This document shows, in pieces, positions 1 to 64,000 of a stretch of DNA of 64,000 nt. Both the position numbers and the translations under genes were made by a program. How positions within the stretch are numbered: position 1 is the stretch's first letter; each line of letters begins with the position of its first letter. The stretch is from Lentisphaerae bacterium GWF2_57_35. Its GTDB lineage: Bacteria; Verrucomicrobiota; Kiritimatiellia; CAIQIC01; GWF2-57-35. The stretch lies in contig MHBK01000048.1 of NCBI GenBank assembly GCA_001804865.1, forward strand, positions 4,843-68,842, written 5' to 3'. The notes under the pieces were generated by a model. It was not told the DNA's origin, did not search any database, and saw nothing but the letters and a program-made list of their open reading frames with translations.

Positions 1-813
1 GTAGATCGATCTGTTCTATTGGCTTTGGATGGAGTGTATCAGCGGAATGGCGCTTTTAGCCGGGATCACACAAGAATTGTTGTCAGCAACGATTATGTGG
101 TGAACTATGCCGCGCAGCATGACAAGTTGCTCTTTGGCGCCAGCATTCATCCATACCGCCGGGATGCCTTGGATGAACTGGATCGGGTGGCTCAAATGGG
201 CGCCTGTTTGCTCAAGTGGATACCCTCCGCACAAAATATCACGCTGGACGATCCGGCTTGCTACGCGTTTTATGAACGGTTGGCTTCTTGGAAGATGCCT
301 CTTCTGGTTCATACGGGAGTCGAACATAGCTTGCCGACTTTCCAGCACAATTTGAACGATCCTCGCCGTTTGCAGCCTGCATTGGAACGAGGGGTTACTG
401 TTATTGGCGCTCATTGTGGAACGCGAATATTCCTTCATGAAAAATCGTACTACTCGCAATGGAAAAGCATGGCGCTTCAGTATCCAAATTTTTATGGCGA
501 TCTAAGCGCATTCGTTTCTCCTCTTCATATAAACCCCTTGCAGGAGATTTTAGATTCTTCCACTTTGCGATGCAAAATTGTCTTTGGTTCTGATTTTCCA
601 GTGTATTTGATGCCGATATGGTTCGTGTCCAAATTGGGGATAAAGCGCGTTAACGAACTGGGAAAGCTGGAAAATCCTTTTGAAAGAAGCTATTCGACCA
701 TGAAAGCGTTGGGTGTGCCGGACGAAGTATTCGCGCGGGCAGAAAACCTGTTGCGACTCCCACGCGTTGCAGCGAGTCCTGTTGTAAAACGGGCTGAGGA
801 GAGGGCTACATGA
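1..813 (+). CDS. Amidohydrolase_2-like metal-dependent hydrolase, 5' end cut by window edge
   Basis: The frame is open from base 1, with no in-frame stop before the track's TTG at 19. Motifs typical of TIM-barrel amidohydrolases: 'GASIHPYR', 'LLKWIPSAQNI', 'PLLVHTGVEHS', 'VIGAHCG', 'VFGSDFP'. The N-terminal HxH metal motif is absent, consistent with truncation. The stop overlaps the next start (ATGA at 810-813). Confidence 0.6.
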   Translation, partial: VDRSVLLALDGVYQRNGAFSRDHTRIVVSNDYVVNYAAQHDKLLFGASIHPYRRDALDELDRVAQMGACLLKWIPSAQNITLDDPACYAFYERLASWKMPLLVHTGVEHSLPTFQHNLNDPRRLQPALERGVTVIGAHCGTRIFLHEKSYYSQWKSMALQYPNFYGDLSAFVSPLHINPLQEILDSSTLRCKIVFGSDFPVYLMPIWFVSKLGIKRVNELGKLENPFERSYSTMKALGVPDEVFARAENLLRLPRVAASPVVKRAEERAT

Positions 814-1952
814 ACGTCCAAGCCTGGCATCTCCCCTGGGGGAAACGATCGGTTCCGCATGCGGTCTTGGATATTATCCGTGGTTGCAATATCACCTGCA
901 ATGCTTGCTATAATCTGTCTCCGCCTTGCACAAAGAGCCTGGTGCAAATTGAGCAGGATCTGGATTGCCTGATGAAGCGTCGCCAGTTGACTTCTTTGTC
1001 GATTGTCGGAGGCGAACCTCTTTTGCATCCCAACCTCTGCGAGATTATCCGGCGCGTAAAAGCTCGTGGTCTTCATGTAGAGCTATGCACCAATGGGGTG
1101 CTGCTTGATAGCCGGAAGCTTCATGAACTCCAAGCGGCCGGCTTGGATGTGGTTTTTCTTCACATCGAGAGGGGGCAGCAACGATCTGATATGCCAACCC
1201 ATCCAACGAGAGAACAATTATGTGCTCTTTGGGAAGAGAAGACGATTCTGGTTGGAAGTCATGGCCTGGATGTCGGTCTTACGATGACGGCTTCCAGCGA
1301 TCGTTTGGGTGAGGTGAAAGATATCATTCTGTTCACTTTGCAGTCTCCTCACGTCAATTATCTGCTGGTTACCCTTCACCGGGACGTAGGGAGCATTGAT
1401 TTCATCATGGGAGATCTTGATTCCGGCATGCAGGGGCGTCATCAAAAGCCACTTGAACAAAGAGAAGATACGCTGAATACCCAGATCATCTGGGATTATT
1501 TATCTGCAGATTTGAAGTTGAGACCTTTTGCTTATCTCGGATCCAATGTAAGCCTGGAGAATGTTCGTTGGCTTTCATATTTGGTAGGGAGCGTTACGGC
1601 TGGGCAGACAGCCTATCACTCATTGAGGGCCAGCTCTTTTGAGAAGCTGTTTCTGTTCATGAGTTGGATCTTCGGTGGACGTTATCCCATGTATCGCAAG
1701 CAAAGCAGCGTCGCGCTGTTGATTGAATTGTTGCTGAATGGGTTGACCGGCGGCGACTTGGCTGGAAATTTGAGTTTCTTCATGAAGGCGATAAAAGCGA
1801 GGAAATCGACTCGGACCAAGAGGCTGTTGTTTCAATGCCCGGCGGAAGTTGGATCGGATGGACGAATCATTCATTGCATGAACTGTCCCGATGCTGTGGT
1901 TCGAAAGGGGAAGTTGGTTCCTGTTTGTATTTCCGATCGGGTGAGATCCTAA
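810..1952 (+). CDS. Radical SAM enzyme (non-B12 type) with a C-terminal Cys-rich tail
   Basis: Canonical CX3CX2C motif near the N-terminus ('IIRGCNITCNACYN'), followed by 'SIVGGEPLLHP' and 'ELCTNG' as in MoaA/NirJ-like radical SAM cores. The C-terminal 'CPAEVGSDGRIIHCMNCPDAVVRKGKLVPVC' offers four extra Cys, a possible auxiliary cluster. ATGA overlap with the upstream gene. Confidence 0.75.
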   Translation: MNVQAWHLPWGKRSVPHAVLDIIRGCNITCNACYNLSPPCTKSLVQIEQDLDCLMKRRQLTSLSIVGGEPLLHPNLCEIIRRVKARGLHVELCTNGVLLDSRKLHELQAAGLDVVFLHIERGQQRSDMPTHPTREQLCALWEEKTILVGSHGLDVGLTMTASSDRLGEVKDIILFTLQSPHVNYLLVTLHRDVGSIDFIMGDLDSGMQGRHQKPLEQREDTLNTQIIWDYLSADLKLRPFAYLGSNVSLENVRWLSYLVGSVTAGQTAYHSLRASSFEKLFLFMSWIFGGRYPMYRKQSSVALLIELLLNGLTGGDLAGNLSFFMKAIKARKSTRTKRLLFQCPAEVGSDGRIIHCMNCPDAVVRKGKLVPVCISDRVRS

Positions 1953-1968
1953 ACCTGTGAACTTGAAG

Positions 1969-3306
1969 ATGAAAATCACCTTCATACGCCCCAACATGAT
2001 GAACGGAGTGGCAGGCGATGCACTTGAGCCGCTGGTTTTTGCTTTGCTCTCCGGCGTTACGCCCGATGACGTTGAATGTAATCTGTATGATGAACGCATA
2101 GAATCCATCCCATTCGATGAACCGACGGATTTGGTTGCCATGACCGTGGACACCTTTTCCGCCCGGAGGTCTTATCAGATTGCGGGCCATTTCCATCGCA
2201 AGAAAATCCCTGTGGTTATGGGGGGATATCATCCGACGTTGTGCCCTGAAGAAGCGCTGAGCTTTGCCACATCGATTGTGGTGGGCGATGGCGAAGAAGT
2301 TTGGCCCGATGTGGTAGAGGATGCAAAACAAAACGCTTTGAAGCGTGTGTACAAGAGTCCATTCCCGTCATTGGCCGGATTGCGGGTGGATCGGCGCCTG
2401 CTGGCGGGCAAGAAATACCGGCCTCTCAAGCTAGTTCAGTTTGGTCGAGGTTGCCCCCATACCTGTGATTTCTGCTCTATTCATGCCTTTTACGACCGTC
2501 AAACCAGACAGCGGCCGGTATCGGAGGTGGTGGGTGAAATAGAGCATCTCGGGCGAAACTTCATCTTTTTTACCGACGATAATCTGTTTTCAAATCGTGC
2601 AGCAGCAAAAGACCTGATGCGGGCATTGAAATCAATGAACATTCATTGGACATGTCAGGCCAGCCTCGATATAGGAGAGGACCACGACCTTCTGCAACAG
2701 ATGGCTGCCAGTGGATGTATTTCGGTGACAGTGGGCTTTGAGTCCTTGAATCCAGATAATCTCGCCTTGATGAGAAAATCCTGGAACCAGGCGTATGGGC
2801 GGTATGAAGATCTGATAAGTCGGTTCTATGATCATGGAATCATGATCTATGGGACCTTCATTTTTGGCTATGATAACGATACGCCGGATTGCTTTCGTCG
2901 CAGCGTGGAGTTTGCGATAAGATCCCGGTTGTTCCTTGCGAACTTTAATCCGCTGACTCCCACTCCGGGAACGCCGTTGTACGCTCGCCTGCAAAAGGAG
3001 CAAAGGCTTATTCTCGATCCCTGGTGGCTGAGTGCCGATTATCGATATGGAGAGAGCATGTTTTATCCGGCAGGCATGACGGCGGATCAATTGGCAGAGG
3101 GCTGCTACTGGGCTCGTACGGAGTTCAATAAATATGGAAGTATTTTTGCCAGAGCGTTGAATCGGAGTGCGAACATGCGAAGCCTGTATCATGGCGGTAT
3201 ATATTTGGCCGCCAATCTTGTGTCTCGGAAGGAGATTCACAGAAAGCAAGGTGAGCCGTTGGGCGCTCCTGAGCCTCTGGTTCCCCTAATGGATTCAGAG
3301 CCGTGA
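1969..3306 (+). CDS. B12-binding (class B) radical SAM protein, paralogue 1
   Basis: N-terminal Rossmann-like cobalamin-binding-type domain ('MKITFIRPN...DLVAMTVDTFSARRSYQIA...IPVVMGGYHPT'), then the radical SAM motif 'GRGCPHTCDFCSI'. ATG at 1969 preferred over the track's GTG at 1957 because all three paralogues then begin MKIT(F/L)I. Clear paralogy to the next two genes. Confidence 0.8.
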   Translation: MKITFIRPNMMNGVAGDALEPLVFALLSGVTPDDVECNLYDERIESIPFDEPTDLVAMTVDTFSARRSYQIAGHFHRKKIPVVMGGYHPTLCPEEALSFATSIVVGDGEEVWPDVVEDAKQNALKRVYKSPFPSLAGLRVDRRLLAGKKYRPLKLVQFGRGCPHTCDFCSIHAFYDRQTRQRPVSEVVGEIEHLGRNFIFFTDDNLFSNRAAAKDLMRALKSMNIHWTCQASLDIGEDHDLLQQMAASGCISVTVGFESLNPDNLALMRKSWNQAYGRYEDLISRFYDHGIMIYGTFIFGYDNDTPDCFRRSVEFAIRSRLFLANFNPLTPTPGTPLYARLQKEQRLILDPWWLSADYRYGESMFYPAGMTADQLAEGCYWARTEFNKYGSIFARALNRSANMRSLYHGGIYLAANLVSRKEIHRKQGEPLGAPEPLVPLMDSEP

Positions 3307-4637
3307 AAATTACTTTGATAAGACCCAACATAGGAAGGCTGGGGGACGTGCCCTATTTCGATGAGGGGCGGATGGAGCCTTTACAGCTTGGGCTATTGGC
3401 GGCCATGTGTCCTGCGGATTGGGAAGTTCGTCTTGTGGATGATCGTTGCGAACATATTCCCTTTGATGAGCCCACTGATCTTGTCGCCATTACCGTCGAA
3501 GTGTTTACAGCGAGACGCGCCTATGAAATCAGCGAACAATATCGAACGCGCGGGGTCCGGGTTGTTCTTGGCGGATTCCATCCGACGTTGATTCCGGAAG
3601 AAGCCGCTCTTTATGCAGACGCCATTGTGATAGGCGATGCGGAACCCGTTTGGTCTCAAGTTCTCGCCGATGCCAAGGCATGCAATTTGCAGAGCCGGTA
3701 CGACGGCTACACGGGCAAGGTTCAAAACGGGATTCTTCCTCGAAGAGATTTGTATAAAGGGAAGGGGTATCTTCCGATAACACTCATACAATTTAGCCGG
3801 GGTTGTCGATATGCCTGTGAATTCTGCGCCATCAGTGCGTATTTCCAGCAACGTTACACCAGCCGACCGGTCGATGAAGTCGTGCGAGAGATTGAAGCTC
3901 AGGATCGTCAGCTTGTATTCTTTGTGGATGATAACGTAGTGGCAGATCCGGCCATGTCGAAGCAATTGTTTCGCCGACTTATTCCACTTCGGATTAGGTG
4001 GGTAAGCCAGGGAAGCATGGATATGGTTTGGGATTCCGAGTTGATGGATCTGATGTGTGAAAGTGGGTGCCTGGGTAATGTCATTGGATTTGAGTCCATA
4101 ACGCAGGAGTCCCTGACAGGGATGAACAAGGCTCCAAATCTGAAGGGATTTGACCGATATGAAAAAGCCATTCAGATTCTGAAACAGTACGGGCTGCAAA
4201 CATGGGCTGCTTTTACGTTGGGTTGCGATACAGATACGCGCCAAAGCCTCTATGATACTCTCGATTTTGCCGTCCATCACAAATTCACTTTTGCTGCCTT
4301 TAATGTGTTAATGCCTTATTATGGGACTCCTCTTTACAGTAAACTCGCGGCCCAGGGGCGGCTGCTCTTCGACGGAAGATGGTGGCTGCACTCTGGCTAC
4401 CGATTTAATCACGCCGCATTTAAACCAGCGCAAATGTCGCCCGAAGAACTCACCGAGATGGCTTTTGAACTTCGATCTCGCTGGAACAGCGCTTCATCCA
4501 TTCTGAGTCGTTTTTTTGATCTGAAAACCAATATGCGAACCCCTTATCGAATGGCTATTTATTGGATGTACAATCCATTGTTTCGAAAGGAGACTCTGAA
4601 AAAGCAAGGCATGTTTTTGGGGATGGAGCCCGTATGA
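3303..4637 (+). CDS. B12-binding (class B) radical SAM protein, paralogue 2
   Basis: 'MKITLIRPN...DLVAITVEVFTARRAYEIS...VRVVLGGFHPT' followed by 'SRGCRYACEFCAI'. The GTG start overlaps the upstream stop (GTGA at 3303-3306). Confidence 0.8.
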   Translation: MKITLIRPNIGRLGDVPYFDEGRMEPLQLGLLAAMCPADWEVRLVDDRCEHIPFDEPTDLVAITVEVFTARRAYEISEQYRTRGVRVVLGGFHPTLIPEEAALYADAIVIGDAEPVWSQVLADAKACNLQSRYDGYTGKVQNGILPRRDLYKGKGYLPITLIQFSRGCRYACEFCAISAYFQQRYTSRPVDEVVREIEAQDRQLVFFVDDNVVADPAMSKQLFRRLIPLRIRWVSQGSMDMVWDSELMDLMCESGCLGNVIGFESITQESLTGMNKAPNLKGFDRYEKAIQILKQYGLQTWAAFTLGCDTDTRQSLYDTLDFAVHHKFTFAAFNVLMPYYGTPLYSKLAAQGRLLFDGRWWLHSGYRFNHAAFKPAQMSPEELTEMAFELRSRWNSASSILSRFFDLKTNMRTPYRMAIYWMYNPLFRKETLKKQGMFLGMEPV

Positions 4638-5980
4638 AAATTACCTTCATACTTCCCTGCGTAGGAAAGAAAGCCGGTCGAGCATATCCTCGATCATGGC
4701 TGATGGAGCCACTCGCCATTGCGCAACTCGCGGCATTAACCCCGAAGAAATACGATAGGGTGTTTTATGATGATCGCCTTGAGTCGATCCCTTATGATGA
4801 AAAGACGGATTTGGTAGCCATTAGTGTTGAAACCTATACAGCGCGAAGAGCCTACCAAATTGCATCTCATTTCCGAAAAAAGAACATACCGGTAGTCATG
4901 GGTGGGTTTCATGCAACGCTGGCGCCGGATGAGGTGGAGCAGCATGCGGATGTCGTAGTGATGGGCGAGGCTGAGGGCGTCTGGGAATACCTGCTGAGGG
5001 ATTTTGAACAAGGTAATCTTCAAAAGAGATACCAGGCTGAAAAACGTCCGGAGTTGATGTCTATTCTTCCTGATCGATCCATTTACGGCGGACGCCGTTA
5101 TTTGGATTTGGCGCTCGTTGAAACTGGCCGGGGATGTCGTTTCTCTTGCGAGTTCTGTTCCATTGCCGGCTTTTTCAATGGGCGCTATGCGGCGCGTCCC
5201 GTTGATGACGTTGTTCGTGAAATACAAAGATTGAAGACCAAAAGCATCTTTTTTGTCGATGACAACATAGCCGTAGATCGTCAGCGTACGGTCAAACTGC
5301 TTGAAGCCTTGACGTCACTGGGGATTCGTTGGATTGGGCAGGTGAGCATGAGTATTGCCAATGACGACGAACTCTTGGCGTTGTTTTATCGTAGCGGCTG
5401 TCTGGGGCTCTTGATTGGGTTCGAATCTTTTGAAAAAGAGACGTTGGACGCCATGAGGAAACAGGTTAATTGCCACTTTGGCGATTATGATTCTGTTGTT
5501 CAAAACCTGCACAAACACAAGCTGGCCATATATGGCACCTTTGTTTTTGGCTATGACTCGGATACGAATCAGACATTCCAGCGAACCTTGGATTTTGTTG
5601 TGAAAAACAAACTATTTTTTGCCGCCTTTAATCATCTGGTTCCGTTTCCTGGAACACCTCTGTATCAGCGACTGCGGGAGCAGAAACAACTTGTTCAGGA
5701 CGATTGGTGGTTGAGTCCGAGTTACCGGTTTGGCGATGTCGCCCTTAAAACAAAGAATTACTCGGCCCAAGATCTTTCTGATCGATGCCTCCGATTTCGG
5801 AAAGAGTTTTATACGATGAAATCCATTCTTTGGCGAGCGACCAATGTTAAAGCCAACTGCAAAAGCCCATTCATGACGTTGACCTATTTTATGGCGAATT
5901 TGCTTTCGAGGGGCGATGTAGTGGAAAGGCAGGGGCTTCCCCTGGGTTTCGATGATAATCGAAAAGTTGATTCAGAATGA
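4634..5980 (+). CDS. B12-binding (class B) radical SAM protein, paralogue 3
   Basis: 'MKITFILPC...DLVAISVETYTARRAYQIA...IPVVMGGFHAT' followed by 'GRGCRFSCEFCSI'. ATG at 4634 overlaps the upstream stop (ATGA). The track's longer ORF from 4562 would overlap paralogue 2 by 76 nt. Confidence 0.8.
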   Translation: MKITFILPCVGKKAGRAYPRSWLMEPLAIAQLAALTPKKYDRVFYDDRLESIPYDEKTDLVAISVETYTARRAYQIASHFRKKNIPVVMGGFHATLAPDEVEQHADVVVMGEAEGVWEYLLRDFEQGNLQKRYQAEKRPELMSILPDRSIYGGRRYLDLALVETGRGCRFSCEFCSIAGFFNGRYAARPVDDVVREIQRLKTKSIFFVDDNIAVDRQRTVKLLEALTSLGIRWIGQVSMSIANDDELLALFYRSGCLGLLIGFESFEKETLDAMRKQVNCHFGDYDSVVQNLHKHKLAIYGTFVFGYDSDTNQTFQRTLDFVVKNKLFFAAFNHLVPFPGTPLYQRLREQKQLVQDDWWLSPSYRFGDVALKTKNYSAQDLSDRCLRFRKEFYTMKSILWRATNVKANCKSPFMTLTYFMANLLSRGDVVERQGLPLGFDDNRKVDSE

Positions 5981-7077
5981 AATATATTCTGGCAGATCAT
6001 ACGTATGATGCGGCATTGAGAAGGATCATATGCAGCACCTCGATGCCAGGATCTGTACGCATCACTTTTGGTCGGGAGCCCGATTTCTTTTATGGGTTGG
6101 ATGTGCAAGGAAAGCAGAATCAAACCTTGGTCGCATTAGAGGATGGGGTGGTTGTGGGCTTGGGGTGCAGGACCATAAAGCCCGTCTATGTTAATAAGCA
6201 GCGCATAGACCTGGGGTATTTGAACGGATTACGGCTGTTGCCTCATGTTCGACGAAGAATGGCGTTAGCGCGTGGTTATTCTTTTCTCGAAAGGCTCCAT
6301 GCCGACAGATGCGTCCCTGCGTATTTGAGCACGATCGTTGAGGAGAACCATGAAGCGATTTCCTTGTTGACCAGTGGACGAGCCGGTCTTCCAAGGTATG
6401 AGGATTATGGCCAGTATTATACGTATGCCTTGCTTGTTGGAAAGAAACCACGGCGAGTTTCTGGTTGTTGTGACGGGCTTACGATCCTGCCCGGCCATCA
6501 GACTTCAATGAGGGATATTATTGATTTCCTCAACACAACGGGCCGACGTCGGCAATTTTTCCCTGTCTTGGAGGAGTCAGACTTGGGCACGTCGTATTTG
6601 CGTGATTTGCGCCCTGATAATTTCCATGTCGCCATCCAGGGGAATAAGATTGTGGGTGCAGTTGCAAGCTGGGATCAAAATGCTTTTAAGCAGACGATCC
6701 TGAGTGGTTACTCGGGCTGGGCCCGTTTGGTTCAGCCGTTGGCCAGCCGTATATTGTCGCTTGCGGGATGCGGGGCACTTCCCCAACCGGGAACTTGGCT
6801 GAATGTTTGTTATGCCTCATTTCTCTGCGTCGACGGCGATGATTCTCTCATACTTGAACGTTTGGTTGACGCCCTCTGTACAAAGGCTCGTTTCGCAGGC
6901 CATCAGTTTATCCTGCTAGGCTTTCATGAAAATGATCCATTGCGCAACGCGATGCAAAAGTTTCTAACCATTCAGTATAGAAGCCGGGTTTATCTGGTTT
7001 ACTGGGATGATGGCTTGAATTTCTGTCAGACCATCGATAAAAAGCAATGTCCTTATCTTGAGCTTGGAGCGTTGTAA
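5977..7077 (+). CDS. Conserved-looking hypothetical protein, tentatively a tandem GNAT-like acyltransferase fold
   Basis: ATGA overlap with the upstream gene. 366 aa. Segments such as 'VALEDGVVVGLGCRTIKPVYVNKQRIDLGYLNGLRLLPHVRRR' and 'IQGNKIVGAVASWDQNAF' look like GNAT beta-strand cores. I cannot name any catalytic motif with certainty. Confidence 0.4.
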   Translation: MKYILADHTYDAALRRIICSTSMPGSVRITFGREPDFFYGLDVQGKQNQTLVALEDGVVVGLGCRTIKPVYVNKQRIDLGYLNGLRLLPHVRRRMALARGYSFLERLHADRCVPAYLSTIVEENHEAISLLTSGRAGLPRYEDYGQYYTYALLVGKKPRRVSGCCDGLTILPGHQTSMRDIIDFLNTTGRRRQFFPVLEESDLGTSYLRDLRPDNFHVAIQGNKIVGAVASWDQNAFKQTILSGYSGWARLVQPLASRILSLAGCGALPQPGTWLNVCYASFLCVDGDDSLILERLVDALCTKARFAGHQFILLGFHENDPLRNAMQKFLTIQYRSRVYLVYWDDGLNFCQTIDKKQCPYLELGAL

Positions 7078-7081
7078 GGCT

Positions 7082-7810
7082 ATGTCTTTTTTAAATAATC
7101 TGAGAGTCTACTCAAAAATTCTCTTTCCAAGAATCAGTGGGTGCACGCCCGCTGAACGATTGGAGAGCTTTTATTCAGGACAAGCAGAGTTCTTTGATGA
7201 TTTTCGAAAAGGGATGCTTCATGGGCGAGAAGAGCTGATGCGTGCGATCCCTGTGCCGAAAGACGGCATCTGGGTGGACATGGGTGGGGGGACTGGGAAT
7301 AATTTGCATTATCTTGGAGATAAATTAAAGGATTTGAGAAGAATCTATTTAGTAGATCTTTGTGCTTCTCTTCTTTCCGTCGCCCGACAACGAGTCGAGA
7401 AAATGAAGTGGCGAAATGTGGAGATCATCAAGGCCGATATAACTTCATACAAGCCTCCCGAAGAGTATGCCGATGTCGTTACATTCTCGTATTCTTTGAG
7501 CATGGTATCGAATTGGCTTGCTGCTTTGAACAACGCTGAGATCATCCTGCAGCCAGGAGGATTTGTTGGGGTCGTGGACTATTATATTTCTCAGAAACAT
7601 CCTGCGGCAGATAATGAGCGCCATTCATGGGTTTCACGCCAGTTCTGGGCTTATTTCTTCAAGCATTGCGATGTACATCTTTCCCCTGATCAACTGCCTT
7701 ATCTGTGTTCAAATTACGAAAAACAGCATCTTTTTGAAGGGAGAGCCCGCATACCCTACTTCCCTTGGCTCAAACCTCCGTATTTCCGTTTCATTGGGCG
7801 GAAACTATAA
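7082..7810 (+). CDS. Class I SAM-dependent methyltransferase
   Basis: Motif I 'WVDMGGGTGNN', followed by 'IYLVDLCASLL' (acidic motif II region) and 'VVTFSYSLSMV'. ATG at 7082 lies 4 nt after the upstream stop. The track's TTG at 7058 would overlap the upstream gene. Confidence 0.75.
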   Translation: MSFLNNLRVYSKILFPRISGCTPAERLESFYSGQAEFFDDFRKGMLHGREELMRAIPVPKDGIWVDMGGGTGNNLHYLGDKLKDLRRIYLVDLCASLLSVARQRVEKMKWRNVEIIKADITSYKPPEEYADVVTFSYSLSMVSNWLAALNNAEIILQPGGFVGVVDYYISQKHPAADNERHSWVSRQFWAYFFKHCDVHLSPDQLPYLCSNYEKQHLFEGRARIPYFPWLKPPYFRFIGRKL

Positions 7811-7834
7811 ACAGGCAAAGTGGATACTTGATAT

Positions 7835-8554
7835 ATGATAGAACGGTCCATTACGCGAATAGACAAACTGTCTGATGCCGATAAAGAGATGATGTTTCAT
7901 CTCCATCGGAAATATTTCTGCCATGTCGTTCATGAAATATTTCTCAAGGATATGAACGAAAAAGAATGGGCCATTGTCTTGCGGGAAGGGCGGAATATCG
8001 TTGGCTTTTCATCGCTGATGATGCTTCATCATTTACTCGATGGCGAGAAGGTGAGCTTCATATTCAGCGGCGACACCATCGTAGATCAACGATATTGGCA
8101 AACCAGTGCTATTGCCGGAAGCTTTGGACATTACATGCTCCGGATGATTGCTGAACACCGGCATAACCTCTATTGGTTTCTGATTTCAAAAGGCTACAGA
8201 ACCTATCGCTTTCTCCCTGTATTCTTCAACCAATTCTATCCCATCCATAACGCTCCAACCCCAGATGCATATCAACGACTTTTGAATTTGGCCGCTACGT
8301 ATAAATTTGGACATGCCTATGATCCAGAGACGGGGATTATCAAGATGGGCAGAAAAAAAGATTGGCTTAGGCCCGTAATGTGCGAAATTCCTGAATCACG
8401 TCAGAATGATCCTCATGTTGGGTTTTTCTTGCAGAGGAATCCTACCTACAGCCAAGGCGACGAGTTGGCCTGCATTACCCAGGTAGCGGAGTGTAATTTC
8501 AATAAATATGCCTGGAGGGTCATTAGACAGAATCACGTGCGGTGGGATGAATAA
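7835..8554 (+). CDS. Hypothetical protein, tentatively GNAT-like N-acyltransferase / acyl-amino-acid-synthase-like
   Basis: 239 aa. 'WAIVLREGRNIVGFSSLMML...VSFIFSGDTIVDQRYWQ' resembles a GNAT-type core. The assignment is weak. Its stop region overlaps the GH3 start by 8 nt (ATGAATAA). Confidence 0.4.
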   Translation: MIERSITRIDKLSDADKEMMFHLHRKYFCHVVHEIFLKDMNEKEWAIVLREGRNIVGFSSLMMLHHLLDGEKVSFIFSGDTIVDQRYWQTSAIAGSFGHYMLRMIAEHRHNLYWFLISKGYRTYRFLPVFFNQFYPIHNAPTPDAYQRLLNLAATYKFGHAYDPETGIIKMGRKKDWLRPVMCEIPESRQNDPHVGFFLQRNPTYSQGDELACITQVAECNFNKYAWRVIRQNHVRWDE

Positions 8555-10211
8555 AGCCGGGCAATTCATCAGTGTATTTTGTGCCAATCTAGCATGGTTC
8601 CTATCCTGTTTACCTCGGTTGCTTCTTTTTATCCTGGCCTCGTTTAGTATCAAGCGTCAGCAGGAAAAGATCCTTCGCGGCATCATGAAACCCAATGCCA
8701 ATTCTGCATACGGAATGAAATACGGATTTGGATCTATACGGTCGTCGAATGACATTCGACAAATTCCCTTGTCGGAATATGAAGAATACAGTCCGTTTAT
8801 CGAACAGCTGCGCAATGGCGGGTCTTCATGTCTGACGGTTGAGCCCATTCATCTATTGCAACCTACCAGCGGATCGGTTAGTGCAACGAAATTGATTCCT
8901 TATACTCAATCCTTGAAGAAGCAGTTTGCAGCGGCCATTGATCCTTGGATCGGGTTTACCTATCTTCATTATCCGAGAATATTTGGAGGGCGTCATTATT
9001 GGTCCATCAGTCCTTCGACGCATCATCACATGGCAGGGCTACAAAAGATTCCGGTGGGATTTGCAGAGGATGCCGAATATTTAGGGGTTGTACAAAGACA
9101 GATGGCGAAAACATTGTTTGCCGTTCCCGCCGAAATCTCACGAGTCTCCGATCCTGAAGCTTTTCAATACTTGACGCTCTTATTCCTGATTGGGGAAAAG
9201 CATTTGCGGCTGATTTCTGTCTGGCATCCCTCGTTTCTTGCCATTTTGGTCGATGCCATGGCCGGACAGTTTCCTGATTTCATTCGTGACATCGGGTCCG
9301 GTGTCATCAACCAAGAGCTCAAGTTGGCTTCACCACTCCGGCAGATTTTCGAATCGCAATTACAGCCTGATCCAGTGCGAGCTGCTGAACTTGCCTGCCT
9401 GGATTGCGGCGCGCCTGGTTTTCCCATGAAGGTTTGGCCTGAATTGCATTTGATCAGTTGTTGGACTGAAGGGTTATCCGACTTGTGGGTTTCGAAACTT
9501 AGACGTTGGTTCCCGCTAGCCTTCATTCAAGGCAAAGGGTTGGTGGCCACGGAGGGCATTGTTTCGATCCCCATTGACTCCTCGCGAAAAGCTTGTGCCG
9601 TGGGATCCCATTTTTATGAGTTCGTGGACAGTCAGTCGGGCGGAATCAAGCGTGTTTGGGAACTAGAGAATGGACACGAATATAGCGTGGTCCTGACAAC
9701 GGGAGGAGGCTTGTATCGGTACCGGCTTCACGATTTGGTCCAGGTTACTGGACATTATCATCAGGTCCCGTGTTTTGAGTTTATTGCAAAAGACAATCTG
9801 GTTTCAGACCTTGTAGGCGAAAAACTCAATTCGCGACATGTAGAGGAAAGTATTCGTCGAGTGGAGGAGATCTGCCATGTCTGTTTCGAATTTGCTCTTT
9901 TGGCTCCTGGAAATAGCAAAGACTATCCACGATATGACTTGTATGTGCAGCCCGATTCAAACGGATTTGTTGACTTCCCTGCCGTCGCGGTGCGGATGGA
10001 AGAAGAACTAAAACGGAATTATCACTATCATCATGCGCGTCAACTCGGCCAGCTTCAGCCTTTGAAGGTGTTTCACATTTCCGGCCAAGCGGATGTTCTC
10101 TATCGCCGTCACATGATTGCACGGGGAATGAAGCCTGGTGATATTAAAATTTACGGCCTCTCCCTGGATTCGTCATGGGCTTCTATTTTCAATGGCGAGT
10201 ATGTGACGTAA
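8547..10211 (+). CDS. GH3-family (auxin-responsive-promoter family) acyl-acid amido synthetase-like adenylating enzyme
   Basis: GH3 hallmarks: 'LLQPTSGSVSATKLIPYT' (TSG..K.IP nucleotide motif), 'TTGGGLYRYRLHDLVQVTG' (the GLYRYR.GD motif of GH3 proteins) and 'LVSDLVGEKL'. Start at ATG 8547 (MNKAGQF...) keeps the conserved N-terminal 'QQEKILRGIM...YGF' region. Confidence 0.7.
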   Translation: MNKAGQFISVFCANLAWFLSCLPRLLLFILASFSIKRQQEKILRGIMKPNANSAYGMKYGFGSIRSSNDIRQIPLSEYEEYSPFIEQLRNGGSSCLTVEPIHLLQPTSGSVSATKLIPYTQSLKKQFAAAIDPWIGFTYLHYPRIFGGRHYWSISPSTHHHMAGLQKIPVGFAEDAEYLGVVQRQMAKTLFAVPAEISRVSDPEAFQYLTLLFLIGEKHLRLISVWHPSFLAILVDAMAGQFPDFIRDIGSGVINQELKLASPLRQIFESQLQPDPVRAAELACLDCGAPGFPMKVWPELHLISCWTEGLSDLWVSKLRRWFPLAFIQGKGLVATEGIVSIPIDSSRKACAVGSHFYEFVDSQSGGIKRVWELENGHEYSVVLTTGGGLYRYRLHDLVQVTGHYHQVPCFEFIAKDNLVSDLVGEKLNSRHVEESIRRVEEICHVCFEFALLAPGNSKDYPRYDLYVQPDSNGFVDFPAVAVRMEEELKRNYHYHHARQLGQLQPLKVFHISGQADVLYRRHMIARGMKPGDIKIYGLSLDSSWASIFNGEYVT

Positions 10212-10303
10212 GTTTTGATTCTGGTTGATACCGCTTGCTTGGTTTTTCATTACGCATTCCACCTGTAATACGCACACGATTATCGACGGTTTTTGGACGT
10301 TAC

Positions 10304-10379
10304 GATAGACTTTTGATAGACTTTCGAGACCCGAAATGGAAAAGCGACGAAAAGCGAGCATACGCAGAAAAACGCAGAT
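10304..10379. repeat. Short tandem and periodic repeats next to tRNA-Leu
   Basis: A tandem 11-mer GATAGACTTT(T/C) x2 lies at 10304-10325. A decamer-periodic tract GAAAAGCGAC / GAAAAGCGAG / CATACGCAGA / AAAACGCAGA lies at 10339-10378. Read directly from the sequence. Confidence 0.6.
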
Positions 10380-10449
10380 TGGATTAAGGGACGACTCTGT
10401 AACCCATTGATTTTATTGGCTATAACGAGGTCCAAGGCCCTGTTTGTGA

Positions 10450-10535
10450 TGGTGCCGGAGGAGGGAGTCGAACCCTCACGCCCGTGAAGGCGCTGGATTT
10501 TGAGTCCAGTGCGTCTGCCATTCCGCCACTCCGGC
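10450..10535 (-). tRNA. tRNA-Leu, anticodon CAA, CCA encoded
   Basis: The minus-strand read is GCCGGAG-UG-GCG..CGC-A-CUGGA-CUCAAAA-UCCAG-long variable arm (CGCCUUCACGGGCGUG)-GAGGG-UUCGACU-CCCUC-CUCCGGC-A-CCA. It has a 7-bp acceptor stem, a T-loop UUCGA, a class II long variable arm and the anticodon loop C-U-CAA-A-A. Confidence 0.92.
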
Positions 10536-10696
10536 AACGTGGCGGGTGTTGTATAACAGCAAATCGTTCAACGCAAGGTTATCTTGAAGGACTTGTGCAT
10601 TTTTATTCGAAGGGCTTGAGTTGTCCATGATTGACTTGGGGGAGGTCGGACGTAACATGAGGCGTAATCTTTTACTGCACCGAAAGGAGGCCGCTC

Positions 10697-11596
10697 ATGT
10701 CTGTAACCGTTGTGCCGTATAGTGGCTGGGAACGAAATCTGCGATTGGCAAACGATCAGGTCGAACTGATTGTCACGTTGGAGGTCGGGCCGCGCATCGT
10801 TCGGTATGGTTTTATCGGCGAAAAAAACGTTTTTGGCGAGTTTGCCGGGCAATTGGGGCAAAAAGGCGAATCGAAATGGCAAATTCGGGGCGGGCATCGT
10901 TTCTGGATCGCGCCGGAACAAAAACCCCTGACGTACGAACTGGACAATGGGCCGGTCGAATTTGAAGAGATCGAAGGCGGCGTGCGTTTGATCCAGCCCC
11001 AGGGGCCGTTAAGCGGCATTCAGAAGACGATGGACATCCGTCTGCTGGATGCCAATGGACGTGTTTCGGTTCGGCACTCTTTGACCAATCGAACAGACAA
11101 GGCCATCGCCTGTTCTCCTTGGGCTTTGAGCGTGATGGCTAAAAAGGGTCTCGCGATTATCCCGCTGCCGGATGTGGTTCCTCATGACGAGCGCTTGACG
11201 CCGAATCAGAACTGGACGCTTTGGAGTTACACCGACCTGGCCGATCAGCGATATCAGATTGGGTCGTCTCTCATACTGATCCGGCAGGACCCTGCGCGGG
11301 GGCCCACCAAAATCGGATTGGCCCAGCGCGAAGGTTGGATTGGCTATCTTGCGGACGGCTATCTGTTCGTTAAACATTTCCAACGGTTGGAAAACGCCTC
11401 GTATCCCGACTGCAATGTCAATTGCGAGATCTACACGGACGAAGATATTCTCGAGTTGGAAACGTTGGGCCCCCTGACGTCGCTGGAACCGGGGCAGTCG
11501 GTTCAGCACGAGGAGCAATGGGCTTTGTTCAAGGATGTGCCGGATTGCACGTGCGAAGAGGAAGTGAATGCGGACGTGCTGCCGTATGTGATGTAG
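10697..11596 (+). CDS. Hypothetical protein, possibly DUF4380 / aldose-epimerase-like beta-sandwich
   Basis: Strong SD (AAAGGAGG) 7 nt upstream of the ATG. 'GGHRFWIAPE' and the overall beta-rich pattern resemble DUF4380 / mutarotase-like proteins. It sits first in the plus-strand EPS gene row. Confidence 0.4.
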   Translation: MSVTVVPYSGWERNLRLANDQVELIVTLEVGPRIVRYGFIGEKNVFGEFAGQLGQKGESKWQIRGGHRFWIAPEQKPLTYELDNGPVEFEEIEGGVRLIQPQGPLSGIQKTMDIRLLDANGRVSVRHSLTNRTDKAIACSPWALSVMAKKGLAIIPLPDVVPHDERLTPNQNWTLWSYTDLADQRYQIGSSLILIRQDPARGPTKIGLAQREGWIGYLADGYLFVKHFQRLENASYPDCNVNCEIYTDEDILELETLGPLTSLEPGQSVQHEEQWALFKDVPDCTCEEEVNADVLPYVM

Positions 11597-11677
11597 GGAG
11601 GTTTCGATCCTGCTCTACCGGCTCGGTTATGTCTTCGACTTGCTAAACAGTTGAACTGGACGTGAGCTAATCGGCAA

Positions 11678-14119
11678 ATGAAACGGTTGTACGCAAATCT
11701 TTTGCAGCCGGTGTGGATGAGTTGTCTGCTGCTCGGTTGCTTGCCTGTCTCTGTCCTTGCTCAAGAAACGCTCTACGATTATGAAACGCCGGAGCCGGCT
11801 CAAGCTCGATGTGCGGCTCCTGTCTTTACGAATGCCATTACACTTTCTACCGGCGTACAAGCCGAGGCCAAGGACCTTGCGCGGGCGAGGGGATTGATCC
11901 AAAGCGACGAGCTCGCGGAGGGCTGCGCGCTGCTGGAAAAGATCGTCGAGGTTCAGCCGACTTATATTCCGGCCTGGAGGCTGCTGGGCGAAACGTACTG
12001 GCAAAATGGGCGGCAGGAGGATGCGATCCGCCTGTGGGAATTGTTGCGTCCGATCGTTCCTTCAGAGTTGTTCGTGCACAATTCTTTGGGCGATGCCCAC
12101 CGTTCGAGAAACGAGTTGGAGCCGGCGATCGAGGCCTATCGCCGTAGTTTGCAGGTCGATGCCGACCAGCCCGAAATCGTGTTCCAATTGGGCCGCGTAC
12201 TGCGATGGGCGGGGCATTTGGAGGAGGCGATTGCGGTCTTGCAGCCGCTGTGCCAAACCCATCCGGAGCGCATCGATATCAAAGCCGAACTGGCGCGCTC
12301 CTACTTGACAAGCCGTCAGTACGACCGAGCCCTGCCGCTCTGGAACGAATTGGTTGAAGCGGCTCCGGCCCATGCCGAATACGAGACGTATCGCACGTTG
12401 GCCTTGTTTTACGCGGGGCATCGCGAGGAGGCCATTGGTCATGCCCAAGCCTTGATCAGAGATCATCCCGCCAACAGCCGGCTCTTATCGTTATTGGCGG
12501 ATGCGGCCGAGTACAGCGGCGACTTGTTCAGTGCGGCGACGTTTCTGGAGCAAATCTACAGTGCTTCGGGGCAGGACATGAAGAGCCGTCGCCGCATTCT
12601 GAATCGATTGATTCCGTTGTATGACCGTGGTTACGGCCAACAGGCGGAGCGGTTTCCCCTGGACCGGCTGTGCGAGCTCGTTCGCGGCTATATTCAAAGC
12701 GATCCGATGAATGCCGACATGTATCTGGCGTTGGGGGATCTGTTGGTTCTCGACAGCCGTTATGAAGAAGCGATTAGCGCGTATCGTCATGTGCTCGATG
12801 AATTGAACTCCTGCAATATACGCGCCCATCGCGGTCTGTTCGAACTGTTGTTGCGTCAGGGCGACTATGAGGGCGCCGAGCAGGAACTGTCTTCCATTCG
12901 TCGCTTTAATCCCCATGATCCCTATTTGTATTCCATCCAGGCCCGGTGGTATGCGGAGCAATCTCGCTATAAGGAGGCGTTCGAGGCGTTGGACAAGCTG
13001 GAGCAATCGGGCTGGAACGGCTCCCTGGCCGTCTTGCTTTATCACGGACTCAGCAGCAGCGACGATTCGGAAATACTGCCCGTGACGCAATTCCAGGAGC
13101 AACTGAGTTTATTGAAGGAGGCCGGTTTTCGATTTATCACGGCGGCGCAGATTCCCGGATATTTCGAGCAAGCCCGGCGCATGCGCGAGCTGTTCGGCGG
13201 GATGGGGGTCGAGCGGGTGGCCTGCGTTACGTTTGACGATGCCCGTCGCGATGCCATGCGCCTGGGTACGCCGGTGGCGGAAGAATTGGACCTTGTTTTC
13301 TCCATGCATGTGCCGGTGGGTTTTGTGGAGGAGCAGCACCCCTTTATCAGCACCTTGGATATGTTGAAGGAATTCGAGGCAACCGGACATTGGATCATGG
13401 GCAGCCACTTGGTGGACGCCCATAAAGGCTATCCGTTGGATGCCGAAGGACATCAGGGGTACCCGATGGCCAATCGCGTATGGATTGCCGAAGCGCACAA
13501 GACGGAGTCCGAAGCGCAATATGTTCAGCGCGTTGCCGCGGAATATGGCCAATCGCGGCGCTTCATGGATGCCTATCTCCATACGGCCCGCACGACGCCG
13601 TTTGTGGCGTATCCCTTCGGCGATATCGGCCAGCAAACCGTCTGCAACGAAATCGAGTCCGTGCCGATCAATTTGCGCGAATGCGGACGGCATTACCAAG
13701 TCGGCTTTATTCAGAGCCCATTCGGATACGCCGTGCAGGGCGACAACCCCTTGCTGTATCAACGCATCGAACCGCATCGGTGGGAAAACGGCAGCAATCT
13801 GGTCGTTCGCGTGCTGGAGAATCATCCGGTCTTGCTGGCCCGGCGCCTCCGCGCGGAATATGCGGCGCGCGCGGGCAAAAAGTATCTGGCGCGGGATAAT
13901 TTGGAAGCGCTTCAGAAGGATGGCTATCCGCCGTCTTCGCTGGAAAAAACGCGCCTCTACGTTGAGCGCATATTGGGACGAAGAATCTCGCTGCCGGAAC
14001 CGGCGGACGAAGATCCGGCGGACCCGCCCCAGCGGCCGACGGTTCCCGGGACCGAGGCCCCTCGTGAAGATCTTCAGCCTTCGCGACAGGAGCTTTTGCG
14101 GGAGAATCTCGGATTCTGA
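11678..14119 (+). CDS. Secreted (possibly lipo-) protein: N-terminal TPR array + C-terminal CE4 polysaccharide-deacetylase-like domain (PgaB-role candidate)
   Basis: Signal peptide 'MKRLYANLLQPVWMSCLLLGCLPVSVLAQE' with a possible lipobox LLGC. About 400 aa of TPR-like repeats ('AWRLLGETYWQNGRQEDAIRLWE', 'NSLGDAHRSRNELEPAIEAYRRSLQVD'). CE4 motif-1 'ACVTFDDARRD', then 'FSMHVPVG' and 'FVAYPFGDIG'. Paralogue of the next gene. Confidence 0.75.
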   Translation: MKRLYANLLQPVWMSCLLLGCLPVSVLAQETLYDYETPEPAQARCAAPVFTNAITLSTGVQAEAKDLARARGLIQSDELAEGCALLEKIVEVQPTYIPAWRLLGETYWQNGRQEDAIRLWELLRPIVPSELFVHNSLGDAHRSRNELEPAIEAYRRSLQVDADQPEIVFQLGRVLRWAGHLEEAIAVLQPLCQTHPERIDIKAELARSYLTSRQYDRALPLWNELVEAAPAHAEYETYRTLALFYAGHREEAIGHAQALIRDHPANSRLLSLLADAAEYSGDLFSAATFLEQIYSASGQDMKSRRRILNRLIPLYDRGYGQQAERFPLDRLCELVRGYIQSDPMNADMYLALGDLLVLDSRYEEAISAYRHVLDELNSCNIRAHRGLFELLLRQGDYEGAEQELSSIRRFNPHDPYLYSIQARWYAEQSRYKEAFEALDKLEQSGWNGSLAVLLYHGLSSSDDSEILPVTQFQEQLSLLKEAGFRFITAAQIPGYFEQARRMRELFGGMGVERVACVTFDDARRDAMRLGTPVAEELDLVFSMHVPVGFVEEQHPFISTLDMLKEFEATGHWIMGSHLVDAHKGYPLDAEGHQGYPMANRVWIAEAHKTESEAQYVQRVAAEYGQSRRFMDAYLHTARTTPFVAYPFGDIGQQTVCNEIESVPINLRECGRHYQVGFIQSPFGYAVQGDNPLLYQRIEPHRWENGSNLVVRVLENHPVLLARRLRAEYAARAGKKYLARDNLEALQKDGYPPSSLEKTRLYVERILGRRISLPEPADEDPADPPQRPTVPGTEAPREDLQPSRQELLRENLGF

Positions 14120-14197
14120 TTTAGAAAGACATTCAAATCGAATTGGCCTATACTGCACAAATTCACATTGTCGAAACAAGCTATGGGGAATAAACCA

Positions 14198-17100
14198 ATG
14201 GTCAAATGGATTGCCGCGTTTGTATTGCTCGTTGGGTTTGAAATGGTCCATGCCGATGAAGCTTTCGAATCTCCAGCGATGCCTGAGCCTTCCATCACTG
14301 CCGATCCGAATAACCCTGATGTAAAGCCAGAATCTCCGGTGAACGGCCTGTTCGAGGCGGCCAATCGGGATATGGCGGCGACCAACTGGCCGGCCGCGAT
14401 TACCAAGTTGGAACAAGTTATCGAACAGGACCCCAGTCTGCTCTCTGCTTGGGGCCAACTCGGCTGGTGCTATTGGAACAATGGCCGCCAGGACAAAGCG
14501 ATCGAGCTGTGGGAAACCCTTCGGCGCATCAATCCAAAATTGCCGATGGCCTACAATCTGCTGGGCATGGCGTATATGGCCAATGGGGAGCAGCCGAAAG
14601 CCATTGAGTTTTTTCGCAAGAGTCTGGAGTTAGATCCGGATCAAGAACCTGTCGAGTATTCGATCGCCCGCCTTTCGCGTTGGGAGGGGCGCTTCGAAGA
14701 CTCGATCAGCATTCTCCGACGTCAATTGGACAAGAACGAAGACCGGCTCGATATCCGGTTGGAACTCGCGCGCGCCTATCTGAACAACTGGCAATTCGAA
14801 GAGGCGCTTCCTCTTTGGGAAAAACTGGCGCAAAGCCAGCCGGACAACTTGGAATATCGTTTGTACTGTGCGGAGTGCCGACTGCGCACCGGCCAGGCCG
14901 ATGAGGCGTTGCCTGAGATCGAACAAATTTTAGCCGAAGATCCGAACCATACCAGCGCGTTGTTAATCATGGCCGATCGGGCCGAATACGGCGAACGTCC
15001 CGCCGATGCGATTCCCTATCTTCGCCGGTTGGTCGCGGAAACCACGGAACTGCAATTGCGCCAGAAATATCGAATGAGGTTGATCGACCTCTACGTCCGC
15101 CTCAATCGCGACAAGCCCTTGGAGTATCCCCTGAACGAAGCGATCGGCATTCTCAAGGATTACATCCGGGACGATCCCAATAATACGGATGCGCTGCTTT
15201 TGCTTGGCGAATTGCTTTCGATGGACAACCAATTCGCCGATGCCCAACAAAAATTCACGATCGTGCTGCGCGATTTCAACCCCAACAACATGAGGGCGCA
15301 ACGCGGCTTGTTCGAAGCGTATGCCGCCGAGAAGAACTTTGCGGAGGCCGACAAGCATCTGAAGCGCGTCGAGGCCTTCAATCCACAAGATCCGTATAAT
15401 CATTACCTGCGGGCTCGCTATGAAGCGGCGAGGGGACGTTTCGGACGGGCGTATCAGGAACTGGATAAATTGGAAGCGGCCGGCCAGCAGGGTTCCGTGC
15501 TCGTTCTGCTCTTTCATGGTTTGACCACGAGCGAGTGGACCGAAATCCCTTCCGTCAGGCTCTTCCGCGAGCAATTGATGGCCTTGCAAAAAGCCGGCTT
15601 CCGTTTTCTGACGCCCATGGATCTGCGCGATTATTTTTCTTCCCTGGAAAGAATTAACGACAGCCGTTCGGAGCGAACGCCCAATCGCGCCGTCATCATC
15701 ACCTTCGACGATGCGCGTCTGGATTCCTTCCGTTTGGCTACGCCGGTTTTCAAGGACTTGGGCATTCCTTTTTCGATGCATGTGCCGGTCGGCAACATCG
15801 AACGGAAAGATCCGTTTCTCGCGTCCTGGAAGCAATTGGCGGATTATCGGCAACAGGGTTGGGTGATGGGCAGCCATCTTTATGAGGCCAGCACGCCTGT
15901 GCCGGGCGAGCGGGGGATGATGGTCCGTCCCCTGACCAGCCTTATCCGCCTCAACCCGGCCAACCGCATGGAAACGCTGGACGAATTCAACCAACGCATC
16001 CATATGGAATACGACCTGAGCAGCCGGCTGATGCAATCCTATTTGGGCGAAAAGCCGTCCTTTGTGGCCTATCCCATGGGCGACATCGGGCAGGAGACCT
16101 ACAGCGACGTTCCGGAGGCCGTGACGGTCAATTTGCAGTCGGCATCCACGAATTACGCCGTCGGTTTCATTCAATCCGTTTTCGGGTATGCCGTCAACGG
16201 GGATAATCCTCTGCTGTATCAGCGGCATGAGTTGGGGCGGCATGTTTCGGCCAGCAACACCGTGAATGAAGTGCTCAGGATGCATCCGGTCTTTTTAGCG
16301 CGCCGCATGAGGGCCGAATTGGCGACGCTGGAAGGCAAGCAGTACAAAGCGCTGAAAATCCTGGAACGGCTGAAGGAAGACGGTTATCCGGAGCAGTCCT
16401 ACAACGACCTCAATACCTATGTGCATACGAAGCTGTCCCACAAATTCGTTCCTCCGCCGTCGGTTGACAACGTGAGCAAAGGGCCTTTCAATTTGGATAT
16501 TAAGAAGCCGTATGTGGGGGCGAGGGCTCATTATTTCCAAGACAATTTGGAGCGCAAAAATTATCACATGTATGCGTTCGGAGGGCTTAATCTCACGCCC
16601 AATATCGTTGCCGAAGGCCAGGCCGGATGGGGTCAGCTTAAACAAGGCCGGCAAGACTTGGATGACGGCAGTTCGCTGCCGGAAATCGAGGTTGACGAGA
16701 CCTCGGCCGGGGTTAAAGGATCCTTCACATTTCCCAGCGGAAATTTGCTCTCCGGCGATTTCATGTTGCGCAATTTCGGCGAGCCCGTGAACGAAGTCGA
16801 GCCGACCTATGGGATCGAGGGTCAGTTCAAACCGGTCTTGCCGCTCGATCTGACCGGACGCTTCGAGCACGATGTGGAGCCGTCTGCGCGCACCGTCGTG
16901 CGCGACATGGTTACTTACGATCAGTGGATGGCGAACGGGGTTTTCAGCATTCGGGATTGGTGGGATGTGTGGGGCAGCGGACAATACTACCTCTATTCCG
17001 ACGATAACAATCGTTTGCATGGAGCCGTGAGCAGCCAATGGTTGATTTGGGAAGACATCGGCTTGCGCCTCGGCTTGCGTTATGCCTATACCACCTCGGA

Positions 17101-17521
17101 AGAAGCCCGCGACGATTATTGGACGCCTTACCAGTTGAATCGATTTTATCTGGAAGCATCGCTCCGTCATACCTACCAGCGAACCTATTATAACTTGCAG
17201 GCGCGGACCGGACTGGGCAAACAGAATGTCCGCCCGGATGCCGACGAAAAACACCAGGCCCGTCTGGTTCAGTTAAACCAGGATATCGCAACGGCCCGAC
17301 AGCAGCGCTGGCCGCAAAGCGACATCGATGCGCTGATTCAGGAACGCGACCAACTGATCGTCAATCCGCCGGAAGAAGAATGGAAACCCGTTTTCGGCTT
17401 GGCCGCTTCCGTCCGCAGCAAGCTGGGCGAACACTGGGAATTGCACGGCGAAGTCTCCGTCAACAAAGTGCCGGAGTATTACGAAGCCACGGTGGCGGGC
17501 GATATTACCTTCCGATTTTAA
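14198..17521 (+). CDS. Secreted TPR array + CE4 deacetylase-like domain + C-terminal outer-membrane beta-barrel (PgaA/PgaB-like roles fused)
   Basis: Signal peptide 'MVKWIAAFVLLVGFEMVHADE'; alternative starts at 14168 and 14183. TPRs ('AWGQLGWCYWNNGRQDKAIELWE'). CE4 module 'AVIITFDDARLDSFRLATPVFKDLGIPFSMHVPVG' and 'FVAYPMGDIG'. The last ~330 aa have alternating hydrophobic/aromatic strands ('HMYAFGGLNLTP', 'GVKGSFTFPSGN', 'LRLGLRYAYTT') and end in 'DITFRF', a typical OMP C-terminal aromatic signature. Confidence 0.7.
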   Translation: MVKWIAAFVLLVGFEMVHADEAFESPAMPEPSITADPNNPDVKPESPVNGLFEAANRDMAATNWPAAITKLEQVIEQDPSLLSAWGQLGWCYWNNGRQDKAIELWETLRRINPKLPMAYNLLGMAYMANGEQPKAIEFFRKSLELDPDQEPVEYSIARLSRWEGRFEDSISILRRQLDKNEDRLDIRLELARAYLNNWQFEEALPLWEKLAQSQPDNLEYRLYCAECRLRTGQADEALPEIEQILAEDPNHTSALLIMADRAEYGERPADAIPYLRRLVAETTELQLRQKYRMRLIDLYVRLNRDKPLEYPLNEAIGILKDYIRDDPNNTDALLLLGELLSMDNQFADAQQKFTIVLRDFNPNNMRAQRGLFEAYAAEKNFAEADKHLKRVEAFNPQDPYNHYLRARYEAARGRFGRAYQELDKLEAAGQQGSVLVLLFHGLTTSEWTEIPSVRLFREQLMALQKAGFRFLTPMDLRDYFSSLERINDSRSERTPNRAVIITFDDARLDSFRLATPVFKDLGIPFSMHVPVGNIERKDPFLASWKQLADYRQQGWVMGSHLYEASTPVPGERGMMVRPLTSLIRLNPANRMETLDEFNQRIHMEYDLSSRLMQSYLGEKPSFVAYPMGDIGQETYSDVPEAVTVNLQSASTNYAVGFIQSVFGYAVNGDNPLLYQRHELGRHVSASNTVNEVLRMHPVFLARRMRAELATLEGKQYKALKILERLKEDGYPEQSYNDLNTYVHTKLSHKFVPPPSVDNVSKGPFNLDIKKPYVGARAHYFQDNLERKNYHMYAFGGLNLTPNIVAEGQAGWGQLKQGRQDLDDGSSLPEIEVDETSAGVKGSFTFPSGNLLSGDFMLRNFGEPVNEVEPTYGIEGQFKPVLPLDLTGRFEHDVEPSARTVVRDMVTYDQWMANGVFSIRDWWDVWGSGQYYLYSDDNNRLHGAVSSQWLIWEDIGLRLGLRYAYTTSEEARDDYWTPYQLNRFYLEASLRHTYQRTYYNLQARTGLGKQNVRPDADEKHQARLVQLNQDIATARQQRWPQSDIDALIQERDQLIVNPPEEEWKPVFGLAASVRSKLGEHWELHGEVSVNKVPEYYEATVAGDITFRF

Positions 17522-17541
17522 TCGTGGCGGGAACGTTAAGA

Positions 17542-17747
17542 GGACGGCGAGGCCGCCGTCCCTCCCGGCAGGTGGCCCGGCTTCTCCGAAGACGGGCTTT
17601 CCTGAAAAGAACGAGCCCCCCACAGAAAATAACAGGAGCGGTTGGGTGCATCCTGACACGGCCGCAACCGCGGACGGCGACGGAGCGCCGTCCCTACCTT
17701 TTTTTGCCGTGGGTAGGGCGCTCACTCCGCTGAGCGCCGTGTTTTCC
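17542..17747. terminator. Cluster of GC-rich hairpins between convergent EPS genes; probable bidirectional termination zone
   Basis: GGACGGCG-aggc-CGCCGTCC at 17542-17561. GGACGGCG-acggag-CGCCGTCC at 17672-17693, followed by CTACC+T7. GGCGCTCA-ctccgc-TGAGCGCC at 17717-17738, followed by GTGTTTT. CCCTACC (17692-17698) can also pair with GGTAGGG (17712-17718). Confidence 0.45.
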
Positions 17748-17779
17748 TGTCAAACAGGCCGGAGCGGCTTACGGCGATT

Positions 17780-20700
17780 TTATTTCTTGCTGTCTACCGT
17801 TGAGGCTTCCATTCCCGTCCAGAGCGGAATGCCCGGCAATGCATCGGGCATGGCTACGACAACCGGTTTTGTTGGCGAAAGCGTGCTTAAAGGCTTGTGC
17901 GAACCATTGGGCTCTTCCCACGAAACAGCTTGCACATCCCGGACTTCGGAGGCCCCATTGAAAATGGCTGCGCCTTCTCCTGCGCCGCGCCACTGGCAGG
18001 CTCCGGCAACCGGATCGAGCGCGAGCACCAACACCTTCAACGAGGAGCCCGCCAGTTCGCGATCCAACTTTTCGAACCAGGCGGCTTCAGGCAATCGGTC
18101 CAGCAGCAGGGTAAATCCGGAAAAGCCGTGTTTATCGGCGGCCGCCAGCAGCTCGCTGCCCGAGATCTGATGAGCGGAAGAGGCCTGAACCGCCGGCATC
18201 AGCCGCAAACGATAATATCGGGCGAAGAGCCGCAACAGCATCTCGTTTTCGCCCGCTGACTTTGACCAGGTTCCGTTTTCCTCGATCCGAAACCAAAGAG
18301 GCGCAAGGTCGGAGATGTAATTGCACTCGGGCTGCAGTTTTTCGATCAGGACATCCACATCGTTGGTGGCTTTCAGCGCCGGCAGCAGCACCAAGCGAGG
18401 CATCAGCGGGCCGGCGGCTATACGGCTGATGGCGGCCTGCGCGGTCCCTCGTTCGTTCCGATAAACACTCAATCCCACCCATCCCAAGCCCAGATGGGGC
18501 GGTACTTCCAGGGGAGATGAGAAAACGGGCGAGCTGTCAATCAGCCCGATCACGCCGTCGCCGCGCAAGGCGAGGCGCAGGTTTGCGCCGTCCGCGGGGA
18601 GCGTCCAGAATTTGGATTGCGATGCCACCAAGTGTCCGTGATTCCAGACTTGCAGGAAGAGCTGGTGCGTGTCGTCCAGTCCGAACCGGATAAAGTGATC
18701 CGACGTTCGCCGCACATAAAGCCAGAAGGAACCGGAAACTTTTTTCACGACCGCCTCGATGAACGAGTCGGTGATATGCTCCGATCCCAGCAGCCGCAAG
18801 GCCGCCTCGGAATGGGAGGAATCCGCACTCAGAACGCCTCCCTGGGTGGAGTGCCTCGAGAACGAACCTCCATCGAGCCACCAGGCTTCCGACAGATGTC
18901 CGTCGGCGCAGGATTCCTGTAAAGGCGCATACCGGGGTTTTAAGCGAAGAAACAAGGCGGTGACGCGATCGTCGCCTTTTTGTTCGGAGACGGTATTGAT
19001 GAGCCGGATCAGCGGATAGGTTTGGGCCACGCTCAACAAATCGTATTTCCAAATGGCTTGCCCTAATTCGTAGCGTTTATCGGCTTTCTGGCCCAGTTTC
19101 ACCAACGTATCCAGGCGCGCAGTAAATTCCGCCGGCTCCAAAGGCAACCGCAAGGCGATGGCATTGGCCTCGATGTGTTCAGGCTCCAACGTCAGGATTC
19201 GCTCGACCAGCCGGATCGCTTCCGGGTTCCGGTTTTGCCGCCACAACCATTCTGCCTGGGCCAAAAGAATGGATACGTCGTCCGGGAATAGACGGGCATA
19301 CATATTCAAGCTGCTGACGGCTTCGTTGATTCGTCCCATTTTTGTCAGCAAATTGACCCGTCGAATGACGAGCGAAATCTGGCCGGGATCCTGTTCCAGG
19401 CTTCGATCGTAAAACAGAATGGCCTGTTCGGAATCGCCTTTGCGGAGGTAGGCGTCGCCGATCAGCATGGGCGGGCGCGGATTCATGGCATCCAGTTTGA
19501 ACCATTCCGACCAGGCTTCGACGGCTTTGTCGTATTCCGCATCCAGGTAGGCCGCCTGGCCCTCCTGTTGCAGCCGGCTTAAACTGGCTTCCAACGTTTC
19601 TTCCATGTTGGTCCCGGCGGTCATCGGGATTTCGAACGACAAGGGCAACCCTTCATCCGGCGCCGGGCTGGGAATCGTTTCCACTTTGGTGGTCGATTCC
19701 TTGGTATAAGGATCTCGTTTGATGGGCGAGTTGGTGGAGACCGCCAGTTGAAGCCCGGGCGCCACCGCGAGAATGGATCGCAAGGACATGCTGGACTCGA
19801 TCGCTGTTGGCAATCGCACCAGCATGGAAAGTCCTTTGCGTTGAAGCGTCTTGGCGCATTGCATCAGCCAGGTGGTGATTCCAGCCGGGGAGGGGTTGTT
19901 CATATCCCCGAAATCCATGAAGATGCCGTCGCATTGATCCGCCGCGGCATCGTCGGCCAGCTTGGACGGCGTCAAGCGGCTTAACGCCTGCTCGTTTTCC
20001 ACCCGTACGCAGGGCATCAGTTTTAGATGATAAATGCGGGAAAGCGTTTTGAAGGTCGTCGCGTCCCATCCGGTTTTCAAGGCTTGTCCTACGCCGGATA
20101 CGGTCATCCACTTGGGACTCAAGCCGGTTAATCGGTAGGCATTCCGGTGCAGCCACTGCAAAACGTAGGGCTCCCGGGCGCGATCGATGTCCCAGGCGGC
20201 CAAGGTGCGTTGTTCCGAGTTCAGCACCACGCTGGAGATGCTCACTCGCGCCTGGCCCTTGACCGGGTCCCATACGCTGATCCCCAACATGCCGGGCCGG
20301 GCTTCGCCCCGCAATAGAATGTGATCCTTGAAGATCTGACGTCCGTCCAGCATGGCAAACAACATGCGGTCTCGGACGAATATCTCCAGGATGTGATCGT
20401 CGCGCGAATCGAGCCCCAAGCGGGCCGAGGCCAGCGTAAAACGTTCCGCGCTGACGCTCTTTTGCCGGAGCCAGACATTCAGGTCGTTGCTCAGCTCGTC
20501 GTCCGACCAATTATCCATCTCCTGGCCCATCTTCTTTTCGCGCAGCCAGACTTCGCCCCGCGTATCCATGCCCAGATAAACATACGACTCTTCATCGGCG
20601 GCCGCCCGCAGATAGACGCCCATCTGGCCCCGTTCCAATTTGAAAAGGACGCGCGTATAGAAATCGCGGCTTAAATCGCTTCCGCCCAGCCATATTTTGG

Positions 20701-21808
20701 CGCCGGTAAGTTCTTCGGGAGCATACAGGGTCAGCCGATTGTCTTCCTGCTTCATCGCGCCCCAATCCACAATCCAGGCCGACGGCATGGTCACGGTGTC
20801 CTTCTCCAGTTGAGCTTCCTCCAATGGCCAAGAACGATCCAGATAGCGGATCAAATCGGAGGCGCTCCAACTCGAACGCACCCGCAACCGGTTCAATCTT
20901 CGCGGGTCGCTGTAACGGGTGTTCAGCGCCAGATTCCCGGAAAGAAAACCCAGGTCGTAATTTTTTCCGACCAACGCCAGATTGATGCTCCGGGGGACGA
21001 CGGCCCGCGGCTGGAATTGTCCGAAATCCCCATAGGGATATGCGAAAGCCATCGGTTTGAGGCTGACTTCTTCCTCGATATCGGTCAGGCATTTTTCGTG
21101 ATCGGCGATCAGGCGTTTCTGGAATTCTTCCACGGTTTCGTAACGGAGGTCCTTGTCCAACCAGCGTGGACTGGTCATGAAATGGCCCATGCGCCCGCCG
21201 GGGCTGGCCTTGATTTTTTCAAACCCGCCGTAACTTTGGGCGCCGATCTCCCACAACTTGGATCGCGCCATGATTTGAACATAGGGCCAGAGCAAGCTGG
21301 CGGGATCTTTTTCCACGATCGATTCCGTCCATAGAAACATGACCGCCGTCCAGCCCATCCGGCGCAGGATGGGATTGACGCTGTAGTAGGACGTTTTCCG
21401 GGCGTGATCGAAGGTGAGCAGCACGGCCTTGGGGGGAAGCTTCCGGCCTTCCTTAAACAGGCGCCGCACGTCGTCCAGACGAATTGGATTATACCCATGC
21501 GCTTTCAAGACCTCGAGGTGCTCGTTAAACTGAGCCGGAGAAATCTCGTTGGTTTTCGAAGAAACGCCTTCGTACGCCAGCGTCACAAACGATTCGGCCT
21601 CGCGCGGGCCGCTATAGGTCGCCGGAGGCCACAGCCAGCGGCTGACCACAATTTTCACCGGGAACCACCAGGCCACCAACAATCCAATCACCATGATGTA
21701 ATGGAGCCAAACCGAGCCATAGGAAACGGAAACCGGCTGGACGGGACGGGAAGAATGAGGCTGCATTTCGGAAGGACGCCCGTCCGGATCGTGAACTTGT
21801 TGTGTCAT
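17780..21808 (-). CDS. 1342-aa membrane-anchored periplasmic multidomain protein: CE4-like domain (variant motif) + [lectin-like + alpha/beta module] + TPR + second [lectin-like + alpha/beta module]
   Basis: Start at ATG 21808 overlaps the synthase stop (ATGA). N-terminal TM segment 'VWLHYIMVIGLLVAWWFPVKIVV'. CE4-like 'AVLLTFDHARKTSYYSVNPILRRMGW', 'FAYPYGDFGQ'. TPRs 'AYLDAEYDKAVEAWSEWFKLD...GDAYLRKGDSEQAILFYDRSLEQDP'. Internal duplication is visible ('RIYHLKLMPCVRV...CDGIFMDFG...GLSMLVRLP' versus 'RYYRLRLMPAVQA...FSGFTLLLD...SLKVLVLALDP'). The track's 1468-aa version extends 378 nt into the synthase gene. Confidence 0.7.
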   Translation of the reverse strand: MTQQVHDPDGRPSEMQPHSSRPVQPVSVSYGSVWLHYIMVIGLLVAWWFPVKIVVSRWLWPPATYSGPREAESFVTLAYEGVSSKTNEISPAQFNEHLEVLKAHGYNPIRLDDVRRLFKEGRKLPPKAVLLTFDHARKTSYYSVNPILRRMGWTAVMFLWTESIVEKDPASLLWPYVQIMARSKLWEIGAQSYGGFEKIKASPGGRMGHFMTSPRWLDKDLRYETVEEFQKRLIADHEKCLTDIEEEVSLKPMAFAYPYGDFGQFQPRAVVPRSINLALVGKNYDLGFLSGNLALNTRYSDPRRLNRLRVRSSWSASDLIRYLDRSWPLEEAQLEKDTVTMPSAWIVDWGAMKQEDNRLTLYAPEELTGAKIWLGGSDLSRDFYTRVLFKLERGQMGVYLRAAADEESYVYLGMDTRGEVWLREKKMGQEMDNWSDDELSNDLNVWLRQKSVSAERFTLASARLGLDSRDDHILEIFVRDRMLFAMLDGRQIFKDHILLRGEARPGMLGISVWDPVKGQARVSISSVVLNSEQRTLAAWDIDRAREPYVLQWLHRNAYRLTGLSPKWMTVSGVGQALKTGWDATTFKTLSRIYHLKLMPCVRVENEQALSRLTPSKLADDAAADQCDGIFMDFGDMNNPSPAGITTWLMQCAKTLQRKGLSMLVRLPTAIESSMSLRSILAVAPGLQLAVSTNSPIKRDPYTKESTTKVETIPSPAPDEGLPLSFEIPMTAGTNMEETLEASLSRLQQEGQAAYLDAEYDKAVEAWSEWFKLDAMNPRPPMLIGDAYLRKGDSEQAILFYDRSLEQDPGQISLVIRRVNLLTKMGRINEAVSSLNMYARLFPDDVSILLAQAEWLWRQNRNPEAIRLVERILTLEPEHIEANAIALRLPLEPAEFTARLDTLVKLGQKADKRYELGQAIWKYDLLSVAQTYPLIRLINTVSEQKGDDRVTALFLRLKPRYAPLQESCADGHLSEAWWLDGGSFSRHSTQGGVLSADSSHSEAALRLLGSEHITDSFIEAVVKKVSGSFWLYVRRTSDHFIRFGLDDTHQLFLQVWNHGHLVASQSKFWTLPADGANLRLALRGDGVIGLIDSSPVFSSPLEVPPHLGLGWVGLSVYRNERGTAQAAISRIAAGPLMPRLVLLPALKATNDVDVLIEKLQPECNYISDLAPLWFRIEENGTWSKSAGENEMLLRLFARYYRLRLMPAVQASSAHQISGSELLAAADKHGFSGFTLLLDRLPEAAWFEKLDRELAGSSLKVLVLALDPVAGACQWRGAGEGAAIFNGASEVRDVQAVSWEEPNGSHKPLSTLSPTKPVVVAMPDALPGIPLWTGMEASTVDSKK

Positions 21809-23325
21809 CGTGTACCCCACGTGGTTTTGCGCATGGTGGCCAGGGCGTAATAGCCCTGCCAACTGAAAAACAGGACGTATGTAATCGTAAAAACGAACCC
21901 TGCCCACCAATGCGGGCGCCCCGTTTTCTCCAGATAAAACAGCGACCACAAGAGCGTGACGACCAGCACGCCGCCAACATAAAAGCTCGGGAAGTAGTGC
22001 TCCATAATGGGGCCCCAGACCAAGGCTCGCAACATGACCAGCGGCGCCAGCATCGGCAACACCGTCATGGCATACCAGGAGACCGCCGCCACCGGATGCT
22101 TGCACCACATGAACCGCCCGGCATACAGCATCTCCCGAACCCACGAGCGTTTCCACCGGCATTGCTGCCGGATGTATTTGCCCCATTTTTCGGGCACGAT
22201 GGTGGTCGCCAGGGCTTCGTCGTCATAGAGGACCCGATAATCGCGGAGCAGGTAGTTGGTCAAACTCCGGTCGTCGCCGAACGTGGCGTAATGGCCGAGG
22301 AATTTCTGGTAAAGCCATCGATCCAGGACATTCAGCACGCAGACCTTGCGATAGGCGGAAAAACAACCCGGGCAGCAACTGACCGCGCCAAAAAGACTTT
22401 CGGCGGCTTTCAATACGCGATACGAAACGAAATAGCGGACATCCTGCATTTTCGTCAACGCATTGGTTCCGACATTCTCGACATCCGTATGTCCCGCGAC
22501 GGCCGCCACGGTTGGATCGACCAGCCCCTGGACGACTTTCCGGATGGCGCCGGGCATGAGGAAGCTGTCGGAATCCACATACACAAGCATTTCGCCTTTG
22601 GCCAGCAAAGCGCCGATGGCCATGCCATGACGCTTCCCTTTGTTTTTTTCGAAATCGACGACGACCAGCGACGGATGCCGATCCAATGCTTTCATCATTT
22701 CGTCCAGCGTGCGGTCGGTCGACCCGTCGTTTACCGCCACCACTTCCAGCTTCGAATGAGGATAGCCTTCCTGGTAAATGCGCCCGATGGTTTTGCCGAT
22801 GGAGTCGTCTTCGTTGCGGCAGGCTACCACCACGGTCACCGTCGGCTCGAATCCGACATCCCGGGGCGCCAGATAAAATGCCGCCAGAATGAACCGGGAT
22901 AAAATAAACACGCCCACGCTCAGGCTGTAGAGATTAATCCACGGCTGATACCAGTAATAATCCAGGTTGTGCAGCTTGAAGTAGATGGCCAGGGTAATCA
23001 GCAGGACGAGCAATGCGTTGAAGCCTAATACCAGGCCTCCATGCATCTTGTTGTATTTCTCCGAGGCTCTGCCCGCATCCGTTTCGTCGCCGGCTTCCGG
23101 CGTGGGCAGCCGGGACTCCAAGACGGTTCGTTCCATCGTATTGCTGCAGAAGGGGCAGACCGAGGATGTCAGGGAGGACATGACATGGATGCTCATCTCG
23201 CAGTTCGGACAACGATGGCTTGATCCTTTCGCCGGCTGGCGTCTTGCACCCATCGGATCTGAAACAACGCTTTCCGCAGCGCCAAGCCATGTATTGAGCC
23301 CGGCGGCCTGGTCCGAAACTGCCAT
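21805..23325 (-). CDS. Processive family-2 glycosyltransferase (hyaluronan/chitin/NodC/PgaC-like synthase) with an N-terminal zinc-ribbon
   Basis: AGGAGG lies 8 nt upstream of ATG 23325. Zinc-ribbon 'CPNCEMSIHVMSSLTSSVCPFCSNTM'. TM segments flank a GT2 core with 'VVACRNEDDSI', 'AVNDGSTDRT', 'VYVDSDS', 'GDDRSLTNYLL' and the processive-synthase motif 'QQCRWKRSW' (Q(Q/R)xRW). Several C-terminal TM helices. Confidence 0.8.
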   Translation of the reverse strand: MAVSDQAAGLNTWLGAAESVVSDPMGARRQPAKGSSHRCPNCEMSIHVMSSLTSSVCPFCSNTMERTVLESRLPTPEAGDETDAGRASEKYNKMHGGLVLGFNALLVLLITLAIYFKLHNLDYYWYQPWINLYSLSVGVFILSRFILAAFYLAPRDVGFEPTVTVVVACRNEDDSIGKTIGRIYQEGYPHSKLEVVAVNDGSTDRTLDEMMKALDRHPSLVVVDFEKNKGKRHGMAIGALLAKGEMLVYVDSDSFLMPGAIRKVVQGLVDPTVAAVAGHTDVENVGTNALTKMQDVRYFVSYRVLKAAESLFGAVSCCPGCFSAYRKVCVLNVLDRWLYQKFLGHYATFGDDRSLTNYLLRDYRVLYDDEALATTIVPEKWGKYIRQQCRWKRSWVREMLYAGRFMWCKHPVAAVSWYAMTVLPMLAPLVMLRALVWGPIMEHYFPSFYVGGVLVVTLLWSLFYLEKTGRPHWWAGFVFTITYVLFFSWQGYYALATMRKTTWGTR

Positions 23326-23532
23326 TACACAACCTCCTTTGACCTGTATCCAACCGACAAATTCAAGAGATTCAAGTACTGACGCGTCCCTGATACCCTG
23401 CACTTTAGAAAAACGACTCTTGATTAAAAATCCATTCTTATGTACTTATACGATCAATATAGTCTCGTTGGCAATATAGATCGTTGTTTCTATTCCCAAT
23501 GTCAAAGAGTGTTTGAGAGGAGAGGTCGAAGA
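23326..23532. promoter_or_regulatory. Divergent control region between the synthase operon and the receiver/ATPase operon
   Basis: A 207-bp AT-rich gap between divergent starts. It contains the direct repeat CAATATAG at 23455-23462 and 23472-23479 (17-bp register), and -35-like TTGATT (23421) and TTGGCA (23468). I could not align any canonical -10 convincingly. Confidence 0.35.
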
Positions 23533-23928
23533 ATGACCGGTTTCTTAATTATCGAAGACGAGGCCCCCATCCAAGTTATTCTCAAACGATTGATAGGCAA
23601 CATGGGTTACGATGTAACCATCGCCAATGACGGTGAAGCCGGATATCGCCTGGTTCAAGAAAACGACTTCGATGTTATTCTCACCGATCTGATTATGCCG
23701 GGGCGTCTGCAAGGATTTGAACTGCTGCGCAAAATTCGGGAAGCGAAGCCTGAGTCCTCGGTCATCGTCGTGTCAGGTCATCCCTCCAGCGAAACCTTGG
23801 CCGAATGCCAAAAACTGGGGATACAGGATTTCTTGAGCAAACCGTTTGAAATGTCCTTTGTCAGAGTGGTTGTTCAAAAGCTCCTCAACCGAAGAGCAAG
23901 TTCGGCCAGGACTGAATCGAAGCTATGA
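23533..23928 (+). CDS. Single-domain response regulator (CheY-like receiver)
   Basis: 'FLIIEDE' acidic pocket, phospho-acceptor 'FDVILTDLIMPG', 'VIVVSGH' and 'FLSKPF'. No output domain. Start at ATG 23533 is preceded by GGAGAG. Confidence 0.85.
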   Translation: MTGFLIIEDEAPIQVILKRLIGNMGYDVTIANDGEAGYRLVQENDFDVILTDLIMPGRLQGFELLRKIREAKPESSVIVVSGHPSSETLAECQKLGIQDFLSKPFEMSFVRVVVQKLLNRRASSARTESKL

Positions 23929-24845
23929 TTACCAGAACGCCATTGGGAGTGTCCTTTTTCGATCGGCTTTATGGAGGCATTTATCGCGGCCGCTCCTGTC
24001 TGGTGACCGGCCGATCGGGTTCGGGCAAGACCGCCGTCAGCCTGCATTTTCTTTCGCACGGGTTGATGTTGCAGGAACGCTGCCTGATGCTTTGCGCCAA
24101 ACCCGCCCAGGATATCGCCATTCATGCCAGCTCCTTGGGCCTGCCGGTTCAATCGGCTGTGGAGTCGGGCAATTTGATCTTGTTGGAATACAGCGACTTT
24201 GTGCCCGGCCGCGATCGGGAAGAAACGCTTATCCTGCCCCCCGACGCTTTTCTGCAGCTTAAAGAAATCATCGAAGCCCAAGCGATTCAACGGCTCATCA
24301 TCGATACCGTCTTGCCCTGGATCACCCTGCCGGATCGGGAAAAAGTGGCGGAACACGTCTTTTCGTTTGTCCGGGCCATCGATCGGTTGGGCGTATCGAC
24401 GCTGTTCACCATGCTCAAGCCGGTTTCCGTGCCCGCCTTTCAATTGCGGCAATTGATGGAGAACCTTGTGCCGATTTCCATCAGCTTGGTCTACACTCCG
24501 GAAAACGAGTCGCGCGAATGGGTGACCAATAAATACATGGGCATGAACATCCAGGCCCAGACCGTCAAATACAATATATCTCAAGGACAAGGCCTCTACG
24601 AAATTTCCGGCGCCGATGCGCCGGAGGCTTCGGTGTCCGCCTTCTCCTCTTACTCCGCGGCGCCGGACGTACAGCCGAATGCCGCTTCCGATCGTACCCC
24701 GCCGATGCAAAAAGGCTTTGCCGATTTTGTCCTCGATAAAACCGCCTATCGCGCCGCGCCTCTGCGCACTCATTCTGTTGCGTCTGTTCGTCCGTCATCG
24801 GACAAGCCGGGAGGATCGCCATCTGTTTTCGGATCGCCCAAGTAG
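23925..24845 (+). CDS. KaiC/RecA-superfamily ATPase-like protein with a Pro/Ser/Ala-rich tail
   Basis: ATGA overlap with the receiver gene. 'FDRLYGGIYRGRSCLVTGRSGSGKTAVSLHFLSHG' (Walker A in the KaiC/RadA-like context), 'QRLIIDTV' (Walker B-like). The last ~90 aa are low complexity ('SAFSSYSAAPDVQPNAASDRTPP...SSDKPGGSPSVFGSPK'). Confidence 0.65.
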   Translation: MITRTPLGVSFFDRLYGGIYRGRSCLVTGRSGSGKTAVSLHFLSHGLMLQERCLMLCAKPAQDIAIHASSLGLPVQSAVESGNLILLEYSDFVPGRDREETLILPPDAFLQLKEIIEAQAIQRLIIDTVLPWITLPDREKVAEHVFSFVRAIDRLGVSTLFTMLKPVSVPAFQLRQLMENLVPISISLVYTPENESREWVTNKYMGMNIQAQTVKYNISQGQGLYEISGADAPEASVSAFSSYSAAPDVQPNAASDRTPPMQKGFADFVLDKTAYRAAPLRTHSVASVRPSSDKPGGSPSVFGSPK

Positions 24846-24870
24846 TAGTCGTCAAAGGAGTATGCATTAG

Positions 24871-25731
24871 ATGTACGTGTCGTATTGGAACTTGCGGGAA
24901 AGACCGTTTCAGAATGTGGCCAACACGCAATTTGCCTATTTATCCCCGCAGCATCGGGAAGGATTAGCTCGCCTGTTGTATATCGTGGAAGAACGGAAGC
25001 TCGGCGGGGTTCTGATCGGTCCCTATGGCGCCGGCAAAACCATGATATTGGAAATGCTCGCCGGCATCGTGAAAACCCGGCCCAACCTCACCTATATTCA
25101 AATCGATGCCCCTCCGTCCAATGCCCTGGCTTTGGCCCGGCAGTTGTTGGCGTGCCTGCAATACACGCAGCCGGTTAACGATATCGCACAAGCCCTTAAT
25201 GCCATTCAAGGCTATTTATCCTATGCCGGAACGGCCGTTCCTCATTTGGTGGTGGTCGTCGACGAAGCCCAGATGTTGCAGGACTCCGACGCTTTTGAGT
25301 TCCTTCATTTGTTGTGCAATATGAGAGTGCGGAATAAGGACGGCGGGGTGGGGGAAAATGGGATCACCCTCATTCTGGCGGGACATCAGGATCTGGTCAG
25401 CCGCTTGGCCGCCCGGGCCTCGCTGGCTCAACGATTGCAGTTCTTCTGGAAGCTGGATCCGCTGAACCAACAGCAAACCATGGAATATGTCCAACATCGC
25501 ATGCGCAGCGCCGGCGGAGATATCTGGGCCTTCGAAGAAGAAGCGTTGAAAGCCATCGTGACTTATACGCAAGGGCTGCCGCGCTTGATCAACAACCTCT
25601 GCGACGTGGCCTTGTTGCTCGGATGCGCCATGAACGGGTCCCGCATTACAGCCGATATTGTTCGGCAGGCCGCCCGCGATGTCCAAATTCCCACCCTAAC
25701 GGAAGCCAACACCATATCGGAGGCGTCATGA
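24871..25731 (+). CDS. ExeA/MshM-like AAA ATPase (AAA_22 type)
   Basis: AAAGGAG SD lies 10 nt upstream. 'FAYLSPQHREGLARLLY' (ExeA-like N-terminus), Walker A 'GPYGAGKTM', Walker B 'HLVVVVDEAQ', 'LILAGHQDL' and 'GLPRLINNLCD'. No peptidoglycan-binding or TM extension. Confidence 0.7.
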   Translation: MYVSYWNLRERPFQNVANTQFAYLSPQHREGLARLLYIVEERKLGGVLIGPYGAGKTMILEMLAGIVKTRPNLTYIQIDAPPSNALALARQLLACLQYTQPVNDIAQALNAIQGYLSYAGTAVPHLVVVVDEAQMLQDSDAFEFLHLLCNMRVRNKDGGVGENGITLILAGHQDLVSRLAARASLAQRLQFFWKLDPLNQQQTMEYVQHRMRSAGGDIWAFEEEALKAIVTYTQGLPRLINNLCDVALLLGCAMNGSRITADIVRQAARDVQIPTLTEANTISEAS

Positions 25732-26072
25732 ACTACGAAATCGATACCCCTCTGACCATGACGGGTTTGATTGCCACGATCGTCAGTCTGATCTTTGCCG
25801 GCGCCGCTTGGTACAATTCGTATCGCCGCCGCCATCATGCCCAGCCGGACGTTCCCAGAGGACCGGTCTCGCCGCCGCCTGCCGAAGTGGCGCGGCTGCA
25901 CAAAGAGCCGTCGATCCAACCGGCCAAACCAGCTTTTTCAGCTCCTGTCCCCAGCCCGTTCGAAGCGTCGGACGCGCTCCCTAATTCCTCCTCGCTTTTT
26001 AAAAAGTTGGGTGTTAATGGAATGGAAGAACCTTCACAAGTTGGTGAAGACAAGCAATACCGCTGGGAATAA
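25728..26072 (+). CDS. Small bitopic membrane protein with a proline-rich tail
   Basis: ATGA overlap with the AAA ATPase gene. One TM segment 'LTMTGLIATIVSLIFAGAAWY', then 'PDVPRGPVSPPPAEV...PAKPAFSAPVPSPF'. The position and shape recall the small partner (ExeB/GspB-type) of ExeA-like ATPases. Homology is not demonstrable by eye. Confidence 0.5.
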   Translation: MNYEIDTPLTMTGLIATIVSLIFAGAAWYNSYRRRHHAQPDVPRGPVSPPPAEVARLHKEPSIQPAKPAFSAPVPSPFEASDALPNSSSLFKKLGVNGMEEPSQVGEDKQYRWE

Positions 26073-26126
26073 TTCCCTCGTTTTGCGTGAGCACATCGAA
26101 GGACAGGCGCAGCAGGAAGGTGATTC

Positions 26127-26594
26127 ATGGCCATGGTATGGGTGGTTGACGACGACAACGAAGTTCGGGGCGTGGTCCAGACTTTGCTTGAAGGATTGGG
26201 GCATCAGGCCCGTTCCTTCGGAGACGCTCAAACCGCATTGCAGGAATACCGACCGGGCGCCGCCGAAGTCATCATCTCCGATGTGCGAATGCCGGCGATG
26301 GACGGCCTGGCCTTCACTCACGCCATCCTCGACCGCGACCCGGAAGCCAGCATCATCATTCTGACCGGCTATCCTTCGGTCAATACCGCCGTCGAAGCCA
26401 TGCAGGCGGGCGCCGTGGATTTCTTAGGCAAACCCTGCAACGTCGGCGAACTGCGCGTGCGGGTCGACCGGGCCCTGGACATCCGCGCCTGGCAGGTCCG
26501 CCTGCGTAAAAACCGCCTGTTGACGCTGGGCCTGATCCTCTCCCTGCCGCTCTGGATTATCCTCGGGATCGTATTGGTTTCATTCCTGCATTGA
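26127..26594 (+). CDS. Response-regulator receiver domain with a C-terminal transmembrane anchor
   Basis: 'VWVVDDD', phospho-acceptor 'VIISDVRMPAMDG', 'IIILTGY' and 'FLGKPC', then a TM segment 'LLTLGLILSLPLWIILGIVLVSFL'. AGGAAGG SD. Confidence 0.8.
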   Translation: MAMVWVVDDDNEVRGVVQTLLEGLGHQARSFGDAQTALQEYRPGAAEVIISDVRMPAMDGLAFTHAILDRDPEASIIILTGYPSVNTAVEAMQAGAVDFLGKPCNVGELRVRVDRALDIRAWQVRLRKNRLLTLGLILSLPLWIILGIVLVSFLH

Positions 26595-26895
26595 GGCTGG
26601 CGCACGCGAGCCGCCAGAAAAAGGATGGATCGCGCACGTCTTTGTTCTTCATCAATACGCATGCGAAACCCCACGGTTTTTTTCTGTAGATGTACTTCGT
26701 TGAAACGTAGCCTTGTTTGCAGTGCATTTGAGCGAAAGACCCTGCGGTGCTCATAATCTTGACTATGCGCAATATCTCCCTAATCTACTTCCAAGGAGAT
26801 TGATATTAGCACGATCTAAGTGACCTGTTAGTCGGACGCTGCACACCCGGCTATGCGACGTGGGCGGGCCACATTAGCGACAAAACGAGAACCAC

Positions 26896-27552
26896 ATGAA
26901 ACAGTTATTGATACAACTTATTAAGAACACCCCTCTTTACCAACCACTCATTAAGTGGATCATAAGAAGACAGCAAAAAAGAGACCTCGTTGAATGGGAA
27001 AAAAAGGGCAGGCCCGTTCCCCCGCCGCATATCGTCAAACAGCGAACACTCCGTGCTTTTGCAAAGAAGTTCGGGCTAAAAATTTTAGTTGAGACAGGGA
27101 CCTATTATGGCGACATGGTTGAAGCCATGAAAGGGGACTTCAATCGGATATACTCTATTGAGCTGGGGAAAGAACTGTACGAGAAAGCCAAAAAGAGATT
27201 TGAAGGTGAAGGAAAAGTTGAGCTGATTCATGGCGATAGCGGATTCGTACTGAAGAATCTGATTGAAAGGATTGATGAACCTGCCTTGTTTTGGTTGGAC
27301 GGTCATTACTCCGCAGGAGTAACAGCGAAAGGCGGTAAAGTAACGCCTATTTACGAGGAGTTGACGCATATATTTAAAGGCGCAGATAGGGGGCATGTAA
27401 TTATTATTGACGATGCACGCTGTTTCGGAAAAAGCCCTGATTATCCGAGCCTCAAGGACCTGAGCGATTTCATTAGATCCAACAAACCTGATGCCCATAT
27501 CGCGATCGAAGATGACAGTATAAGGATCACGCCAAGCCTGGTGAGCAACTAA
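26896..27552 (+). CDS. Putative SAM-dependent methyltransferase (orphan, in an AT-richer islet)
   Basis: Rossmann-type 'KILVETGTYYGDM', 'IYSIELGKELYEKAKKRF', 'LIHGDS' and 'VIIIDDARCF'. This resembles small class I O-methyltransferase-like proteins of glycan clusters. The family is not resolved. Confidence 0.5.
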   Translation: MKQLLIQLIKNTPLYQPLIKWIIRRQQKRDLVEWEKKGRPVPPPHIVKQRTLRAFAKKFGLKILVETGTYYGDMVEAMKGDFNRIYSIELGKELYEKAKKRFEGEGKVELIHGDSGFVLKNLIERIDEPALFWLDGHYSAGVTAKGGKVTPIYEELTHIFKGADRGHVIIIDDARCFGKSPDYPSLKDLSDFIRSNKPDAHIAIEDDSIRITPSLVSN

Positions 27553-27758
27553 TCATGGGCTGAAGTCAGAACCAAACCATGCTGTGCATATTTGATTGTT
27601 GTCTTGAAGCCTGTCGATAGCTCTTGATTTAGCATCTTGACGCACAACATATTTATTGTAGTCCGGTTCTGCGAACCGGCCTACAGGGGCGAAGAACCAT
27701 CCCGTTATGCGCAACGAGCACCTTCATGGGGGGACAGAAACTGGCGGCAGTGTCCTGT

Positions 27759-27993
27759 CCTGACTTCAACACGGGCAAAAAACACGCTGAAATCCCCTGA
27801 AAATCAAAGGACGAGTCTTGGTTTTGGGTGTCCCCCAATGTTGAAGTCAGGAAATAAGAAAACATCGAACACTCAACATCGAACAACGAACTTCGAACTG
27901 AACAAGGAATTTTTAAATTCCACATTGGATGTTCGACGTTCGATGTTGGTTGTTCGATGTTTTCTTCGGTTTCTTACACTCCTGACTTCAACA
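27759..27993. repeat. Long imperfect palindrome (about 155 bp) with an extra upstream copy of one arm
   Basis: TGTTGAAGTCAGG (27839-27851) versus CCTGACTTCAACA (27981-27993). The inner arms are rich in CATCGAACA-type words and are complementary over about 50 bp ('agaaaacatcgaacactcaacatcgaac' versus 'gttcgatgttggttgttcgatgttttct'). The centre is GGAATTTTTAAATTCC. A further direct copy, CCTGACTTCAACA, lies at 27759-27771. Confidence 0.7.
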
Positions 27994-28090
27994 GCGTCAA
28001 GCTGCACCCCGAAGCAATCCCAACCCAAGCAAGAGCTTGACGATTTTGTTGTCTTTCGATATAGAACCCTTATCTCTAGAGGGGGGAATC

Positions 28091-28582
28091 ATGGAACCGC
28101 TCAAACACACCAAGGACCAACGTGCAGACCATCCTGCGTTGGCGGAATCGAATAAATCGGCGCATCAATTAATTGTAGACCAAAAGCATAAACTCCTGGT
28201 CGATAGGGTGATCGCGCATATTGGAACAAATAAAGACATCTTTTTAGACCGCGATGCAGCGGCGCGCCTTGCGATGATGAGCCCTCAACATTTCTCCAAA
28301 GTTTTTTTTAAAATCACGGGCGTTACCTACTCGGACTATCTCTTTCCACTTCTGGTTGCGCGAGTTCGCGAGCTGCTTGCTGACCCGATGCTGTCGATCA
28401 AGTTCATATCTGCGACGGTTGGCTTTAAAAGCGCCAACTACTTTTCGTCATGGTGCCGCAACGTTTTTGGCCTGACCCCCACCGAATATCGTGCCGCCCA
28501 TTCCAGTCCAGCTTACCAAATCAGAGAAGATCTTCCCAAATCAGAGATGAAACCTATTGGCGCCGCCTTGACTTTTCATTAA
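28091..28582 (+). CDS. AraC/XylS-family HTH transcriptional regulator (short form)
   Basis: The GAGGGGGGA SD precedes ATG 28091. The C-terminal double-HTH signature reads 'LAMMSPQHFSKVFFKITGVTYSDYL...IKFISATVGFKSANYFSSWCRNVFGLTPTEYR'. Confidence 0.75.
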   Translation: MEPLKHTKDQRADHPALAESNKSAHQLIVDQKHKLLVDRVIAHIGTNKDIFLDRDAAARLAMMSPQHFSKVFFKITGVTYSDYLFPLLVARVRELLADPMLSIKFISATVGFKSANYFSSWCRNVFGLTPTEYRAAHSSPAYQIREDLPKSEMKPIGAALTFH

Positions 28583-28843
28583 AGTCCGCTCCCATTGCCA
28601 AGGAGTTAGTGCTGGAAAATCATCAAGGGGAAGCCGGTTTTGACAGAGCAAAACCCTCCAAATGTGATAGGGGTAGGGACGGCTCAACCTAATGAGCCGT
28701 CCCTACCCCTATCAAAAAGAGGATCTCGCAATGCGGCTCCAGCACAAAAAATCCGAAAAAGCTTGCCCGGGGGAGTCTGGTTTTTCAATCATGAGTCTTA
28801 TTCAGTGCTGGCTTCCAATGATTGGAAGTCCACGAAAGGATGC

Positions 28844-29422
28844 ATGAATCGAGAAGAAGCGATTGAGGTGTTTCGGAATACGCACGCCTTGTTGTCAGGG
28901 CATTTCGAGTTGAGATCGGGGTTGCACAGCGATCAATTTTTTCAGTGTGCGCAGGTGCTCCAATATCCGCGGTTGGCGGAAAAACTGTGCCGGGCGCTGA
29001 TGGAGAAGATTCATCAGGCGCGGGGACGCGATTTTGAAGTGCAGGCGGTCATTTCGCCGGCTTTGGGCGGTATTCCCGTGGGGCAGGAGATTGGGCGGAT
29101 TTTGGATGTGCGGGCTATCTTTGCGGAAAAGCAGGATGGCAAGCTGGTGTTGCGTCGGGCCTTTGAAGTTCGCCGGGGCGAACATTTTATCGTGGCGGAA
29201 GACGTCGTGACGCGCGGCGGACGGGTGCAGGAAACCATCGATATTGTGACCAGCCGCGGCGGTATTGTGGATGCGGTGGTGGTTCTGGTCGATCGCAGCG
29301 GCGGCAAGGCTTCGTTTGGGCCGCCTATGTTCAGTCTGCTTCAGTTGGAGCCGATGACTTGGAGTCCGGAGGATTGCCCCTTGTGCAAGGCCGGCAGCAA
29401 GGCGGTTCATCCCGGGAGTTGA
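28844..29422 (+). CDS. pyrE: Orotate phosphoribosyltransferase
   Basis: 'LLSGHFELRSGLHSDQFFQCAQVL', 'VISPALGGIPVG' and the PRPP-binding motif 'FIVAEDVVTRGGRVQE'. Start at ATG 28844 gives a typical ~190-aa PyrE. The track's 260-aa version has a non-homologous leader. Confidence 0.8.
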   Translation: MNREEAIEVFRNTHALLSGHFELRSGLHSDQFFQCAQVLQYPRLAEKLCRALMEKIHQARGRDFEVQAVISPALGGIPVGQEIGRILDVRAIFAEKQDGKLVLRRAFEVRRGEHFIVAEDVVTRGGRVQETIDIVTSRGGIVDAVVVLVDRSGGKASFGPPMFSLLQLEPMTWSPEDCPLCKAGSKAVHPGS

Positions 29423-29464
29423 GTTTGAAAGAACAATAAAGAGTTTAACGCAAAGGTGATTCCA

Positions 29465-29531
29465 CCTCATAATCTCTTCATCGATACAGCCAGGAGAGAT
29501 TAAGATTACGATTAAGATTATGATTATGAGG
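29465..29531. repeat. Hexamer-periodic hairpin element (GATTAN)n
   Basis: CCTCATAATCTC (29465-29476) is complementary to the end of GAGATTAAGATTACGATTAAGATTATGATTATGAGG (29496-29531). The right arm is a run of GATTA(A/C/T) hexamers. Confidence 0.6.
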
Positions 29532-29652
29532 AAGATAAAAAGAGGCTGACGCGAGTCGATGCGTTACGAATGAAAATATGTACGCTTGAGCCTATCGAAT
29601 TAGGCTCTTATTCATATGCGCGGGAGCCGTGTCAAAATGCACCCGATTCAAT

Positions 29653-29681
29653 AAAGGCAGGCCGGAAGGCCTGCCTTTTTT
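29653..29681. terminator. Bidirectional rho-independent terminator
   Basis: AAA-GGCAGGCC-ggaa-GGCCTGCC-TTTTTT: an 8-bp GC stem, a tetraloop, T6 on the plus strand and a T-rich tail (TTTAT) on the minus strand. It lies 19 nt downstream of the minus-strand gene ending at 29700. Confidence 0.8.
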
Positions 29682-29699
29682 GACGGAATGGGTGACGAT

Positions 29700-30266
29700 T
29701 TATTTGGCGACGATTTCGGCGTCGTCGAAGCGCAGGGCGCCGTCGCGGCCTTCGCTTTGTTTGGGATAGCAGATCACCAAGACTCGGACGCCTTTGGCTT
29801 TGGTGGTTCCCGTGACGGAGAGCTGGGTCCAGCCGGTATTGATTTCTTCCATGGTGTAAATCTGAGTGGCCAGAGGATCGCCGCCGTTCAACGGTTCGAG
29901 GCGCAGTTCAACCTTCTCGTTGTTGGCTTTTTCGTCCTTCGAGGCGTAAATCGAGAAAGTTACTTTTTGGTTGGCCTGAACGCCTTCCACATCCTGATAG
30001 AGGCCGGAATTGTCTTTTTCGGAAATCTGCCAGTGATGATAACCGATGATGCAAGTGCCCGTGCGGACGGGTTTCCATTCGGTTTCGCGATTAATCCAAT
30101 GGCCCCAGCGGCCCCAAGCTTGGGCTCGATCGCCGTAGGTATTGTCGGCGGAGGTGTCCGCTTCTTCGAAAGACGGATTCTTTAGTTCAACCGCCATGGA
30201 CAGCGCGACGCTGGCCAGGAAGGCTGTGACCGTTAACATAGCTGAATTCAACCCTACTTTCATCAT
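29700..30266 (-). CDS. Secreted protein with a carbohydrate-binding-module-like (CBM4_9 / galactose-binding-like) beta-sandwich
   Basis: Signal peptide 'MMKVGLNSAMLTVTAFLASVALSMA'. The mature part starts 'VELKNPSFEE', the typical CBM4_9 N(P/G)SFE opening. It is beta-rich and ends 'LRFDDAEIV'. Confidence 0.5.
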   Translation of the reverse strand: MMKVGLNSAMLTVTAFLASVALSMAVELKNPSFEEADTSADNTYGDRAQAWGRWGHWINRETEWKPVRTGTCIIGYHHWQISEKDNSGLYQDVEGVQANQKVTFSIYASKDEKANNEKVELRLEPLNGGDPLATQIYTMEEINTGWTQLSVTGTTKAKGVRVLVICYPKQSEGRDGALRFDDAEIVAK

Positions 30267-30281
30267 CTTGATCTCCTTGTT

Positions 30282-30938
30282 TTATTGTTCGACGGGCTCC
30301 GCAACCATTTCAGCCACTTCTTCAGCTAATTCCTGAGCGGCTTCCATGGCCATGGTTTTCCGTTCACTGGAGTCGTGATGGTGGATGACGTCTTGTCCGT
30401 CAGCCCACGCCACGGCAATATCCGTAACGCCGATGAACGAAAAAATGGAACGTAAGACGGGAGTAATGCCGTCATCGGGGTCTTCTTCTTTGAATACGGC
30501 TCCGGACGCGACCAGCAGGATAACCTTGCGAAGGTGATGCATAATGGAAACGCCGTCGGGGCCCCACGAAAAGACGATGCCCGGGGACAGGACTTGATCC
30601 AGCCACGCCTTCATAATGGCAGGCATGGAGTTGCACCACATGGGCATGGTCAGCACGAGGACGTCGGCTTCCTTGAGCAAGGCTCCTTGATTGCGGGCAT
30701 AGGTAGAGGCTTTTTCTTCCGTGCCGGTGATTTTGTAAGCCGGGTCTTTAATTGGATTCCAGAAATAGCGAAGGGCATCGTTGGAAACGTAAGGGGGCGG
30801 ATTCTGATAAAGATCCACGTTGGTTACGTCGATATCCGGATTCAATTCAGCGAGTTTCGCAAAAAAGGAGGCGGCCAATTGTTTAGAGGCCGATTCAGAA
30901 ATCGGTTTCGGGTTTCCGCAAATATGCAATACGTTCAT
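30282..30938 (-). CDS. Flavodoxin-like-fold NAD(P)H quinone/azo-reductase (AzoR-like)
   Basis: 'MNVLHICGNPKP..SASKQLAASFFAKLAE...VTNVDLY' and 'EADVLVLTMPMWCNSMPAIMKAWLDQV' match the AzoR/flavodoxin_2 layout. Confidence 0.6.
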   Translation of the reverse strand: MNVLHICGNPKPISESASKQLAASFFAKLAELNPDIDVTNVDLYQNPPPYVSNDALRYFWNPIKDPAYKITGTEEKASTYARNQGALLKEADVLVLTMPMWCNSMPAIMKAWLDQVLSPGIVFSWGPDGVSIMHHLRKVILLVASGAVFKEEDPDDGITPVLRSIFSFIGVTDIAVAWADGQDVIHHHDSSERKTMAMEAAQELAEEVAEMVAEPVEQ

Positions 30939-31029
30939 GAACTCTCGTTTCTCCTATATGTATTATTCTTCTTTTAATGCATCTTTCAAATTAACGCCAC
31001 AAAAATGTCGAAATCTTATACAGGCGGCG

Positions 31030-32226
31030 TTAATGGTTCTCTGAATTGAGCGGACCCATCACTTTGCTTATATAGTTTTCAAGTTCACGCCCATATTCCG
31101 TGTCTTTTCCGAGTTGGGCCAGTTGTTTGTGAACCAACAGCAAGCCCTGGCTTCCGACCTCGGCTTCTTCCGCGCTGGAATAGCGTTTCTCGGGTTCGAC
31201 CTCCAGAAATCGCTGAAGCAGGATAACAAATTGGGCGTTTTGCCGGACGTGATCCGGCAAAATGCTGGGCAGTCGGCCGGGCAACTGGTTCTTGTAACTT
31301 ATTAAATCGGCTTCGGTGATTTTGTCTTTTGAGAAAAGCAAGGGTTCGCCCCGCAGCATTTCCAAGCCCACCAAGCCGAGGCTGTAGAAGTCCGATTGAA
31401 TCAGGTGCGCTCCGCGCTGGTGCATTTCGGGCGCCATGTAGGCGGGGGTTCCCATCAGAATGGACACTTTTTCGTTGATGGTGACGGCGCGGCCGTAGTC
31501 GACGAGTTTTACATAACCCAGGCGGTCGATCATGATGTTGGCCGGCTTGATGTCGCTGTGAATAAAGCCCATTTCGTGCAGCGTTTCCAGGCCTCGCAGG
31601 ACTTGCCGCATGATATACAGCGCCACGCCTGGCTGAATTCGAATTCTTCCTTTCTCGATTCGGAAGATGACATCCGTAAAGCGCGCCCATTCCTCGGGCG
31701 TGCTGCTGTGCTTAACCTGCTCGAGGTGGGTACCGTTGAGCATGTCGCGCAGACTGATGCCGTCGATCATTTCCATCTGAATGTAGCCAATGCCGTTGCT
31801 TTCCTCGTAAATGTCCGGCGCGACCAGGCTCGGATTTTTTACGAGTTGCAGCTTGGACGATTGGGCCGCAATACGACCCATGTCGGTCCAGTATTTCTTG
31901 GCGCTGGGATAGATGGACGGGTCGAACAGCTTGATGGCATGGCGCGTTACGCAGCCCCGTGCGCCTTGGCGAAGGCCTAAAAAGACAACGCCCTGACGGC
32001 CCCGGCCCAGTTCCTTTAAGAAACGGTAGGCCACGGGATAAAAAATGGCCCGGGCCTTGATGATCGCTTGGTAATTCGCGACCAATTGACGGCTGCCGCG
32101 CCCGAGGCCGGCCCCGGCGGTATCCATCATGGTCGTCGCACTCATCGAAGCGGTCTCTGCAAGTAGATCGACGCACGTAGTATCAAAATGTTGCTTTTCT
32201 TTTTGCACGTGGGAAAGTGTACGCAT
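31030..32226 (-). CDS. Soluble Hanks-type Ser/Thr protein kinase
   Basis: 'LGRGRQGVVFLG' (G-loop), 'AIKLF' (VAIK-like Lys), catalytic loop 'IHSDIKPANIMI', 'LVDYGRA' (DFG-like) and 'GTPAYMAPE'. No TM segment. The start is uncertain; an alternative Met lies at 32145. Confidence 0.8.
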   Translation of the reverse strand: MRTLSHVQKEKQHFDTTCVDLLAETASMSATTMMDTAGAGLGRGSRQLVANYQAIIKARAIFYPVAYRFLKELGRGRQGVVFLGLRQGARGCVTRHAIKLFDPSIYPSAKKYWTDMGRIAAQSSKLQLVKNPSLVAPDIYEESNGIGYIQMEMIDGISLRDMLNGTHLEQVKHSSTPEEWARFTDVIFRIEKGRIRIQPGVALYIMRQVLRGLETLHEMGFIHSDIKPANIMIDRLGYVKLVDYGRAVTINEKVSILMGTPAYMAPEMHQRGAHLIQSDFYSLGLVGLEMLRGEPLLFSKDKITEADLISYKNQLPGRLPSILPDHVRQNAQFVILLQRFLEVEPEKRYSSAEEAEVGSQGLLLVHKQLAQLGKDTEYGRELENYISKVMGPLNSENH

Positions 32227-32271
32227 GTAAGCTGATTGGGCAAGCCTGTTTGTTGTTTTTTGCTGGAGTTA

Positions 32272-33492
32272 ATGGTGTCTGCACAAATTATTGATATGGC
32301 GATTGTTGGCGGCGGCATCGTAGGAATGGCTGTGGCCATGACGTGGAGTCGGCGTTCAAAAGGGTCGCTGGTTGTTCTGGAGGCGGAGGATGGTCTGGCG
32401 GCTCATCAGACCGGCCATAACAGTGGGGTGATCCATTCCGGGCTGTATTACAAGCCGGGTTCCTTGAAGGCTCGAAACTGCGTCGAGGGGCGCGAAGCGT
32501 TGTATGCCTTTTGCAAGGAACAGGGCATTCCTCACGACCGGTGTGGAAAAATCGTAGTGGCGACTTCGGAAGCGGAACTGCCCATGCTGGCCGAATTGGA
32601 ACGCCGCGGCGGGGCCAATGGATTGGAGGGCGTGCAACGGCTTTCGCCGGCCGAAATGCGGGAGCGGGAGCCCCATGTGACGGGTCTGGCAGGGCTTCAT
32701 GTGCCGCAGACCGGCATTGTAGATTATGTCAAAGTCACGGAGGCGTATGCCCGAATCGTGCGGGAAGCGGGCGGGGAGTTTCGGACGGGTTGCCGTCTGC
32801 TGGGTTTGGCCCGCGAATCGAGCGGGCTGGTTTTGGAAACCACGAGGGGAGTTATCCGCGCGCGCTATCTCGTCAATTGCGCCGGCCTGCAATCCGATCG
32901 TGTTGCGCGGTTGTGCGGGGTGGAGCCGGGATTGAAAATCGTGCCGTTTCGAGGCGAGTATTATACGCTCATTCCGGAAAAGCGGGGTTGGGTGCGAAAT
33001 TTAATCTATCCGACGCCCGATCCCCGGTTTCCATTTCTGGGCGTTCATTTCACGCGCATGATCGACGGCCGCGTTGAAGCGGGGCCGAACGCGGTGTTGG
33101 CCTTCCAACGCGAAGGCTATCGCCGCAGCAGTTTTTCGCTTCGCGACACGTTGGAGACGCTGACCTACGGCGGGTTCATTCGCATGGCTTCCAAGCATTG
33201 GAAAATGGCCGCGGAAGAGTTTTACCGCTCGTTCAGCAAGGCGGCGTTTGTCCGTGCGTTGCAGAAGTTGATGCCGGAAATTCAAAGCGCCGACCTGCAG
33301 CCCGGCGGCTCCGGCGTGAGAGCGCAGGCGGTGACTCCGGATGGCGCGCTCGTGGACGATTTTCGGATTGTTGAAGCCGACCGCATGATCCACGTTCTCA
33401 ATGCCCCGTCGCCGGCGGCCACCGCATCGCTTAGCATTGGAAAAGAGATTGTCGACAGGGTGGAAAATCGAGCGAGCGCTGCCAGGAAATAA
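32272..33492 (+). CDS. lhgO: L-2-hydroxyglutarate oxidase/dehydrogenase (FAD-dependent)
   Basis: 'DMAIVGGGIVGMAVA' (FAD fold) and 'HQTGHNSGVIHSGLYYKPGSLKA', which I recognise as characteristic of LhgO/YgaF, plus 'MIHVLNAPSPAATASL'. ATG 32272 is preferred over the track's TTG at 32236. Confidence 0.75.
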   Translation: MVSAQIIDMAIVGGGIVGMAVAMTWSRRSKGSLVVLEAEDGLAAHQTGHNSGVIHSGLYYKPGSLKARNCVEGREALYAFCKEQGIPHDRCGKIVVATSEAELPMLAELERRGGANGLEGVQRLSPAEMREREPHVTGLAGLHVPQTGIVDYVKVTEAYARIVREAGGEFRTGCRLLGLARESSGLVLETTRGVIRARYLVNCAGLQSDRVARLCGVEPGLKIVPFRGEYYTLIPEKRGWVRNLIYPTPDPRFPFLGVHFTRMIDGRVEAGPNAVLAFQREGYRRSSFSLRDTLETLTYGGFIRMASKHWKMAAEEFYRSFSKAAFVRALQKLMPEIQSADLQPGGSGVRAQAVTPDGALVDDFRIVEADRMIHVLNAPSPAATASLSIGKEIVDRVENRASAARK

Positions 33493-33496
33493 GATG

Positions 33497-33529
33497 CAAC
33501 CACGAATGAACACGAATAGACACGAATCG
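33497..33529. repeat. Nonamer-periodic repeat element, half-site copy
   Basis: CAACCACGAATGAACACGAATAGACACGAAT differs at one position from the left arm of the palindrome at 36369-36404. It occupies the 40-nt lhgO/kamA-like spacer. Confidence 0.7.
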
Positions 33530-33532
33530 TCC

Positions 33533-34651
33533 ATGCTCAATGCGGCTGACTTTCGAAAGCGCTTTTTTCCGCAGGCCGCCCGGCGTGACTGGGATGACTG
33601 GCATTGGCAGATTCAAAATCGTTTTTGCGATCGCAAGGGACTGGAGGCTTTTCTGCATTTGTCAATGGACGAGCAAAAGGCTTTGGACGGGCAGAATCTT
33701 CGTTTGCCTGTTGCCGTGACTCCGTATTACGCGAGCCTTCTCGATCCGGGCCATCCTCAGCAGGCTCTCCGGCGCACGGTCATTCCTGTGACTGGCGAAT
33801 GGGCAAAGGCTCGGGGCGAGAGGATCGATCCGCTGGGCGAGGATGCGCACAATCCGGTGGGGAGCATCGTGCATACGTATCCGGACAAGGTCCTGTTTTT
33901 GGTTACCGACCAATGCCCATCCTACTGCCGTTTTTGCACGAGGTCCCGGGCGGTTGGGCAGGGGCGTTTTCCGCCCGACCGGGCCCGTTGGGAAGAGGCC
34001 CTGAGTTACATCGAATCGACTCCGACCATCCGCGACGTTCTTCTTTCGGGAGGGGAACCGCTGACCTTGGAAGACGACCGGCTCGAATGGCTGCTTCGGC
34101 GGCTGCGGCGCATTCCGCATGTGGATTTGATCCGCATCGGCACGAAAGCCTTGTCCTCCTTGCCTCAGCGCGTGACGCCTGCATTGGCAAAGATGTTGCG
34201 GCGTTATCATCCATTATGGATGAGCGTACATTTTGTGCATCCCGACGAACTCACGCCGGAATCCGCGCGGGCCTGTGCGCGACTGGTCGATGCCGGCATT
34301 CCGCTGTGCAGTCAAACGGTGCTGCTCAAAGGCGTCAACGACGACGCCTTGACCCTGAAGCAACTCATGCTCGGACTTTTGCGATTCCGCGTGAAGCCCT
34401 ACTATTTGCATCAGGGCGACGCCGTCGCGGGGACCGCTCATTTCCGCACCTCGGTTGCCAGGGGGCAAGACCTCATCCGCGCGCTTCACGGCCACACGAC
34501 CGGTTACGCCGTGCCGGCCTACATGATCGACGCTCCCGGGGGTGGGGGAAAGGTGCCGGTTGCTCCCGGCTATATTCGTGGACGCAAAGGAAAAACGTTG
34601 CTGCTCGATAACTATCAAGGCAAGCCGTATCGCTATACGGAAGGCGATTGA
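33533..34651 (+). CDS. KamA-family radical SAM aminomutase (lysine 2,3-aminomutase-like)
   Basis: 'WHWQIQNRF', radical SAM motif 'CPSYCRFCTRS', 'LLSGGEPL', 'PYYLHQGD' and 'VPAYMIDAPGGGGKVPV' are all KamA/EpmB family hallmarks. Start at ATG 33533. The track's 33401 start reads through the repeat element. Confidence 0.75.
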   Translation: MLNAADFRKRFFPQAARRDWDDWHWQIQNRFCDRKGLEAFLHLSMDEQKALDGQNLRLPVAVTPYYASLLDPGHPQQALRRTVIPVTGEWAKARGERIDPLGEDAHNPVGSIVHTYPDKVLFLVTDQCPSYCRFCTRSRAVGQGRFPPDRARWEEALSYIESTPTIRDVLLSGGEPLTLEDDRLEWLLRRLRRIPHVDLIRIGTKALSSLPQRVTPALAKMLRRYHPLWMSVHFVHPDELTPESARACARLVDAGIPLCSQTVLLKGVNDDALTLKQLMLGLLRFRVKPYYLHQGDAVAGTAHFRTSVARGQDLIRALHGHTTGYAVPAYMIDAPGGGGKVPVAPGYIRGRKGKTLLLDNYQGKPYRYTEGD

Positions 34652-34670
34652 TTATGGGGAAAGTCGATTC

Positions 34671-34838
34671 TGGAGGGGCACGCTCCGTCGTGACCGGATG
34701 AGAATGAGGGGCGCCTGAAGAGAGGCTGATGGGGTGAGGCGATTCTGAAAGATTAGAGAAGAGGTTCCGACAGAGCGGAACCCTCCAGAAGAGGAAAAAG
34801 GTCATTGTATTTTGGAGGGTCACGCTCCGTCGTGACCG
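34671..34838. repeat. Two direct copies of a 26-nt hairpin element upstream of cysS
   Basis: TGGAGGGGCACGCTCCGTCGTGACCG (34671-34696) and TGGAGGGTCACGCTCCGTCGTGACCG (34813-34838) differ at one position. Each folds as GG(G/T)CACG-ctccgt-CGTGACC. Confidence 0.7.
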
Positions 34839-34950
34839 TCTTTGGGCTCGCGTCGGCTCGCAATAGAATCGTTGCATCGGCAGGAGGGATGCGTATAATG
34901 CGCGGCACGAACCGCCAGGAGGTTGGTTTTAAAAATCCCATGGTTATGCA

Positions 34951-36354
34951 ATGAGCTTCAAAATATTCAATACGTTGTCGCGCGGCGTCGAGGAATTCAA
35001 ACCGCTGGAAGAGGGGGCGGTGCGCATGTATACGTGCGGGCCGACGGTTTATAACTATGCCCATATCGGGAATTTCCGGGCCTATCTCTTCGAAGACTTG
35101 CTGCGGCGGTATCTGAAGTTCAAGGGTTTTGGCGTCACTCAGGTCATGAACTTGACCGATGTGGACGACAAAACCATTCGATCTTCGCAGGAAAAGAAGA
35201 TGGCTTTGAACGACTATACCCGGACCTTCAAGGACGCTTTTTTTCAGGATTTAAAGACCTTGAATATCGAGCCGGCGGAGCATTACCCGGCGGCAACCGA
35301 TCATGTCGCGGAGATGATTGCCATCATCGAAAAGCTCTTTGAAAAAGGGTATGCCTATCAATCCGACGATCGTTCGATCTATTTCAGCATTGCCAAGTTC
35401 AAGGATTACGGCAAATTGGCGCATCTGGACCTGGACGGCTTGAAATCGGGCGCCCGCGTGGCGCAGGACGAATACGAGAAAGAGAGTGCTGCGGATTTTG
35501 CCCTGTGGAAGGCTTGGGACGAGAAGGATGGCGACGTAGCGTGGGATTCTCCGTGGGGTCGGGGGCGTCCCGGCTGGCACATCGAGTGCTCGGCGATGAG
35601 CATGAAGTATCTCGGCGAATCGTTCGATTTGCACACCGGCGGCGTAGACAATATTTTTCCGCATCACGAGGACGAAATCGCCCAGAGCGAAGCCGCGACC
35701 GGCAAGCCTTTCTGTAAATATTGGATGCATTGCGCCCATCTGGTCGTCGACGGCAAGAAGATGTCCAAATCGCTGGGAAATTTTTACACGCTTCGGGATG
35801 TGACGGGCAGGGGATACAACGGCCGCGAGATTCGTTATGAATTGATGGCCACGCATTATCGGCAGTCGCTTAATTTTACGTTTGAGGCTTTGGACGGCGC
35901 CCGCGCGGCCTTGCAGCGCCTGGACGAATTTTCCGCGCGCTTGGAATCCGTGGCCGGACAGACCCCGGCTTCGGGCGTACTTCCCCCGTGGGCCGAAATC
36001 GCGGTTCAAAAATTTACCGCTTCCCTGGATGACGACTTGAACGTTTCGGGAGCGTTGGCGGCGATCTTCGATTTGGTGCGCGACGGCAACATTGCGACCA
36101 ACAAGCAGGAGCTTTCTTCGGCCGATGCCCGGCAAGTCTTGAATCAGCTCGATCGCCTGGATGCCGTGTTCGGATTTATCCGCAAGCCGGCCGAGGCCGT
36201 GGATCCGGAGATTGAGAACCTGTTGGAATTGCGGAAAAAAGCCCGTCAGGAAAAGAATTGGGCCGAGTCCGATCGGTTACGCAGCGAAATGGCATCCCGC
36301 GGCTGGCTCGTACAGGACTCCGCCAAAGGCCAGACCGTCAAAAAGGCCCATTAA
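34951..36354 (+). CDS. cysS: Cysteine--tRNA ligase
   Basis: Class I signatures 'AHIGNFRAY' (HIGH) and 'KKMSKSLGN' (KMSKS), plus 'GRPGWHIECSAM' and 'DLHTGGVDNIFPHHE'. Confidence 0.95.
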   Translation: MSFKIFNTLSRGVEEFKPLEEGAVRMYTCGPTVYNYAHIGNFRAYLFEDLLRRYLKFKGFGVTQVMNLTDVDDKTIRSSQEKKMALNDYTRTFKDAFFQDLKTLNIEPAEHYPAATDHVAEMIAIIEKLFEKGYAYQSDDRSIYFSIAKFKDYGKLAHLDLDGLKSGARVAQDEYEKESAADFALWKAWDEKDGDVAWDSPWGRGRPGWHIECSAMSMKYLGESFDLHTGGVDNIFPHHEDEIAQSEAATGKPFCKYWMHCAHLVVDGKKMSKSLGNFYTLRDVTGRGYNGREIRYELMATHYRQSLNFTFEALDGARAALQRLDEFSARLESVAGQTPASGVLPPWAEIAVQKFTASLDDDLNVSGALAAIFDLVRDGNIATNKQELSSADARQVLNQLDRLDAVFGFIRKPAEAVDPEIENLLELRKKARQEKNWAESDRLRSEMASRGWLVQDSAKGQTVKKAH

Positions 36355-36368
36355 CTGTAAGAATAGAC

Positions 36369-36455
36369 AACCACGAATGAACACGAATGGACACGAATAA
36401 AGACATGGTAGAGATTGGTCTTTCTATTCGCGTCCATTCGTGTTCATTCGTGGTT
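36369..36455. repeat. Near-perfect 36/38-nt-arm palindrome of the nonamer-periodic element (REP-like; probable cysS terminator/insulator)
   Basis: AACCACGAATGAACACGAATGGACACGAATAAAGAC (36369-36404), a 13-nt loop, then GTCTTTCTATTCGCGTCCATTCGTGTTCATTCGTGGTT (36418-36455). It starts 15 nt after the cysS stop. Confidence 0.75.
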
Positions 36456-36486
36456 AGATATCTTCTGATTTTGAAGCGAGGAAATA

Positions 36487-37128
36487 GTGAAGCGAGGAAA
36501 ATTCATTACGTTTGAAGGGCCGGAAGGGGCTGGGAAGACCACGCAGGCCCGCCGGCTCATTGCAAGGCTGCAAGAGGCCGGGCACGAGGTGCTTTATACC
36601 CGGGAACCGGGAGGCACGCCCACCGGCGAAGCGATTCGCGGTATTTTGCAATACGATAAAGCCGGGGAAGCGCCGTGCGCCGAAACGGAAGTGCTCCTGT
36701 TTGCGGCCAGCCGCGCGCAGTTGGTGCGCAAGGTCATCATTCCCGCCTTGGAAAAGGGGACGATGGTGGTCTGCGATCGGTTTGCGGATTCGACCACGGC
36801 GTATCAGGGATACGGCCGCGGATTCCCGATCGATCAAATGCTGGCGATCAATCAATTTGCCATCGACGGCGCCGTGCCGGATGTCACGATCTTGCTCGAT
36901 CTCGATTTGGACATCGGTTTTGAGCGACTGGCCACGCGCGAAGGCATCATGCGCGAGCTGGATCGGATCGAGCGCGAAGAACGCGCATTTCACGAAAAGG
37001 TGCGGCAGGGTTATCTGGAGTTGGCCCGGCGGTGGCCGGAACGATTCCAAATTATCGAGGCCGGTCGTCCGACGGAAGCTGTGGAAAAAGATGTATGGAG
37101 AATTACGCAAGATGTCCTCCATCGATGA
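36487..37128 (+). CDS. tmk: Thymidylate kinase
   Basis: P-loop 'FITFEGPEGAGKTTQ', 'TREPGGT' and 'VVCDRFADSTTAYQG'. GTG start as in the track. Confidence 0.9.
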   Translation: MKRGKFITFEGPEGAGKTTQARRLIARLQEAGHEVLYTREPGGTPTGEAIRGILQYDKAGEAPCAETEVLLFAASRAQLVRKVIIPALEKGTMVVCDRFADSTTAYQGYGRGFPIDQMLAINQFAIDGAVPDVTILLDLDLDIGFERLATREGIMRELDRIEREERAFHEKVRQGYLELARRWPERFQIIEAGRPTEAVEKDVWRITQDVLHR

Positions 37129-38098
37129 CATAGCCGGTCCATTCGAAAGTTTGAAAAAAAGTCTGGCGGAAGGCCGCTTGAGCCATGCGTATCTCATGGT
37201 GGGGTCGCCGCGGGGCAACGGGCTGGCCCTGGCCGAATCGTTGCTGAAGCTGCTTTATTGTTCCGGCTCCGAGAAGCCCTGCGGACAATGCACAGCGTGC
37301 GGCCAGGTGGAGGAGCATCGGCACCCCGACATTCACTGGCTGGAACCGGAGAGCAAGGGGCGCGTCATCAAGATCGACCAGATTCGTTCTTTGATCAAGC
37401 AGATCAGCCAAACCCCCTTTGTCGAAGGCGGATGGAAGGCGGCGGTCATCCTGTATGCCGACCGCTTGAACGAGGAATCGCAGAATGCCTTTCTTAAGAC
37501 CCTGGAAGAACCGCCCGGACGCAGCCTGCTTCTCCTGATCGCCGAAGCGCCGCAATCGCTGTTGCCGACCATCGTCTCGCGATGCCAGCGGTTGGTGGTG
37601 GCCTCCGGCCAGGGCTCCCTCGGCGCCCAATGGCAGGAGGCCCTGGTTGAAGTTTTACGGCAGGGCGGCCCCGCGAATCCCATGGACGTATTTTTGCAGT
37701 CAGGCAGGTTGACCTCCTTGATGGAGCAGATTCAGGAATCGATCGAAAACGCGGACGACTCGGCCGAAGAGCCGGCTGACGAAGACGGCGAACCCGAGGT
37801 GGTCGATGCGCGCGTACGAGCCCGGGTCCTGGAAGCGCAGGCGGCCGTGTTCCAACAAATGATGCTTTGGAATCGCGATGTGCTCTTGTGCCGGCTGGAG
37901 GCGGAGCCCGAGTTGCTCCATTTTCCGGAGGAAATAGCCGTTCTTCGCGAGCAAGCCGCCAAACTGACGCCCCAGCAGGCGTTGGAACGTGTGGCCACCG
38001 TGGAAGATATGGCCCGCCGTCTTCAGCGCCATATGCCGGATGAAATCGTTTTTGAAGCCGGTTTGATGAAGGGCCTTGCCCCGCGCCGTCGGAGTTGA
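37112..38098 (+). CDS. holB: DNA polymerase III delta' subunit
   Basis: 'RLSHAYLMVGSPRGNG', Zn-module 'CGQCTACGQVEEHRHPDIHWLEP', 'NAFLKTLEEPP' and 'TIVSRCQ'. Start at ATG 37112 (or 37091) overlaps the tmk end. The track's 528-aa ORF from 36512 is an out-of-frame read-through of tmk. Confidence 0.85.
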   Translation: MSSIDDIAGPFESLKKSLAEGRLSHAYLMVGSPRGNGLALAESLLKLLYCSGSEKPCGQCTACGQVEEHRHPDIHWLEPESKGRVIKIDQIRSLIKQISQTPFVEGGWKAAVILYADRLNEESQNAFLKTLEEPPGRSLLLLIAEAPQSLLPTIVSRCQRLVVASGQGSLGAQWQEALVEVLRQGGPANPMDVFLQSGRLTSLMEQIQESIENADDSAEEPADEDGEPEVVDARVRARVLEAQAAVFQQMMLWNRDVLLCRLEAEPELLHFPEEIAVLREQAAKLTPQQALERVATVEDMARRLQRHMPDEIVFEAGLMKGLAPRRRS

Positions 38099-38345
38099 TG
38101 TTGGGCGCAACTTGACACGCGGCCCCCGCGCATATGAATAAGAAGCCACGTCCTTACGGACGCGGCTACGTAGCCGCCGGCGTAAGCCGGTGGTTTCTTT
38201 CCAGTAGTGCCAGACGTTCTGAGGAGGGACCGCGTCAAGATGCATCCGTTGACGTTGCCGGTTTGCATATAATATGGACAAACGAAAATTGGATTGATAA
38301 GTTCTGCACTCACCACGGGGGAAAAAACGGGCAAGGAGTCATTAT

Positions 38346-38828
38346 ATGGACATTGAGAATATCAAGTGCATCATTCAGTTGATCAAGGAAAACGAACTTT
38401 CGGAGTTCGAAATGGAAGACCAGGGATTTCGTATTGCCATCAAGCGGCGGGATGGGACGGAGGCCCATGTGGTCATGTCCGGTATGCCGCATGCCCAGAT
38501 GATGATGGCGCATCCTTCCATGCCCATGTCTCCCGCTCCAGTTGCGGCCGATGCGGTCGCGGCCAAGGAAAAAGCGGCGGATGCCCATCTCGTACCGGTG
38601 AAATCGCCGATTGTAGGCACCTTCTACCGTGCGCCGACGCCGGATGCCGAACCCTTTGCCAGTATAGGCCAGAGCGTTACCAAGGACTCCGTGGTCTGCA
38701 TTATTGAAGCCATGAAGGTCATGAACGAAATCAAGGCGGAAGTCAGCGGCGTCATCAAGAAAATCCTGGTGGAAAATGCTACGCCGGTCCAATTTGGCCA
38801 GCCGTTGTTCCTGGTCGACCCCTCATAA
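38346..38828 (+). CDS. accB: Biotin carboxyl carrier protein of acetyl-CoA carboxylase
   Basis: Biotinyl-lysine motif 'CIIEAMKVMNEI', a Pro/Ala linker, and 'SPIVGTFYRAP'. Confidence 0.9.
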   Translation: MDIENIKCIIQLIKENELSEFEMEDQGFRIAIKRRDGTEAHVVMSGMPHAQMMMAHPSMPMSPAPVAADAVAAKEKAADAHLVPVKSPIVGTFYRAPTPDAEPFASIGQSVTKDSVVCIIEAMKVMNEIKAEVSGVIKKILVENATPVQFGQPLFLVDPS

Positions 38829-38840
38829 GGTTCTGTACTC

Positions 38841-40205
38841 ATGTTTGAACGAATTCTTATAGCCAACCGCGGCGAAATTGCGCTCCGGATCATTCGGTCC
38901 TGCAAGGAGATGGGCATCAAGACCGTCGCGGTCTATTCCCAGGCCGACGAACAGTCCCTTCATGTTCAAATGGCGGACGAAGCCATTTGCATCGGGCCCG
39001 CATCAGCCAAGGACAGCTACCTGAAGATCGCCAACATCATCAGCGCCGCCGAGGTGGCCGATGTGGATGCGATCCATCCTGGGTACGGTTTCTTGGCGGA
39101 AAATGCACATTTCGCCGAAATCTGCCAGAACTGCAACATCACCTTTATCGGTCCATCGCCGGATAATATCCGTTTGATGGGCGACAAGGCCAAGGCCCGT
39201 GACGCGATGAAAAAGGCTGGCGTGCCTATTACGCCCGGCAGCGAAGACGTCATCAAGTCCAAGGACGAGGCTCTGGAAATCGCTCAAGGGATCGGCTATC
39301 CGGTCTTGATCAAGGCCGTAGCCGGCGGCGGAGGCAAGGGAATGCGCGTAGCGCGCAACGACGTGAGCCTGGTACAGGGTTTCATGACGGCCAGCAACGA
39401 AGCGGAGCGCGCTTTTGGCAATCCGGATGTTTACATCGAGAAATTTGTGGAAAGAGCGCGGCATGTGGAAGTGCAGATCATTGCCGACCATCATGGCAAT
39501 GTCACGCATCTGGGGGAACGCGATTGCAGCATTCAGCGCCGCCATCAGAAGCTGCTGGAAGAAGCGCCCAGTCCGGCCTTAACTCCGGACACGCGCAAAA
39601 AGCTGTGGAAAGCGGCGGTCAAGGCGGCGGAATCGGTTAACTACCGCAATGCCGGTACGATCGAATTTCTTTTCAACGAGGATAACGGGCAGTTCTATTT
39701 CATGGAAATGAACACCCGCATCCAGGTCGAGCATCCGGTGACCGAGCAGATTACCGGGGTCGACATCGTCCGCGAGCAAATTCGCATCGCGGCCGGACAC
39801 AAACTTTCGTTCAGCGAAAAGGACATTCGAATCAACGGGCATTCCATCGAATGCCGCATCAATGCCGAAGATCCCTATCGGGATTTCACGCCTTCGCCCG
39901 GACGGGTGGAATGGGTGAATTTCCCGGGCGGTCCCGGCGTTCGCGTCGATTCGCATGTATATTCGGGTTATGAGATTTCGCCGTATTACGACAGCATGAT
40001 TTCCAAGATCATTGTTCATGCCCGCACGCGCGAGGAAGCCATCGCCAAAATGGCGCGCGCGTTGGGCGAGTTCATGATTGAAGGGGTAGCCACGACGGTG
40101 CCTCTTTCGCATGCGGTTCTGGGCGATGCCCGATTCGCGCGCGGCGAATATAACACGCACTTTTTGGAACAATTCATGAAGGAGATATTCCTGATATCGC
40201 CTTGA
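38841..40205 (+). CDS. accC: Biotin carboxylase subunit of acetyl-CoA carboxylase
   Basis: '[25 protein letters not shown]', '[10 protein letters not shown]', 'GGGGKGMR' and '[14 protein letters not shown]'. Confidence 0.95.
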
Positions 40206-40228
40206 CCAACCAGCACGGGGGAAAAGCC

Positions 40229-40687
40229 ATGACAAACGAAGACAATGCAAAGCCCGCAGAAGCCGCCGCCCGTCCCGACCTGCCGGATGTGGCCGGCGAA
40301 CACCTCGAAGAGGGCACCGATCTGGGCGCCATACAAATTCATAATAATGTAATTGCCATCATTGCCCGATTGTCGGCCCTTAAAGTGCCGGGCGTCGTCG
40401 AGATGAGCGGTTCCATTGTGGATGGTATCGCCGGAATGATTGGAAAAAAGAGTCTCGATCGGGGCATCCGGGTCGATTTGGACGATAATACGGTGACGGT
40501 AGAATTGCATGTAGTGCTGGAATACGGCGTTCGTATTCCGCAAGTAGCCTGGCAGTTGCAGAACGAAGTCCGCCAGGCGGTCGGCCAGATGACGGGTAAG
40601 AACGTCCGGGCCGTCAATGTGGTGGTGCAAAGCGTGCGTTTGCCCGATGAAAACAAGCCGGTTCTCAAGGAAGGGTGTGCGCCATGA
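40229..40687 (+). CDS. Asp23/Gls24-family protein (YqhY-like, downstream of accBC)
   Basis: 'IQIHNNVIAIIARLSALKVPGVVEM' and 'VTVELHVVLEYGVRIPQVAWQLQNEVRQAV' are the typical Asp23-family pattern. ATG 40229 has a GGGGGAAAAG SD. Confidence 0.75.
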   Translation: MTNEDNAKPAEAAARPDLPDVAGEHLEEGTDLGAIQIHNNVIAIIARLSALKVPGVVEMSGSIVDGIAGMIGKKSLDRGIRVDLDDNTVTVELHVVLEYGVRIPQVAWQLQNEVRQAVGQMTGKNVRAVNVVVQSVRLPDENKPVLKEGCAP

Positions 40688-41232
40688 AGTTTCTTCATGC
40701 TCTGTTCGGAACCTTGTTGTTTGCCGTGGTGATCCTGGTCGGCGGTTATATGGTTTATGCGTCGATGGACGGGGAACTGTGGCGGAAGTCGCTCGACTTT
40801 TTGGCGGCGGAGCGCTGGATTTCGCTGGGTGCGGGCGTGGCGCTGATTCTGCTGGCGGTGGTGTATCTTCTTAGCTGTTTTCGGAGAAAGTCTCGCGTGG
40901 AATTCCTTTCGTTCGAGAACGAAAGCGGCGCGGTCAGCATCAGCATGAATGCCATTGGCGATTTTCTGGGCAAGGTCGGCGATGAATTTGCGGCGGTGGA
41001 GGAGATGAAGCCGTCCATCCAGGCCATTTCCGGAGCGATCGAAGTGACGTTGGACGTGAAAGTGAAGGCCGGCACGCAGATTCCCGAATTGTGCCGGATG
41101 CTTCAGGATCGCGTCAAAGAGAGCATCACGACAAATCTGGGGCTCACGGACATCAAGGGCGTCCGCGTAAATGTGCAGGAGATTGTTTCTGCGCCCGCCG
41201 CCAGTACCGAGAAGCGTGAAACCCAGGAATAG
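40684..41232 (+). CDS. AmaP-like membrane anchor protein (alkaline-shock-protein partner)
   Basis: ATGA overlap with the Asp23 gene. Two N-terminal TM segments ('LFGTLLFAVVILVGGYMVY', 'WISLGAGVALILLAVVYLL'), then an Asp23-like soluble part 'GAVSISMNAIGDFL...IEVTLDVKV'. Confidence 0.55.
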   Translation: MKFLHALFGTLLFAVVILVGGYMVYASMDGELWRKSLDFLAAERWISLGAGVALILLAVVYLLSCFRRKSRVEFLSFENESGAVSISMNAIGDFLGKVGDEFAAVEEMKPSIQAISGAIEVTLDVKVKAGTQIPELCRMLQDRVKESITTNLGLTDIKGVRVNVQEIVSAPAASTEKRETQE

Positions 41233-41241
41233 AGATTCTGC

Positions 41242-41805
41242 ATGAATTGGGTTCAACTGGCGGAAGAATATCGAGCGGTCGGTCAGTTTGTATTAAACGA
41301 TCTGCGGGAACCCATCCTGGCGCTGTCCGAGGAGCTGGCCGGCCGTCTGAAGTCTGGCGGTAAGATCATGGCGTGTGGGAACGGCGGCAGCGCCGCCGAT
41401 GCCCAGCATTTTGCCGCCGAATTGATCAATCGATTTTTTAAGGAACGCCGGCCTTACGCGGGCTTGGCGCTGTCCACCGATACGTCCGTCCTCACCTGCA
41501 TCGGCAACGATTACAGTTACGATTTGGTTTTCGAGAAGCAGGTGCGCGCGCTGGGGCGGCCCGGCGATGTTTTGCTGGGCATCTCCACCAGCGGCAACTC
41601 TGAAAACGTATGCCGGGCGGTAACCGCTGCGCGCGAAATGGGCCTTTTGACCGTGGCGTTGCTGGGCGGCAAAGGCGGCAAGCTGGCTGGGATGGTCGAT
41701 CGTTCCTTTTGCATTTCCTGCACTTCCTGCACGCCGCGGATACAGGAAGGTCACCAATTGATCGTCCATGCTCTCTGCGAACGCATTGAAGAAATCTTAC
41801 AATAA
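41242..41805 (+). CDS. gmhA: Phosphoheptose isomerase (SIS domain)
   Basis: 'IMACGNGGSAADAQHFAAELINRF', 'LGISTSGNSENV' and 'TPRIQEGHQLIVHALCE'. Confidence 0.85.
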   Translation: MNWVQLAEEYRAVGQFVLNDLREPILALSEELAGRLKSGGKIMACGNGGSAADAQHFAAELINRFFKERRPYAGLALSTDTSVLTCIGNDYSYDLVFEKQVRALGRPGDVLLGISTSGNSENVCRAVTAAREMGLLTVALLGGKGGKLAGMVDRSFCISCTSCTPRIQEGHQLIVHALCERIEEILQ

Positions 41806-41817
41806 GGCGGGACGCCC

Positions 41818-42741
41818 ATGAATAATGGAAAAAACGGTTTGCAGCTTGTAGTGGTCGGCTCCATTGGCATCGATACGATCGAAACGCCCATGGCTCGACA
41901 AGAAAGAATTCTGGGCGGTTCGGCCAGTTATGCCTGTGCGGCCGCGTCCTTTTTTTCCGGCGTCGGCATGGTAGGGGTGGTCGGCACGGATTTTCCGGAC
42001 AAATGTCGGGCCTTGTACCGTCACTTCAATCTCGACTTGCAGGGCCTGCAAACGGCGCCTGGCGAGACGTTCCGTTGGTCGGGCGTCTATGAAGCCAACA
42101 TGGACAATCGGCGCACGCTCAGCACGGAGCTGAATGTTTTTGCCGACTTTTCGCCGAATCTTCCTGAAGTCTATCGCGATGTGCCCTTTCTTTTCCTGGC
42201 CAATATTTCGCCGGCGCTGCAGGAGCGGGTTCTCGATCAGGTGAAGTCGCCCCGGTTCGTGCTCATGGATACGATGGATCTTTGGATCAACATTGCGCGT
42301 GACGATTTGCTTCGCGTCATACGGCGCGTGGATATGTTGACGGTCAACGAATCGGAGGCTCGATTGTTGACCGGCGAGCACGGCTTGATCAAGGCCGCTC
42401 GAAAACTTCTTACGATGGGGCCCAAGCATATTCTCGTGAAAAAGGGCGAGCACGGCAGCATTCTATTCTACGATGACCACATCTTTCTGATGCCGGCTTT
42501 TCCTCTGGAAAACGTGTGGGATCCGACGGGGGCGGGCGATACGTTTGCCGGCGGGTTCATGGGCTCGCTGGCCGCGGAGGGGACGGTCACCGAGGCTTCG
42601 ATCCGCCGCGCCATGATGTACGGCAGTATCTTGGCCTCTTTCGGCGTTGAGGAGTTCAGCTTGGACCGCCTGGAAAAACTCGACGCGCCGAGCATCGAAA
42701 AGCGCGCGGGCCTTTTCCGGGAAATGATCCGCCTGAATTAA
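41818..42741 (+). CDS. PfkB-family carbohydrate kinase
   Basis: The N-terminal 'VVVGSIGIDTI' and C-terminal 'DPTGAGDTFAGGF' signatures of ribokinase/PfkB kinases. The substrate is unknown. Adjacency to gmhA makes a heptose-phosphate kinase role possible but unproven. Confidence 0.7.
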   Translation: MNNGKNGLQLVVVGSIGIDTIETPMARQERILGGSASYACAAASFFSGVGMVGVVGTDFPDKCRALYRHFNLDLQGLQTAPGETFRWSGVYEANMDNRRTLSTELNVFADFSPNLPEVYRDVPFLFLANISPALQERVLDQVKSPRFVLMDTMDLWINIARDDLLRVIRRVDMLTVNESEARLLTGEHGLIKAARKLLTMGPKHILVKKGEHGSILFYDDHIFLMPAFPLENVWDPTGAGDTFAGGFMGSLAAEGTVTEASIRRAMMYGSILASFGVEEFSLDRLEKLDAPSIEKRAGLFREMIRLN

Positions 42742-43203
42742 CTGTTTTAGCGCCGATCCGGACCCTTCCGCAGGCTTGCAGAAATGCGGTTCTGGGGCCA
42801 TTTTCTTCAATAAAAGCACCTGATTTTGCTGCATTTTAAATTCTTTTCTTTGATGGACCGCCGTATGTAATGGGTTGGAGCCTGGAAGGCTGCGCAAGCC
42901 GGCCTTGGAGCCATTCCCGACGGAATAGGGCGGAGCCATTGACAGGTTTTCTTCGGTTGGTAACATTAAGCGCATGTTGTATCAATTCTCTGGAGTTCCT
43001 GGTTATTAACACTTGTTGTTCCATCAAGGGCGCATAGATTAGACTATAGGGCAAACCGACAGGATACGTTCCGGTCGCCTCTGCTGCATAGAACGTAGTG
43101 AATCTATTTCATGCAAAGCAGCGTGCGCCAACCGCGAAGGTATCGGAAGCTCAAGAAGCCGACTGACGGTCCCGCCCCAAGCCCAAGTTGCGTATGTAAA
43201 TTC

Positions 43204-44439
43204 ATGAAAACGAAACAGCAAAAAGGGGCGAGCATCCCCGTTGTCGAGCAATTGAGTTTCATGTTCTCCGTCGGTATAGAGTGTAGCTGTCCAGTGGTCG
43301 ATGGCGGCCATCGTGTGGATCAATTTGCCGCTACCGGCCATTATGAGCACTGGCAGAAGGATCTGTCGTTGATTCGAAATTTAGGCGTACAGTACGTGCG
43401 CTACGGGTTGCCCATCCATCGCGTTTTCTTGGGGCCGGGCCAGTATGACTGGACGTTTCCGGATATGGTTCTGTCGCGCATGCAGAAAATGGGCCTTATC
43501 CCCATTCTCGATCTGGTCCATTTCGGCCTGCCGGACTGGCTGGGCAACTTCCAAAACTCGGATTGGCCGAAATACGTGGCGGAGTACGCGCGGGCGGTGG
43601 CGGAGCGGTACCCGTGGATTTGGCTGTACACCCCCGTAAACGAGATCTACGTCACGGCGCAATTCAGCGGCGCCTTTGGGTGGTGGAACGAGCAGATGCG
43701 CTCGGATGCGGCCTTTATCGCCAACCTCAAGCATTGCGTCCGGGCTTCCATGCTCATGATGGAAACCATTCTGGAAATCTGTCCGTGCGCGGTATTTATT
43801 TTCAGCGAGAGCACCGAATATGTCCATGCCGGAGCGCCGGAGGTGGTTAGCCTGGCCCAGTTCATGAACGAGCGTCGCTTCATATCGCTCGACCTGCTCT
43901 TTGGCCATGACGTGTCCGCGCGGGTCTATCGTTACCTGATGAATTCGGGCATGACGCACGAAGAATACGAGTGGTTCCAGAAACAGCGCCATCTTCGAAG
44001 CCATTGCATCATGGGCACGGATTACTACATGACGAACGAGCATATCCTGAAGCCGGACGGAAGCACCATGGGTTCGGGCGAGATTTACGGCTACTATGTG
44101 ATTACCCGACAGTATTACGAACGATATCGATTGCCGGTGATGCATACGGAAACCAATCGCATCGCATCGGACGGAGTCTTCTGGTTGTGGAAAGAATGGA
44201 TGAATCTGTTGCGGTTGAGGGAAGATGGGATTCCCATTATCGGATTCACCTGGTATGGACTTGTCGACATGCGGGACTGGGATAGCGCACTGACCAAAAT
44301 ACGCGGTCATGTCAACGAAGTGGGGCTGTATACGTTGAGCCGGCGGCCCCGCAAGATTGCCCGGGAGTACCGTCGGCTCATTAACGAATATCAACATCTT
44401 AAAATCAGCGGTTCGAAGTTTCCGCCTCTCACGTCCTAA
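43204..44439 (+). CDS. GH1-like (clan GH-A TIM-barrel) glycoside hydrolase family protein
   Basis: 'FSVGIECSCP', 'WQKDLSLIRNLGVQYVRYGLPIH', acid/base-type 'YTPVNEIYV' and nucleophile-type 'VMHTETN'. Paralogue of the N-terminal half of the next gene. The start is uncertain (43204 or further downstream). Confidence 0.6.
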   Translation: MKTKQQKGASIPVVEQLSFMFSVGIECSCPVVDGGHRVDQFAATGHYEHWQKDLSLIRNLGVQYVRYGLPIHRVFLGPGQYDWTFPDMVLSRMQKMGLIPILDLVHFGLPDWLGNFQNSDWPKYVAEYARAVAERYPWIWLYTPVNEIYVTAQFSGAFGWWNEQMRSDAAFIANLKHCVRASMLMMETILEICPCAVFIFSESTEYVHAGAPEVVSLAQFMNERRFISLDLLFGHDVSARVYRYLMNSGMTHEEYEWFQKQRHLRSHCIMGTDYYMTNEHILKPDGSTMGSGEIYGYYVITRQYYERYRLPVMHTETNRIASDGVFWLWKEWMNLLRLREDGIPIIGFTWYGLVDMRDWDSALTKIRGHVNEVGLYTLSRRPRKIAREYRRLINEYQHLKISGSKFPPLTS

Positions 44440-44445
44440 GGCCGT

Positions 44446-47115
44446 CTATGAGCCTTGTACCGACACATAACGATAGTCCAGCGTCTCCAGACCCATCATA
44501 GGTTTGATCTCCGCCTTGCTGCGGCGATTTTCATGGGACACGCCTTGGACGATAATGGCGTGCATCTTCAAAACGGTAGCCTCCCAAGTGGAATCCTTGG
44601 CCTTGGCAATTCCTTTTCGAATGCGCTCCTGATCCGGCGACTCGATCAGTCTTTCGGCCGTCGCAACGAATTCTTCCGGCGTCGAAACGATATCCACCAG
44701 ATCGGAATACTGTTGGACGACTTCCGTGACGGGCGTAGAGATTACCGGGCGGCCGGTGGCCAGATATTCGAGGGCCTTTGTTGGGTTGATGTATTCCGTC
44801 GCCTCGTTGATGGCAAAACACATCATGCAAACATCAAAGGCCTTGCAGTAGTTCGGCAAGACGTCGTATCCGCGACCTCCCAGCCAGAAGAGATTCGGCG
44901 AGTGCGGCAGCAGGTTGGGATCGACTTTGACGACCGGTCCGATCATGGCGAAAGACCAATCGGGACGCATGCGCGCCAATTCGCCCACCAGATGATAATC
45001 GACGCGTTCGTCGATGACCCCAAACCAGCCGAAAATGGGGCGGGGGATGAAGTCAATATCCGGGGGAATCGTGACCGCGGGTTCCATTGCCTGTTCGAAA
45101 TGCTCGGCTTCGACTCCGCAGCCAAACGCATGAACATTGTTGTGCTGCTCCGCCTTCTTTTGTCCAAGGCGCGGGCCTCCGGCAAACACCACGTCGGCAT
45201 AGCTCATCAACCATTGCTCCACATCCACCAGCTTCTGGCTGGCGCCGGAGAACTTGGACAGCTCGTCCATGCAGTCATAGACGATGCCCGCGTGCTTGAA
45301 ATGTCCCAGCGACCAGATTGCATCCATGGGATTGTAATACCACAGAAGCGGCCGATCGAAAGACCCGCCCTGGTTGACCTGATCTAGCGCCCAGTGCGTC
45401 AGGCGGCGCAGCGTCTCGGGCAGCTCCGGATTTTGAGCCCACGAAGGAGGCATATGCGGGCAAGCCACCGTTACATTGGCCATGACGCGATGCATCTCCA
45501 TGCGCGGCTCGTCGCCTTGCGGACGATCGAAGAACGGCTCCTCCACAAAAAGCACCGGGTTCTTGACCGCAAAGCGCGAGAGGAACTGTTGAGGCCGTTG
45601 CCATACGAAGCCCCAGCGCAGGTGACTGAACACCAGAATGCCGCATCCGTCCGAGAAGGCGGGTGTGGGCTGGGCGATGGTCGGCGACAGAGGAATATTC
45701 TCCTCGGCGGCCGGTTTGGCGGAGGGCAGGGCCTGCGGCGTAGCTTTAAAGGCGTACTCCTGGGCACGCTTGTCCGCCGTCATGACGCGTTGTTCTTGTT
45801 CCGGCGGCATGACGATTTCCTGCCGGCTCAAGCTGCCGACCGGTATGACGCCCTGTCGCGCCAATTTGGAGTATATGCTTACCAGGGCGGTGGGCGTGCG
45901 CACTAGATTGCCGTTTTGTTGACGGACCAGTCTAAATATACCCACTTGATGGAGCTTGCCAATCTGATGCGTCAAGGCGCCATCCCAATCGATGTGATCG
46001 AACAAGGGCCACCAAATCATGCCCAGCAGAGGAATGCCGTTCTGGCGCAGCCGGCGCGAGTCATCCACCAGGCGCTCCAGCCAGATTCGACGGTTGATCG
46101 GCATGCCGTCGATGCTCGTCTCCGTGACCAGCATGGGCCGGGCATACCGGTTGTAGTACTCCGTGGCGACGCCGTAGAGGCCTGCGGGGGATTCCGCCTG
46201 GCGCTGGCGTATGGCGTCATGAGATCGCTCCAGCCGCCAATCGGAATGGGAATAGTAATCCAAACCGATCAGATCGGGCATCTGGGGATGCGTGCGGAAC
46301 CACTGCAAGTCGAGCGGAGTGATTCCGTAGGCGGTGATCCAATCGTACAGAGGGTGTTCCGAGTCCACGGCCCCGGATATCAAATCCAAGAGCAAAAAGC
46401 GCCGAAGATTTCGGCGGGTCACTTCCTCCGCCAGCGACTCGTCCAACGTTTGAAAATGGTCTGCCGCATCGCAAACGACGATTTTTCCCTCCGGTTGGAC
46501 ATGCCGGATGGCTCGTATAGCCCGGCTTGTGCCCATGGCTACGCGCGAGAGCACGGGAAAATAACCCGTCCACTTGCGGGAATGCGGAGGCCAGAAGCCG
46601 AAATCTCCGCTGAACAGACTGGTAACGAGCGGTTCGTTAATGGGGCACCACGTGGCAATGTCTTTCCGGTACCGCTGCACCATGGCTTCGGTGAACTGCT
46701 CCAGCGCTTCCGGAAATTCCGGATCGCCAACCGCAAGAGGCAACCAGACGGGCGTGCCGAAATGCATGACATCCATGATGGGCTGCAAGCCCAAGTCGAT
46801 GCAGTAACCGATGCGTTCATCGGCCTGCGACCAGTCGAATTTACCGCGCGAGGGCTCGCTGTAGTGCCAGGGGATCGAGTAACGAATGTGACTTAGTCCG
46901 AGTTCTTCTTTGACCAATTTCAGATCTTCTTTCCAGAACCGGTTATGCTGTGTCCATTCGTATTGATCGATATTGAGATGAGGAATGCAGGAGCCTTCGA
47001 TGCCCACGCCCCAGATGAATCCGGTCTCCTCAGGCAGAGTTGTCAGCTGTTCACCCGAACCTCCTTCCAACTCATTTAGGTCGAGTTCAATTTCGGTCAT
47101 TTCGTTGTTGTACAT
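44446..47115 (-). CDS. Fusion protein: N-terminal GH1-like TIM-barrel domain + C-terminal GT4-like glycosyltransferase
   Basis: N-terminal half: 'WGVGIEGSCIP', 'WKEDLKLVKEELGLSHIRYSIPWH', 'WCPINEPLV' and 'MLVTETSIDG'. C-terminal half: 'ILVFSHLRWGFVWQRPQQFLSRFA', which I recognise from TuaH-like GT4 enzymes, and 'INPTKALEYLATGRPVIST'. Start at 47115 (AAAGGA SD). The track ORF extends to 47238. Confidence 0.65.
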   Translation of the reverse strand: MYNNEMTEIELDLNELEGGSGEQLTTLPEETGFIWGVGIEGSCIPHLNIDQYEWTQHNRFWKEDLKLVKEELGLSHIRYSIPWHYSEPSRGKFDWSQADERIGYCIDLGLQPIMDVMHFGTPVWLPLAVGDPEFPEALEQFTEAMVQRYRKDIATWCPINEPLVTSLFSGDFGFWPPHSRKWTGYFPVLSRVAMGTSRAIRAIRHVQPEGKIVVCDAADHFQTLDESLAEEVTRRNLRRFLLLDLISGAVDSEHPLYDWITAYGITPLDLQWFRTHPQMPDLIGLDYYSHSDWRLERSHDAIRQRQAESPAGLYGVATEYYNRYARPMLVTETSIDGMPINRRIWLERLVDDSRRLRQNGIPLLGMIWWPLFDHIDWDGALTHQIGKLHQVGIFRLVRQQNGNLVRTPTALVSIYSKLARQGVIPVGSLSRQEIVMPPEQEQRVMTADKRAQEYAFKATPQALPSAKPAAEENIPLSPTIAQPTPAFSDGCGILVFSHLRWGFVWQRPQQFLSRFAVKNPVLFVEEPFFDRPQGDEPRMEMHRVMANVTVACPHMPPSWAQNPELPETLRRLTHWALDQVNQGGSFDRPLLWYYNPMDAIWSLGHFKHAGIVYDCMDELSKFSGASQKLVDVEQWLMSYADVVFAGGPRLGQKKAEQHNNVHAFGCGVEAEHFEQAMEPAVTIPPDIDFIPRPIFGWFGVIDERVDYHLVGELARMRPDWSFAMIGPVVKVDPNLLPHSPNLFWLGGRGYDVLPNYCKAFDVCMMCFAINEATEYINPTKALEYLATGRPVISTPVTEVVQQYSDLVDIVSTPEEFVATAERLIESPDQERIRKGIAKAKDSTWEATVLKMHAIIVQGVSHENRRSKAEIKPMMGLETLDYRYVSVQGS

Positions 47116-47519
47116 GATGGCGCCATCCTTTCCGGCTCCGGAACTGCCCCGGTTGTAATTGCACAGGCCGATCGATCGCTTGACGATCGCGGAGACGTTC
47201 TTCCGCATATTGAGTCCATTGAAACGAACCGGGAGCATCCGGCAGCGTCACTTTTTGTTTGATGTGCATCGCTTGCTTGCCTTGTGAAGGCCCGGAAGCT
47301 TTGCGGCTTTTATTCTGTTCGCTATCGGCTCTGCGTATTGCGATCATCGTTTATACATCCTTCTGCTCTATATCAGCATAGCACGCAAAATGGAGTTTGC
47401 TGAATGGGCGGGGGCCTGTTTTCACGTTTCTCAATCCCTGAGATGCCGGTTCCAAAAGGATCATTGTCCAAAGCGGCTTGACACGCTAGTTTCGCTTATG
47501 AAGAAGGGAGGGCGCCATC

Positions 47520-48530
47520 ATGCAAAAGCCAAAGATCAAGCGGCGCTGGACGAAAGACCGGGCGAGCCAATGGTATAAAGCGCAGCCCTGGCTTGTTGGC
47601 TGCAATTTCATTCCGAGCACGGCGATCAATCAGCTCGAAATGTGGCAGTCGAAGACGTTCGATCCCGCCGTCATTCGCCGCGAACTCGGATGGGCCGATA
47701 CGCTCGGCTTCAATACGCTGCGCGTCTATCTGCACGATTTGCTGTGGGAAGCCGAGGCGGAGAAGTTCAAGGAACGAATCGATCGGTTCCTGAAGATTTG
47801 CGAGAGCTATTCCATGCGGGTCATCTTGGTTTTGTTCGACGACTGCTGGTGCGACGATCCGGTCTTGGGAAAGCAGCGCGATCCGACGCCGGGCGTACAC
47901 AACTCCGGATGGAGCCGCAGCCCGGGGTCTAAAGCGGCCGCCGATCCGAAGCAGTGGCCGCGTTTGGAAAAGTATGTCAAGGAAGTGCTCGCGGCGTACG
48001 GGCAGGATCCGCGAGTGGTGGTTTGGGATCTGTACAACGAGCCGGGCAATTCCGAAATGCACGAAAAATCGTTGCCGTTGCTGCAGGCGGTCTTCGAATG
48101 GGCTCGAACGGTCGATGTGACTCAGCCTCTTACGTCCGGAATCTGGTATGGCAACGAGACGTTGAATGCGTTTCAACTGGCGCACTCCGACGTGACGACC
48201 TTTCACAATTACAACGGCATGGAAGAACTGCGAAAGCAGATTGCCGACTTGAAGAAGCTGGGGAGACCGGTCATCTGCACCGAATATATGCGCCGACCCG
48301 AAAGCCTTTTTGGGACGCATCTGGGCATCTTTCAGAAAGCGCACGTCGGGGCCATCAACTGGGGCTTGGTCAGCGGCAAGACGCAGACTATTTATCCGTG
48401 GGGCTCCAAGCCGGGCGCTCCGGAACCGGAGCTTTGGTTTCACGATATTTTTCACGCTGACGGCAAGCCTTTTCTTCCGGAAGAGGTCGATGTCATACGG
48501 CGATTTACGGGAAAGAAACCGGCGCCGTAA
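47520..48530 (+). CDS. GH5-like (clan GH-A) glycoside hydrolase
   Basis: 'QPWLVGCNFIPSTAINQLEMWQ', 'GFNTLRVYLH', acid/base motif 'VVWDLYNEPGN' and a candidate nucleophile in 'PVICTEYM'. Confidence 0.6.
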   Translation: MQKPKIKRRWTKDRASQWYKAQPWLVGCNFIPSTAINQLEMWQSKTFDPAVIRRELGWADTLGFNTLRVYLHDLLWEAEAEKFKERIDRFLKICESYSMRVILVLFDDCWCDDPVLGKQRDPTPGVHNSGWSRSPGSKAAADPKQWPRLEKYVKEVLAAYGQDPRVVVWDLYNEPGNSEMHEKSLPLLQAVFEWARTVDVTQPLTSGIWYGNETLNAFQLAHSDVTTFHNYNGMEELRKQIADLKKLGRPVICTEYMRRPESLFGTHLGIFQKAHVGAINWGLVSGKTQTIYPWGSKPGAPEPELWFHDIFHADGKPFLPEEVDVIRRFTGKKPAP

Positions 48531-48592
48531 CGGAGCCGCGCAGCGTCGTACGTGTCGGCGGACGCGAGGCGCATGGGGGAGGCCATATCGGG

Positions 48593-49984
48593 ATGAATGT
48601 GCAATATGCCATTATTGGAGCGGGTCCCACGGGATTGGGGGCGGCCTATCGGCTCAAGGAACTTGGTCTCACGGATTTTGTCGTTATCGACAAAGAAGAC
48701 TATGTCGGCGGGCTGGCAACCAGCTTTGTGGACAAAGCGGGTTTTACGTGGGATGTCGGCGGGCATGTCCAGTTCTCGCATTACAAGTACTTTGACGACC
48801 TGATGGTCGAGGCCCTGGGCTCCGACGGATGGTTGAATCACCAACGAGAAAGCTGGGTATGGATCGAGAAGCGATTTGTACCGTACCCGTTCCAGAACAA
48901 TATCCGCTATCTTTCACCGGAGACCATGTGGAAATGCCTGGACGGTTTGATTCAGCTCTATCGGCGCCCGACGAACGGCAAGCCGGCCAATTTCAAGGAA
49001 TGGATCATGAACACCTTTGGAATGGGGTTGGCGGAGGTGTTCATGTTGCCGTACAACTTTAAAGTCTGGGCCTATCCTCCCGAAGAGCTCAATGCCTCCT
49101 GGGTAGGCGAACGGGTGGCGGTGACGGATTTGCAGCGTGTAACCAAGAACATTATTTTCAACCGGGACGATTTATCCTGGGGCCCCAACGCGACGTTTCA
49201 GTTTCCGAAATTTGGCGGCACCGGCGCCATTTGGAAAGCCGTGGGGAACATGATCGGCATGGAACATGTATTGCTCAAGGCCTCCGTGGAGAGCGTCGAT
49301 CCTGCAAAAAAAGAGCTGCGGCTGACCGATGGGCGAACGATCGCCTATCGCATTTTGTTAAATACCATGCCGCTCGATCTTTTTACCCGAAAGCTGCAGG
49401 GCTTTCCCTCGGAGCTGATTGAAGAAGCCCAAAAGTTGAAGCACTCCAGCACCCATGTAATCGGCGTGGGTCTCAAGAATCGACCCAAGCCGGAGTTGAC
49501 GACCAAATGCTGGATGTATTTCCCGGAAGTAAAAAGCCCGTATTATCGAATCACTCTCTTCTCGAACTATTCGCCCTATAATGTGCCCGACATCGAACAA
49601 TATTGGTCTCTGATGACGGAAACCAGCGAATCGGATAAAAAGCCTGTGAATCGGGAGACCCTGGCGGCCGATACCGTCAAAGCGCTTCTGGACGACGAGT
49701 TGATCGAGTCGGAATCGCAAATTGTTTCCATATTTCAGTTTCGAACGGACTATGGATATCCGACGCCGTCGGTCGGACGGGACGGCATTCTCAAGGCTGT
49801 TTTGCCCGCTCTCAAGCCTTTCGACATTTACTCCCGCGGTCGTTTTGGCGCCTGGACTTACGAGGTGTCAAACCAGGATCATTCTCTTATGCAAGGCGTC
49901 GAGTGGGTCAATCGAATGGTGCTGGGAATTCCCGAAGTATCGCTCTTCTTTCCCGGCGTCGCGAATGCGATGTGGGGGAAGTAA
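48593..49984 (+). CDS. glf: UDP-galactopyranose mutase, long (eukaryote-type) form
   Basis: It matches, from memory, the block structure of fungal/kinetoplastid UGM: 'IIGAGPTGLGAAYRL', 'GGLA', 'DVGGHVQFSHYKYFDD', 'VPYPFQNN', 'LPYNFKVWAYP', 'WVGERVA', 'WGPNATFQFPKFGGTGAIW', 'SSTHVIGVG', 'KCWMYFPE', 'FSNYSPYN', 'DYGYPTPS', 'YSRGRFGAWTYEVSNQDHS'. At 463 aa it is about 70-90 aa longer than classical bacterial Glf. Confidence 0.75.
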   Translation: MNVQYAIIGAGPTGLGAAYRLKELGLTDFVVIDKEDYVGGLATSFVDKAGFTWDVGGHVQFSHYKYFDDLMVEALGSDGWLNHQRESWVWIEKRFVPYPFQNNIRYLSPETMWKCLDGLIQLYRRPTNGKPANFKEWIMNTFGMGLAEVFMLPYNFKVWAYPPEELNASWVGERVAVTDLQRVTKNIIFNRDDLSWGPNATFQFPKFGGTGAIWKAVGNMIGMEHVLLKASVESVDPAKKELRLTDGRTIAYRILLNTMPLDLFTRKLQGFPSELIEEAQKLKHSSTHVIGVGLKNRPKPELTTKCWMYFPEVKSPYYRITLFSNYSPYNVPDIEQYWSLMTETSESDKKPVNRETLAADTVKALLDDELIESESQIVSIFQFRTDYGYPTPSVGRDGILKAVLPALKPFDIYSRGRFGAWTYEVSNQDHSLMQGVEWVNRMVLGIPEVSLFFPGVANAMWGK

Positions 49985-49991
49985 CGATTCG

Positions 49992-50543
49992 TCAATCCTG
50001 GTCCCGTGCCGCCTTGCCTTTGCGCGACCAGCCTCTGATTTGCCGAATTTCCTCTTCGGAAATGCCCAGCGAGGCCAGAAATTCATGGTGGGCATCCGGG
50101 GCGCGTCGTTCGAATTCCCTATGCCAGCAAGACATGGATCGATCGGCGACTCCGGCCGCCTGCAGCATCTCGATCCACATTTTCTTGTCTACCGTAGGGG
50201 TGGAATCGTCGGACGCCAGTTTCTTCAACATACCGGACAGAAGACGCTGCTTGTTTCGGAGGTCCAGTATTTGCTGGCCGGCTTCACGGAATCGTTTTTC
50301 GATGACCTGGGCGCATGAGGACCCTCGGGAAGAAAGCAGGATGCGGATGTCCTCGAGCGCCAGCCCTGCCTGCCGGAAGGTGCAGATCCTCTCGAGTCGA
50401 CGATAATCTGTTGCCGTATACGTCCGGTAGCCGGAAGCCGTTCGGCCGGATGCTGGGAGCAATTCGATGCGGTCATAATACAAGAGTGTGCTCCTCGATA
50501 ATTCGAAGGCCCGGGCCAGTTTGGAAATCGTATAGGTTTTCAT
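49992..50543 (-). CDS. MerR-family transcriptional regulator with a C-terminal accessory domain
   Basis: 'YTISKLARAFELSRSTLLYYDRIELLPASGRTASGYRTYTATDYRRLERICTFRQAGLALEDI' is a MerR wHTH plus dimerisation helix. Start at ATG 50543 (MKTYTISK). Confidence 0.8.
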   Translation of the reverse strand: MKTYTISKLARAFELSRSTLLYYDRIELLPASGRTASGYRTYTATDYRRLERICTFRQAGLALEDIRILLSSRGSSCAQVIEKRFREAGQQILDLRNKQRLLSGMLKKLASDDSTPTVDKKMWIEMLQAAGVADRSMSCWHREFERRAPDAHHEFLASLGISEEEIRQIRGWSRKGKAARDQD

Positions 50544-50596
50544 GACCTTCTTATAAAAAGAGGCGGTGGCGGACGCTCCGCCACCGCCTCGATGCA

Positions 50597-50782
50597 CTAC
50601 TTGCTGCCGCTCCGTACGCGCTCAATGTCTTTGGCCGGCATGCCCAGCCATTCCAGGAAGCCTTGGTGGCCCTCCGGATGGCGTGACTCGAAGAGCTTAT
50701 GGAATTGCTTTCTCTTGGCCTCGTCCAGGCCGATTTCCTGGAACATGTCGATCCACTCTTTTACGCTTACTGATGATTGCAT
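50597..50782 (-). CDS. Small (61-aa) protein paralogous to the C-terminal domain of the adjacent MerR regulator
   Basis: 'VKEWIDMFQEIGLDEAKRKQFHKLFESRHPEGHQGFLEWLGMPAKDIERVR' aligns with 'KKMWIEMLQAAGVADRSMSCWHREFERRAPDAHHEFLASLGISEEEIRQIR' of the MerR protein. Shared residues by eye include W-I-M-Q-G-H-FE-R-P-H-FL-LG-I-R. Confidence 0.55.
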   Translation of the reverse strand: MQSSVSVKEWIDMFQEIGLDEAKRKQFHKLFESRHPEGHQGFLEWLGMPAKDIERVRSGSK

Positions 50783-50902
50783 CGCCTAACTCCTTCTTGT
50801 GTTATGTTTCGTTCTGTCATGGCCATGACTATGCGAAACGTAAACTGTGAAGCGGTAGACGGGTCAATACCTCACGCAAAAAAAAGTTTTCTGACGGTCG
50901 GC

Positions 50903-52189
50903 TTACAAACTGACGTATCGGAATCCCAGTTCCCTGGCTTGTTTGCGCGGGAAGAAATTTTTCACATCCATCAGAACAGGGGTGCGCATTTTGCGGCGCA
51001 GAGTCTTGAGGTCGATTTCCTTGAATATCTTGTGCCCGTTGATCAAGACGACCGCGTCGAGTTTATTGGCTTGGGCCAGGGTTTGAGTCTCCACGCCGAA
51101 CTGCTTCTTGATTTGTTCGGGGCTGACGAGCGGCTCCCAGGTCGTGACGTTGGCGCCGAAGCCTTTGAGATAACGGACCACGTCGACCGCGCGCGTGTTG
51201 CGGAAATCGGGGACATTTTCCTTGAAGGTCATGCCCAGCACCCAGATGTTGGCGCCTTTCGGCAGCCGCCCGGCGGCCACGAGTTCGCGAATCGTCAGTT
51301 CTCCGACGTATTCGCCCATGCCGTCGTTGATCCGGCGGCCCGCGAGGATGACCTCGGGATGGTAACCCAATTGAAGGGCCCGGTGCGTGAGGTAGTAGGG
51401 ATCGACGCCGATGCAATGGCCGCCGACCAGACCCGGGTGATAGCGATGGAAATTCCACTTGGTGGCAGAGGCGGCCAGTACTTCATGCGTGTTGATGCCC
51501 ATGCGGACAAAAATCTTGGAAAGCTCGTTCATCAGGGCGATGTTGAGATCGCGTTGGACGTTTTCGATGACCTTGGCGGCCTCCGCGGTCTTGATATTCG
51601 GCGCTTGGTGGATGCCGGCCTCGATAATGGCGCCATAGACGGCCGCGACGCGTTGCAGCGATTTCTGGCTGTGCCCGCTGACGACTTTGACGATGCCTTT
51701 TACGGTGTGATCCTTGTCGCCGGGATTGACGCGTTCCGGGGAATAGCCGAGGTCGAAGTCGCCGAGTTTCAAGCCCGACTTTTTTTCGAGAATGGGCAGG
51801 CAATAATCCTCGGTGACGCCGGGATATACGGTGCTTTCATATACCACCATCATGCCTTTTTTCAGGATCGACGCGACGGTCGTCGACGAACCTTCCAAAG
51901 GAGACAGATCCGGATCTTTTGCTTCGTTGATGGGGGTGGGGACGGCCACGACGATAAAGGTGCAGGATTTCAAGGCCCGGGGATCGCTGGTGAAGGAGAG
52001 GTTCGCATGCTTAAGCTGCTTCGATGCAACTTCGCCCGTATGATCGCGCCCGCTTTTCAGTTCGCGAATGCGATCTTCTTTGACGTCAAAACCCACGACC
52101 TTGAATTGCTCGGCAAATGCCGCCGCCAACGGAAGCCCCACATAACCCAACCCTACTACGCCAATCTTTTCGTTTATTACAGATTTCAT
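50903..52189 (-). CDS. Nucleotide-sugar 6-dehydrogenase, TviB/WbpO/CapL-like (UDP-HexNAc dehydrogenase type)
   Basis: 'KIGVVGLGYVGLPLAAAF', 'FIVVAVPTP', 'YSPERVNPGD' and 'GGHCIGVDPYYL' (catalytic Cys). Start at ATG 52189. The track's extra 67 aa are non-homologous. Confidence 0.75.
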   Translation of the reverse strand: MKSVINEKIGVVGLGYVGLPLAAAFAEQFKVVGFDVKEDRIRELKSGRDHTGEVASKQLKHANLSFTSDPRALKSCTFIVVAVPTPINEAKDPDLSPLEGSSTTVASILKKGMMVVYESTVYPGVTEDYCLPILEKKSGLKLGDFDLGYSPERVNPGDKDHTVKGIVKVVSGHSQKSLQRVAAVYGAIIEAGIHQAPNIKTAEAAKVIENVQRDLNIALMNELSKIFVRMGINTHEVLAASATKWNFHRYHPGLVGGHCIGVDPYYLTHRALQLGYHPEVILAGRRINDGMGEYVGELTIRELVAAGRLPKGANIWVLGMTFKENVPDFRNTRAVDVVRYLKGFGANVTTWEPLVSPEQIKKQFGVETQTLAQANKLDAVVLINGHKIFKEIDLKTLRRKMRTPVLMDVKNFFPRKQARELGFRYVSL

Positions 52190-52479
52190 GTCTTCCCATC
52201 GTTCTGTGTTATGAAGCTGTCGGGAATATATAGAAAAGAATTCGGAACAAAGCGATAGCATTTTTTGCGGCGGCATTATCGGACAATTTGTCGCACGAGG
52301 GCGAAAGAATGACGCAGAAAAACAGTCGGGCAGGCCTCGTTTTCCACGGATTTCGTTCGTTTTTCCGTATGCCGGAAGGTTGGCACGCAATTTGCATTTA
52401 TCCCGGCCAACTTACGCCTGACGAAAAAAGCCCCCGGGCGGGGGCGACCGACGGCGTTATCGATTCATATGGGGGCATC

Positions 52480-53205
52480 ATGCTGGAAGTTAAAGATATT
52501 AAAAAATCGTTTGGCGATATCGAAGCCGTTCGGGGCATTTCCTTCAAGGTGGAGAAGGGGGATGTTCTGGGATTCCTGGGACCCAATGGCGCGGGAAAAT
52601 CGACCACGATGCGGATGATTACGGGGTTTCTAATTCCTACCGCCGGCACGGCGTCGGTTCTGGGACACGACATCCTGGATCAACCGCTGGAAGCCAAGCG
52701 ACAGATCGGATACCTGCCGGAAAACGCGCCGGTTTACGCCGATATGACGGTTACGGGTTTCTTGGTCTTTGTGGCGGGGATGCGCGGTTATTCCGGAAAA
52801 GAAAAAACGGATCGCGTTAATGCCGCCGTCGAGCGCTGCAATCTCGGACGGGTGCGGCATCAGACCATCGGCACGCTTTCAAAGGGATTCCGGCAGCGCG
52901 TTTGTTTTGCGCAGGCCGTTTTGCACGATCCGCCGGTTCTGATCATGGACGAGCCGACGGACGGGCTCGATCCGAATCAGAAGTTTGCAGTGCGGAGCAT
53001 GATTCGAGAGATGGCGGCCGGCAAGGCCATCGTCATCTCCACGCATATCCTCGAGGAAGTGGAGGCGGTTTGTACGAAGGCCGTCATCATCGGCGATGGC
53101 CGCATTCTGGCGTGCGGCACGCCGGCCGAATTGAAAGCCCGCAGTCCATCGGGACGCCTCGATGAAGTGTTCCGGACGCTGACCTCGGGACAAAACGCCG
53201 CTTAA
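52480..53205 (+). CDS. ABC transporter ATP-binding protein (GldA/ABC-2 type)
   Basis: Walker A 'GPNGAGKST', signature 'LSKGFRQR', Walker B 'LIMDEPTDGLD'. ATG 52480 is preceded by GGGGGC. Confidence 0.85.
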   Translation: MLEVKDIKKSFGDIEAVRGISFKVEKGDVLGFLGPNGAGKSTTMRMITGFLIPTAGTASVLGHDILDQPLEAKRQIGYLPENAPVYADMTVTGFLVFVAGMRGYSGKEKTDRVNAAVERCNLGRVRHQTIGTLSKGFRQRVCFAQAVLHDPPVLIMDEPTDGLDPNQKFAVRSMIREMAAGKAIVISTHILEEVEAVCTKAVIIGDGRILACGTPAELKARSPSGRLDEVFRTLTSGQNAA

Positions 53206-53217
53206 GGGAGAATCTTC

Positions 53218-53952
53218 ATGTCGACATTTAATGCACTGTTCAAGCGGGAATTGAAGTCCTATTTCGAATCGCCTGTGGCCTATGTTTTTCTTGTGGTGTT
53301 TTTGCTGCTTAGCGGGTTCCTGACGTTTTTTGTCAGCCGCTTGTACGAGCAGGGGCAGGCCACCCTGGAGCCGTTTTTCTTCTGGCAGCCTTGGGTGTAT
53401 TTGCTGCTCGTGCCGGCCGCGTCGATGCGCATGTGGAGCGACGAGCGCCGTTCGGGCACGTTGGAGCTGCTTCTGACTCTGCCGGTCACCATGGCCCAAT
53501 CGATCCTGGCGAAGTTCCTCGCGGCCTGGGCGTTTCTGGTGCTGGCCATTGCCCTGACCTGCCCGGTCGTTGTCACCATCTACGGCCTGGGGCAACCCGA
53601 CGCCGGGACGATCGTTTCCGGCTATCTCGGCTGCATCCTGCTCGCCGGGGCGTATCTGGCTGTGGGCGCGGTGACTTCCGCGATGACGAGAAACCAGGTG
53701 ATCAGCTTTGTCGTTTCGCTGGTGGTCTGTCTGTTCTTGTTGATGGCCGGCTGGCCGCCGGTAACGGAAATGCTGGTGCAGTGGGCGCCGAACTGGCTGG
53801 TGAACGGCGTGGCCGCGTTTAGCGTGATGCCGCATTTCGAATCCATTCAGCGAGGCGTCCTGGACCTTCGGGACTTCGTTTATTATTTTAGCGTCATGGG
53901 CGTGATGCTTTTTACCGCCCATCTGGTCCTTGAAAACCGCAAATCTGCATGA
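53218..53952 (+). CDS. ABC-2 type permease (GldF-like)
   Basis: 'FKRELKSYFESPVAYVFLVVFLLLSG' opening typical of ABC-2/GldF permeases. Six predicted TM segments. Confidence 0.75.
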   Translation: MSTFNALFKRELKSYFESPVAYVFLVVFLLLSGFLTFFVSRLYEQGQATLEPFFFWQPWVYLLLVPAASMRMWSDERRSGTLELLLTLPVTMAQSILAKFLAAWAFLVLAIALTCPVVVTIYGLGQPDAGTIVSGYLGCILLAGAYLAVGAVTSAMTRNQVISFVVSLVVCLFLLMAGWPPVTEMLVQWAPNWLVNGVAAFSVMPHFESIQRGVLDLRDFVYYFSVMGVMLFTAHLVLENRKSA

Positions 53953-53962
53953 GGGGAGAGTC

Positions 53963-55861
53963 ATGATCAAGTCAACTAATTTAAAATTCCGAAGACTGGG
54001 AAGCGGCGTGGCGGGCTTCCTGGTGGTCCTGGGCATCGTCGTTGCCGCCAATGTAATTCTTAGCAACATAACGGTCCGCCAGGATCTGACGGAGGAAAAG
54101 CTGTATACGCTGTCGGCGGGTACGCGCACCATGCTGGCCGCGCTGGAGCAACCGGTGGTCCTGAAGCTTTTCTTTAACGAAAGCGATCCGCAGGTTCCCG
54201 TGATGCTTAAGCAATATGCGCAACGGGTGAAGGATCTTCTGCGGGAATACGAACGGGCCGGTCATGGCAACGTGGTGGTGGAGTATTTCGATCCGCAGCC
54301 GGATTCGGATGCGGAAGACTGGGCCCAGCGCTACGGCCTTGCCGGCCAGTCGCTCGGGTTCATGGGGCCCAATATCTACATCGGCCTGGTGGCTTCGATG
54401 GGCGAAAACGAGGCCGTTTTGCCGGTGCTGGACCCGCAGGCCGAAAACCTGATGGAGTACAACATCTCCCGGCTGATCGCCCGCGTGGAGAATCCCAAGA
54501 AACCTGTGGTCGGCGTGATGAGCAGTCTGCCGGTCCTCGGCGAGCCGGTAATGGGTTTCGCCGGAGCTTCCCGTTCCCCGGCGCAGCCGTGGGTGTCGTT
54601 CAAGGAGCTCAAGCAGGATTACGATTTGCGGCCCGTGGAAACGACGGTCGAAACCATCGACGCCTTCATGGATACGCTGATTCTCGTGCATCCGAAGAAT
54701 CTGTCCGACCGGACGCTGTATGCGCTGGATCAGTTCGTCCTGCGCGGCGGGCGGTTGATCGCCTTCTTGGATCCCTTCTGCGTGGCGGAACTGGAGACGC
54801 AAGCGTCTCCGCAAATGCAAAGGGAAGGCCCCGGCTCGAACCTCGATAAACTGCTCAAGGCCTGGCATGTGAGCTTTACGGCCAACAAGGCCGTAGTCGA
54901 TCTGAATGCCGCCACAATGCTGCGAGGGGCCGGCAACCAAGTGGAGGAAAACCCGGCCTGGTTGAGTCTGCGTAAAGCCAATCTGAACGAGCGCGACGTC
55001 TTGACGGCCAATCTGGAAGCCATCTTGATGCCTTGCGCCGGCGCTTTTGAGGTCTTGTCGACCAATGGATTGGAAATCACCGTTTTGATTCACGCGTCAT
55101 CCGCTTCCGGCTTGATCGATTCGTTCATGATCAGGGGTGGGGCGGATGCCCTTCGCAAGCAATTCGTCAGCGATGGCGAGCAACAGGCGCTGGCCGTTCG
55201 GTTGTATGGAAAGTTCAAGACGGCCTTTCCGGACGGCGAACCGGGCTTGCCGGGAACGACGAACGAAGTTGGCGAAGCTCGTACGGCAGGTTTGAGCGAA
55301 AGTGTTGGAATGGGGACGGTGGTCTTGGTGGGCGATGCCGACCTTCTGTATGACTCCTTTGCGGTCAAGAGCATCAATTTCCTGGGCTATGCGGGTTATC
55401 AGCCGCTGAACGACAACCTTCCTTTCTTCGGCAACAGCCTGGAACAGATGTCGGGCGGTGCGGCGTTGTCCGCGATTCGCACGCGCGGCAAGACGGATCG
55501 TCCCTTCGGCGTGGTGCTCGATTTGCAGCGCCAGGCGCAGGAGCGCTACATGGCGGAAGAGACGACCTTGCAGAACAAGCTCATGCAGGCCCAGCAGCGC
55601 CTGAACGAGCTGCAAGCGCAGAAGGATCAGAATCAAAAGCTGGTGCTGAGTCCGGAACAAAAGAAGGAAATCGAACGCTTTCGCGAGGAGCAGTATCAAA
55701 CGCGGCAGGAACTCAAAAAAGTCCGTCGAGAACTGCGGCGCGATATCGAACAATTGGGCGTTCGGGTCAAAGCTTCCAACATTCTGCTGATGCCGGGCTT
55801 GGTCGTCCTGGCGGGGATTGGCTTCGAAAATTTCCGGCGCCGGAAAAATCGGCGCGCATAA
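53963..55861 (+). CDS. GldG-like ABC-transporter auxiliary protein
   Basis: N- and C-terminal TM anchors ('VAGFLVVLGIVVAANVIL', 'LLMPGLVVLAGIGF'). 'RQDLTEEKLYTLSAGT' opening and a coiled 'QNKLMQAQQRLNELQAQK' segment near the C-terminus, as in GldG family proteins. Confidence 0.65.
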   Translation: MIKSTNLKFRRLGSGVAGFLVVLGIVVAANVILSNITVRQDLTEEKLYTLSAGTRTMLAALEQPVVLKLFFNESDPQVPVMLKQYAQRVKDLLREYERAGHGNVVVEYFDPQPDSDAEDWAQRYGLAGQSLGFMGPNIYIGLVASMGENEAVLPVLDPQAENLMEYNISRLIARVENPKKPVVGVMSSLPVLGEPVMGFAGASRSPAQPWVSFKELKQDYDLRPVETTVETIDAFMDTLILVHPKNLSDRTLYALDQFVLRGGRLIAFLDPFCVAELETQASPQMQREGPGSNLDKLLKAWHVSFTANKAVVDLNAATMLRGAGNQVEENPAWLSLRKANLNERDVLTANLEAILMPCAGAFEVLSTNGLEITVLIHASSASGLIDSFMIRGGADALRKQFVSDGEQQALAVRLYGKFKTAFPDGEPGLPGTTNEVGEARTAGLSESVGMGTVVLVGDADLLYDSFAVKSINFLGYAGYQPLNDNLPFFGNSLEQMSGGAALSAIRTRGKTDRPFGVVLDLQRQAQERYMAEETTLQNKLMQAQQRLNELQAQKDQNQKLVLSPEQKKEIERFREEQYQTRQELKKVRRELRRDIEQLGVRVKASNILLMPGLVVLAGIGFENFRRRKNRRA

Positions 55862-55883
55862 AGATTAGGGAGGATTACGCATT

Positions 55884-57062
55884 ATGAAATTAAAAAACCT
55901 TTTGATTTTAACGGCGGCAGCTTTGTGTCTGGGGTTGGCCGCTTATTGGACGACCCTGCAAAAGAAGCAGGCGCGAGTGCCTTCCGAAGGCCGGATGGGC
56001 GCTCTGCTTTTGCCTAAACTAGCCGATCCCGACGTGTTGAACGGCATCGAAAAAATCGTCGTCGATAACGGGCTTTCCACGGTAACGGTCGCCAAGGCGG
56101 ATGGCTTCTGGGTATCGCCGGCCAAAGACGATTATCCGGCCAACTTCGACCGCATCCGGGAATTTCTGCAAGGACTCTCGGAATTGAAAATTGGTCAAAC
56201 GGTCACGGCCAATGCCGAGACCATGAAACGCATGGGGCTGCTGCCGGCCGCTGCGGCGGAGCCGAATGACGGCGAGGTCCAGGGGCTGCTGGTAACGTTA
56301 TGGAATGGCGCCGGCCAACCGGTGGAGTCCTTGCGGATCGGCAAGGAGCACCGAAGAAATGCGCCCATGGAGGCCGAAGGCATGATGACGATGGGGGCGC
56401 CTATGGGCTTTGCGGACGGCCGCTATGTGGCCGTGGACGGCAAGGGCTATCTGGTGACCGAGACCTTCGCCGATCTTCCTCGGGAGGCTTTGGGATGGCT
56501 TGACCAAACGCTGCTGAATGTGGACCCCGCCGAGATCGTCCAACTCTCCGTCTCCAATCGGCAGAACGGGCTGATCCAGTTGGCGCGGCGCGGTGCGGAG
56601 TCTGTTTTTTCGGTGGAAGGGCTCCAGGATGACGAGCAAACCCAGACCGGCCCGGTCGCGGAATTGACCGCTTTGTTCAGCCGGTTGAGCTTCATCGACG
56701 TTTTGGGCGAACCGGCGCCGGGCGAGGGGCCGGGCTTCGATAAGGCAACAACCATCACCGCACGGACCAAGGACGGCGAAATCTACACGCTGCAAATCGG
56801 CGACCGTCCCGAAGGCAGTCCCGACCGCTATGCCCGCGTTGTCGTGTCGCTGGATGCCGACTCCATCGCGAAGAGCACCAACACCGTTTCGGAAGCCGAT
56901 GCCGCAAGTCTTCAGAAGGAGGTGGATCGCTACAACGAAAAGCTCTCCAAATGGACGTATGTCATTCCCTCTTACCGGATCAATGGCCTGTTGGATGGCC
57001 GCGAGAAGTTTGTAGCGAAGAAAGCTTCTCCTGATCCGGCCCCCGCAGCTCCTGCGCCCTGA
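55884..57062 (+). CDS. DUF4340-like membrane-anchored protein (usual partner of GldG-type systems)
   Basis: An N-terminal TM segment, then a repetitive beta-rich periplasmic part. Its position directly after the GldG-like gene matches the common ABC/GldF/GldG/DUF4340 arrangement. The domain call is from context and general pattern only. Confidence 0.5.
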   Translation: MKLKNLLILTAAALCLGLAAYWTTLQKKQARVPSEGRMGALLLPKLADPDVLNGIEKIVVDNGLSTVTVAKADGFWVSPAKDDYPANFDRIREFLQGLSELKIGQTVTANAETMKRMGLLPAAAAEPNDGEVQGLLVTLWNGAGQPVESLRIGKEHRRNAPMEAEGMMTMGAPMGFADGRYVAVDGKGYLVTETFADLPREALGWLDQTLLNVDPAEIVQLSVSNRQNGLIQLARRGAESVFSVEGLQDDEQTQTGPVAELTALFSRLSFIDVLGEPAPGEGPGFDKATTITARTKDGEIYTLQIGDRPEGSPDRYARVVVSLDADSIAKSTNTVSEADAASLQKEVDRYNEKLSKWTYVIPSYRINGLLDGREKFVAKKASPDPAPAAPAP

Positions 57063-57195
57063 GCCCACCAAACGAATGGAGCCGGCCTGCCCCCAGGCCG
57101 GCTCTATTTTTTTGCGGGGCAAAAGATTTTCCAATCGTTGGAAAAATCTGTCATAATTTTTCCAACCATTGGAAAAACCATTTTGGAGCGCGCGC

Positions 57196-57834
57196 ATGAA
57201 CCTGTTTATCGAGATGCTGTTTAAGCCGGATCAACGCTTTTATTACCTTTCATGGGTATTCATTGTGGCGTTTTCGGTTTGCGTGCATGAGTTCGCCCAT
57301 GCATGGACAGCCAGCCGTCTGGGGGATGACACGGCAGCGCGCAACGGGCATCTGACGTTGAATCCGTTTGTTCAAATGGGAACGTCGTCGTTGATCATGC
57401 TGGCGTTGTTCGGAATTGCCTGGGGGGCGGCGCCGGTGGACCCTTCGCGCTTGCGGAGCCGCGGCGCATCGGCTCTGGTGTCGTTTGCGGGGCCGGGGTC
57501 GAATCTCTTGCTGAGCCTGATTTTTGCCGGGCTGGCCGTCGGTCTTGGAAACATCGCGGCCCCGGCGATTACCGGTTTCTTCAAGCTCGGCAGCGCGGCC
57601 AACGGGGTTTTGTTCTTCTTCAACATGCTGCCGATTCCGATGTTCGACGGGTGGTCGATCTTTTCGCTTTTCGTTCCTGCGATGCGCAGGGTTACGATGC
57701 AGCAGGCCCAGACGTTCATGTGGTTTTTTATCATGCTGGTTTTCATGACCCGGCTGGGCGGCTTCATCTGGACCGCAGGATATCTGGTGTCCGGAATTAT
57801 GCTGCTGTTCTGGGGCGGTCTGTTGGGGATGTAG
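57196..57834 (+). CDS. M50-family (site-2 protease-like) membrane metalloprotease
   Basis: The HExxH motif sits inside a TM segment ('FSVCVHEFAHAWTA'). Multiple TM helices; 'NMLPIPMFDG' (NxxPxxxxDG motif). Confidence 0.8.
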   Translation: MNLFIEMLFKPDQRFYYLSWVFIVAFSVCVHEFAHAWTASRLGDDTAARNGHLTLNPFVQMGTSSLIMLALFGIAWGAAPVDPSRLRSRGASALVSFAGPGSNLLLSLIFAGLAVGLGNIAAPAITGFFKLGSAANGVLFFFNMLPIPMFDGWSIFSLFVPAMRRVTMQQAQTFMWFFIMLVFMTRLGGFIWTAGYLVSGIMLLFWGGLLGM

Positions 57835-57841
57835 CAGGTTC

Positions 57842-58861
57842 CTACAAGCTGTTTTTCACCGCGCGGATTTCTTCTGTGACCGGGCGCCCCTCCCGGACGG
57901 TCCAGATCAGAAAGACGATGCCTCCGGCCAGACTCCAGACCGTACCGGCGGCATACACGAGCAGCGACAGCAGGATGGATTGCGAGCTGCCGACGCCCAG
58001 AGCCTGGAACAGCGTCACGAAAAAGCCCTCGCGGACGCCCAGGCTGCCGGGGGTCAGGGGCACGGCGGCCATGACGGTGATGATAGGAAACAGCGTAAAA
58101 TAATCGATCAGGCCGGCCGGTATGAGGAGACTCTTTCCAAAGGCCCAGCAGGCCAGGGTGAGGAAGGCCAGATTGAGCAGCGACAGGGCGAAGGTCATGC
58201 CCATATGCCGGTGATTCTGGCGATAGAGATAAAAGGTGTCGTACGCTTTCCTGATCAGCGGTCCCAGGCGGGTCGTCTCGATGTATTGAAAGAAGCTCCA
58301 ATGCTCGAATCGATTCCGGCGAAACAAGGCGAAGAAGCCCAGCACGGCCAACACGAGAAAAAGGATCATCAACAGGCCGGGGCCTCTCGTGCCCTGATGA
58401 TCGAGAAACAACGGAATCCGAAAGACGATCATCACACAGCAAAAAGCGATGACAACAAACAACCCGACAGCCCGGTCGAGAAAAACCGTTGCGGCTGTTT
58501 CGGTTTTCCGGCTGTTCGTTTCGCGCATGACAAGATATGCGCGGGCGACATCCCCTCCGCAGGCCCCGAGCATGAACGCATTGAAAAACTGGCCGATGAA
58601 AAAGACTTCGAAGACCTTCCAGGCCCCGAGGCGGATGCCTTGCGCGGCAAGAATGGTTTTCCAGCGTATGGCGCCGGCGCATAAGCCTGCCAGAGTCAGA
58701 AGCGTTCCCAGCAACAACCAGGGCCAATGAGCGGTCGTGACGTGGAAGACTTCGCGAATGTTGGCAGGATGGGCCTGGCTGAAGAGCAGTACGAGCAAGC
58801 CCGCCCCCAGGGCGATTCGAAGTAGGGTGACGAGGATGTTTCTACGACTCCGCATTTTCAT
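57842..58861 (-). CDS. UPF0104 / lysyl-PG-synthase-TM-like 'flippase-like' membrane protein
   Basis: 'RRNILVTLLRIALGAGLLVLLF' opening and about 8 TM segments, as in UPF0104 proteins. It is the last gene of the gmd-rmd operon, with a 20-nt overlap with rmd. Confidence 0.6.
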   Translation of the reverse strand: MKMRSRRNILVTLLRIALGAGLLVLLFSQAHPANIREVFHVTTAHWPWLLLGTLLTLAGLCAGAIRWKTILAAQGIRLGAWKVFEVFFIGQFFNAFMLGACGGDVARAYLVMRETNSRKTETAATVFLDRAVGLFVVIAFCCVMIVFRIPLFLDHQGTRGPGLLMILFLVLAVLGFFALFRRNRFEHWSFFQYIETTRLGPLIRKAYDTFYLYRQNHRHMGMTFALSLLNLAFLTLACWAFGKSLLIPAGLIDYFTLFPIITVMAAVPLTPGSLGVREGFFVTLFQALGVGSSQSILLSLLVYAAGTVWSLAGGIVFLIWTVREGRPVTEEIRAVKNSL

Positions 58862-59804
58862 GTGCTAGTTGAGCCAGCCGGCTTCGGTGAATGTCGTTGT
58901 ACACGTCGCGCAGAGTGGTTTGGAGCGGAATTTCCGGCCGCCAACCGGTGTCCCGGGCGATTTTTTCGGTGCTGAGCAGGGGCCGGTAATCGGTGGGGCG
59001 AAAAAGGGCGGTGGAAATTTTCAGTTGGGGCTTCACGCCGGCTACTTCACTGAGCATGTCCAGCATACTGCCGATGGGTACCGGCGTGCCGGTGGCAATG
59101 TTGTAGGCTTCGCCTGGATGGCCTTTTTCCAGCAGCAATTGGTAGGCCCGGCAGACGTCCCGTACGTCGGTGAAATCGCGTTGGGCATTTAAGTTTCCGA
59201 CTTCCATGACCGGTTCTTTTCGCTCCAGGGCGATGTCGGCCAACTGAGCGGCAAAGGCGGAGACCACAAAAGAAGGGGATTGTCCGGGACCGATATGGTT
59301 GATCGGGCGGGCGGTCATGATGGAGAGTCCGTAGCGGCGGGCATAGAGCAGGGCCGTCAGGTCGGCGCTCATCTTCGAAACCGCGTACAGGTTTTCGGGA
59401 TGCAGTGAATCTTCTTCCATCGCCAGTACGCCGGCGCCCTTGGCCTTGCCGTATACTTCGGCCGACGAGACCAGCAGCACGCGCGTCTTGGGCGCCTTGT
59501 GACGAATGGCTTCGAGCAGGTTTACGCTGCCGGTCAGGTTGACCGAGAAGACCAGATTCGGATCGGTCCAGCCCATGGGAACAAAGGCAATGCCGCCCAG
59601 ATGCAGGCAGGCATCCGGCTGGACTCGTTCGACCAGGTCCTGCAGTTCACGGGGCTGGCGCAGGTCGGCGCCGAATACGCTGCCGGCGCCGGGCGGAATG
59701 CTGGAGGGCAGGTCCATGCCGACCACCTCATGTCCCTGCTCCCGGAAGCGGGCCGTTGCGCAACGGCCCACAAAACCCATGGCCCCTGTGACGAGTATCC
59801 GCAT
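58842..59804 (-). CDS. rmd: GDP-4-dehydro-6-deoxy-D-mannose reductase (Rmd-like SDR)
   Basis: 'MRILVTGAMGFVG', catalytic 'YAVSKMSAD' and 'ARPINHIGPGQSPSFVVSAFAAQLA', which is Rmd-type rather than Fcl-type. It lies immediately downstream of gmd. Confidence 0.65.
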   Translation of the reverse strand: MRILVTGAMGFVGRCATARFREQGHEVVGMDLPSSIPPGAGSVFGADLRQPRELQDLVERVQPDACLHLGGIAFVPMGWTDPNLVFSVNLTGSVNLLEAIRHKAPKTRVLLVSSAEVYGKAKGAGVLAMEEDSLHPENLYAVSKMSADLTALLYARRYGLSIMTARPINHIGPGQSPSFVVSAFAAQLADIALERKEPVMEVGNLNAQRDFTDVRDVCRAYQLLLEKGHPGEAYNIATGTPVPIGSMLDMLSEVAGVKPQLKISTALFRPTDYRPLLSTEKIARDTGWRPEIPLQTTLRDVYNDIHRSRLAQLAHENAES

Positions 59805-59809
59805 GGCGG

Positions 59810-60775
59810 TTATTTCTTGACCTGTTTCCAACGCTCCATGTCCGCATCGACCATCATCCGGACCAGTCCTTTGAAATCGACGTGAGGCTTCCAACCCAGT
59901 ACGCGCTCCGCCTTAGCGGAACTGCCGAGCAAATGATCCACTTCCGCCGGACGGAACAGGGACGGATCTTCCACGACGTAATCCTGCCAATGCAGGCCGA
60001 CGTGCGAAAAGGCCGCTTCCAGGAATTCTTTGACGGAATGACTGACGCCCGTGGAAATGACGAAATCGTCCGGCTCCTCCATTTGGAGCATCATCCACAT
60101 GGCGCGGATGTAGTCGCCGGCAAAGCCCCAGTCGCGCTGGGCGTCCACGTTGCCCATGCGCAGTTCCTTCGCAAAGCCCAATTTAATCTGGGCGACGGCG
60201 TCGCTGATCTTGCGAGTGACGAACTCTTTGCCGCGGCGCGGGCTTTCATGGTTGAACAAGATGCCGGACAGGGCAAACAGGCCGTAGCTTTCGCGGTAGT
60301 TGACGGTGATGTAATGCCCATAAGCTTTTGCCACGCCATAGGGACTGCGAGGATGGAACGGAGTGGTCTCTACTTGCGGCACTTCCCGGACCTTGCCAAA
60401 CATTTCGCTGCTGGAGGCCTGATAAAAACGGGCCTTGGGACAGATCAGCCGCACGGCTTCCAGGAGGCGCGTTACGCCGATGGCGGTATATTCGCCGGTC
60501 AGCATGGGTTGATTCCAGGAGGTGGGCACAAAGGACATGGCGGCCAAGTTGTAGATTTCGTCCGGCTGCACTTCTTCCAGCAGTTTGATCAGGGAAAGTT
60601 GGTCCAGCAGATCCGCCTGGCGCAGGTTGAGACGATCCTTGATGTGGGCAATTCGTTCAAAGGTTTCGGTGCTGGAACGGCGAACCATGCCGTAAACTTC
60701 GTAGCCTTTTTCCAATAAAAAGTCTGCCAGGTACGAACCGTCCTGTCCTGTGATGCCGGTGATGAGTGCTTTCAT
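59810..60775 (-). CDS. gmd: GDP-mannose 4,6-dehydratase
   Basis: '[35 protein letters not shown]', '[11 protein letters not shown]', 'SPYGVAKAY' and '[10 protein letters not shown]'. Confidence 0.93.
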
Positions 60776-60795
60776 GCTGATGTATTTCCTCCTGA

Positions 60796-61710
60796 TTATG
60801 GATTCCAAATTTGTTTAATCGTGCGCAGGCCGTTCTGCACCGCCTCGCGCGTCGTTTGCGGCGTCGGTTCGATCACATTGACGAGGCCGGGATCCGTGAA
60901 GCGTTTGAAGCGTGAAAAATCGATTTGACCTTGTCCGGGCATGAGATGGTCCCGAGCCGGCGGCTGGACATCGTGAATATGAAATCCCGCCAGGTACGGT
61001 TGGAGCCGTTCAAGCCAGCGCTCGTGATTGATGAACCCGAGGTTCTCCCGGATGCGGCCATGGCCGATGTCATGCCAATGAGCCAGATAGGGGCTGTTGA
61101 AGCGGGTGAAAAGACTTTCCATTTCGATTTCGGTGGGAATCGATTCCCACGAGGGCAGGTTTTCAATGGCCAGCCGCACTTTAAGTTCTTCGCACACCGG
61201 GAGAAGTTTTTCAATGCTCTGGGCCAGATAGTCCAATTGCTTCTGGGCTTTTTTCTCGCGCTGCACCTGCAACTTCAGCTTGGTCTTCTCGTACAGTTCG
61301 GTGAACTGTTGCCCTTCCTCGCAAAGCGCCCGGAGTTGGCGTCCGATGGAATCCATCGAGACGTTGCCGGCATGAATGATGACGACGCCGGCGCCCGTTT
61401 CGGCCGCAAAGCGGAGGGTGCGGGTGGTATGCAGAATCGCGCTGTCCCGCATGCGCGAATCGGTATCGGCCGGCGTAAACAACTCCGGATGCCCATGCAC
61501 GGCGCCGACAGGCATTGGACAAAAATTGTGAAGACTGCTGACGCGGACGGCGCCTCGCTTGATCATGTCCAGTACGCCGGGCGCCAAGTCCACGCGCAAG
61601 TCATAACCCAATTCGACGGCGTCGAAGCCCATCTCCAGGATTTCCTGGATCATGTCCTCGCCCCGGGTATGCCGGCCGGCGTTCCATCGCGTTGTGAGAG
61701 AAAACATCAT
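60796..61710 (-). CDS. Xylose-isomerase-like TIM-barrel sugar-phosphate isomerase/epimerase family protein
   Basis: '[11 protein letters not shown]', 'VVIIHAGN', '[11 protein letters not shown]' and 'HIHDV' are the typical AP_endonuc_2/TIM-barrel pattern. The substrate is unknown. Confidence 0.6.
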
Positions 61711-61849
61711 AGTGCTGATCGATCTGTCTTCATATTATGGACAGGAGCGCTGGAATGTAGGAACGTGGAGCAGGGGGCTGTACAAGCTGCGTTTCCGCTC
61801 AGCCCCTTCTCGGTTATCCCTTATTCCAACACTCCCTATCCCCTAATGA

Positions 61850-61881
61850 GAAGGGCCAATTCGGTTAAAAATTGGCCCTTC
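61850..61881 (-). terminator. 12-bp-stem hairpin between rpsU and the downstream operon
   Basis: GAAGGGCCAATT-cggttaaa-AATTGGCCCTTC. It lies 64 nt downstream of the rpsU stop on the minus strand. There is no clean U-tract, so it may be a terminator or a processing site. Confidence 0.4.
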
Positions 61882-61944
61882 CATAAACAATCCCCGACCC
61901 AGATGCCTCCAAGGAGAGATCGTGCCGGTTCAGGATGATTTATG

Positions 61945-62118
61945 CTAGAAACTGCGCATGCGTGCACGCGCGGACTTCCGTCGCCGTTTTTCGCTCGGCT
62001 TTTCATAATGCCGATGAGCACGGATTTCCCGCATAATTCCTTCCCGATCCAATTTCTTTTTCAGGCGACGAAGAGCCTTGTCTACGGATTCGCCTTTTCG
62101 AATTTTTACTTCTGACAC
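61945..62118 (-). CDS. rpsU: 30S ribosomal protein S21
   Basis: Hand translation of the minus strand gives (V/M)[56 protein letters not shown]. This is the classic S21 pattern (..V.V...ES.D.ALRRFK......G...E.R.R..YEKPS..R..K). GTG start with AAGGAG 13 nt upstream. At 57 aa it falls below the ORF-track cutoff. Confidence 0.9.
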
Positions 62119-62275
62119 GTTACTAAATCACTCTCCTTCCGATTTCTGGCTGTGGTACAGCTTTATCGAGCACAATTTAGGCAAGAAACGCTAGTGGAAC
62201 ACGACCTCGATGTCAAATCGAAGCTTTAACTATTTCATACCTCGCTACACTGCTTAAAGCGTCAATAAAAACTTG

Positions 62276-63580
62276 TTATTTCCGGCCTATGGAATGATAC
62301 GTGAAGCCGAGCTTCCTCATCTTCTCGGGATCGAAGACATTTCGGCCATCGATGATCACCGGGCAAGCCATGACGTCGCGGAGTTTGATGAGATCCAGGG
62401 CTTTAACCTGCGGCCACTCGGTCAAAATCAACAACAAGTCGGCGCCTTTGGCGCAGTCCAGCAGGTCGGGATGATATTCCAACTGCGGATACTGCTCCTT
62501 GAAATTACTCTCCGCGACCGGATCCCAAAGCTTGAGTTTGGCTTTGGATTCGAGCAGTTGCGAAACCACATAGAGGGACGGCGCTTCGCGGATGTCGTCG
62601 GTTTCCGGTTTGAAGGCCAAACCGAAAATGGCCACCGTCTTGTCCTGCACAACCCAGAGTTCGTGCTGGATTTTCTTCATCAAGAGTTCTCGTTGCGTCT
62701 TGTTGATGTGCTGGACTTCCTTCAGCAGCTCAAAGTTGTATCCCAGCCGGTCGGCCAGGTGGACGAAGGCATCCACATCCTTCGGGAAGCAGGAGCCGCC
62801 GAATCCGATGCCGGCATTAAGGAAGCGGGGACCGATCCGTTTGTCCAAGCCCATGCCGCGGGCCACTTCCTCGACATCCGCGCCGGCCAGCTCGCAAATG
62901 CGGCTGACGGCATTGATGTAAGATATTTTCATGGCCAGGAACGAGTTGGAGGCGTGCTTGGTCAGTTCCGCGCTGGTGACGCTCATTTCAAGGAACGCGC
63001 AACCGCTTTTCTTGATGACCGGATCGTAAATTTCCCGCAGCAACTTGGAGGCCCGTTCGCTTTCCACGCCCACGACGATGCGGTCGGGGCTGAAGGCATC
63101 TTCGATCGCCGAGCCTTCCCGCAGAAATTCAGGATTGGAGGCCACATCGAAATCGATGTCCGCGCGCAGATATTTCGTGACCGCCCGCTTCAATTCGCCG
63201 CCCGTATTGGCGGGCACCGTGCTCTTCTCGACCAGCAAACGGTAGGAGGTCATGTATTCGGCCACTTTACGTCCGACCTGTTCCACATAGGACAGGTTGG
63301 CTTCGCCCCGGGCGCCGGGGGGAGTGCCTACCGCAATGAAGATGACTTCGGCAAATTCCGTGCCTTCCTTGACGGAGGTCGAAAAATTCAGGCGCTTGGC
63401 TGCGACATTCTTTTTAACCAGATCCTCGAGACCCGGCTCGTAAATGGGCATCTGAAGCTTGCGCAGCATATTGATTTTGCGCTCGTCGATGTCTACGCAG
63501 AGCACTTCATGGCCGATCTCCGCAAAGCAGGTGCCGGTCACCAAGCCGACGTATCCGGTTCCAACAACGGTTATTTTCAT
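62276..63580 (-). CDS. ugd: UDP-glucose 6-dehydrogenase
   Basis: 'MKITVVGTGYVGLVTGTCFAEIGHEVLCVDIDERKI', 'IFIAVGTP', 'NPEFLREGSAI' and 'GFGGSCFPKD' (catalytic Cys). Confidence 0.93.
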   Translation of the reverse strand: MKITVVGTGYVGLVTGTCFAEIGHEVLCVDIDERKINMLRKLQMPIYEPGLEDLVKKNVAAKRLNFSTSVKEGTEFAEVIFIAVGTPPGARGEANLSYVEQVGRKVAEYMTSYRLLVEKSTVPANTGGELKRAVTKYLRADIDFDVASNPEFLREGSAIEDAFSPDRIVVGVESERASKLLREIYDPVIKKSGCAFLEMSVTSAELTKHASNSFLAMKISYINAVSRICELAGADVEEVARGMGLDKRIGPRFLNAGIGFGGSCFPKDVDAFVHLADRLGYNFELLKEVQHINKTQRELLMKKIQHELWVVQDKTVAIFGLAFKPETDDIREAPSLYVVSQLLESKAKLKLWDPVAESNFKEQYPQLEYHPDLLDCAKGADLLLILTEWPQVKALDLIKLRDVMACPVIIDGRNVFDPEKMRKLGFTYHSIGRK

Positions 63581-63702
63581 ATTTAACGCGAATCTCCGGT
63601 ATTGATATCAAAAGTGAGACATTTTAGTCTTTGCTGCGAAAAAAGCAATGCTCAGAGTATACATTTAGTTGAGCGATATTCCACTGGCAATGAAAGGGAC
63701 TT

Positions 63703-64000
63703 ATGAAACGAATCATGATCACAGGCGCCAGCGGTGCGCTGGGATCGGAGATTCTGCCCCAGCTTCAGCTCATGGGACAGGTGTTGGGCTTGGGTTATCG
63801 AAACCTGTTGGAAGGCTTGCAGGCCGGCGATATTCGGGATGAGCAATTCCTGTCCGGGCTCCTGAAGGAAGTTCGCCCGGAGGTCGTCATTCATTGCGCG
63901 GCGTATCGCGACCCCGACTTCTGCGACGCTCAGCCGGAAGAAGCTCGCCGGCTGAACGTGCGTCCGGTTCAGGTCATGAACGAGGTTTTGCCGGCCTCCT
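63703..64000 (+). CDS. RmlD-like NAD(P)-dependent sugar reductase/epimerase, 3' end cut by window edge
   Basis: Hand translation from ATG 63703 gives MKRIMITGASGALGSEILPQLQLMGQVLGLGYRNLLEGLQAGDIRDEQFLSGLLKEVRPEVVIHCAAYRDPDFCDAQPEEARRLNVRPVQVMNEVLPAS, open to base 64000. The 'ITGASGALG' Rossmann motif and 'VVIHCAAY...C...PEEA..LNV' are typical of dTDP-4-dehydrorhamnose-reductase-like SDRs. It is not in the ORF track. Confidence 0.65.
   Translation, partial: MKRIMITGASGALGSEILPQLQLMGQVLGLGYRNLLEGLQAGDIRDEQFLSGLLKEVRPEVVIHCAAYRDPDFCDAQPEEARRLNVRPVQVMNEVLPAS

Follow-up and report, generated by a model that had tools for sequence, protein, structure and literature searches.

A membrane-anchored protein with a substituted CE4 domain and duplicated sandwich-barrel modules, encoded with a GT2 synthase, is a candidate component of polymer secretion in PVC bacteria

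The locus and its coupled gene pair

The gene under study lies in a stretch of 64,000 nucleotides from Lentisphaerae bacterium GWF2_57_35 (contig MHBK01000048.1), hereafter the window, and encodes a protein of 1342 amino acids that we refer to as the partner protein of the neighboring synthase. The features of the locus, in window coordinates, are as follows.

11678–14119, plus strand: TPR and CE4 protein, 813 aa, with a lipobox-like LLGC and intact CE4 motifs (YHG, TFDD, SH..AH)
14168–17521, plus strand: protein of 1117 aa with TPRs, a CE4 domain and a probable C-terminal beta-barrel, last residue Phe; PgaA-like putative exporter
17780–21808, minus strand: partner protein gene, 1342 aa plus stop, translated from an ATG start
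21638–21718, minus strand: single N-terminal transmembrane anchor (aa ~31–57)
20804–21607, minus strand: CE4 domain of PgaB type (NodB2, circularly permuted), active site substituted (aa ~68–335)
20216–20785, minus strand: beta-sandwich 1, CBM66/ConA-like (aa ~342–531)
19664–20206, minus strand: truncated GH18-like barrel 1 (aa ~535–715)
18929–19591, minus strand: TPR block (aa ~740–960)
18419–18892, minus strand: beta-sandwich 2, a copy of sandwich 1 (aa ~973–1130)
17984–18406, minus strand: GH18-like barrel 2, a copy of barrel 1 (aa ~1135–1275)
21805–21808, minus strand: ATGA start/stop overlap between the partner gene and the upstream GT2 gene
21805–23403, minus strand: GT2 processive synthase, an open reading frame of 532 aa whose true start may lie downstream
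23440–25731, plus strand: REC-only response regulator, KaiC-like ATPase and AAA_22 ATPase (Pfam)

Full-length orthologues of the partner protein number more than 120, with identities of 31–63%. The mechanical open reading frame extends upstream to 22186; the start at 21808 is supported, since Met1 is conserved in at least 90% of the orthologue alignment. Only one Kyte-Doolittle window of the protein exceeds 1.5, and it corresponds to the anchor, in keeping with the one N-terminal transmembrane helix claimed by an earlier sequence-only reading of this DNA, and the domain content suggests that the bulk of the 1342 residues is periplasmic. All of the strings quoted in that reading were located in the translation: LTFDHARK at aa 131, the beta-rich segments at aa 383–514 and 1016–1119, and the alpha/beta segments at aa 591–667 and 1197–1266.

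The synthase carries an N-terminal Cys4 ribbon and the motifs DSD, GDDR and QQCRW. It matches Glyco_tranf_2_3 and Chitin_synth_2 in Pfam and the NodC (5.6e-49) and PgaC (1.4e-32) models of NCBIfam, and the closest solved structures are those of hyaluronan synthases (E 6e-29). Judged by these matches, it is nearest to hyaluronan synthases, NodC and chitin synthases, and products resembling hyaluronan, chitin or PNAG are all compatible with the data. Direct reading of the sequence places the ATG of the partner gene (21808–21806) across the TGA of the GT2 gene (21807–21805). The translational coupling that had been proposed from this ATGA is conserved: of 52 related loci, 35 share the 4-nt overlap and 5 more have an overlap of 1 nt. 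A GT2 gene lies immediately upstream of the partner gene in almost all of ~60 PVC loci, and also in distant loci from CPR, Chloroflexi and archaea.

The response regulator and the two ATPases are divergently transcribed from the synthase pair and syntenic with it across PVC loci; the TPR-CE4 and TPR-CE4-barrel genes are likewise syntenic in many of them. With its complete motifs, the 813-aa TPR-CE4 lipoprotein is probably the active deacetylase of the locus. In the CE4 domain of the 1117-aa protein, the second metal His is replaced by Ser. This protein probably ends in a porin-type beta-barrel; a PDB sequence search with it gave no barrel match.

Family-wide substitutions in the CE4 active site

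The N-terminal domain matches PF01522 (E 9e-7), the NCBIfam PgaB model (E 8.5e-33 over aa 84–265) and PgaB entries of the PDB (E 3e-18; 3vus/4f9d at about 1e-18). It is homologous to the deacetylase domain of PgaB, the poly-beta-1,6-GlcNAc N-deacetylase/hydrolase of E. coli (CE4 plus GH153), with which it shares the permuted motif order, and its motifs read YEG, TFDH, AQSYGGF and AYPYG (NodB2 motifs and CE4 pseudoenzyme precedents are described in PMC10967932). In the alignment with E. coli PgaB, D114 corresponds to D134, D115 to H135, H184 to Q191 and H189 to F196 (the functions of these PgaB residues are given in PMC7112194), and the MT5 His is represented by Glu80, in a motif that is Y/F-H-G in the three paralogues or relatives compared.

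These replacements are features of the family. Position 135 is occupied by His in 59 of 79 orthologues and by Gln in 15, with two cases of Asn and a single case each of Leu, Ser and Lys; Asp, and with it TFDD, occurs in none, which refutes an outlier or a sequencing error as the source of TFDH. Position 191 is Gln in 67 and Glu in 11, position 196 is Phe in 68 and position 80 is Glu in 58. Thus, the variant motif 1 noted previously is real, but it was only part of the change, as the catalytic acid and the remaining metal ligands, which that reading had missed, are also gone. Because the metal His pair and the catalytic-acid His are replaced family-wide too, we regard the PgaB-type CE4 domain as most likely a pseudo-deacetylase.

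It could be argued that the domain still acts as a de-N-acetylase, with a non-canonical site made up, for instance, of Glu80, His135 and Gln191 and with Asp134 serving as the base, and would thus be an inner-membrane equivalent of PgaB/IcaB that modifies the emerging polymer. The base Asp134 is indeed kept (Asp in 73 orthologues, Glu in 6), Arg232 is invariant (79/79), and Asp236 is nearly so, as is the MT3 motif AYPYG; the replacement residues (E, H/Q, Q, F) are not random but conserved in their turn, metals can be ligated by Glu, His and Gln, and relatives with intact motifs hold the same genomic position. However, of the five positions for catalysis or metal binding, four are altered throughout the family, one metal His has become a Phe that cannot bind metal, and the locus already encodes another CE4 domain whose triad is complete. 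CE4 members without these residues are reported to be inert or probably inactive, as for the NodB-fold pseudoenzymes Ba0150/4M1B of B. anthracis and the CDA of E. cuniculi (2VYO), the latter of which reportedly lacks the two metal His along with further catalytic residues (PMC10967932). We therefore consider residual activity unlikely. Those two precedents are single-domain proteins of NodB1 type with no tie to synthase-dependent secretion, whereas the partner carries a NodB2 (PgaB-type) domain within a giant scaffold.

Duplicated sandwich and barrel modules around a TPR block

The internal duplication flanking TPRs, already suspected from the translation, is real and far beyond chance: the two modules align with each other by BLASTP (E 2e-8) and by profile-profile comparison with hhalign (E 2.3e-31, 295 columns), as do the two sandwiches (E 8.8e-21) and the two barrels (E 1.5e-16) taken separately. 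Between them, Pfam TPR_16, TPR_14, TPR_2 and TPR_19 match over aa 750–882, with strong TPR matches in a PDB profile search.

The first part of the module had been described as lectin- or jelly-roll-like and the second as glycoside-hydrolase-like, and fold searches returned CBM66/ConA-like and GH18-like matches, respectively. The AF2 model of sandwich 1 (pLDDT 85.7) has CBM66 4b1m as its best Foldseek match (E 8.6e-12, TM 0.81), followed by ConA-like lectins and GH16, and PF06439 is matched weakly in 6 of 36 members. The model of barrel 1 (pLDDT 91.7) matches SI-CLP (top), SleL and GH18 chitinases with moderate TM-scores of 0.53–0.64, other TIM-barrel families being close behind GH18; an independent sequence-profile search recovers the same GH18 proteins (E 4e-5), and the GH18 beta4 strand 'DG-x-x-x-D/N-x' is recognizable. 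The best fold and profile matches are thus chitinase-like lectins (SI-CLP/CHID1, PDB 3bxw) and GH18 SleL/YaaH. SI-CLP is itself non-catalytic. The partner differs from these proteins in that its domain is only ~185 aa long, roughly the first five beta/alpha units with a short closure and without the second half of a GH18 barrel, and is present twice inside a membrane-anchored multidomain protein.

The catalytic Glu column of module 1 holds Ser in 33, Thr in 10, Glu in 9, Gly in 8, Ala in 7 and Asp in 5 of the 79 orthologues, the residue here being Gly634, and the catalytic strand of module 2 is fully degenerate. Of the 'polymer-binding or cleaving' roles suggested earlier, binding is much the likelier, since the CE4 domain has lost its ligands and acid, and the GH18-like barrels are cut short and have no catalytic Glu, a point overlooked at the time.

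The bound glycan might be peptidoglycan rather than a secreted polymer, the protein serving to anchor or space the apparatus in the cell-wall layer. SleL/YaaH and YdhD, which act on the peptidoglycan of the spore cortex, are among the nearest GH18 relatives in profile and fold comparisons, CE4 enzymes often act on peptidoglycan (PMC10967932), and peptidoglycan too is a beta-1,4 GlcNAc-containing glycan. We find this improbable in view of the tight and ancient pairing with a HAS/NodC-like synthase instead of cell-wall genes, the PNAG-deacetylase (PgaB) type of the CE4 domain, and the dedicated GH18 gene beside the synthase in simpler loci, as expected for a polymer-specific hydrolase. That the barrels are active glycosidases, trimming or releasing the polymer as PgaB-GH153, BcsZ or PelA do and setting chain length or release, is very hard to reconcile with their truncation and with the Ser or Thr at the acid position in most orthologues, despite their GH18 ancestry, the few members that retain Glu, and the related loci in which complete GH18 domains or genes keep DxDxE.

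Simpler relatives, known systems and a proposed role

A protein from a metagenome contig (P0191) consists of a TM segment, a CE4 domain with TFDD and H..H, a sandwich and a full GH18 domain with DFE, and is encoded 5 nt after a GT2 gene of chitin-synthase-like type. This protein and shorter CE4-sandwich relatives from CPR and other lineages share the domain order and post-GT2 position of the partner and are homologous to it over the CE4 domain, the sandwich and, where present, the barrel; they differ in keeping TFDD and H..H (and, in P0191, the GH18 DFE) and in having one module without TPRs, in 530–840 aa. P0167-type proteins have one module and are followed by a TPR-CE4 gene and a separate GH18 gene. 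In P0179, an N-terminal part resembling the partner protein is fused to a TPR-CE4-barrel, which makes it a Rosetta-stone link between the partner and the TPR-CE4-barrel protein.

The ancestor was probably a membrane-anchored processing enzyme, analogous to PgaB, with a CE4 deacetylase, a beta-sandwich CBM and a GH18 hydrolase; proteins of this type, motifs intact, still occur in other lineages beside a GT2 of similar kind. On the way to the PVC proteins, the metal triad and acid would have been lost from the CE4 domain, the GH18 domain truncated with loss of its catalytic Glu, the sandwich-barrel unit doubled and the TPR block placed between both copies.

PgaB and the partner both combine CE4 with a TIM-barrel GH-type domain, at loci that also encode a GT2 synthase and an exporter with TPRs, and the comparison with PgaB drawn initially agrees with the GH18-like barrels. 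The partner scores 113 bits against the PgaB model, far under its equivalog cut-off of 322 bits, and differs in its replaced metal triad and acid His, its TM anchor in place of a lipobox, its inserted beta-sandwich, its truncated barrel of GH18-like instead of GH153 type, the doubled module and the TPR block; its synthase, unlike that of the PgaB system, is nearer to HAS and NodC than to PgaC. Reportedly, to go by the title of one study, the TPR domain of PgaA binds PNAG and modulates PgaB-dependent processing.

Co-polymerases are common among synthase systems; that of cellulose synthase, BcsB, in which two jellyroll and two alpha/beta domains alternate, is believed to guide the growing chain (PMC8892547). 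The partner, itself large and probably periplasmic, shares with BcsB this alternating build, the single TM anchor and a gene position beside a processive GT2. The likeness is architectural only, since BcsB was absent from the Foldseek top 50 and from the sequence searches; in the partner, the anchor is N-terminal instead of C-terminal, the alpha/beta domains are GH18-derived barrels instead of flavodoxin-like, and CE4 and TPRs are additional.

We favor, with a probability of roughly 0.55, a role for the partner as a non-catalytic, BcsB-like periplasmic guide of a nascent GlcNAc-containing polymer that docks on outer-membrane TPR proteins. Through the ATGA coupling it would be made in step with the synthase and would sit at its periplasmic exit, where five dead-enzyme or lectin domains may hold the emerging chain without modifying it. 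Its TPRs would dock to those of the TPR-CE4 lipoprotein, with its intact active site, and of the TPR-CE4 porin-like protein, and deacetylation and export would take place at these two outer-membrane partners. The partner would thus occupy the functional place of BcsB, PgaD or Alg44 in other systems, and the earlier suggestion that it replaces BcsB/PgaD-type subunits fits the architecture and the synteny. A search of the literature found no description of such a secretion system. The hyaluronan-synthase/NodC/chitin-synthase-like GT2 and its partner would form part of a variant of the known synthase-dependent systems for exopolysaccharide secretion, one that belongs to PVC bacteria (Kiritimatiellota, Lentisphaerota, Verrucomicrobiota) and appears to be confined mostly to them.

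The partner gene, its synthase and the surrounding locus

The 1342-aa partner protein is encoded next to a processive GT2 synthase gene, which it follows directly. The features of the locus, in window positions, are listed below.

17780-21808 (-): partner protein, 1342 aa; TM, CE4, sandwich 1, barrel 1, TPR block, sandwich 2, barrel 2
21805-23403 (-): GT2 synthase
11678-14119 (+): 813-aa TPR-CE4 protein
14168-17521 (+): 1117-aa TPR-CE4 protein with a probable C-terminal barrel; CE4 domain at 15470-16297 (+)
23440-26594 (+): REC-only response regulator, KaiC-like ATPase, AAA_22 ATPase and a second REC protein, divergent from GT2
810-7810 (+): four radical-SAM genes, with three tandem B12-binding/radical-SAM paralogues at 1957-3306, 3303-4637 and 4562-5980, and then a SAM methyltransferase gene, 7058-7810 (+)
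8508-10211 (+): GH3-family protein PF03321, of the plant-type acyl-acid amido synthetase family and no glycosidase
10697-11596 (+): DUF4380 protein, which with the PF03321 gene directly precedes the TPR-CE4 genes

Translation of the partner gene gave an ATG start, 1342 residues and a terminal stop codon, and all strings quoted in the sequence-only reading were located, at aa 131, 383-514, 591-667, 1016-1119 and 1197-1266. Mechanical ORF calling extends the frame upstream to 22186 (1468 aa); the added stretch covers the 3' end of GT2 in a different frame, and orthologue N-termini coincide with the Met of MTQQ, Met1 being at least 90% conserved in the orthologue alignment. The longer ORF was thus rejected and the true start placed at 21808. 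The protein carries a single hydrophobic segment (aa ~31-57), and its N-terminus is a TM anchor devoid of a lipobox. Pfam called TPR_16, TPR_14, TPR_2 and TPR_19 above their cut-offs at aa 750-882, and assigned nothing to ~720 residues.

GT2 displays DSD, GDDR and QQCRW motifs with membrane segments on either side. It matched NodC (5.6e-49) and PgaC (1.4e-32) in NCBIfam, Chitin_synth_2 in Pfam and, among solved structures, hyaluronan synthases (E 6e-29, GT2 aa 241-532). Its N-terminal region holds a Cys4 zinc-ribbon-like motif, CPNC...CPFC (23140-23215 (-), aa ~64-87), with a weak Pfam match (E 0.018); the GT2 start codon is uncertain, since orthologue matches begin only at about aa 22-60. The ATG of the partner gene (21808-21806) overlaps the TGA of GT2 (21807-21805), as had been read from the sequence alone, and the same ATGA was found in 35 of 52 loci, with a one-base overlap in a further 5. 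GT2 adjoins the partner gene in nearly every related locus. At two loci, L060 and L063, the partner gene comes before GT2, and the ATGA coupling is therefore absent; L060 bears the label Candidatus Neomarinimicrobiota, a non-PVC lineage.

The two TPR-CE4 genes are convergent with the partner gene, and in most related loci both they and the REC/KaiC-like/AAA_22 trio are syntenic. The 813-aa protein has a lipobox-like LLGC and intact YHG, TFDD and SH..AH motifs, and is the only paralogue with the full metal triad. In the 1117-aa protein the CE4 domain retains a YHG-type FHG, TFDD and the first metal His, the second being Ser (SHLYEAS); its C-terminal region terminates in Phe, and we infer that it may be a porin. 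A sequence search found no solved relative of this probable C-terminal barrel. The window's GT2 showed neither PilZ nor GGDEF, and the REC/KaiC-like/AAA_22 genes may for this reason represent the regulatory input. The first three genes of this group share synteny with the synthase pair in the majority of PVC loci; the second REC protein has a hydrophobic C-terminal tail. The radical-SAM cluster, immediately upstream of the exopolysaccharide (EPS) locus, resembles a modification or natural-product cassette.

More than 120 full-length relatives, of about 1280-1450 aa and 31-63% identity, were recovered from a search of 5.8 billion proteins. Those with names are annotated as 'TPR repeat protein' or 'polysaccharide deacetylase family protein' and come from MAGs of Kiritimatiellae, Lentisphaerae and Verrucomicrobia. 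Scanning a single genome for each species gave 63 PVC-type loci, one of them from an isolate, Kiritimatiellaeota bacterium B1221. Five MAGs hold two separate loci with full-length members (L012 and L030, L008 and L049, L032 and L038, L026 and L042, L013 and L046), a sign that paralogous copies of the system may coexist in a genome.

The CE4 domain and its substituted active site

Residues 84-265 of the partner protein matched the PgaB deacetylase model TIGR03938 (E 8.5e-33, NCBIfam), PF01522 was matched over its cut-off (E 9e-7, Pfam), and the best PDB matches of the CE4 domain were the solved PgaB structures (E 3e-18); together these matches indicate NodB-domain homology with a permuted motif order. 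A profile of the entire protein run against PDB sequences was dominated by TPR matches, PgaB being the sole useful one. The protein is not a PgaB equivalog: its TIGR03938 score is 113.5 bits versus a cut-off of 321.9, over model positions 21-215 of 621 only, and it has neither a C-terminal GH153 domain nor an outer-membrane lipoprotein signal. The table compares its active site with that of PgaB, using published CE4 motif definitions (PMC10967932) and residue roles (PMC7112194, PMC10967932).

Table. PgaB active-site residues and their counterparts in the partner protein
PgaB residue; role; partner residue; basis
Asp114; catalytic base; Asp134; PDB PgaB alignment
Asp115; metal ligand; His135; PDB PgaB alignment
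His184; metal ligand; Gln191; PDB PgaB alignment
His189; metal ligand; Phe196; PDB PgaB alignment
His55; MT5, catalytic acid; Glu80; motif comparison with paralogues and a relative

The variant MT1 motif of the sequence-only reading, TFDH versus the canonical TFDD, was found as described, with base Asp134 retained and the metal-binding Asp replaced. Position 135 is His in 59 of 79 orthologues, Gln in 15, Asn in 2 and Leu, Ser or Lys in one each, and Asp in none; TFDH is therefore a character of the family, and a sequencing error or an outlier copy is ruled out by these counts. In MT2, H(S/T)x3H is replaced by Q191-S-Y-G-G-F196, position 191 being Gln in 67 and Glu in 11 of the 79, and position 196 Phe in 68, Tyr in 4 and otherwise Val, Leu, Thr or Ile. 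MT5 reads AYEG versus Y/F-H-G in both CE4 paralogues of the window and in a CPR relative, and position 80 is Glu in 58/79. The PgaB strand that carries H55 presumably lies opposite this motif. From these alignments, TFDH appears as one of four substitutions that abolish the canonical metal site and the acid.

Other parts of the pocket are kept. The base column is Asp in 73 orthologues and Glu in 6, Arg232, which aligns with the active-site Arg of PgaB, is present in 79/79, Asp236 is retained in the family, and MT3 is intact (A256-Y-P-Y-G260, with P258 and G260 invariant). These retained residues would suit an active deacetylase with a non-canonical site, a reading that we consider improbable given the four substitutions; CE4 proteins lacking these residues are described in PMC10967932 as inert or as likely to be inactive. 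We thus read the domain as a probable pseudo-deacetylase with a maintained pocket.

The duplicated module and its folds

The internal duplication flanking the TPR block was borne out by comparison of the two halves with BLASTP (E 2e-8) and, more strongly, by profile-profile comparison of orthologue sub-alignments of the two modules (E 2.3e-31 over 295 columns), in which each sub-domain was significant alone (8.8e-21 and 1.5e-16). Module 1 as a single sequence had no significant phmmer match in the PDB. An AlphaFold2 model of aa 335-725, calculated with 36 orthologues (pLDDT 85.7, pTM 0.81), comprises a beta-sandwich and, after it, a beta/alpha domain. Foldseek placed the CBM66 structure 4b1m first for sandwich 1 (E 8.6e-12, TMt 0.81, rmsd 2.8 A), followed by ConA-like lectins, GH16 enzymes and PL families; there were more than 700 matches at E <1e-3, and the best 50 were lectin, GH16, PL and related beta-sandwich folds. 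As modelled, sandwich 1 is a beta-jelly-roll of the CBM66/ConA-like lectin-glucanase superfamily. PF06439, which is related to the CBM66 match, was weakly matched in 6 of 36 members. Numerous invariant Trp, Arg, Gln and Asp residues are suggestive of carbohydrate binding by the sandwich. An acidic insertion in sandwich 1, KKMGQEMDNWSDDELSNDLNV (20471-20548 (-), aa ~421-446), is modelled with pLDDT <60 and occurs only in closer relatives, more distant orthologues being ~25 aa shorter there.

Since the two-domain model returned only beta-sandwich folds among the best 50 matches, the alpha/beta domain was modelled alone (aa 530-722; pLDDT 91.7, pTM 0.89). Its best Foldseek matches were GH18 proteins, namely chitinase-like SI-CLP, cortex-lytic SleL and two bacterial GH18 chitinases (E 1e-6, TMq 0.53-0.64 for a domain of only ~185 aa), with other TIM barrels next. 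HMM profiles of the domain matched the same GH18 sequences (hmmsearch, E 4e-5 to 3e-4), and the Pfam search gave no PF00704 match. The folds sought in the sequence-only reading are CBM66/ConA-like for the sandwich and probably a GH18-like TIM barrel for the alpha/beta segment.

In the HMM alignments the GH18 beta4 strand, G-I-N-L/V-D-F-E, faces G628-I-F-M-D-F-G634. The DxxDxDxE motif is degraded to D627-G-I-F-M-D632-F-G634, with Gly634 at the acid position. Across the family, the column of the catalytic Glu in module 1 reads S33/T10/E9/G8/A7/D5, and that of the Asp before it N49/D21; the corresponding positions of module 2 are occupied by hydrophobic or random residues. With ~185 aa, the second half of the GH18 barrel is missing. 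By these sequence features, the alpha/beta domains would be truncated, non-catalytic GH18 derivatives.

Of the two options proposed for these modules, binding or cleaving a polymer, the first is consequently much the more probable, the lost catalytic residues making binders very probable and disfavouring enzymes. One alternative is that the dead CE4 and GH18-like domains serve as peptidoglycan-binding anchoring modules; cortex-lytic SleL is among the GH18 matches, the gene is coupled to a polysaccharide synthase, and we regard this possibility as slight. Barrels acting as an active trimming hydrolase, for which the GH18 fold itself would speak, are very improbable with the acid position occupied by Gly634. 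No stand-alone GH18 gene occurs in the window or within 10 kb of the loci encoding the PVC full-length orthologues.

Relatives in other lineages and a possible guide for the polymer

A profile of the duplicated module recovered 378 clusters (50% identity) at E <=1e-3 and 57 at E <=1e-30 among 1.8 billion representatives. Outside PVC, a shorter protein lies directly 3' of GT2 in CPR/Patescibacteria, Anaerolineales, a Gammaproteobacteria MAG and Nanoarchaeota, the GT2s sharing 30-47% identity with that of the window. A Thaumarchaeota contig fragment (L079, 3.3 kb, without GT2) gave a CE4-like match only. A 530-aa relative from Wildermuthbacteria (CPR) has a TM-CE4-sandwich architecture with canonical TFDD and H..H; by eye on translations, UDP-sugar-dehydrogenase-like and GlmS-like genes flank its GT2/TM-CE4-sandwich pair (L066 7155-13214), a hint of an amino-sugar or uronic-acid polymer. 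An upstream secreted protein of L066 may carry a similar beta-sandwich.

Table. Relatives from the representative-protein search
Protein; length; architecture; context
P0191; 840 aa; TM-CE4 (TFDD, H..H)-sandwich-full GH18 with DFE; 5 nt after a chitin-synthase-like GT2
P0176; 675 aa; active-type CE4 and mini-barrel; short contig
P0167-type; about 600 aa; degenerate CE4 and one module; overlaps GT2 stop
P0179; 1492 aa; N-terminal part resembling the partner protein, fused to TPR-CE4-barrel; L082 1485-8703, metagenome contig

In P0191 both CE4 and GH18 were called by Pfam. In P0167-type loci, the next genes encode a 1199-aa TPR-CE4 protein and, separately, a GH18 protein with intact DxDxE. The partner-like part of P0179 comprises a degenerate CE4, a sandwich and a partial barrel, in a single ORF as assembled that could reflect mis-assembly or a frameshift; a chitin-synthase-like GT2 with a weak PilZ match precedes it and a GH18 gene with intact DxDxE follows. 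In the simplest history, a PgaB-like processing enzyme (CE4+CBM+GH18) would have become tied to a HAS/chitin-synthase-type GT2, after which catalysis would have been lost, the GH18 domain shrunk, the CBM+barrel unit duplicated and TPRs acquired, the TPR-CE4 partners at the outer membrane meanwhile taking over deacetylation.

Three features, namely the family to which GT2 belongs, the PgaB type of the CE4 domains and the association with GH18, suggest that the polymer would be beta-linked and contain GlcNAc, being either chitin/chitosan-like or HA-like. The partner protein, anchored beside the synthase and produced together with it, would present five glycan-recognising, non-catalytic domains to the emerging chain, and its TPRs would dock on those of the exporter and deacetylase, opening a path across the periplasm. 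This guiding and docking is proposed on two precedents. The TPR domain of PgaA reportedly, by the title of PMC9384988, binds PNAG and modulates PgaB-dependent processing. In BcsB, alternating jellyroll and alpha/beta domains guide cellulose (PMC8892547), and inner-membrane co-polymerases are common to synthase systems (PMC8892547). The likeness to BcsB is architectural; homology is not supported, as BcsB appeared neither among phmmer or hmmsearch matches against the PDB nor in the best 50 Foldseek matches. For a BcsB-type partnership with GT2, the data are synteny and the ATGA coupling. The horizontally acquired bacterial chitin synthases described in PMC5122149 belong to another gene set, the DUF1501/DUF1800 operons of Gammaproteobacteria, and do not represent the present system.

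The family falls within a known kind of EPS secretion, the synthase-dependent systems that have an accessory like PgaB, among which the giant tandem-pseudoenzyme partner is a distinct variant. The four well-understood synthase-dependent systems, for cellulose, PNAG, alginate and Pel, were all elucidated in Proteobacteria. PVC phyla are not mentioned in a 2020 operon survey, and no description of the family or system was found in searchable open-access papers. A more far-reaching reading, to which we give a probability of about 0.35, is an undescribed PVC-centred class of EPS machinery, in which a HAS/chitin-synthase-like GT2 would extrude a GlcNAc-containing polymer, chitin/chitosan-like or glycosaminoglycan-like, onto a 1300-residue pseudoenzyme 'rail' (an inactive CE4 domain and a doubled unit of CBM and inactive GH18) bridging the periplasm to TPR-CE4 outer-membrane exporters. 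The observations made from the sequence alone stand as a whole and their interpretation largely so, the main correction being that the modules are very probably binders rather than enzymes.

If true, the 'rail' would represent an enzyme-derived counterpart to BcsB that arose by convergence. The family offers a tangible candidate for the inner-membrane partner still missing for bacterial HAS/chitin-synthase-like enzymes. It also illustrates how a periplasmic guide may be recruited, the polymer's own deacetylase and hydrolase being turned into binding modules and then duplicated, and intermediate stages of this conversion survive in other lineages. Folds are now assigned to the ~720 residues left blank in Pfam, and the modules, should they prove to be lectins, would be new GlcNAc-polymer-binding domains. 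Kiritimatiellia in culture reportedly release exopolymers that are glycosaminoglycan-like and N-sulfated, in work that does not discuss this locus (PMC7356697); the 'rail', if real, could be a route to such GlcN-rich or N-sulfated products of these isolates. More broadly, the genes of the locus might account for the exopolymers that abound in Kiritimatiellota and Lentisphaerota. Both phyla are ecologically important polysaccharide specialists.

Follow-up and report, generated by a model that had tools for sequence, protein, structure and literature searches.

Four genes in the stretch of DNA analysed here (the window, 64,000 nucleotides) probably encode an uncharacterised membrane-docked control complex for a sugar-polymer synthase. 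They specify a single-domain receiver (RR1), a KaiC-like RecA-fold protein, an ExeA/MshM-like AAA+ ATPase and a small single-pass membrane protein, and these four genes alone make up the conserved unit, hereafter the cassette. No literature on the cassette as such was found.

The cassette and its linkage to a synthase operon

The original prediction described five linked genes facing a synthase; the five ORFs, all on the + strand, their overlaps and domains, and the divergent synthase and giant CE4/TPR genes were all borne out:

11678-14119, + strand: second TPR protein with a CE4-like C-terminal region (Pfam TPR families, signal-like N-terminus)
14168-17521, + strand: TPR and CE4 protein, candidate export porin (Pfam TPR and Polysacc_deac_1, signal-like N-terminus)
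17780-21811, - strand: giant membrane-anchored periplasmic CE4/TPR protein (TIGR03938 PgaB E 1e-32, Polysacc_deac_1, TPR)
21805-23325, - strand: processive GT2 synthase, HAS/NodC/chitin-synthase/PgaC-like (Pfam Glyco_tranf_2_3 and Chitin_synth_2)
23326-23532, no strand: divergent intergenic region between synthase operon and cassette (coordinates of the flanking ORFs)
23533-23928, + strand: receiver RR1, cassette gene 1 (PF00072 E 5e-26)
23925-24845, + strand: KaiC-like RecA-fold protein, cassette gene 2 (PF06745 E 5e-24)
24871-25731, + strand: ExeA/MshM-like AAA+ ATPase, cassette gene 3 (PF13401, AAA_22, E 1e-14)
25728-26072, + strand: small single-pass membrane protein, cassette gene 4 (one N-terminal TM helix)
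26127-26594, + strand: tail-anchored receiver RR2-TM, gene 5 (PF00072 E 8e-26 and a C-terminal TM helix)

ORF coordinates and sequence place 4-nt ATGA overlaps at 23925 (RR1/KaiC-like) and 25728 (ATPase/small gene); genes 2 and 3 are separated by 25 nt and genes 4 and 5 by 54 nt, with a weak terminator-like hairpin (26065-26077) and a T-run between the small gene and the RR2-TM gene. The proposed operon holds for four genes, which are conserved together, but not for the fifth: RR2-TM is adjacent here but is no conserved part of the cassette. It does end in a predicted C-terminal TM helix (residues 129-155), as anticipated, and its receiver pocket is intact, but it represents a separate family with a conserved TM motif (P141, W143, G147) whose orthologues elsewhere adjoin unrelated genes. 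Downstream of the cassette it is absent in L001, L002, L004, L005, L006 and L089; L088, whose contig ends just past the ATPase gene, was left out of this comparison.

About 56 species-representative GTDB genomes from the PVC group carry the cassette, including many Kiritimatiellota, Lentisphaerota and Verrucomicrobiota. From the ATPase side, 56 GTDB loci were collected (ATPase at least 41% identical, all PVC group); a script placed the KaiC-like gene directly upstream of the ATPase gene in 49 of 54 loci, and three of the five misses are ORF-boundary artefacts, raising the count to about 52 of 54. A GT2 orthologue lies within 10 kb of the cassette in 25 of the 33 loci with at least 4 kb on both flanks, while in the reverse search, from the synthase side, 33 metagenome loci had at least 3.5 kb of sequence ahead of the GT2 orthologue, and the cassette was recovered in 22 of them. 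Cassette or synthase stands alone within 10 kb in about one-quarter to one-third of loci, most source genomes being fragmented MAGs. The cassette is thus syntenic with GT2/CE4 genes in many other genomes, rather than unlinked from EPS genes there, the outcome that the original prediction named as counting against it.

Most related loci share the head-to-head arrangement of synthase and cassette. There is also a variant order, with the small gene inside the synthase operon and divergent from RR1 (L031, L042 and others), and a set of RR-less paralogues in which KaiC-AAA-small converges with CE4-GT2 (L029, L035, L038). All three arrangements retain the cassette-synthase link, and where synthase operons are paralogous, each comes with a KaiC-AAA pair of its own. 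Among the 24 outgroup loci (about 30% identity), KaiC-like and GT2 genes are missing except at one misassigned locus (L065).

Proteins of the locus

The GT2 synthase matches NodC (167 bits) and PgaC (113 bits) in NCBIfam, both under cutoff. Its conserved motifs are GDDRSLTN, QQCRWKRSW and CxxC...CPFC; it has a conserved N-terminal cytoplasmic zinc ribbon, and a Pfam search found no PilZ or other c-di-GMP domain. The giant CE4/TPR protein combines one N-terminal TM helix with a PgaB-like CE4 domain; its gene is translationally coupled to that of the synthase and follows it in related loci. The 14168-17521 product, with a C-terminal ...ITFRF typical of outer-membrane barrels, is a candidate export porin, and such TPR-CE4 proteins co-occur in many related loci.

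RR1 keeps D9, D52, S81 and K103 in 49 orthologues, and both receivers of the locus retain the phospho-acceptor pocket that had been described (acidic pocket, D52, S/T, K). Of 48 testable loci, 41 have RR1 ahead of the KaiC-like gene; some lineages are without it, making it an optional input module, so that phospho-control cannot be essential to the core function. Within the window, two approaches of limited sensitivity agree with the earlier reading that histidine kinases are absent: tblastn with three kinases matched only the RR2-TM receiver, and a screen of all ORFs of at least 150 aa for H-box, N-box and G-box motifs found none. The Hanks-type kinase at 31030-32226, which the original prediction took to be soluble, is there (Pkinase E 2e-34). 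Elsewhere, histidine kinases adjoin the cassette in eight related loci (L004, L015, L022, L023, L036, L007, L009, L021); together with the family-wide retention of the RR1 phospho-acceptor residues, they leave the proposed phosphorelay input plausible.

The KaiC-like protein is a single domain followed by a disordered Ala/Pro-rich tail with a short conserved F-x-x-x-V-L motif; in the AF2 model, pLDDT exceeds 90 in the core and falls below 50 in the tail. Foldseek matches the model best to the CI domain of KaiC (TM about 0.8 on target). The NCBIfam KaiC and ArlH scores (ArlH E 4e-7) lie far under their cutoffs. Orthologues keep the Walker A sequence GRSGSGKT and the Walker B D127, and in all of them S-A-R/K-P replaces the catalytic EE of KaiC; the invariant E88 could be an alternative catalytic residue.

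The ATPase is a predicted soluble protein of 286 aa, comprising an AAA_22 base and lid only, with no winged helix; domain and TM searches detected no TM helix, PG_binding or C39-like domain. The profile checks that had been suggested all returned matches, PF06745 and PF13401 at the E-values given above and TIGR03015 along the full length of the ATPase (120 bits, E 9e-35; cutoff 324.5). Family invariants are GxxGxGK[ST], DEAQ, R188, R210 and R238. By sequence, the protein groups with the ExeA/MshM/PEP-CTERM ATPases, as originally proposed. The solved folds closest to its AF2 model (pLDDT 87.5) are ORC2, Cdc6, MuB and TnsC (TM 0.63-0.70), but a search of the PDB by sequence found no relative. 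With 41-69% identity inside and about 30% to the outgroup, the cassette ATPases form a separate clade. The gene for one outgroup ATPase (L074) belongs to an MSHA-like pilus/T2SS cluster; it is flanked by PilB/MshE-like and GspF-like genes, and a TPR protein, kinase and receiver are encoded close by.

In the small protein, a conserved TM helix is followed by a basic cluster and by a Pro-rich linker whose length varies; the C-terminus is again conserved (F-[KR]-[KRQ]...acidic patch-Y-x-W-E-COOH), and the protein has no Pfam or NCBIfam match. Across 49 distinct homologues, K+R averages 0.12 before the TM helix versus 4.2 in the next 15 residues; the positive-inside rule accordingly predicts an N-out/C-in topology, with the Pro-rich linker cytoplasmic and some 8-12 residues outside. 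An ORF ending in WE is found at 46 of 63 clade loci versus 0 of 23 outgroup loci.

A proposed licensing complex and its alternatives

The analysis shows how the genes are ordered and conserved, which motifs they encode, what folds and topology are predicted for the products, and that the synteny holds in both directions; the contacts between the proteins, which way control runs and what the complex does to the synthase are inferred. We hold with moderate confidence that the cassette specifies a membrane-tethered, phosphorylation- and ATP-dependent licensing complex, a cytoplasmic accessory of a PVC-specific, Pga-like synthase-dependent exopolysaccharide machine composed of the HAS/NodC-like GT2 synthase, the giant CE4/TPR periplasmic protein and the TPR-CE4-porin. 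The small protein would sit in the inner membrane beside the synthase, its flexible cytoplasmic Pro-rich arm presenting a Y-x-W-E end that could recruit the soluble ATPases to the membrane. The AAA+ protein, with its predicted ORC/Cdc6/MuB/TnsC-type fold, may be a switch that depends on ATP, oligomerises and licenses the synthase complex to assemble or to work, and the KaiC-like protein, binding nucleotide without KaiC's catalytic glutamates, may scaffold or modulate the AAA+ protein in a nucleotide-dependent manner. Phosphorylation of RR1 would set the state of the complex, through kinases encoded beside the cassette in some lineages and presumably elsewhere in the genome here.

The four proteins could instead form a signalling module that is physically unconnected with the synthase, a Kai-like phospho/ATP timer or switch whose output is transcription or another process and whose adjacency reflects co-regulation only. 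KaiC homologues are often paired with receivers and kinases, L004 carries an additional RR-KaiC pair and PAS kinases, and no GT2 gene lies near the cassette in about one-quarter of loci. We nevertheless consider this explanation unlikely: DNA-binding and enzymatic output domains are missing from all four proteins, the high conservation of the TM helix in a dedicated tether suggests that the module acts at the membrane, and both the tether gene inside the synthase operon in the variant arrangement and the separate KaiC-AAA pairs of paralogous synthase operons speak against mere co-regulation. That the cassette powers polymer translocation or turnover of the giant periplasmic protein, remodelling or extracting membrane proteins with no regulatory switch, seems very improbable. 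Two P-loop proteins with conserved nucleotide-binding motifs and a predicted membrane tether would suit such a role, but the nearest folds to the AAA+ protein belong to proteins that, as far as we know, act as nucleotide-dependent switches and not as threading unfoldases, the KaiC-like protein is missing KaiC's catalytic glutamates, and, to our knowledge, known synthase-dependent systems translocate their polymer without a separate ATPase.

The original prediction likened the ATPase and the small protein to ExeA/ExeB. On this reading, which we find quite unlikely, the two would be a trans-envelope factor acting via periplasm and peptidoglycan to assemble the outer-membrane export component of the polysaccharide machine. 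The likeness lies in the AAA_22 P-loop domain and conserved N-terminal motif of the ExeA/MshM/TIGR03015 family, in the JGI annotation of ATPase homologues as 'general secretion pathway protein A', in an ATPase gene translationally coupled to a small membrane-protein gene, as gspB follows gspA, and in a locus whose TPR/porin-like envelope proteins need assembly. Yet a single TM helix each and large periplasmic domains are what define ExeA and ExeB, the former of which binds peptidoglycan (PMC4098917), whereas the cassette ATPase has none of the TM helix, PG_binding_1 and C39-like domain of E. coli GspA, to which its pairwise similarity is confined to the P-loop. The small protein is of opposite predicted topology, with no periplasmic domain and no similarity to GspB, and the annotated neighbours of the cassette showed no T2SS genes. 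Synteny, ATPase family and a plausible phosphorelay thus survive from the earlier interpretation; the ExeA/ExeB mirror, the fifth gene and, as set out below, the lack of any known comparable combination do not.

Relation to known systems

Like the MshM/PEP-CTERM ATPases of TIGR03015, the cassette ATPase is a stand-alone soluble protein of about 270-290 aa with GxxGxGK[ST] and DEAQ; unlike them, it scores far under cutoff, and its separate clade has a KaiC-like partner and, usually, a GT2/CE4 operon close by, in place of pilus, T2SS or exosortase genes. The KaiC-like protein shares the RecA-like fold and P-loop of KaiC and, like ArlH/FlaH of the archaellum, is a single domain encoded beside a partner ATPase; it differs in having one domain instead of a CI-CII tandem, in the family-wide absence of KaiC's catalytic glutamate pair, in its long disordered tail with its own short motif and in a partner that is an AAA+ protein rather than a PilB-like ATPase. 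The polysaccharide genes recall PgaABCD, with a processive GT2 synthase, a PgaB-like CE4 deacetylase, and TPR and probable porin components. Here, however, the synthase is nearer to NodC/HAS/chitin synthases and bears a zinc ribbon, PgaD is absent from the locus, proteins of 1100-1470 aa unite deacetylase, GH-like and TPR modules, and all equivalog scores fall under cutoff.

The original prediction knew of no such combination in characterised synthase-dependent systems, overlooking BcsE/BcsF/BcsRQ, the complex docked on the cellulose synthase of E. coli, in which BcsE comprises a RecA-like NTD and REC*, BcsF is a short single-pass tether and BcsRQ is a P-loop ATPase (PMC7439463). This is, by analogy, the closest known architecture; no BcsE homology was detected (hhalign E 0.45), so the parallel is only architectural. 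Each would serve a synthase-dependent polysaccharide synthase as its cytosolic accessory set (in E. coli, it does), with bcsEFG divergent from bcsRQAB as the cassette is from its synthase operon, and both combine a RecA/KaiC-like module, a receiver-fold module and a separate P-loop ATPase. In both, a very short single-pass inner-membrane protein, encoded immediately downstream, brings (in the cassette, would bring) the soluble parts to the membrane; its N-terminus is acidic, and its TM helix leads into a cytoplasmic tail that is basic. The cassette differs in that its receiver stands as a protein of its own and keeps the phospho-acceptor pocket intact, whereas the REC* of BcsE is degenerate; its RecA-fold protein keeps Walker A and B; its ATPase is AAA+ (ExeA/MshM-like), not SIMIBI/MinD-type like BcsQ; its tether is longer, with a Pro-rich arm and Y-x-W-E end; and its synthase is HAS/NodC-like with a zinc ribbon, where BcsA has PilZ. 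The cassette also has no GGDEF*/c-di-GMP site, and its licensing complex would functionally take the place of the c-di-GMP receptor modules of other synthase-dependent systems.

Conserved gene order around the synthase

Five + strand reading frames lie opposite the GT2 synthase, and ORF coordinates and Pfam/NCBIfam profile searches agree with the ATGA overlaps and domains first claimed for them.

Genes of the cassette and of the synthase region (coordinates in the window)
23533-23928, + strand: RR1, a receiver (Response_reg in Pfam and NCBIfam), with the ribosome-binding site GAGGAGAGG 5′ of its ATG
23925-24845, + strand: KaiC-like protein (PF06745)
24871-25731, + strand: AAA protein (AAA_22), 286 aa
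25728-26072, + strand: small protein with no Pfam or NCBIfam match
26127-26594, + strand: RR2-TM, a receiver (Response_reg) with one C-terminal TM helix
21805-23325, − strand: GT2 synthase, facing the cassette
17780-21811, − strand: CE4/TPR protein of 1343 aa, translationally coupled to the GT2 synthase
14168-17521: TPR-CE4 protein, a probable porin judged only from its C-terminal end, …FRF
11678-14119: further TPR protein

The overlaps join genes 1/2 and 3/4, and gaps of 25 and 54 nt separate genes 2/3 and 4/5, respectively. By hydropathy, the products of genes 1-3 are soluble, and a single TM helix lies near the N-terminus of the small protein. Promoter-like counts are modestly above shuffle expectation and terminator-like counts equal it, save for a weak hairpin between gene 4 and the RR2-TM gene. 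For the giant CE4/TPR protein, the longest ORF starts at 22186 and shares 380 nt with the 3′ end of the synthase gene (21805-22186); the overlaps of only 4-16 nt in relatives favor an internal start at 21811.

Homologs of the AAA protein were found in MAGs of Kiritimatiellota, Lentisphaerota and Verrucomicrobiota. Nine homolog contexts keep the order RR, KaiC-like, AAA, small ORF, with the cassette head-to-head with the GT2 and CE4 giant genes wherever the contig extends far enough. A scan of GTDB species representatives yielded 80 loci: 56 clade loci, with ATPases of 41% identity or more, which derive exclusively from PVC bacteria and include one isolate (“Kiritimatiellaeota bacterium B1221”, locus L042), and 24 outgroup loci, with ATPases ~30% identical, from Omnitrophota, Planctomycetes and others. 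The KaiC-like gene lies directly 5′ of the ATPase gene in ~52 of 54 testable clade loci (49 by script, three of the five misses being ORF-boundary artifacts), RR1 precedes in 41 of 48, and a GT2 ortholog is found no more than 10 kb away in 25 of the 33 that have at least 4 kb on both flanks. Both the KaiC-like and GT2 genes are absent from the 24 outgroup loci, the single match being a misassigned clade locus (L065). In the reverse test, starting from the synthase, 33 metagenome loci extend 3.5 kb or more past the GT2 gene on its upstream side, and the cassette is present in 22 of them. The link persists in three arrangements. One is the canonical divergent order. In the second, a variant, the displaced small gene heads the synthase operon (small, GHL10-like, TPR, GT2, then CE4 protein), still divergent from RR1. 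The third is an RR-less KaiC-AAA-small set convergent with a second CE4-GT2 operon of the same genome. These counts and arrangements define a conserved core of the KaiC-like, AAA and small proteins, usually with RR1. There is good support for the link between this core and the synthase, and synteny in both directions bears out the originally predicted connection to a polysaccharide machine.

Several related loci show further rearrangement. RR-less sets (L029, 8592-10738; also L035, L038 and L060) occur in genomes that carry the canonical cassette too; the L029 set has a KaiC-like protein without the P-loop lysine (GTGTS) and a small protein with the end Y-V-W-D. At 1906-3672 of L001, the closest long relative, a DDE transposase is inserted between two synthase/CE4 operons that flank one cassette; this locus is rearranged and duplicated. 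A recurrent neighbor of the system is a GHL10 (glycosyl-hydrolase-like 10) protein (L042, 5661-7967; L001, from 19460; L005, 11511-13670), whose gene is within the synthase operon in the variant arrangement; the protein may correspond to the PgaB/PelA hydrolase module.

The fifth gene, which the original prediction placed in the same operon, is a neighbor of the cassette and does not belong to it. No tail-anchored receiver follows the cassette in relatives where this position is readable, RR2-TM orthologs adjoin other genes, and the weak hairpin comes after gene 4. RR2-TM belongs to a small family of its own, made up of single-domain, tail-anchored receivers of ~155 aa, from Kiritimatiellae where the source is named, and the contexts of its members vary: the L090 ortholog follows a GT4/WbaP-type glycan cluster, and that of L091 sits among Flavodoxin_2 and Pribosyltran genes, akin to the downstream flank in the window. 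The TM motif L-S-x-P-x-W-x-x-L-G is strikingly conserved across the family (window protein, homologs P0200-P0212, L090 and L091), which suggests a specific intramembrane partner. Directly past the cassette, at 26600-28000, G+C drops to ~0.50, which may reflect an insertion or the boundary of an operon. A 218-aa ORF without a Pfam match (26896-27552) is followed there by a small AraC-type regulator (28037-28582). Elsewhere in the window, positions 810-10211 hold one radical-SAM gene, three tandem B12-binding radical-SAM paralogs, a methyltransferase, two family-less ORFs and a GH3-family (acyl-adenylate/amido-synthetase-like) protein; the cluster looks like an uncharacterized modification or natural-product pathway.

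Receivers and the KaiC-like protein

Both receivers have intact phospho-acceptor pockets, as had been predicted: RR1 (PF00072 fold) keeps the canonical D9, D52, S81 and K103 across 49 orthologs, and D9, D52 and K102 are invariant in the RR2-TM family. The Hanks-type kinase first claimed for the window is present, and tblastn with three kinases and a motif screen, both of limited sensitivity, turned up no histidine kinase in the 64 kb. Kinases adjoin the cassette in eight related loci: L004, L015, L022, L023 and L036 have them directly 3′ of it, and in L007, L009 and L021 they are convergent with it; in the window they are unlinked. Phosphorylation of RR1 by a cognate histidine kinase is plausible, and the phospho-control originally proposed for the module holds as a possibility. 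In one lineage, that of L004 (= L115; 5062-19981), the cassette is preceded by an inserted PAS histidine kinase and a further RR-KaiC-like pair, and a 1591-aa dCache/HAMP/PAS hybrid kinase comes after it, together with more kinase/receiver genes.

The KaiC-like protein scores 85.5 bits with PF06745 (gathering threshold, 26.6) and 56.6 bits with the NCBIfam KaiC profile (cutoff, 408), and its best structural matches are KaiC CI. KaiC has tandem CI and CII domains, whereas the cassette protein has a single one (residues 1-228), with a confident AF2 core and a disordered tail. The P-loop (GxxGxGK[ST]) is found in 56 of 58 orthologs and the Walker B Asp is conserved, whereas the catalytic Glu-Glu that follows strand 2 in KaiC CI (FEES) aligns to C-AKP in the window protein, a position that reads S-A-R/K-P in the family consensus and in every cassette ortholog. 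This pattern makes nucleotide binding likely and KaiC-type hydrolysis doubtful. The family is small, with 93 clusters at an E value of 1e-30 or better among 1.84 billion representatives.

The AAA+ ATPase and the small membrane protein

The AAA protein matches PF13401 (E 1e-14), with invariant Walker A, DEAQ and arginine motifs, and its AF2 model (pLDDT 87.5) accounts for the full length with an AAA+ base and lid. The TIGR03015 profile aligns over residues 1-272 (1-267 of 269 profile positions) at 120.4 bits against a cutoff of 324.5; on this evidence, the protein is a relative of the XrtA/PEP-CTERM system-associated ATPases and no equivalog, and annotated neighbors include no exosortase. The nearest solved folds, at 13-20% identity, are ORC2, Cdc6, MuB and TnsC, and a PDB sequence search found no relative. 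The original prediction had named transposition helpers and ORC/Cdc6-like proteins as rival families for this ATPase. Neither identity is sustained: TniB matches are only faint, a winged helix is lacking, the window shows no transposase context, and sequence profiles lead to TIGR03015 and ExeA-like proteins, making the protein ExeA/MshM-like as judged from its sequence. In the outgroup locus L074, from a Planctomycetales MAG (5289-17746), an ATPase ~30% identical is part of an MSHA-like type IV filament/T2SS cluster in the order coiled-coil protein, TPR, PilB/MshE-like ATPase with a c-di-GMP-binding N-terminus, AAA, GspF, “T2SS_HK” kinase, unannotated short ORF and receiver, a context which suggests type IV filament systems as the source from which the PVC clade was recruited. 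Two or three tandem copies of the ATPase gene occur in several loci of Omnitrophota and Elusimicrobiota.

The small protein is predicted to be N-out/C-in because, across 49 distinct homologs, mean K+R is 0.12 in the N-terminal flank versus 4.2 in the 15 residues past the TM helix. Its TM helix (TG-V/L-IAT-x-LS-x-IFA) is highly conserved, and a Pro-rich linker of variable length is predicted to be cytoplasmic. The C-terminus is likewise highly conserved: F-[KR]-[KRQ], ~25 residues, an acidic patch and Y-x-W-E-COOH. An ORF with the WE end is present in 46 of 63 clade loci versus 0 of 23 outgroup loci; four sequences, that of L029 among them, end in WD instead.

These properties bear on the suggestion that the ATPase and the small protein mirror the ExeA/ExeB (GspA/GspB) pair. 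In the literature, ExeA and ExeB are each characterized by one TM helix together with large periplasmic domains; ExeA binds peptidoglycan, and ExeB contacts the secretin (PMC4098917). E. coli GspA comprises AAA_22 (PF13401), C39-like and PG_binding domains, whereas the window ATPase is AAA_22 only: it has no TM segment, since its maximum 19-residue Kyte-Doolittle mean is 1.32, and a Pfam search found neither a PF01471 peptidoglycan-binding nor a C39-like domain in it. Comparison with E. coli K-12 GspA, itself a divergent AAA_22 protein, aligns the P-loop only (BLASTP E 0.15; hhalign probability 2%). ExeB/GspB is an N-in/C-out bitopic protein with a periplasmic domain, whereas the predicted topology of the small protein is the opposite, and hhalign against E. 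coli GspB gives a probability of 0.3%. The proposed mirror thus does not hold; by these comparisons the cassette ATPase shares the ExeA superfamily and yet is no part of an ExeAB pair.

A candidate licensing complex and its likeness to BcsE/BcsF/BcsRQ

The synthase carries HAS/NodC/chitin-synthase signatures (GDDRSLTN, QQCRWKRSW), multiple TM helices and a conserved N-terminal zinc ribbon; a Pfam search found no PilZ domain in it. With a processive membrane GT2 that bears a QxxRW-type motif, CE4 domains, TPR and a probable porin, the locus has the features of synthase-dependent exopolysaccharide systems of the Pga/Bcs/Pel/Alg type, and we infer that the cassette is an accessory regulatory complex, of previously undescribed composition, of such a system, which probably makes a hexosamine-based matrix polymer in Kiritimatiellota, Lentisphaerota and Verrucomicrobiota. 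Literature searches (KaiC-like + ExeA + EPS, Kiritimatiellota EPS genes, TIGR03015, KaiC + AAA_22) retrieved no description of the cassette, and the Pontiella EPS paper does not mention it.

We propose that the small protein would tether a soluble complex of the KaiC-like and AAA+ proteins, usually with RR1, to the inner membrane beside the synthase. There, assembly or activity would be licensed by the AAA+ protein, an ATP-dependent oligomerizing switch; the KaiC-like protein would serve as a nucleotide-dependent scaffold or modulator, with RR1 phosphorylation as the input. The folds and topology behind this model are predicted, and around the observed gene order, conservation, motifs and two-way synteny we infer all contacts and the direction of control; the model as a whole has, in our estimation, an even chance of being correct. 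A fuller version is, in our view, less likely than not: PVC bacteria would control a synthase-dependent EPS machine without c-di-GMP, through a canonical phospho-receiver that sets the state of a membrane-tethered complex of two ATPases. One, KaiC-like and impaired in hydrolysis, would form a ring or scaffold; the other would be an ExeA/MshM-type AAA+ switch recruited from pilus/T2SS systems; and the complex would dock on the zinc-ribbon synthase via the N-out/C-in Y-x-W-E tether.

The characterized synthase-dependent systems known to us (cellulose, PNAG, Pel and alginate) are switched on by c-di-GMP receptors; a conserved cassette that instead joins a phospho-receiver, a KaiC-like protein and an AAA+ ATPase at a membrane tether would mean that polymer secretion can be gated differently and, if the fuller version is correct, would license polysaccharide secretion post-translationally, as a new class of such control. 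We also know of no established function for stand-alone ExeA/MshM/PEP-CTERM ATPases or, likewise, for bacterial single-domain KaiC-like proteins. The cassette would give both a tractable context and, if the fuller version is right, stand-alone ExeA/MshM-like ATPases their first defined role. Kiritimatiellota, Lentisphaerota and Verrucomicrobiota are polysaccharide specialists, abundant in the environment and little studied, in which the cassette marks out an undescribed matrix polymer system; as a conserved and experimentally approachable module, it could reveal c-di-GMP-independent gating.

The original prediction knew of no comparable combination among characterized systems, but the accessory complex of E. 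coli-type cellulose secretion has a comparable architecture (PMC7439463), and BcsE/BcsF/BcsRQ is, by analogy, the closest to that of the cassette. In BcsE, an N-terminal domain predicted to be RecA-like (modeled on KaiC) precedes a degenerate receiver and a GGDEF* domain, and BcsE recruits the BcsRQ ATPase complex; BcsF, a short single-pass protein encoded just downstream, brings BcsE to the membrane (PMC7439463). The bcsEFG operon is divergent from bcsRQAB, and BcsF has the layout of the small protein: an acidic N-terminus, a TM helix and a basic tail. For the KaiC-like protein, hhalign of its alignment against E. coli BcsE (NTD-REC*-GGDEF*) gives an E value of 0.45, and the resemblance is architectural only; with no sequence homology found, we treat the likeness to Bcs as analogy and not as membership. 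The two complexes are possibly convergent solutions, with phosphorylation and ATP in the cassette taking the place of c-di-GMP.
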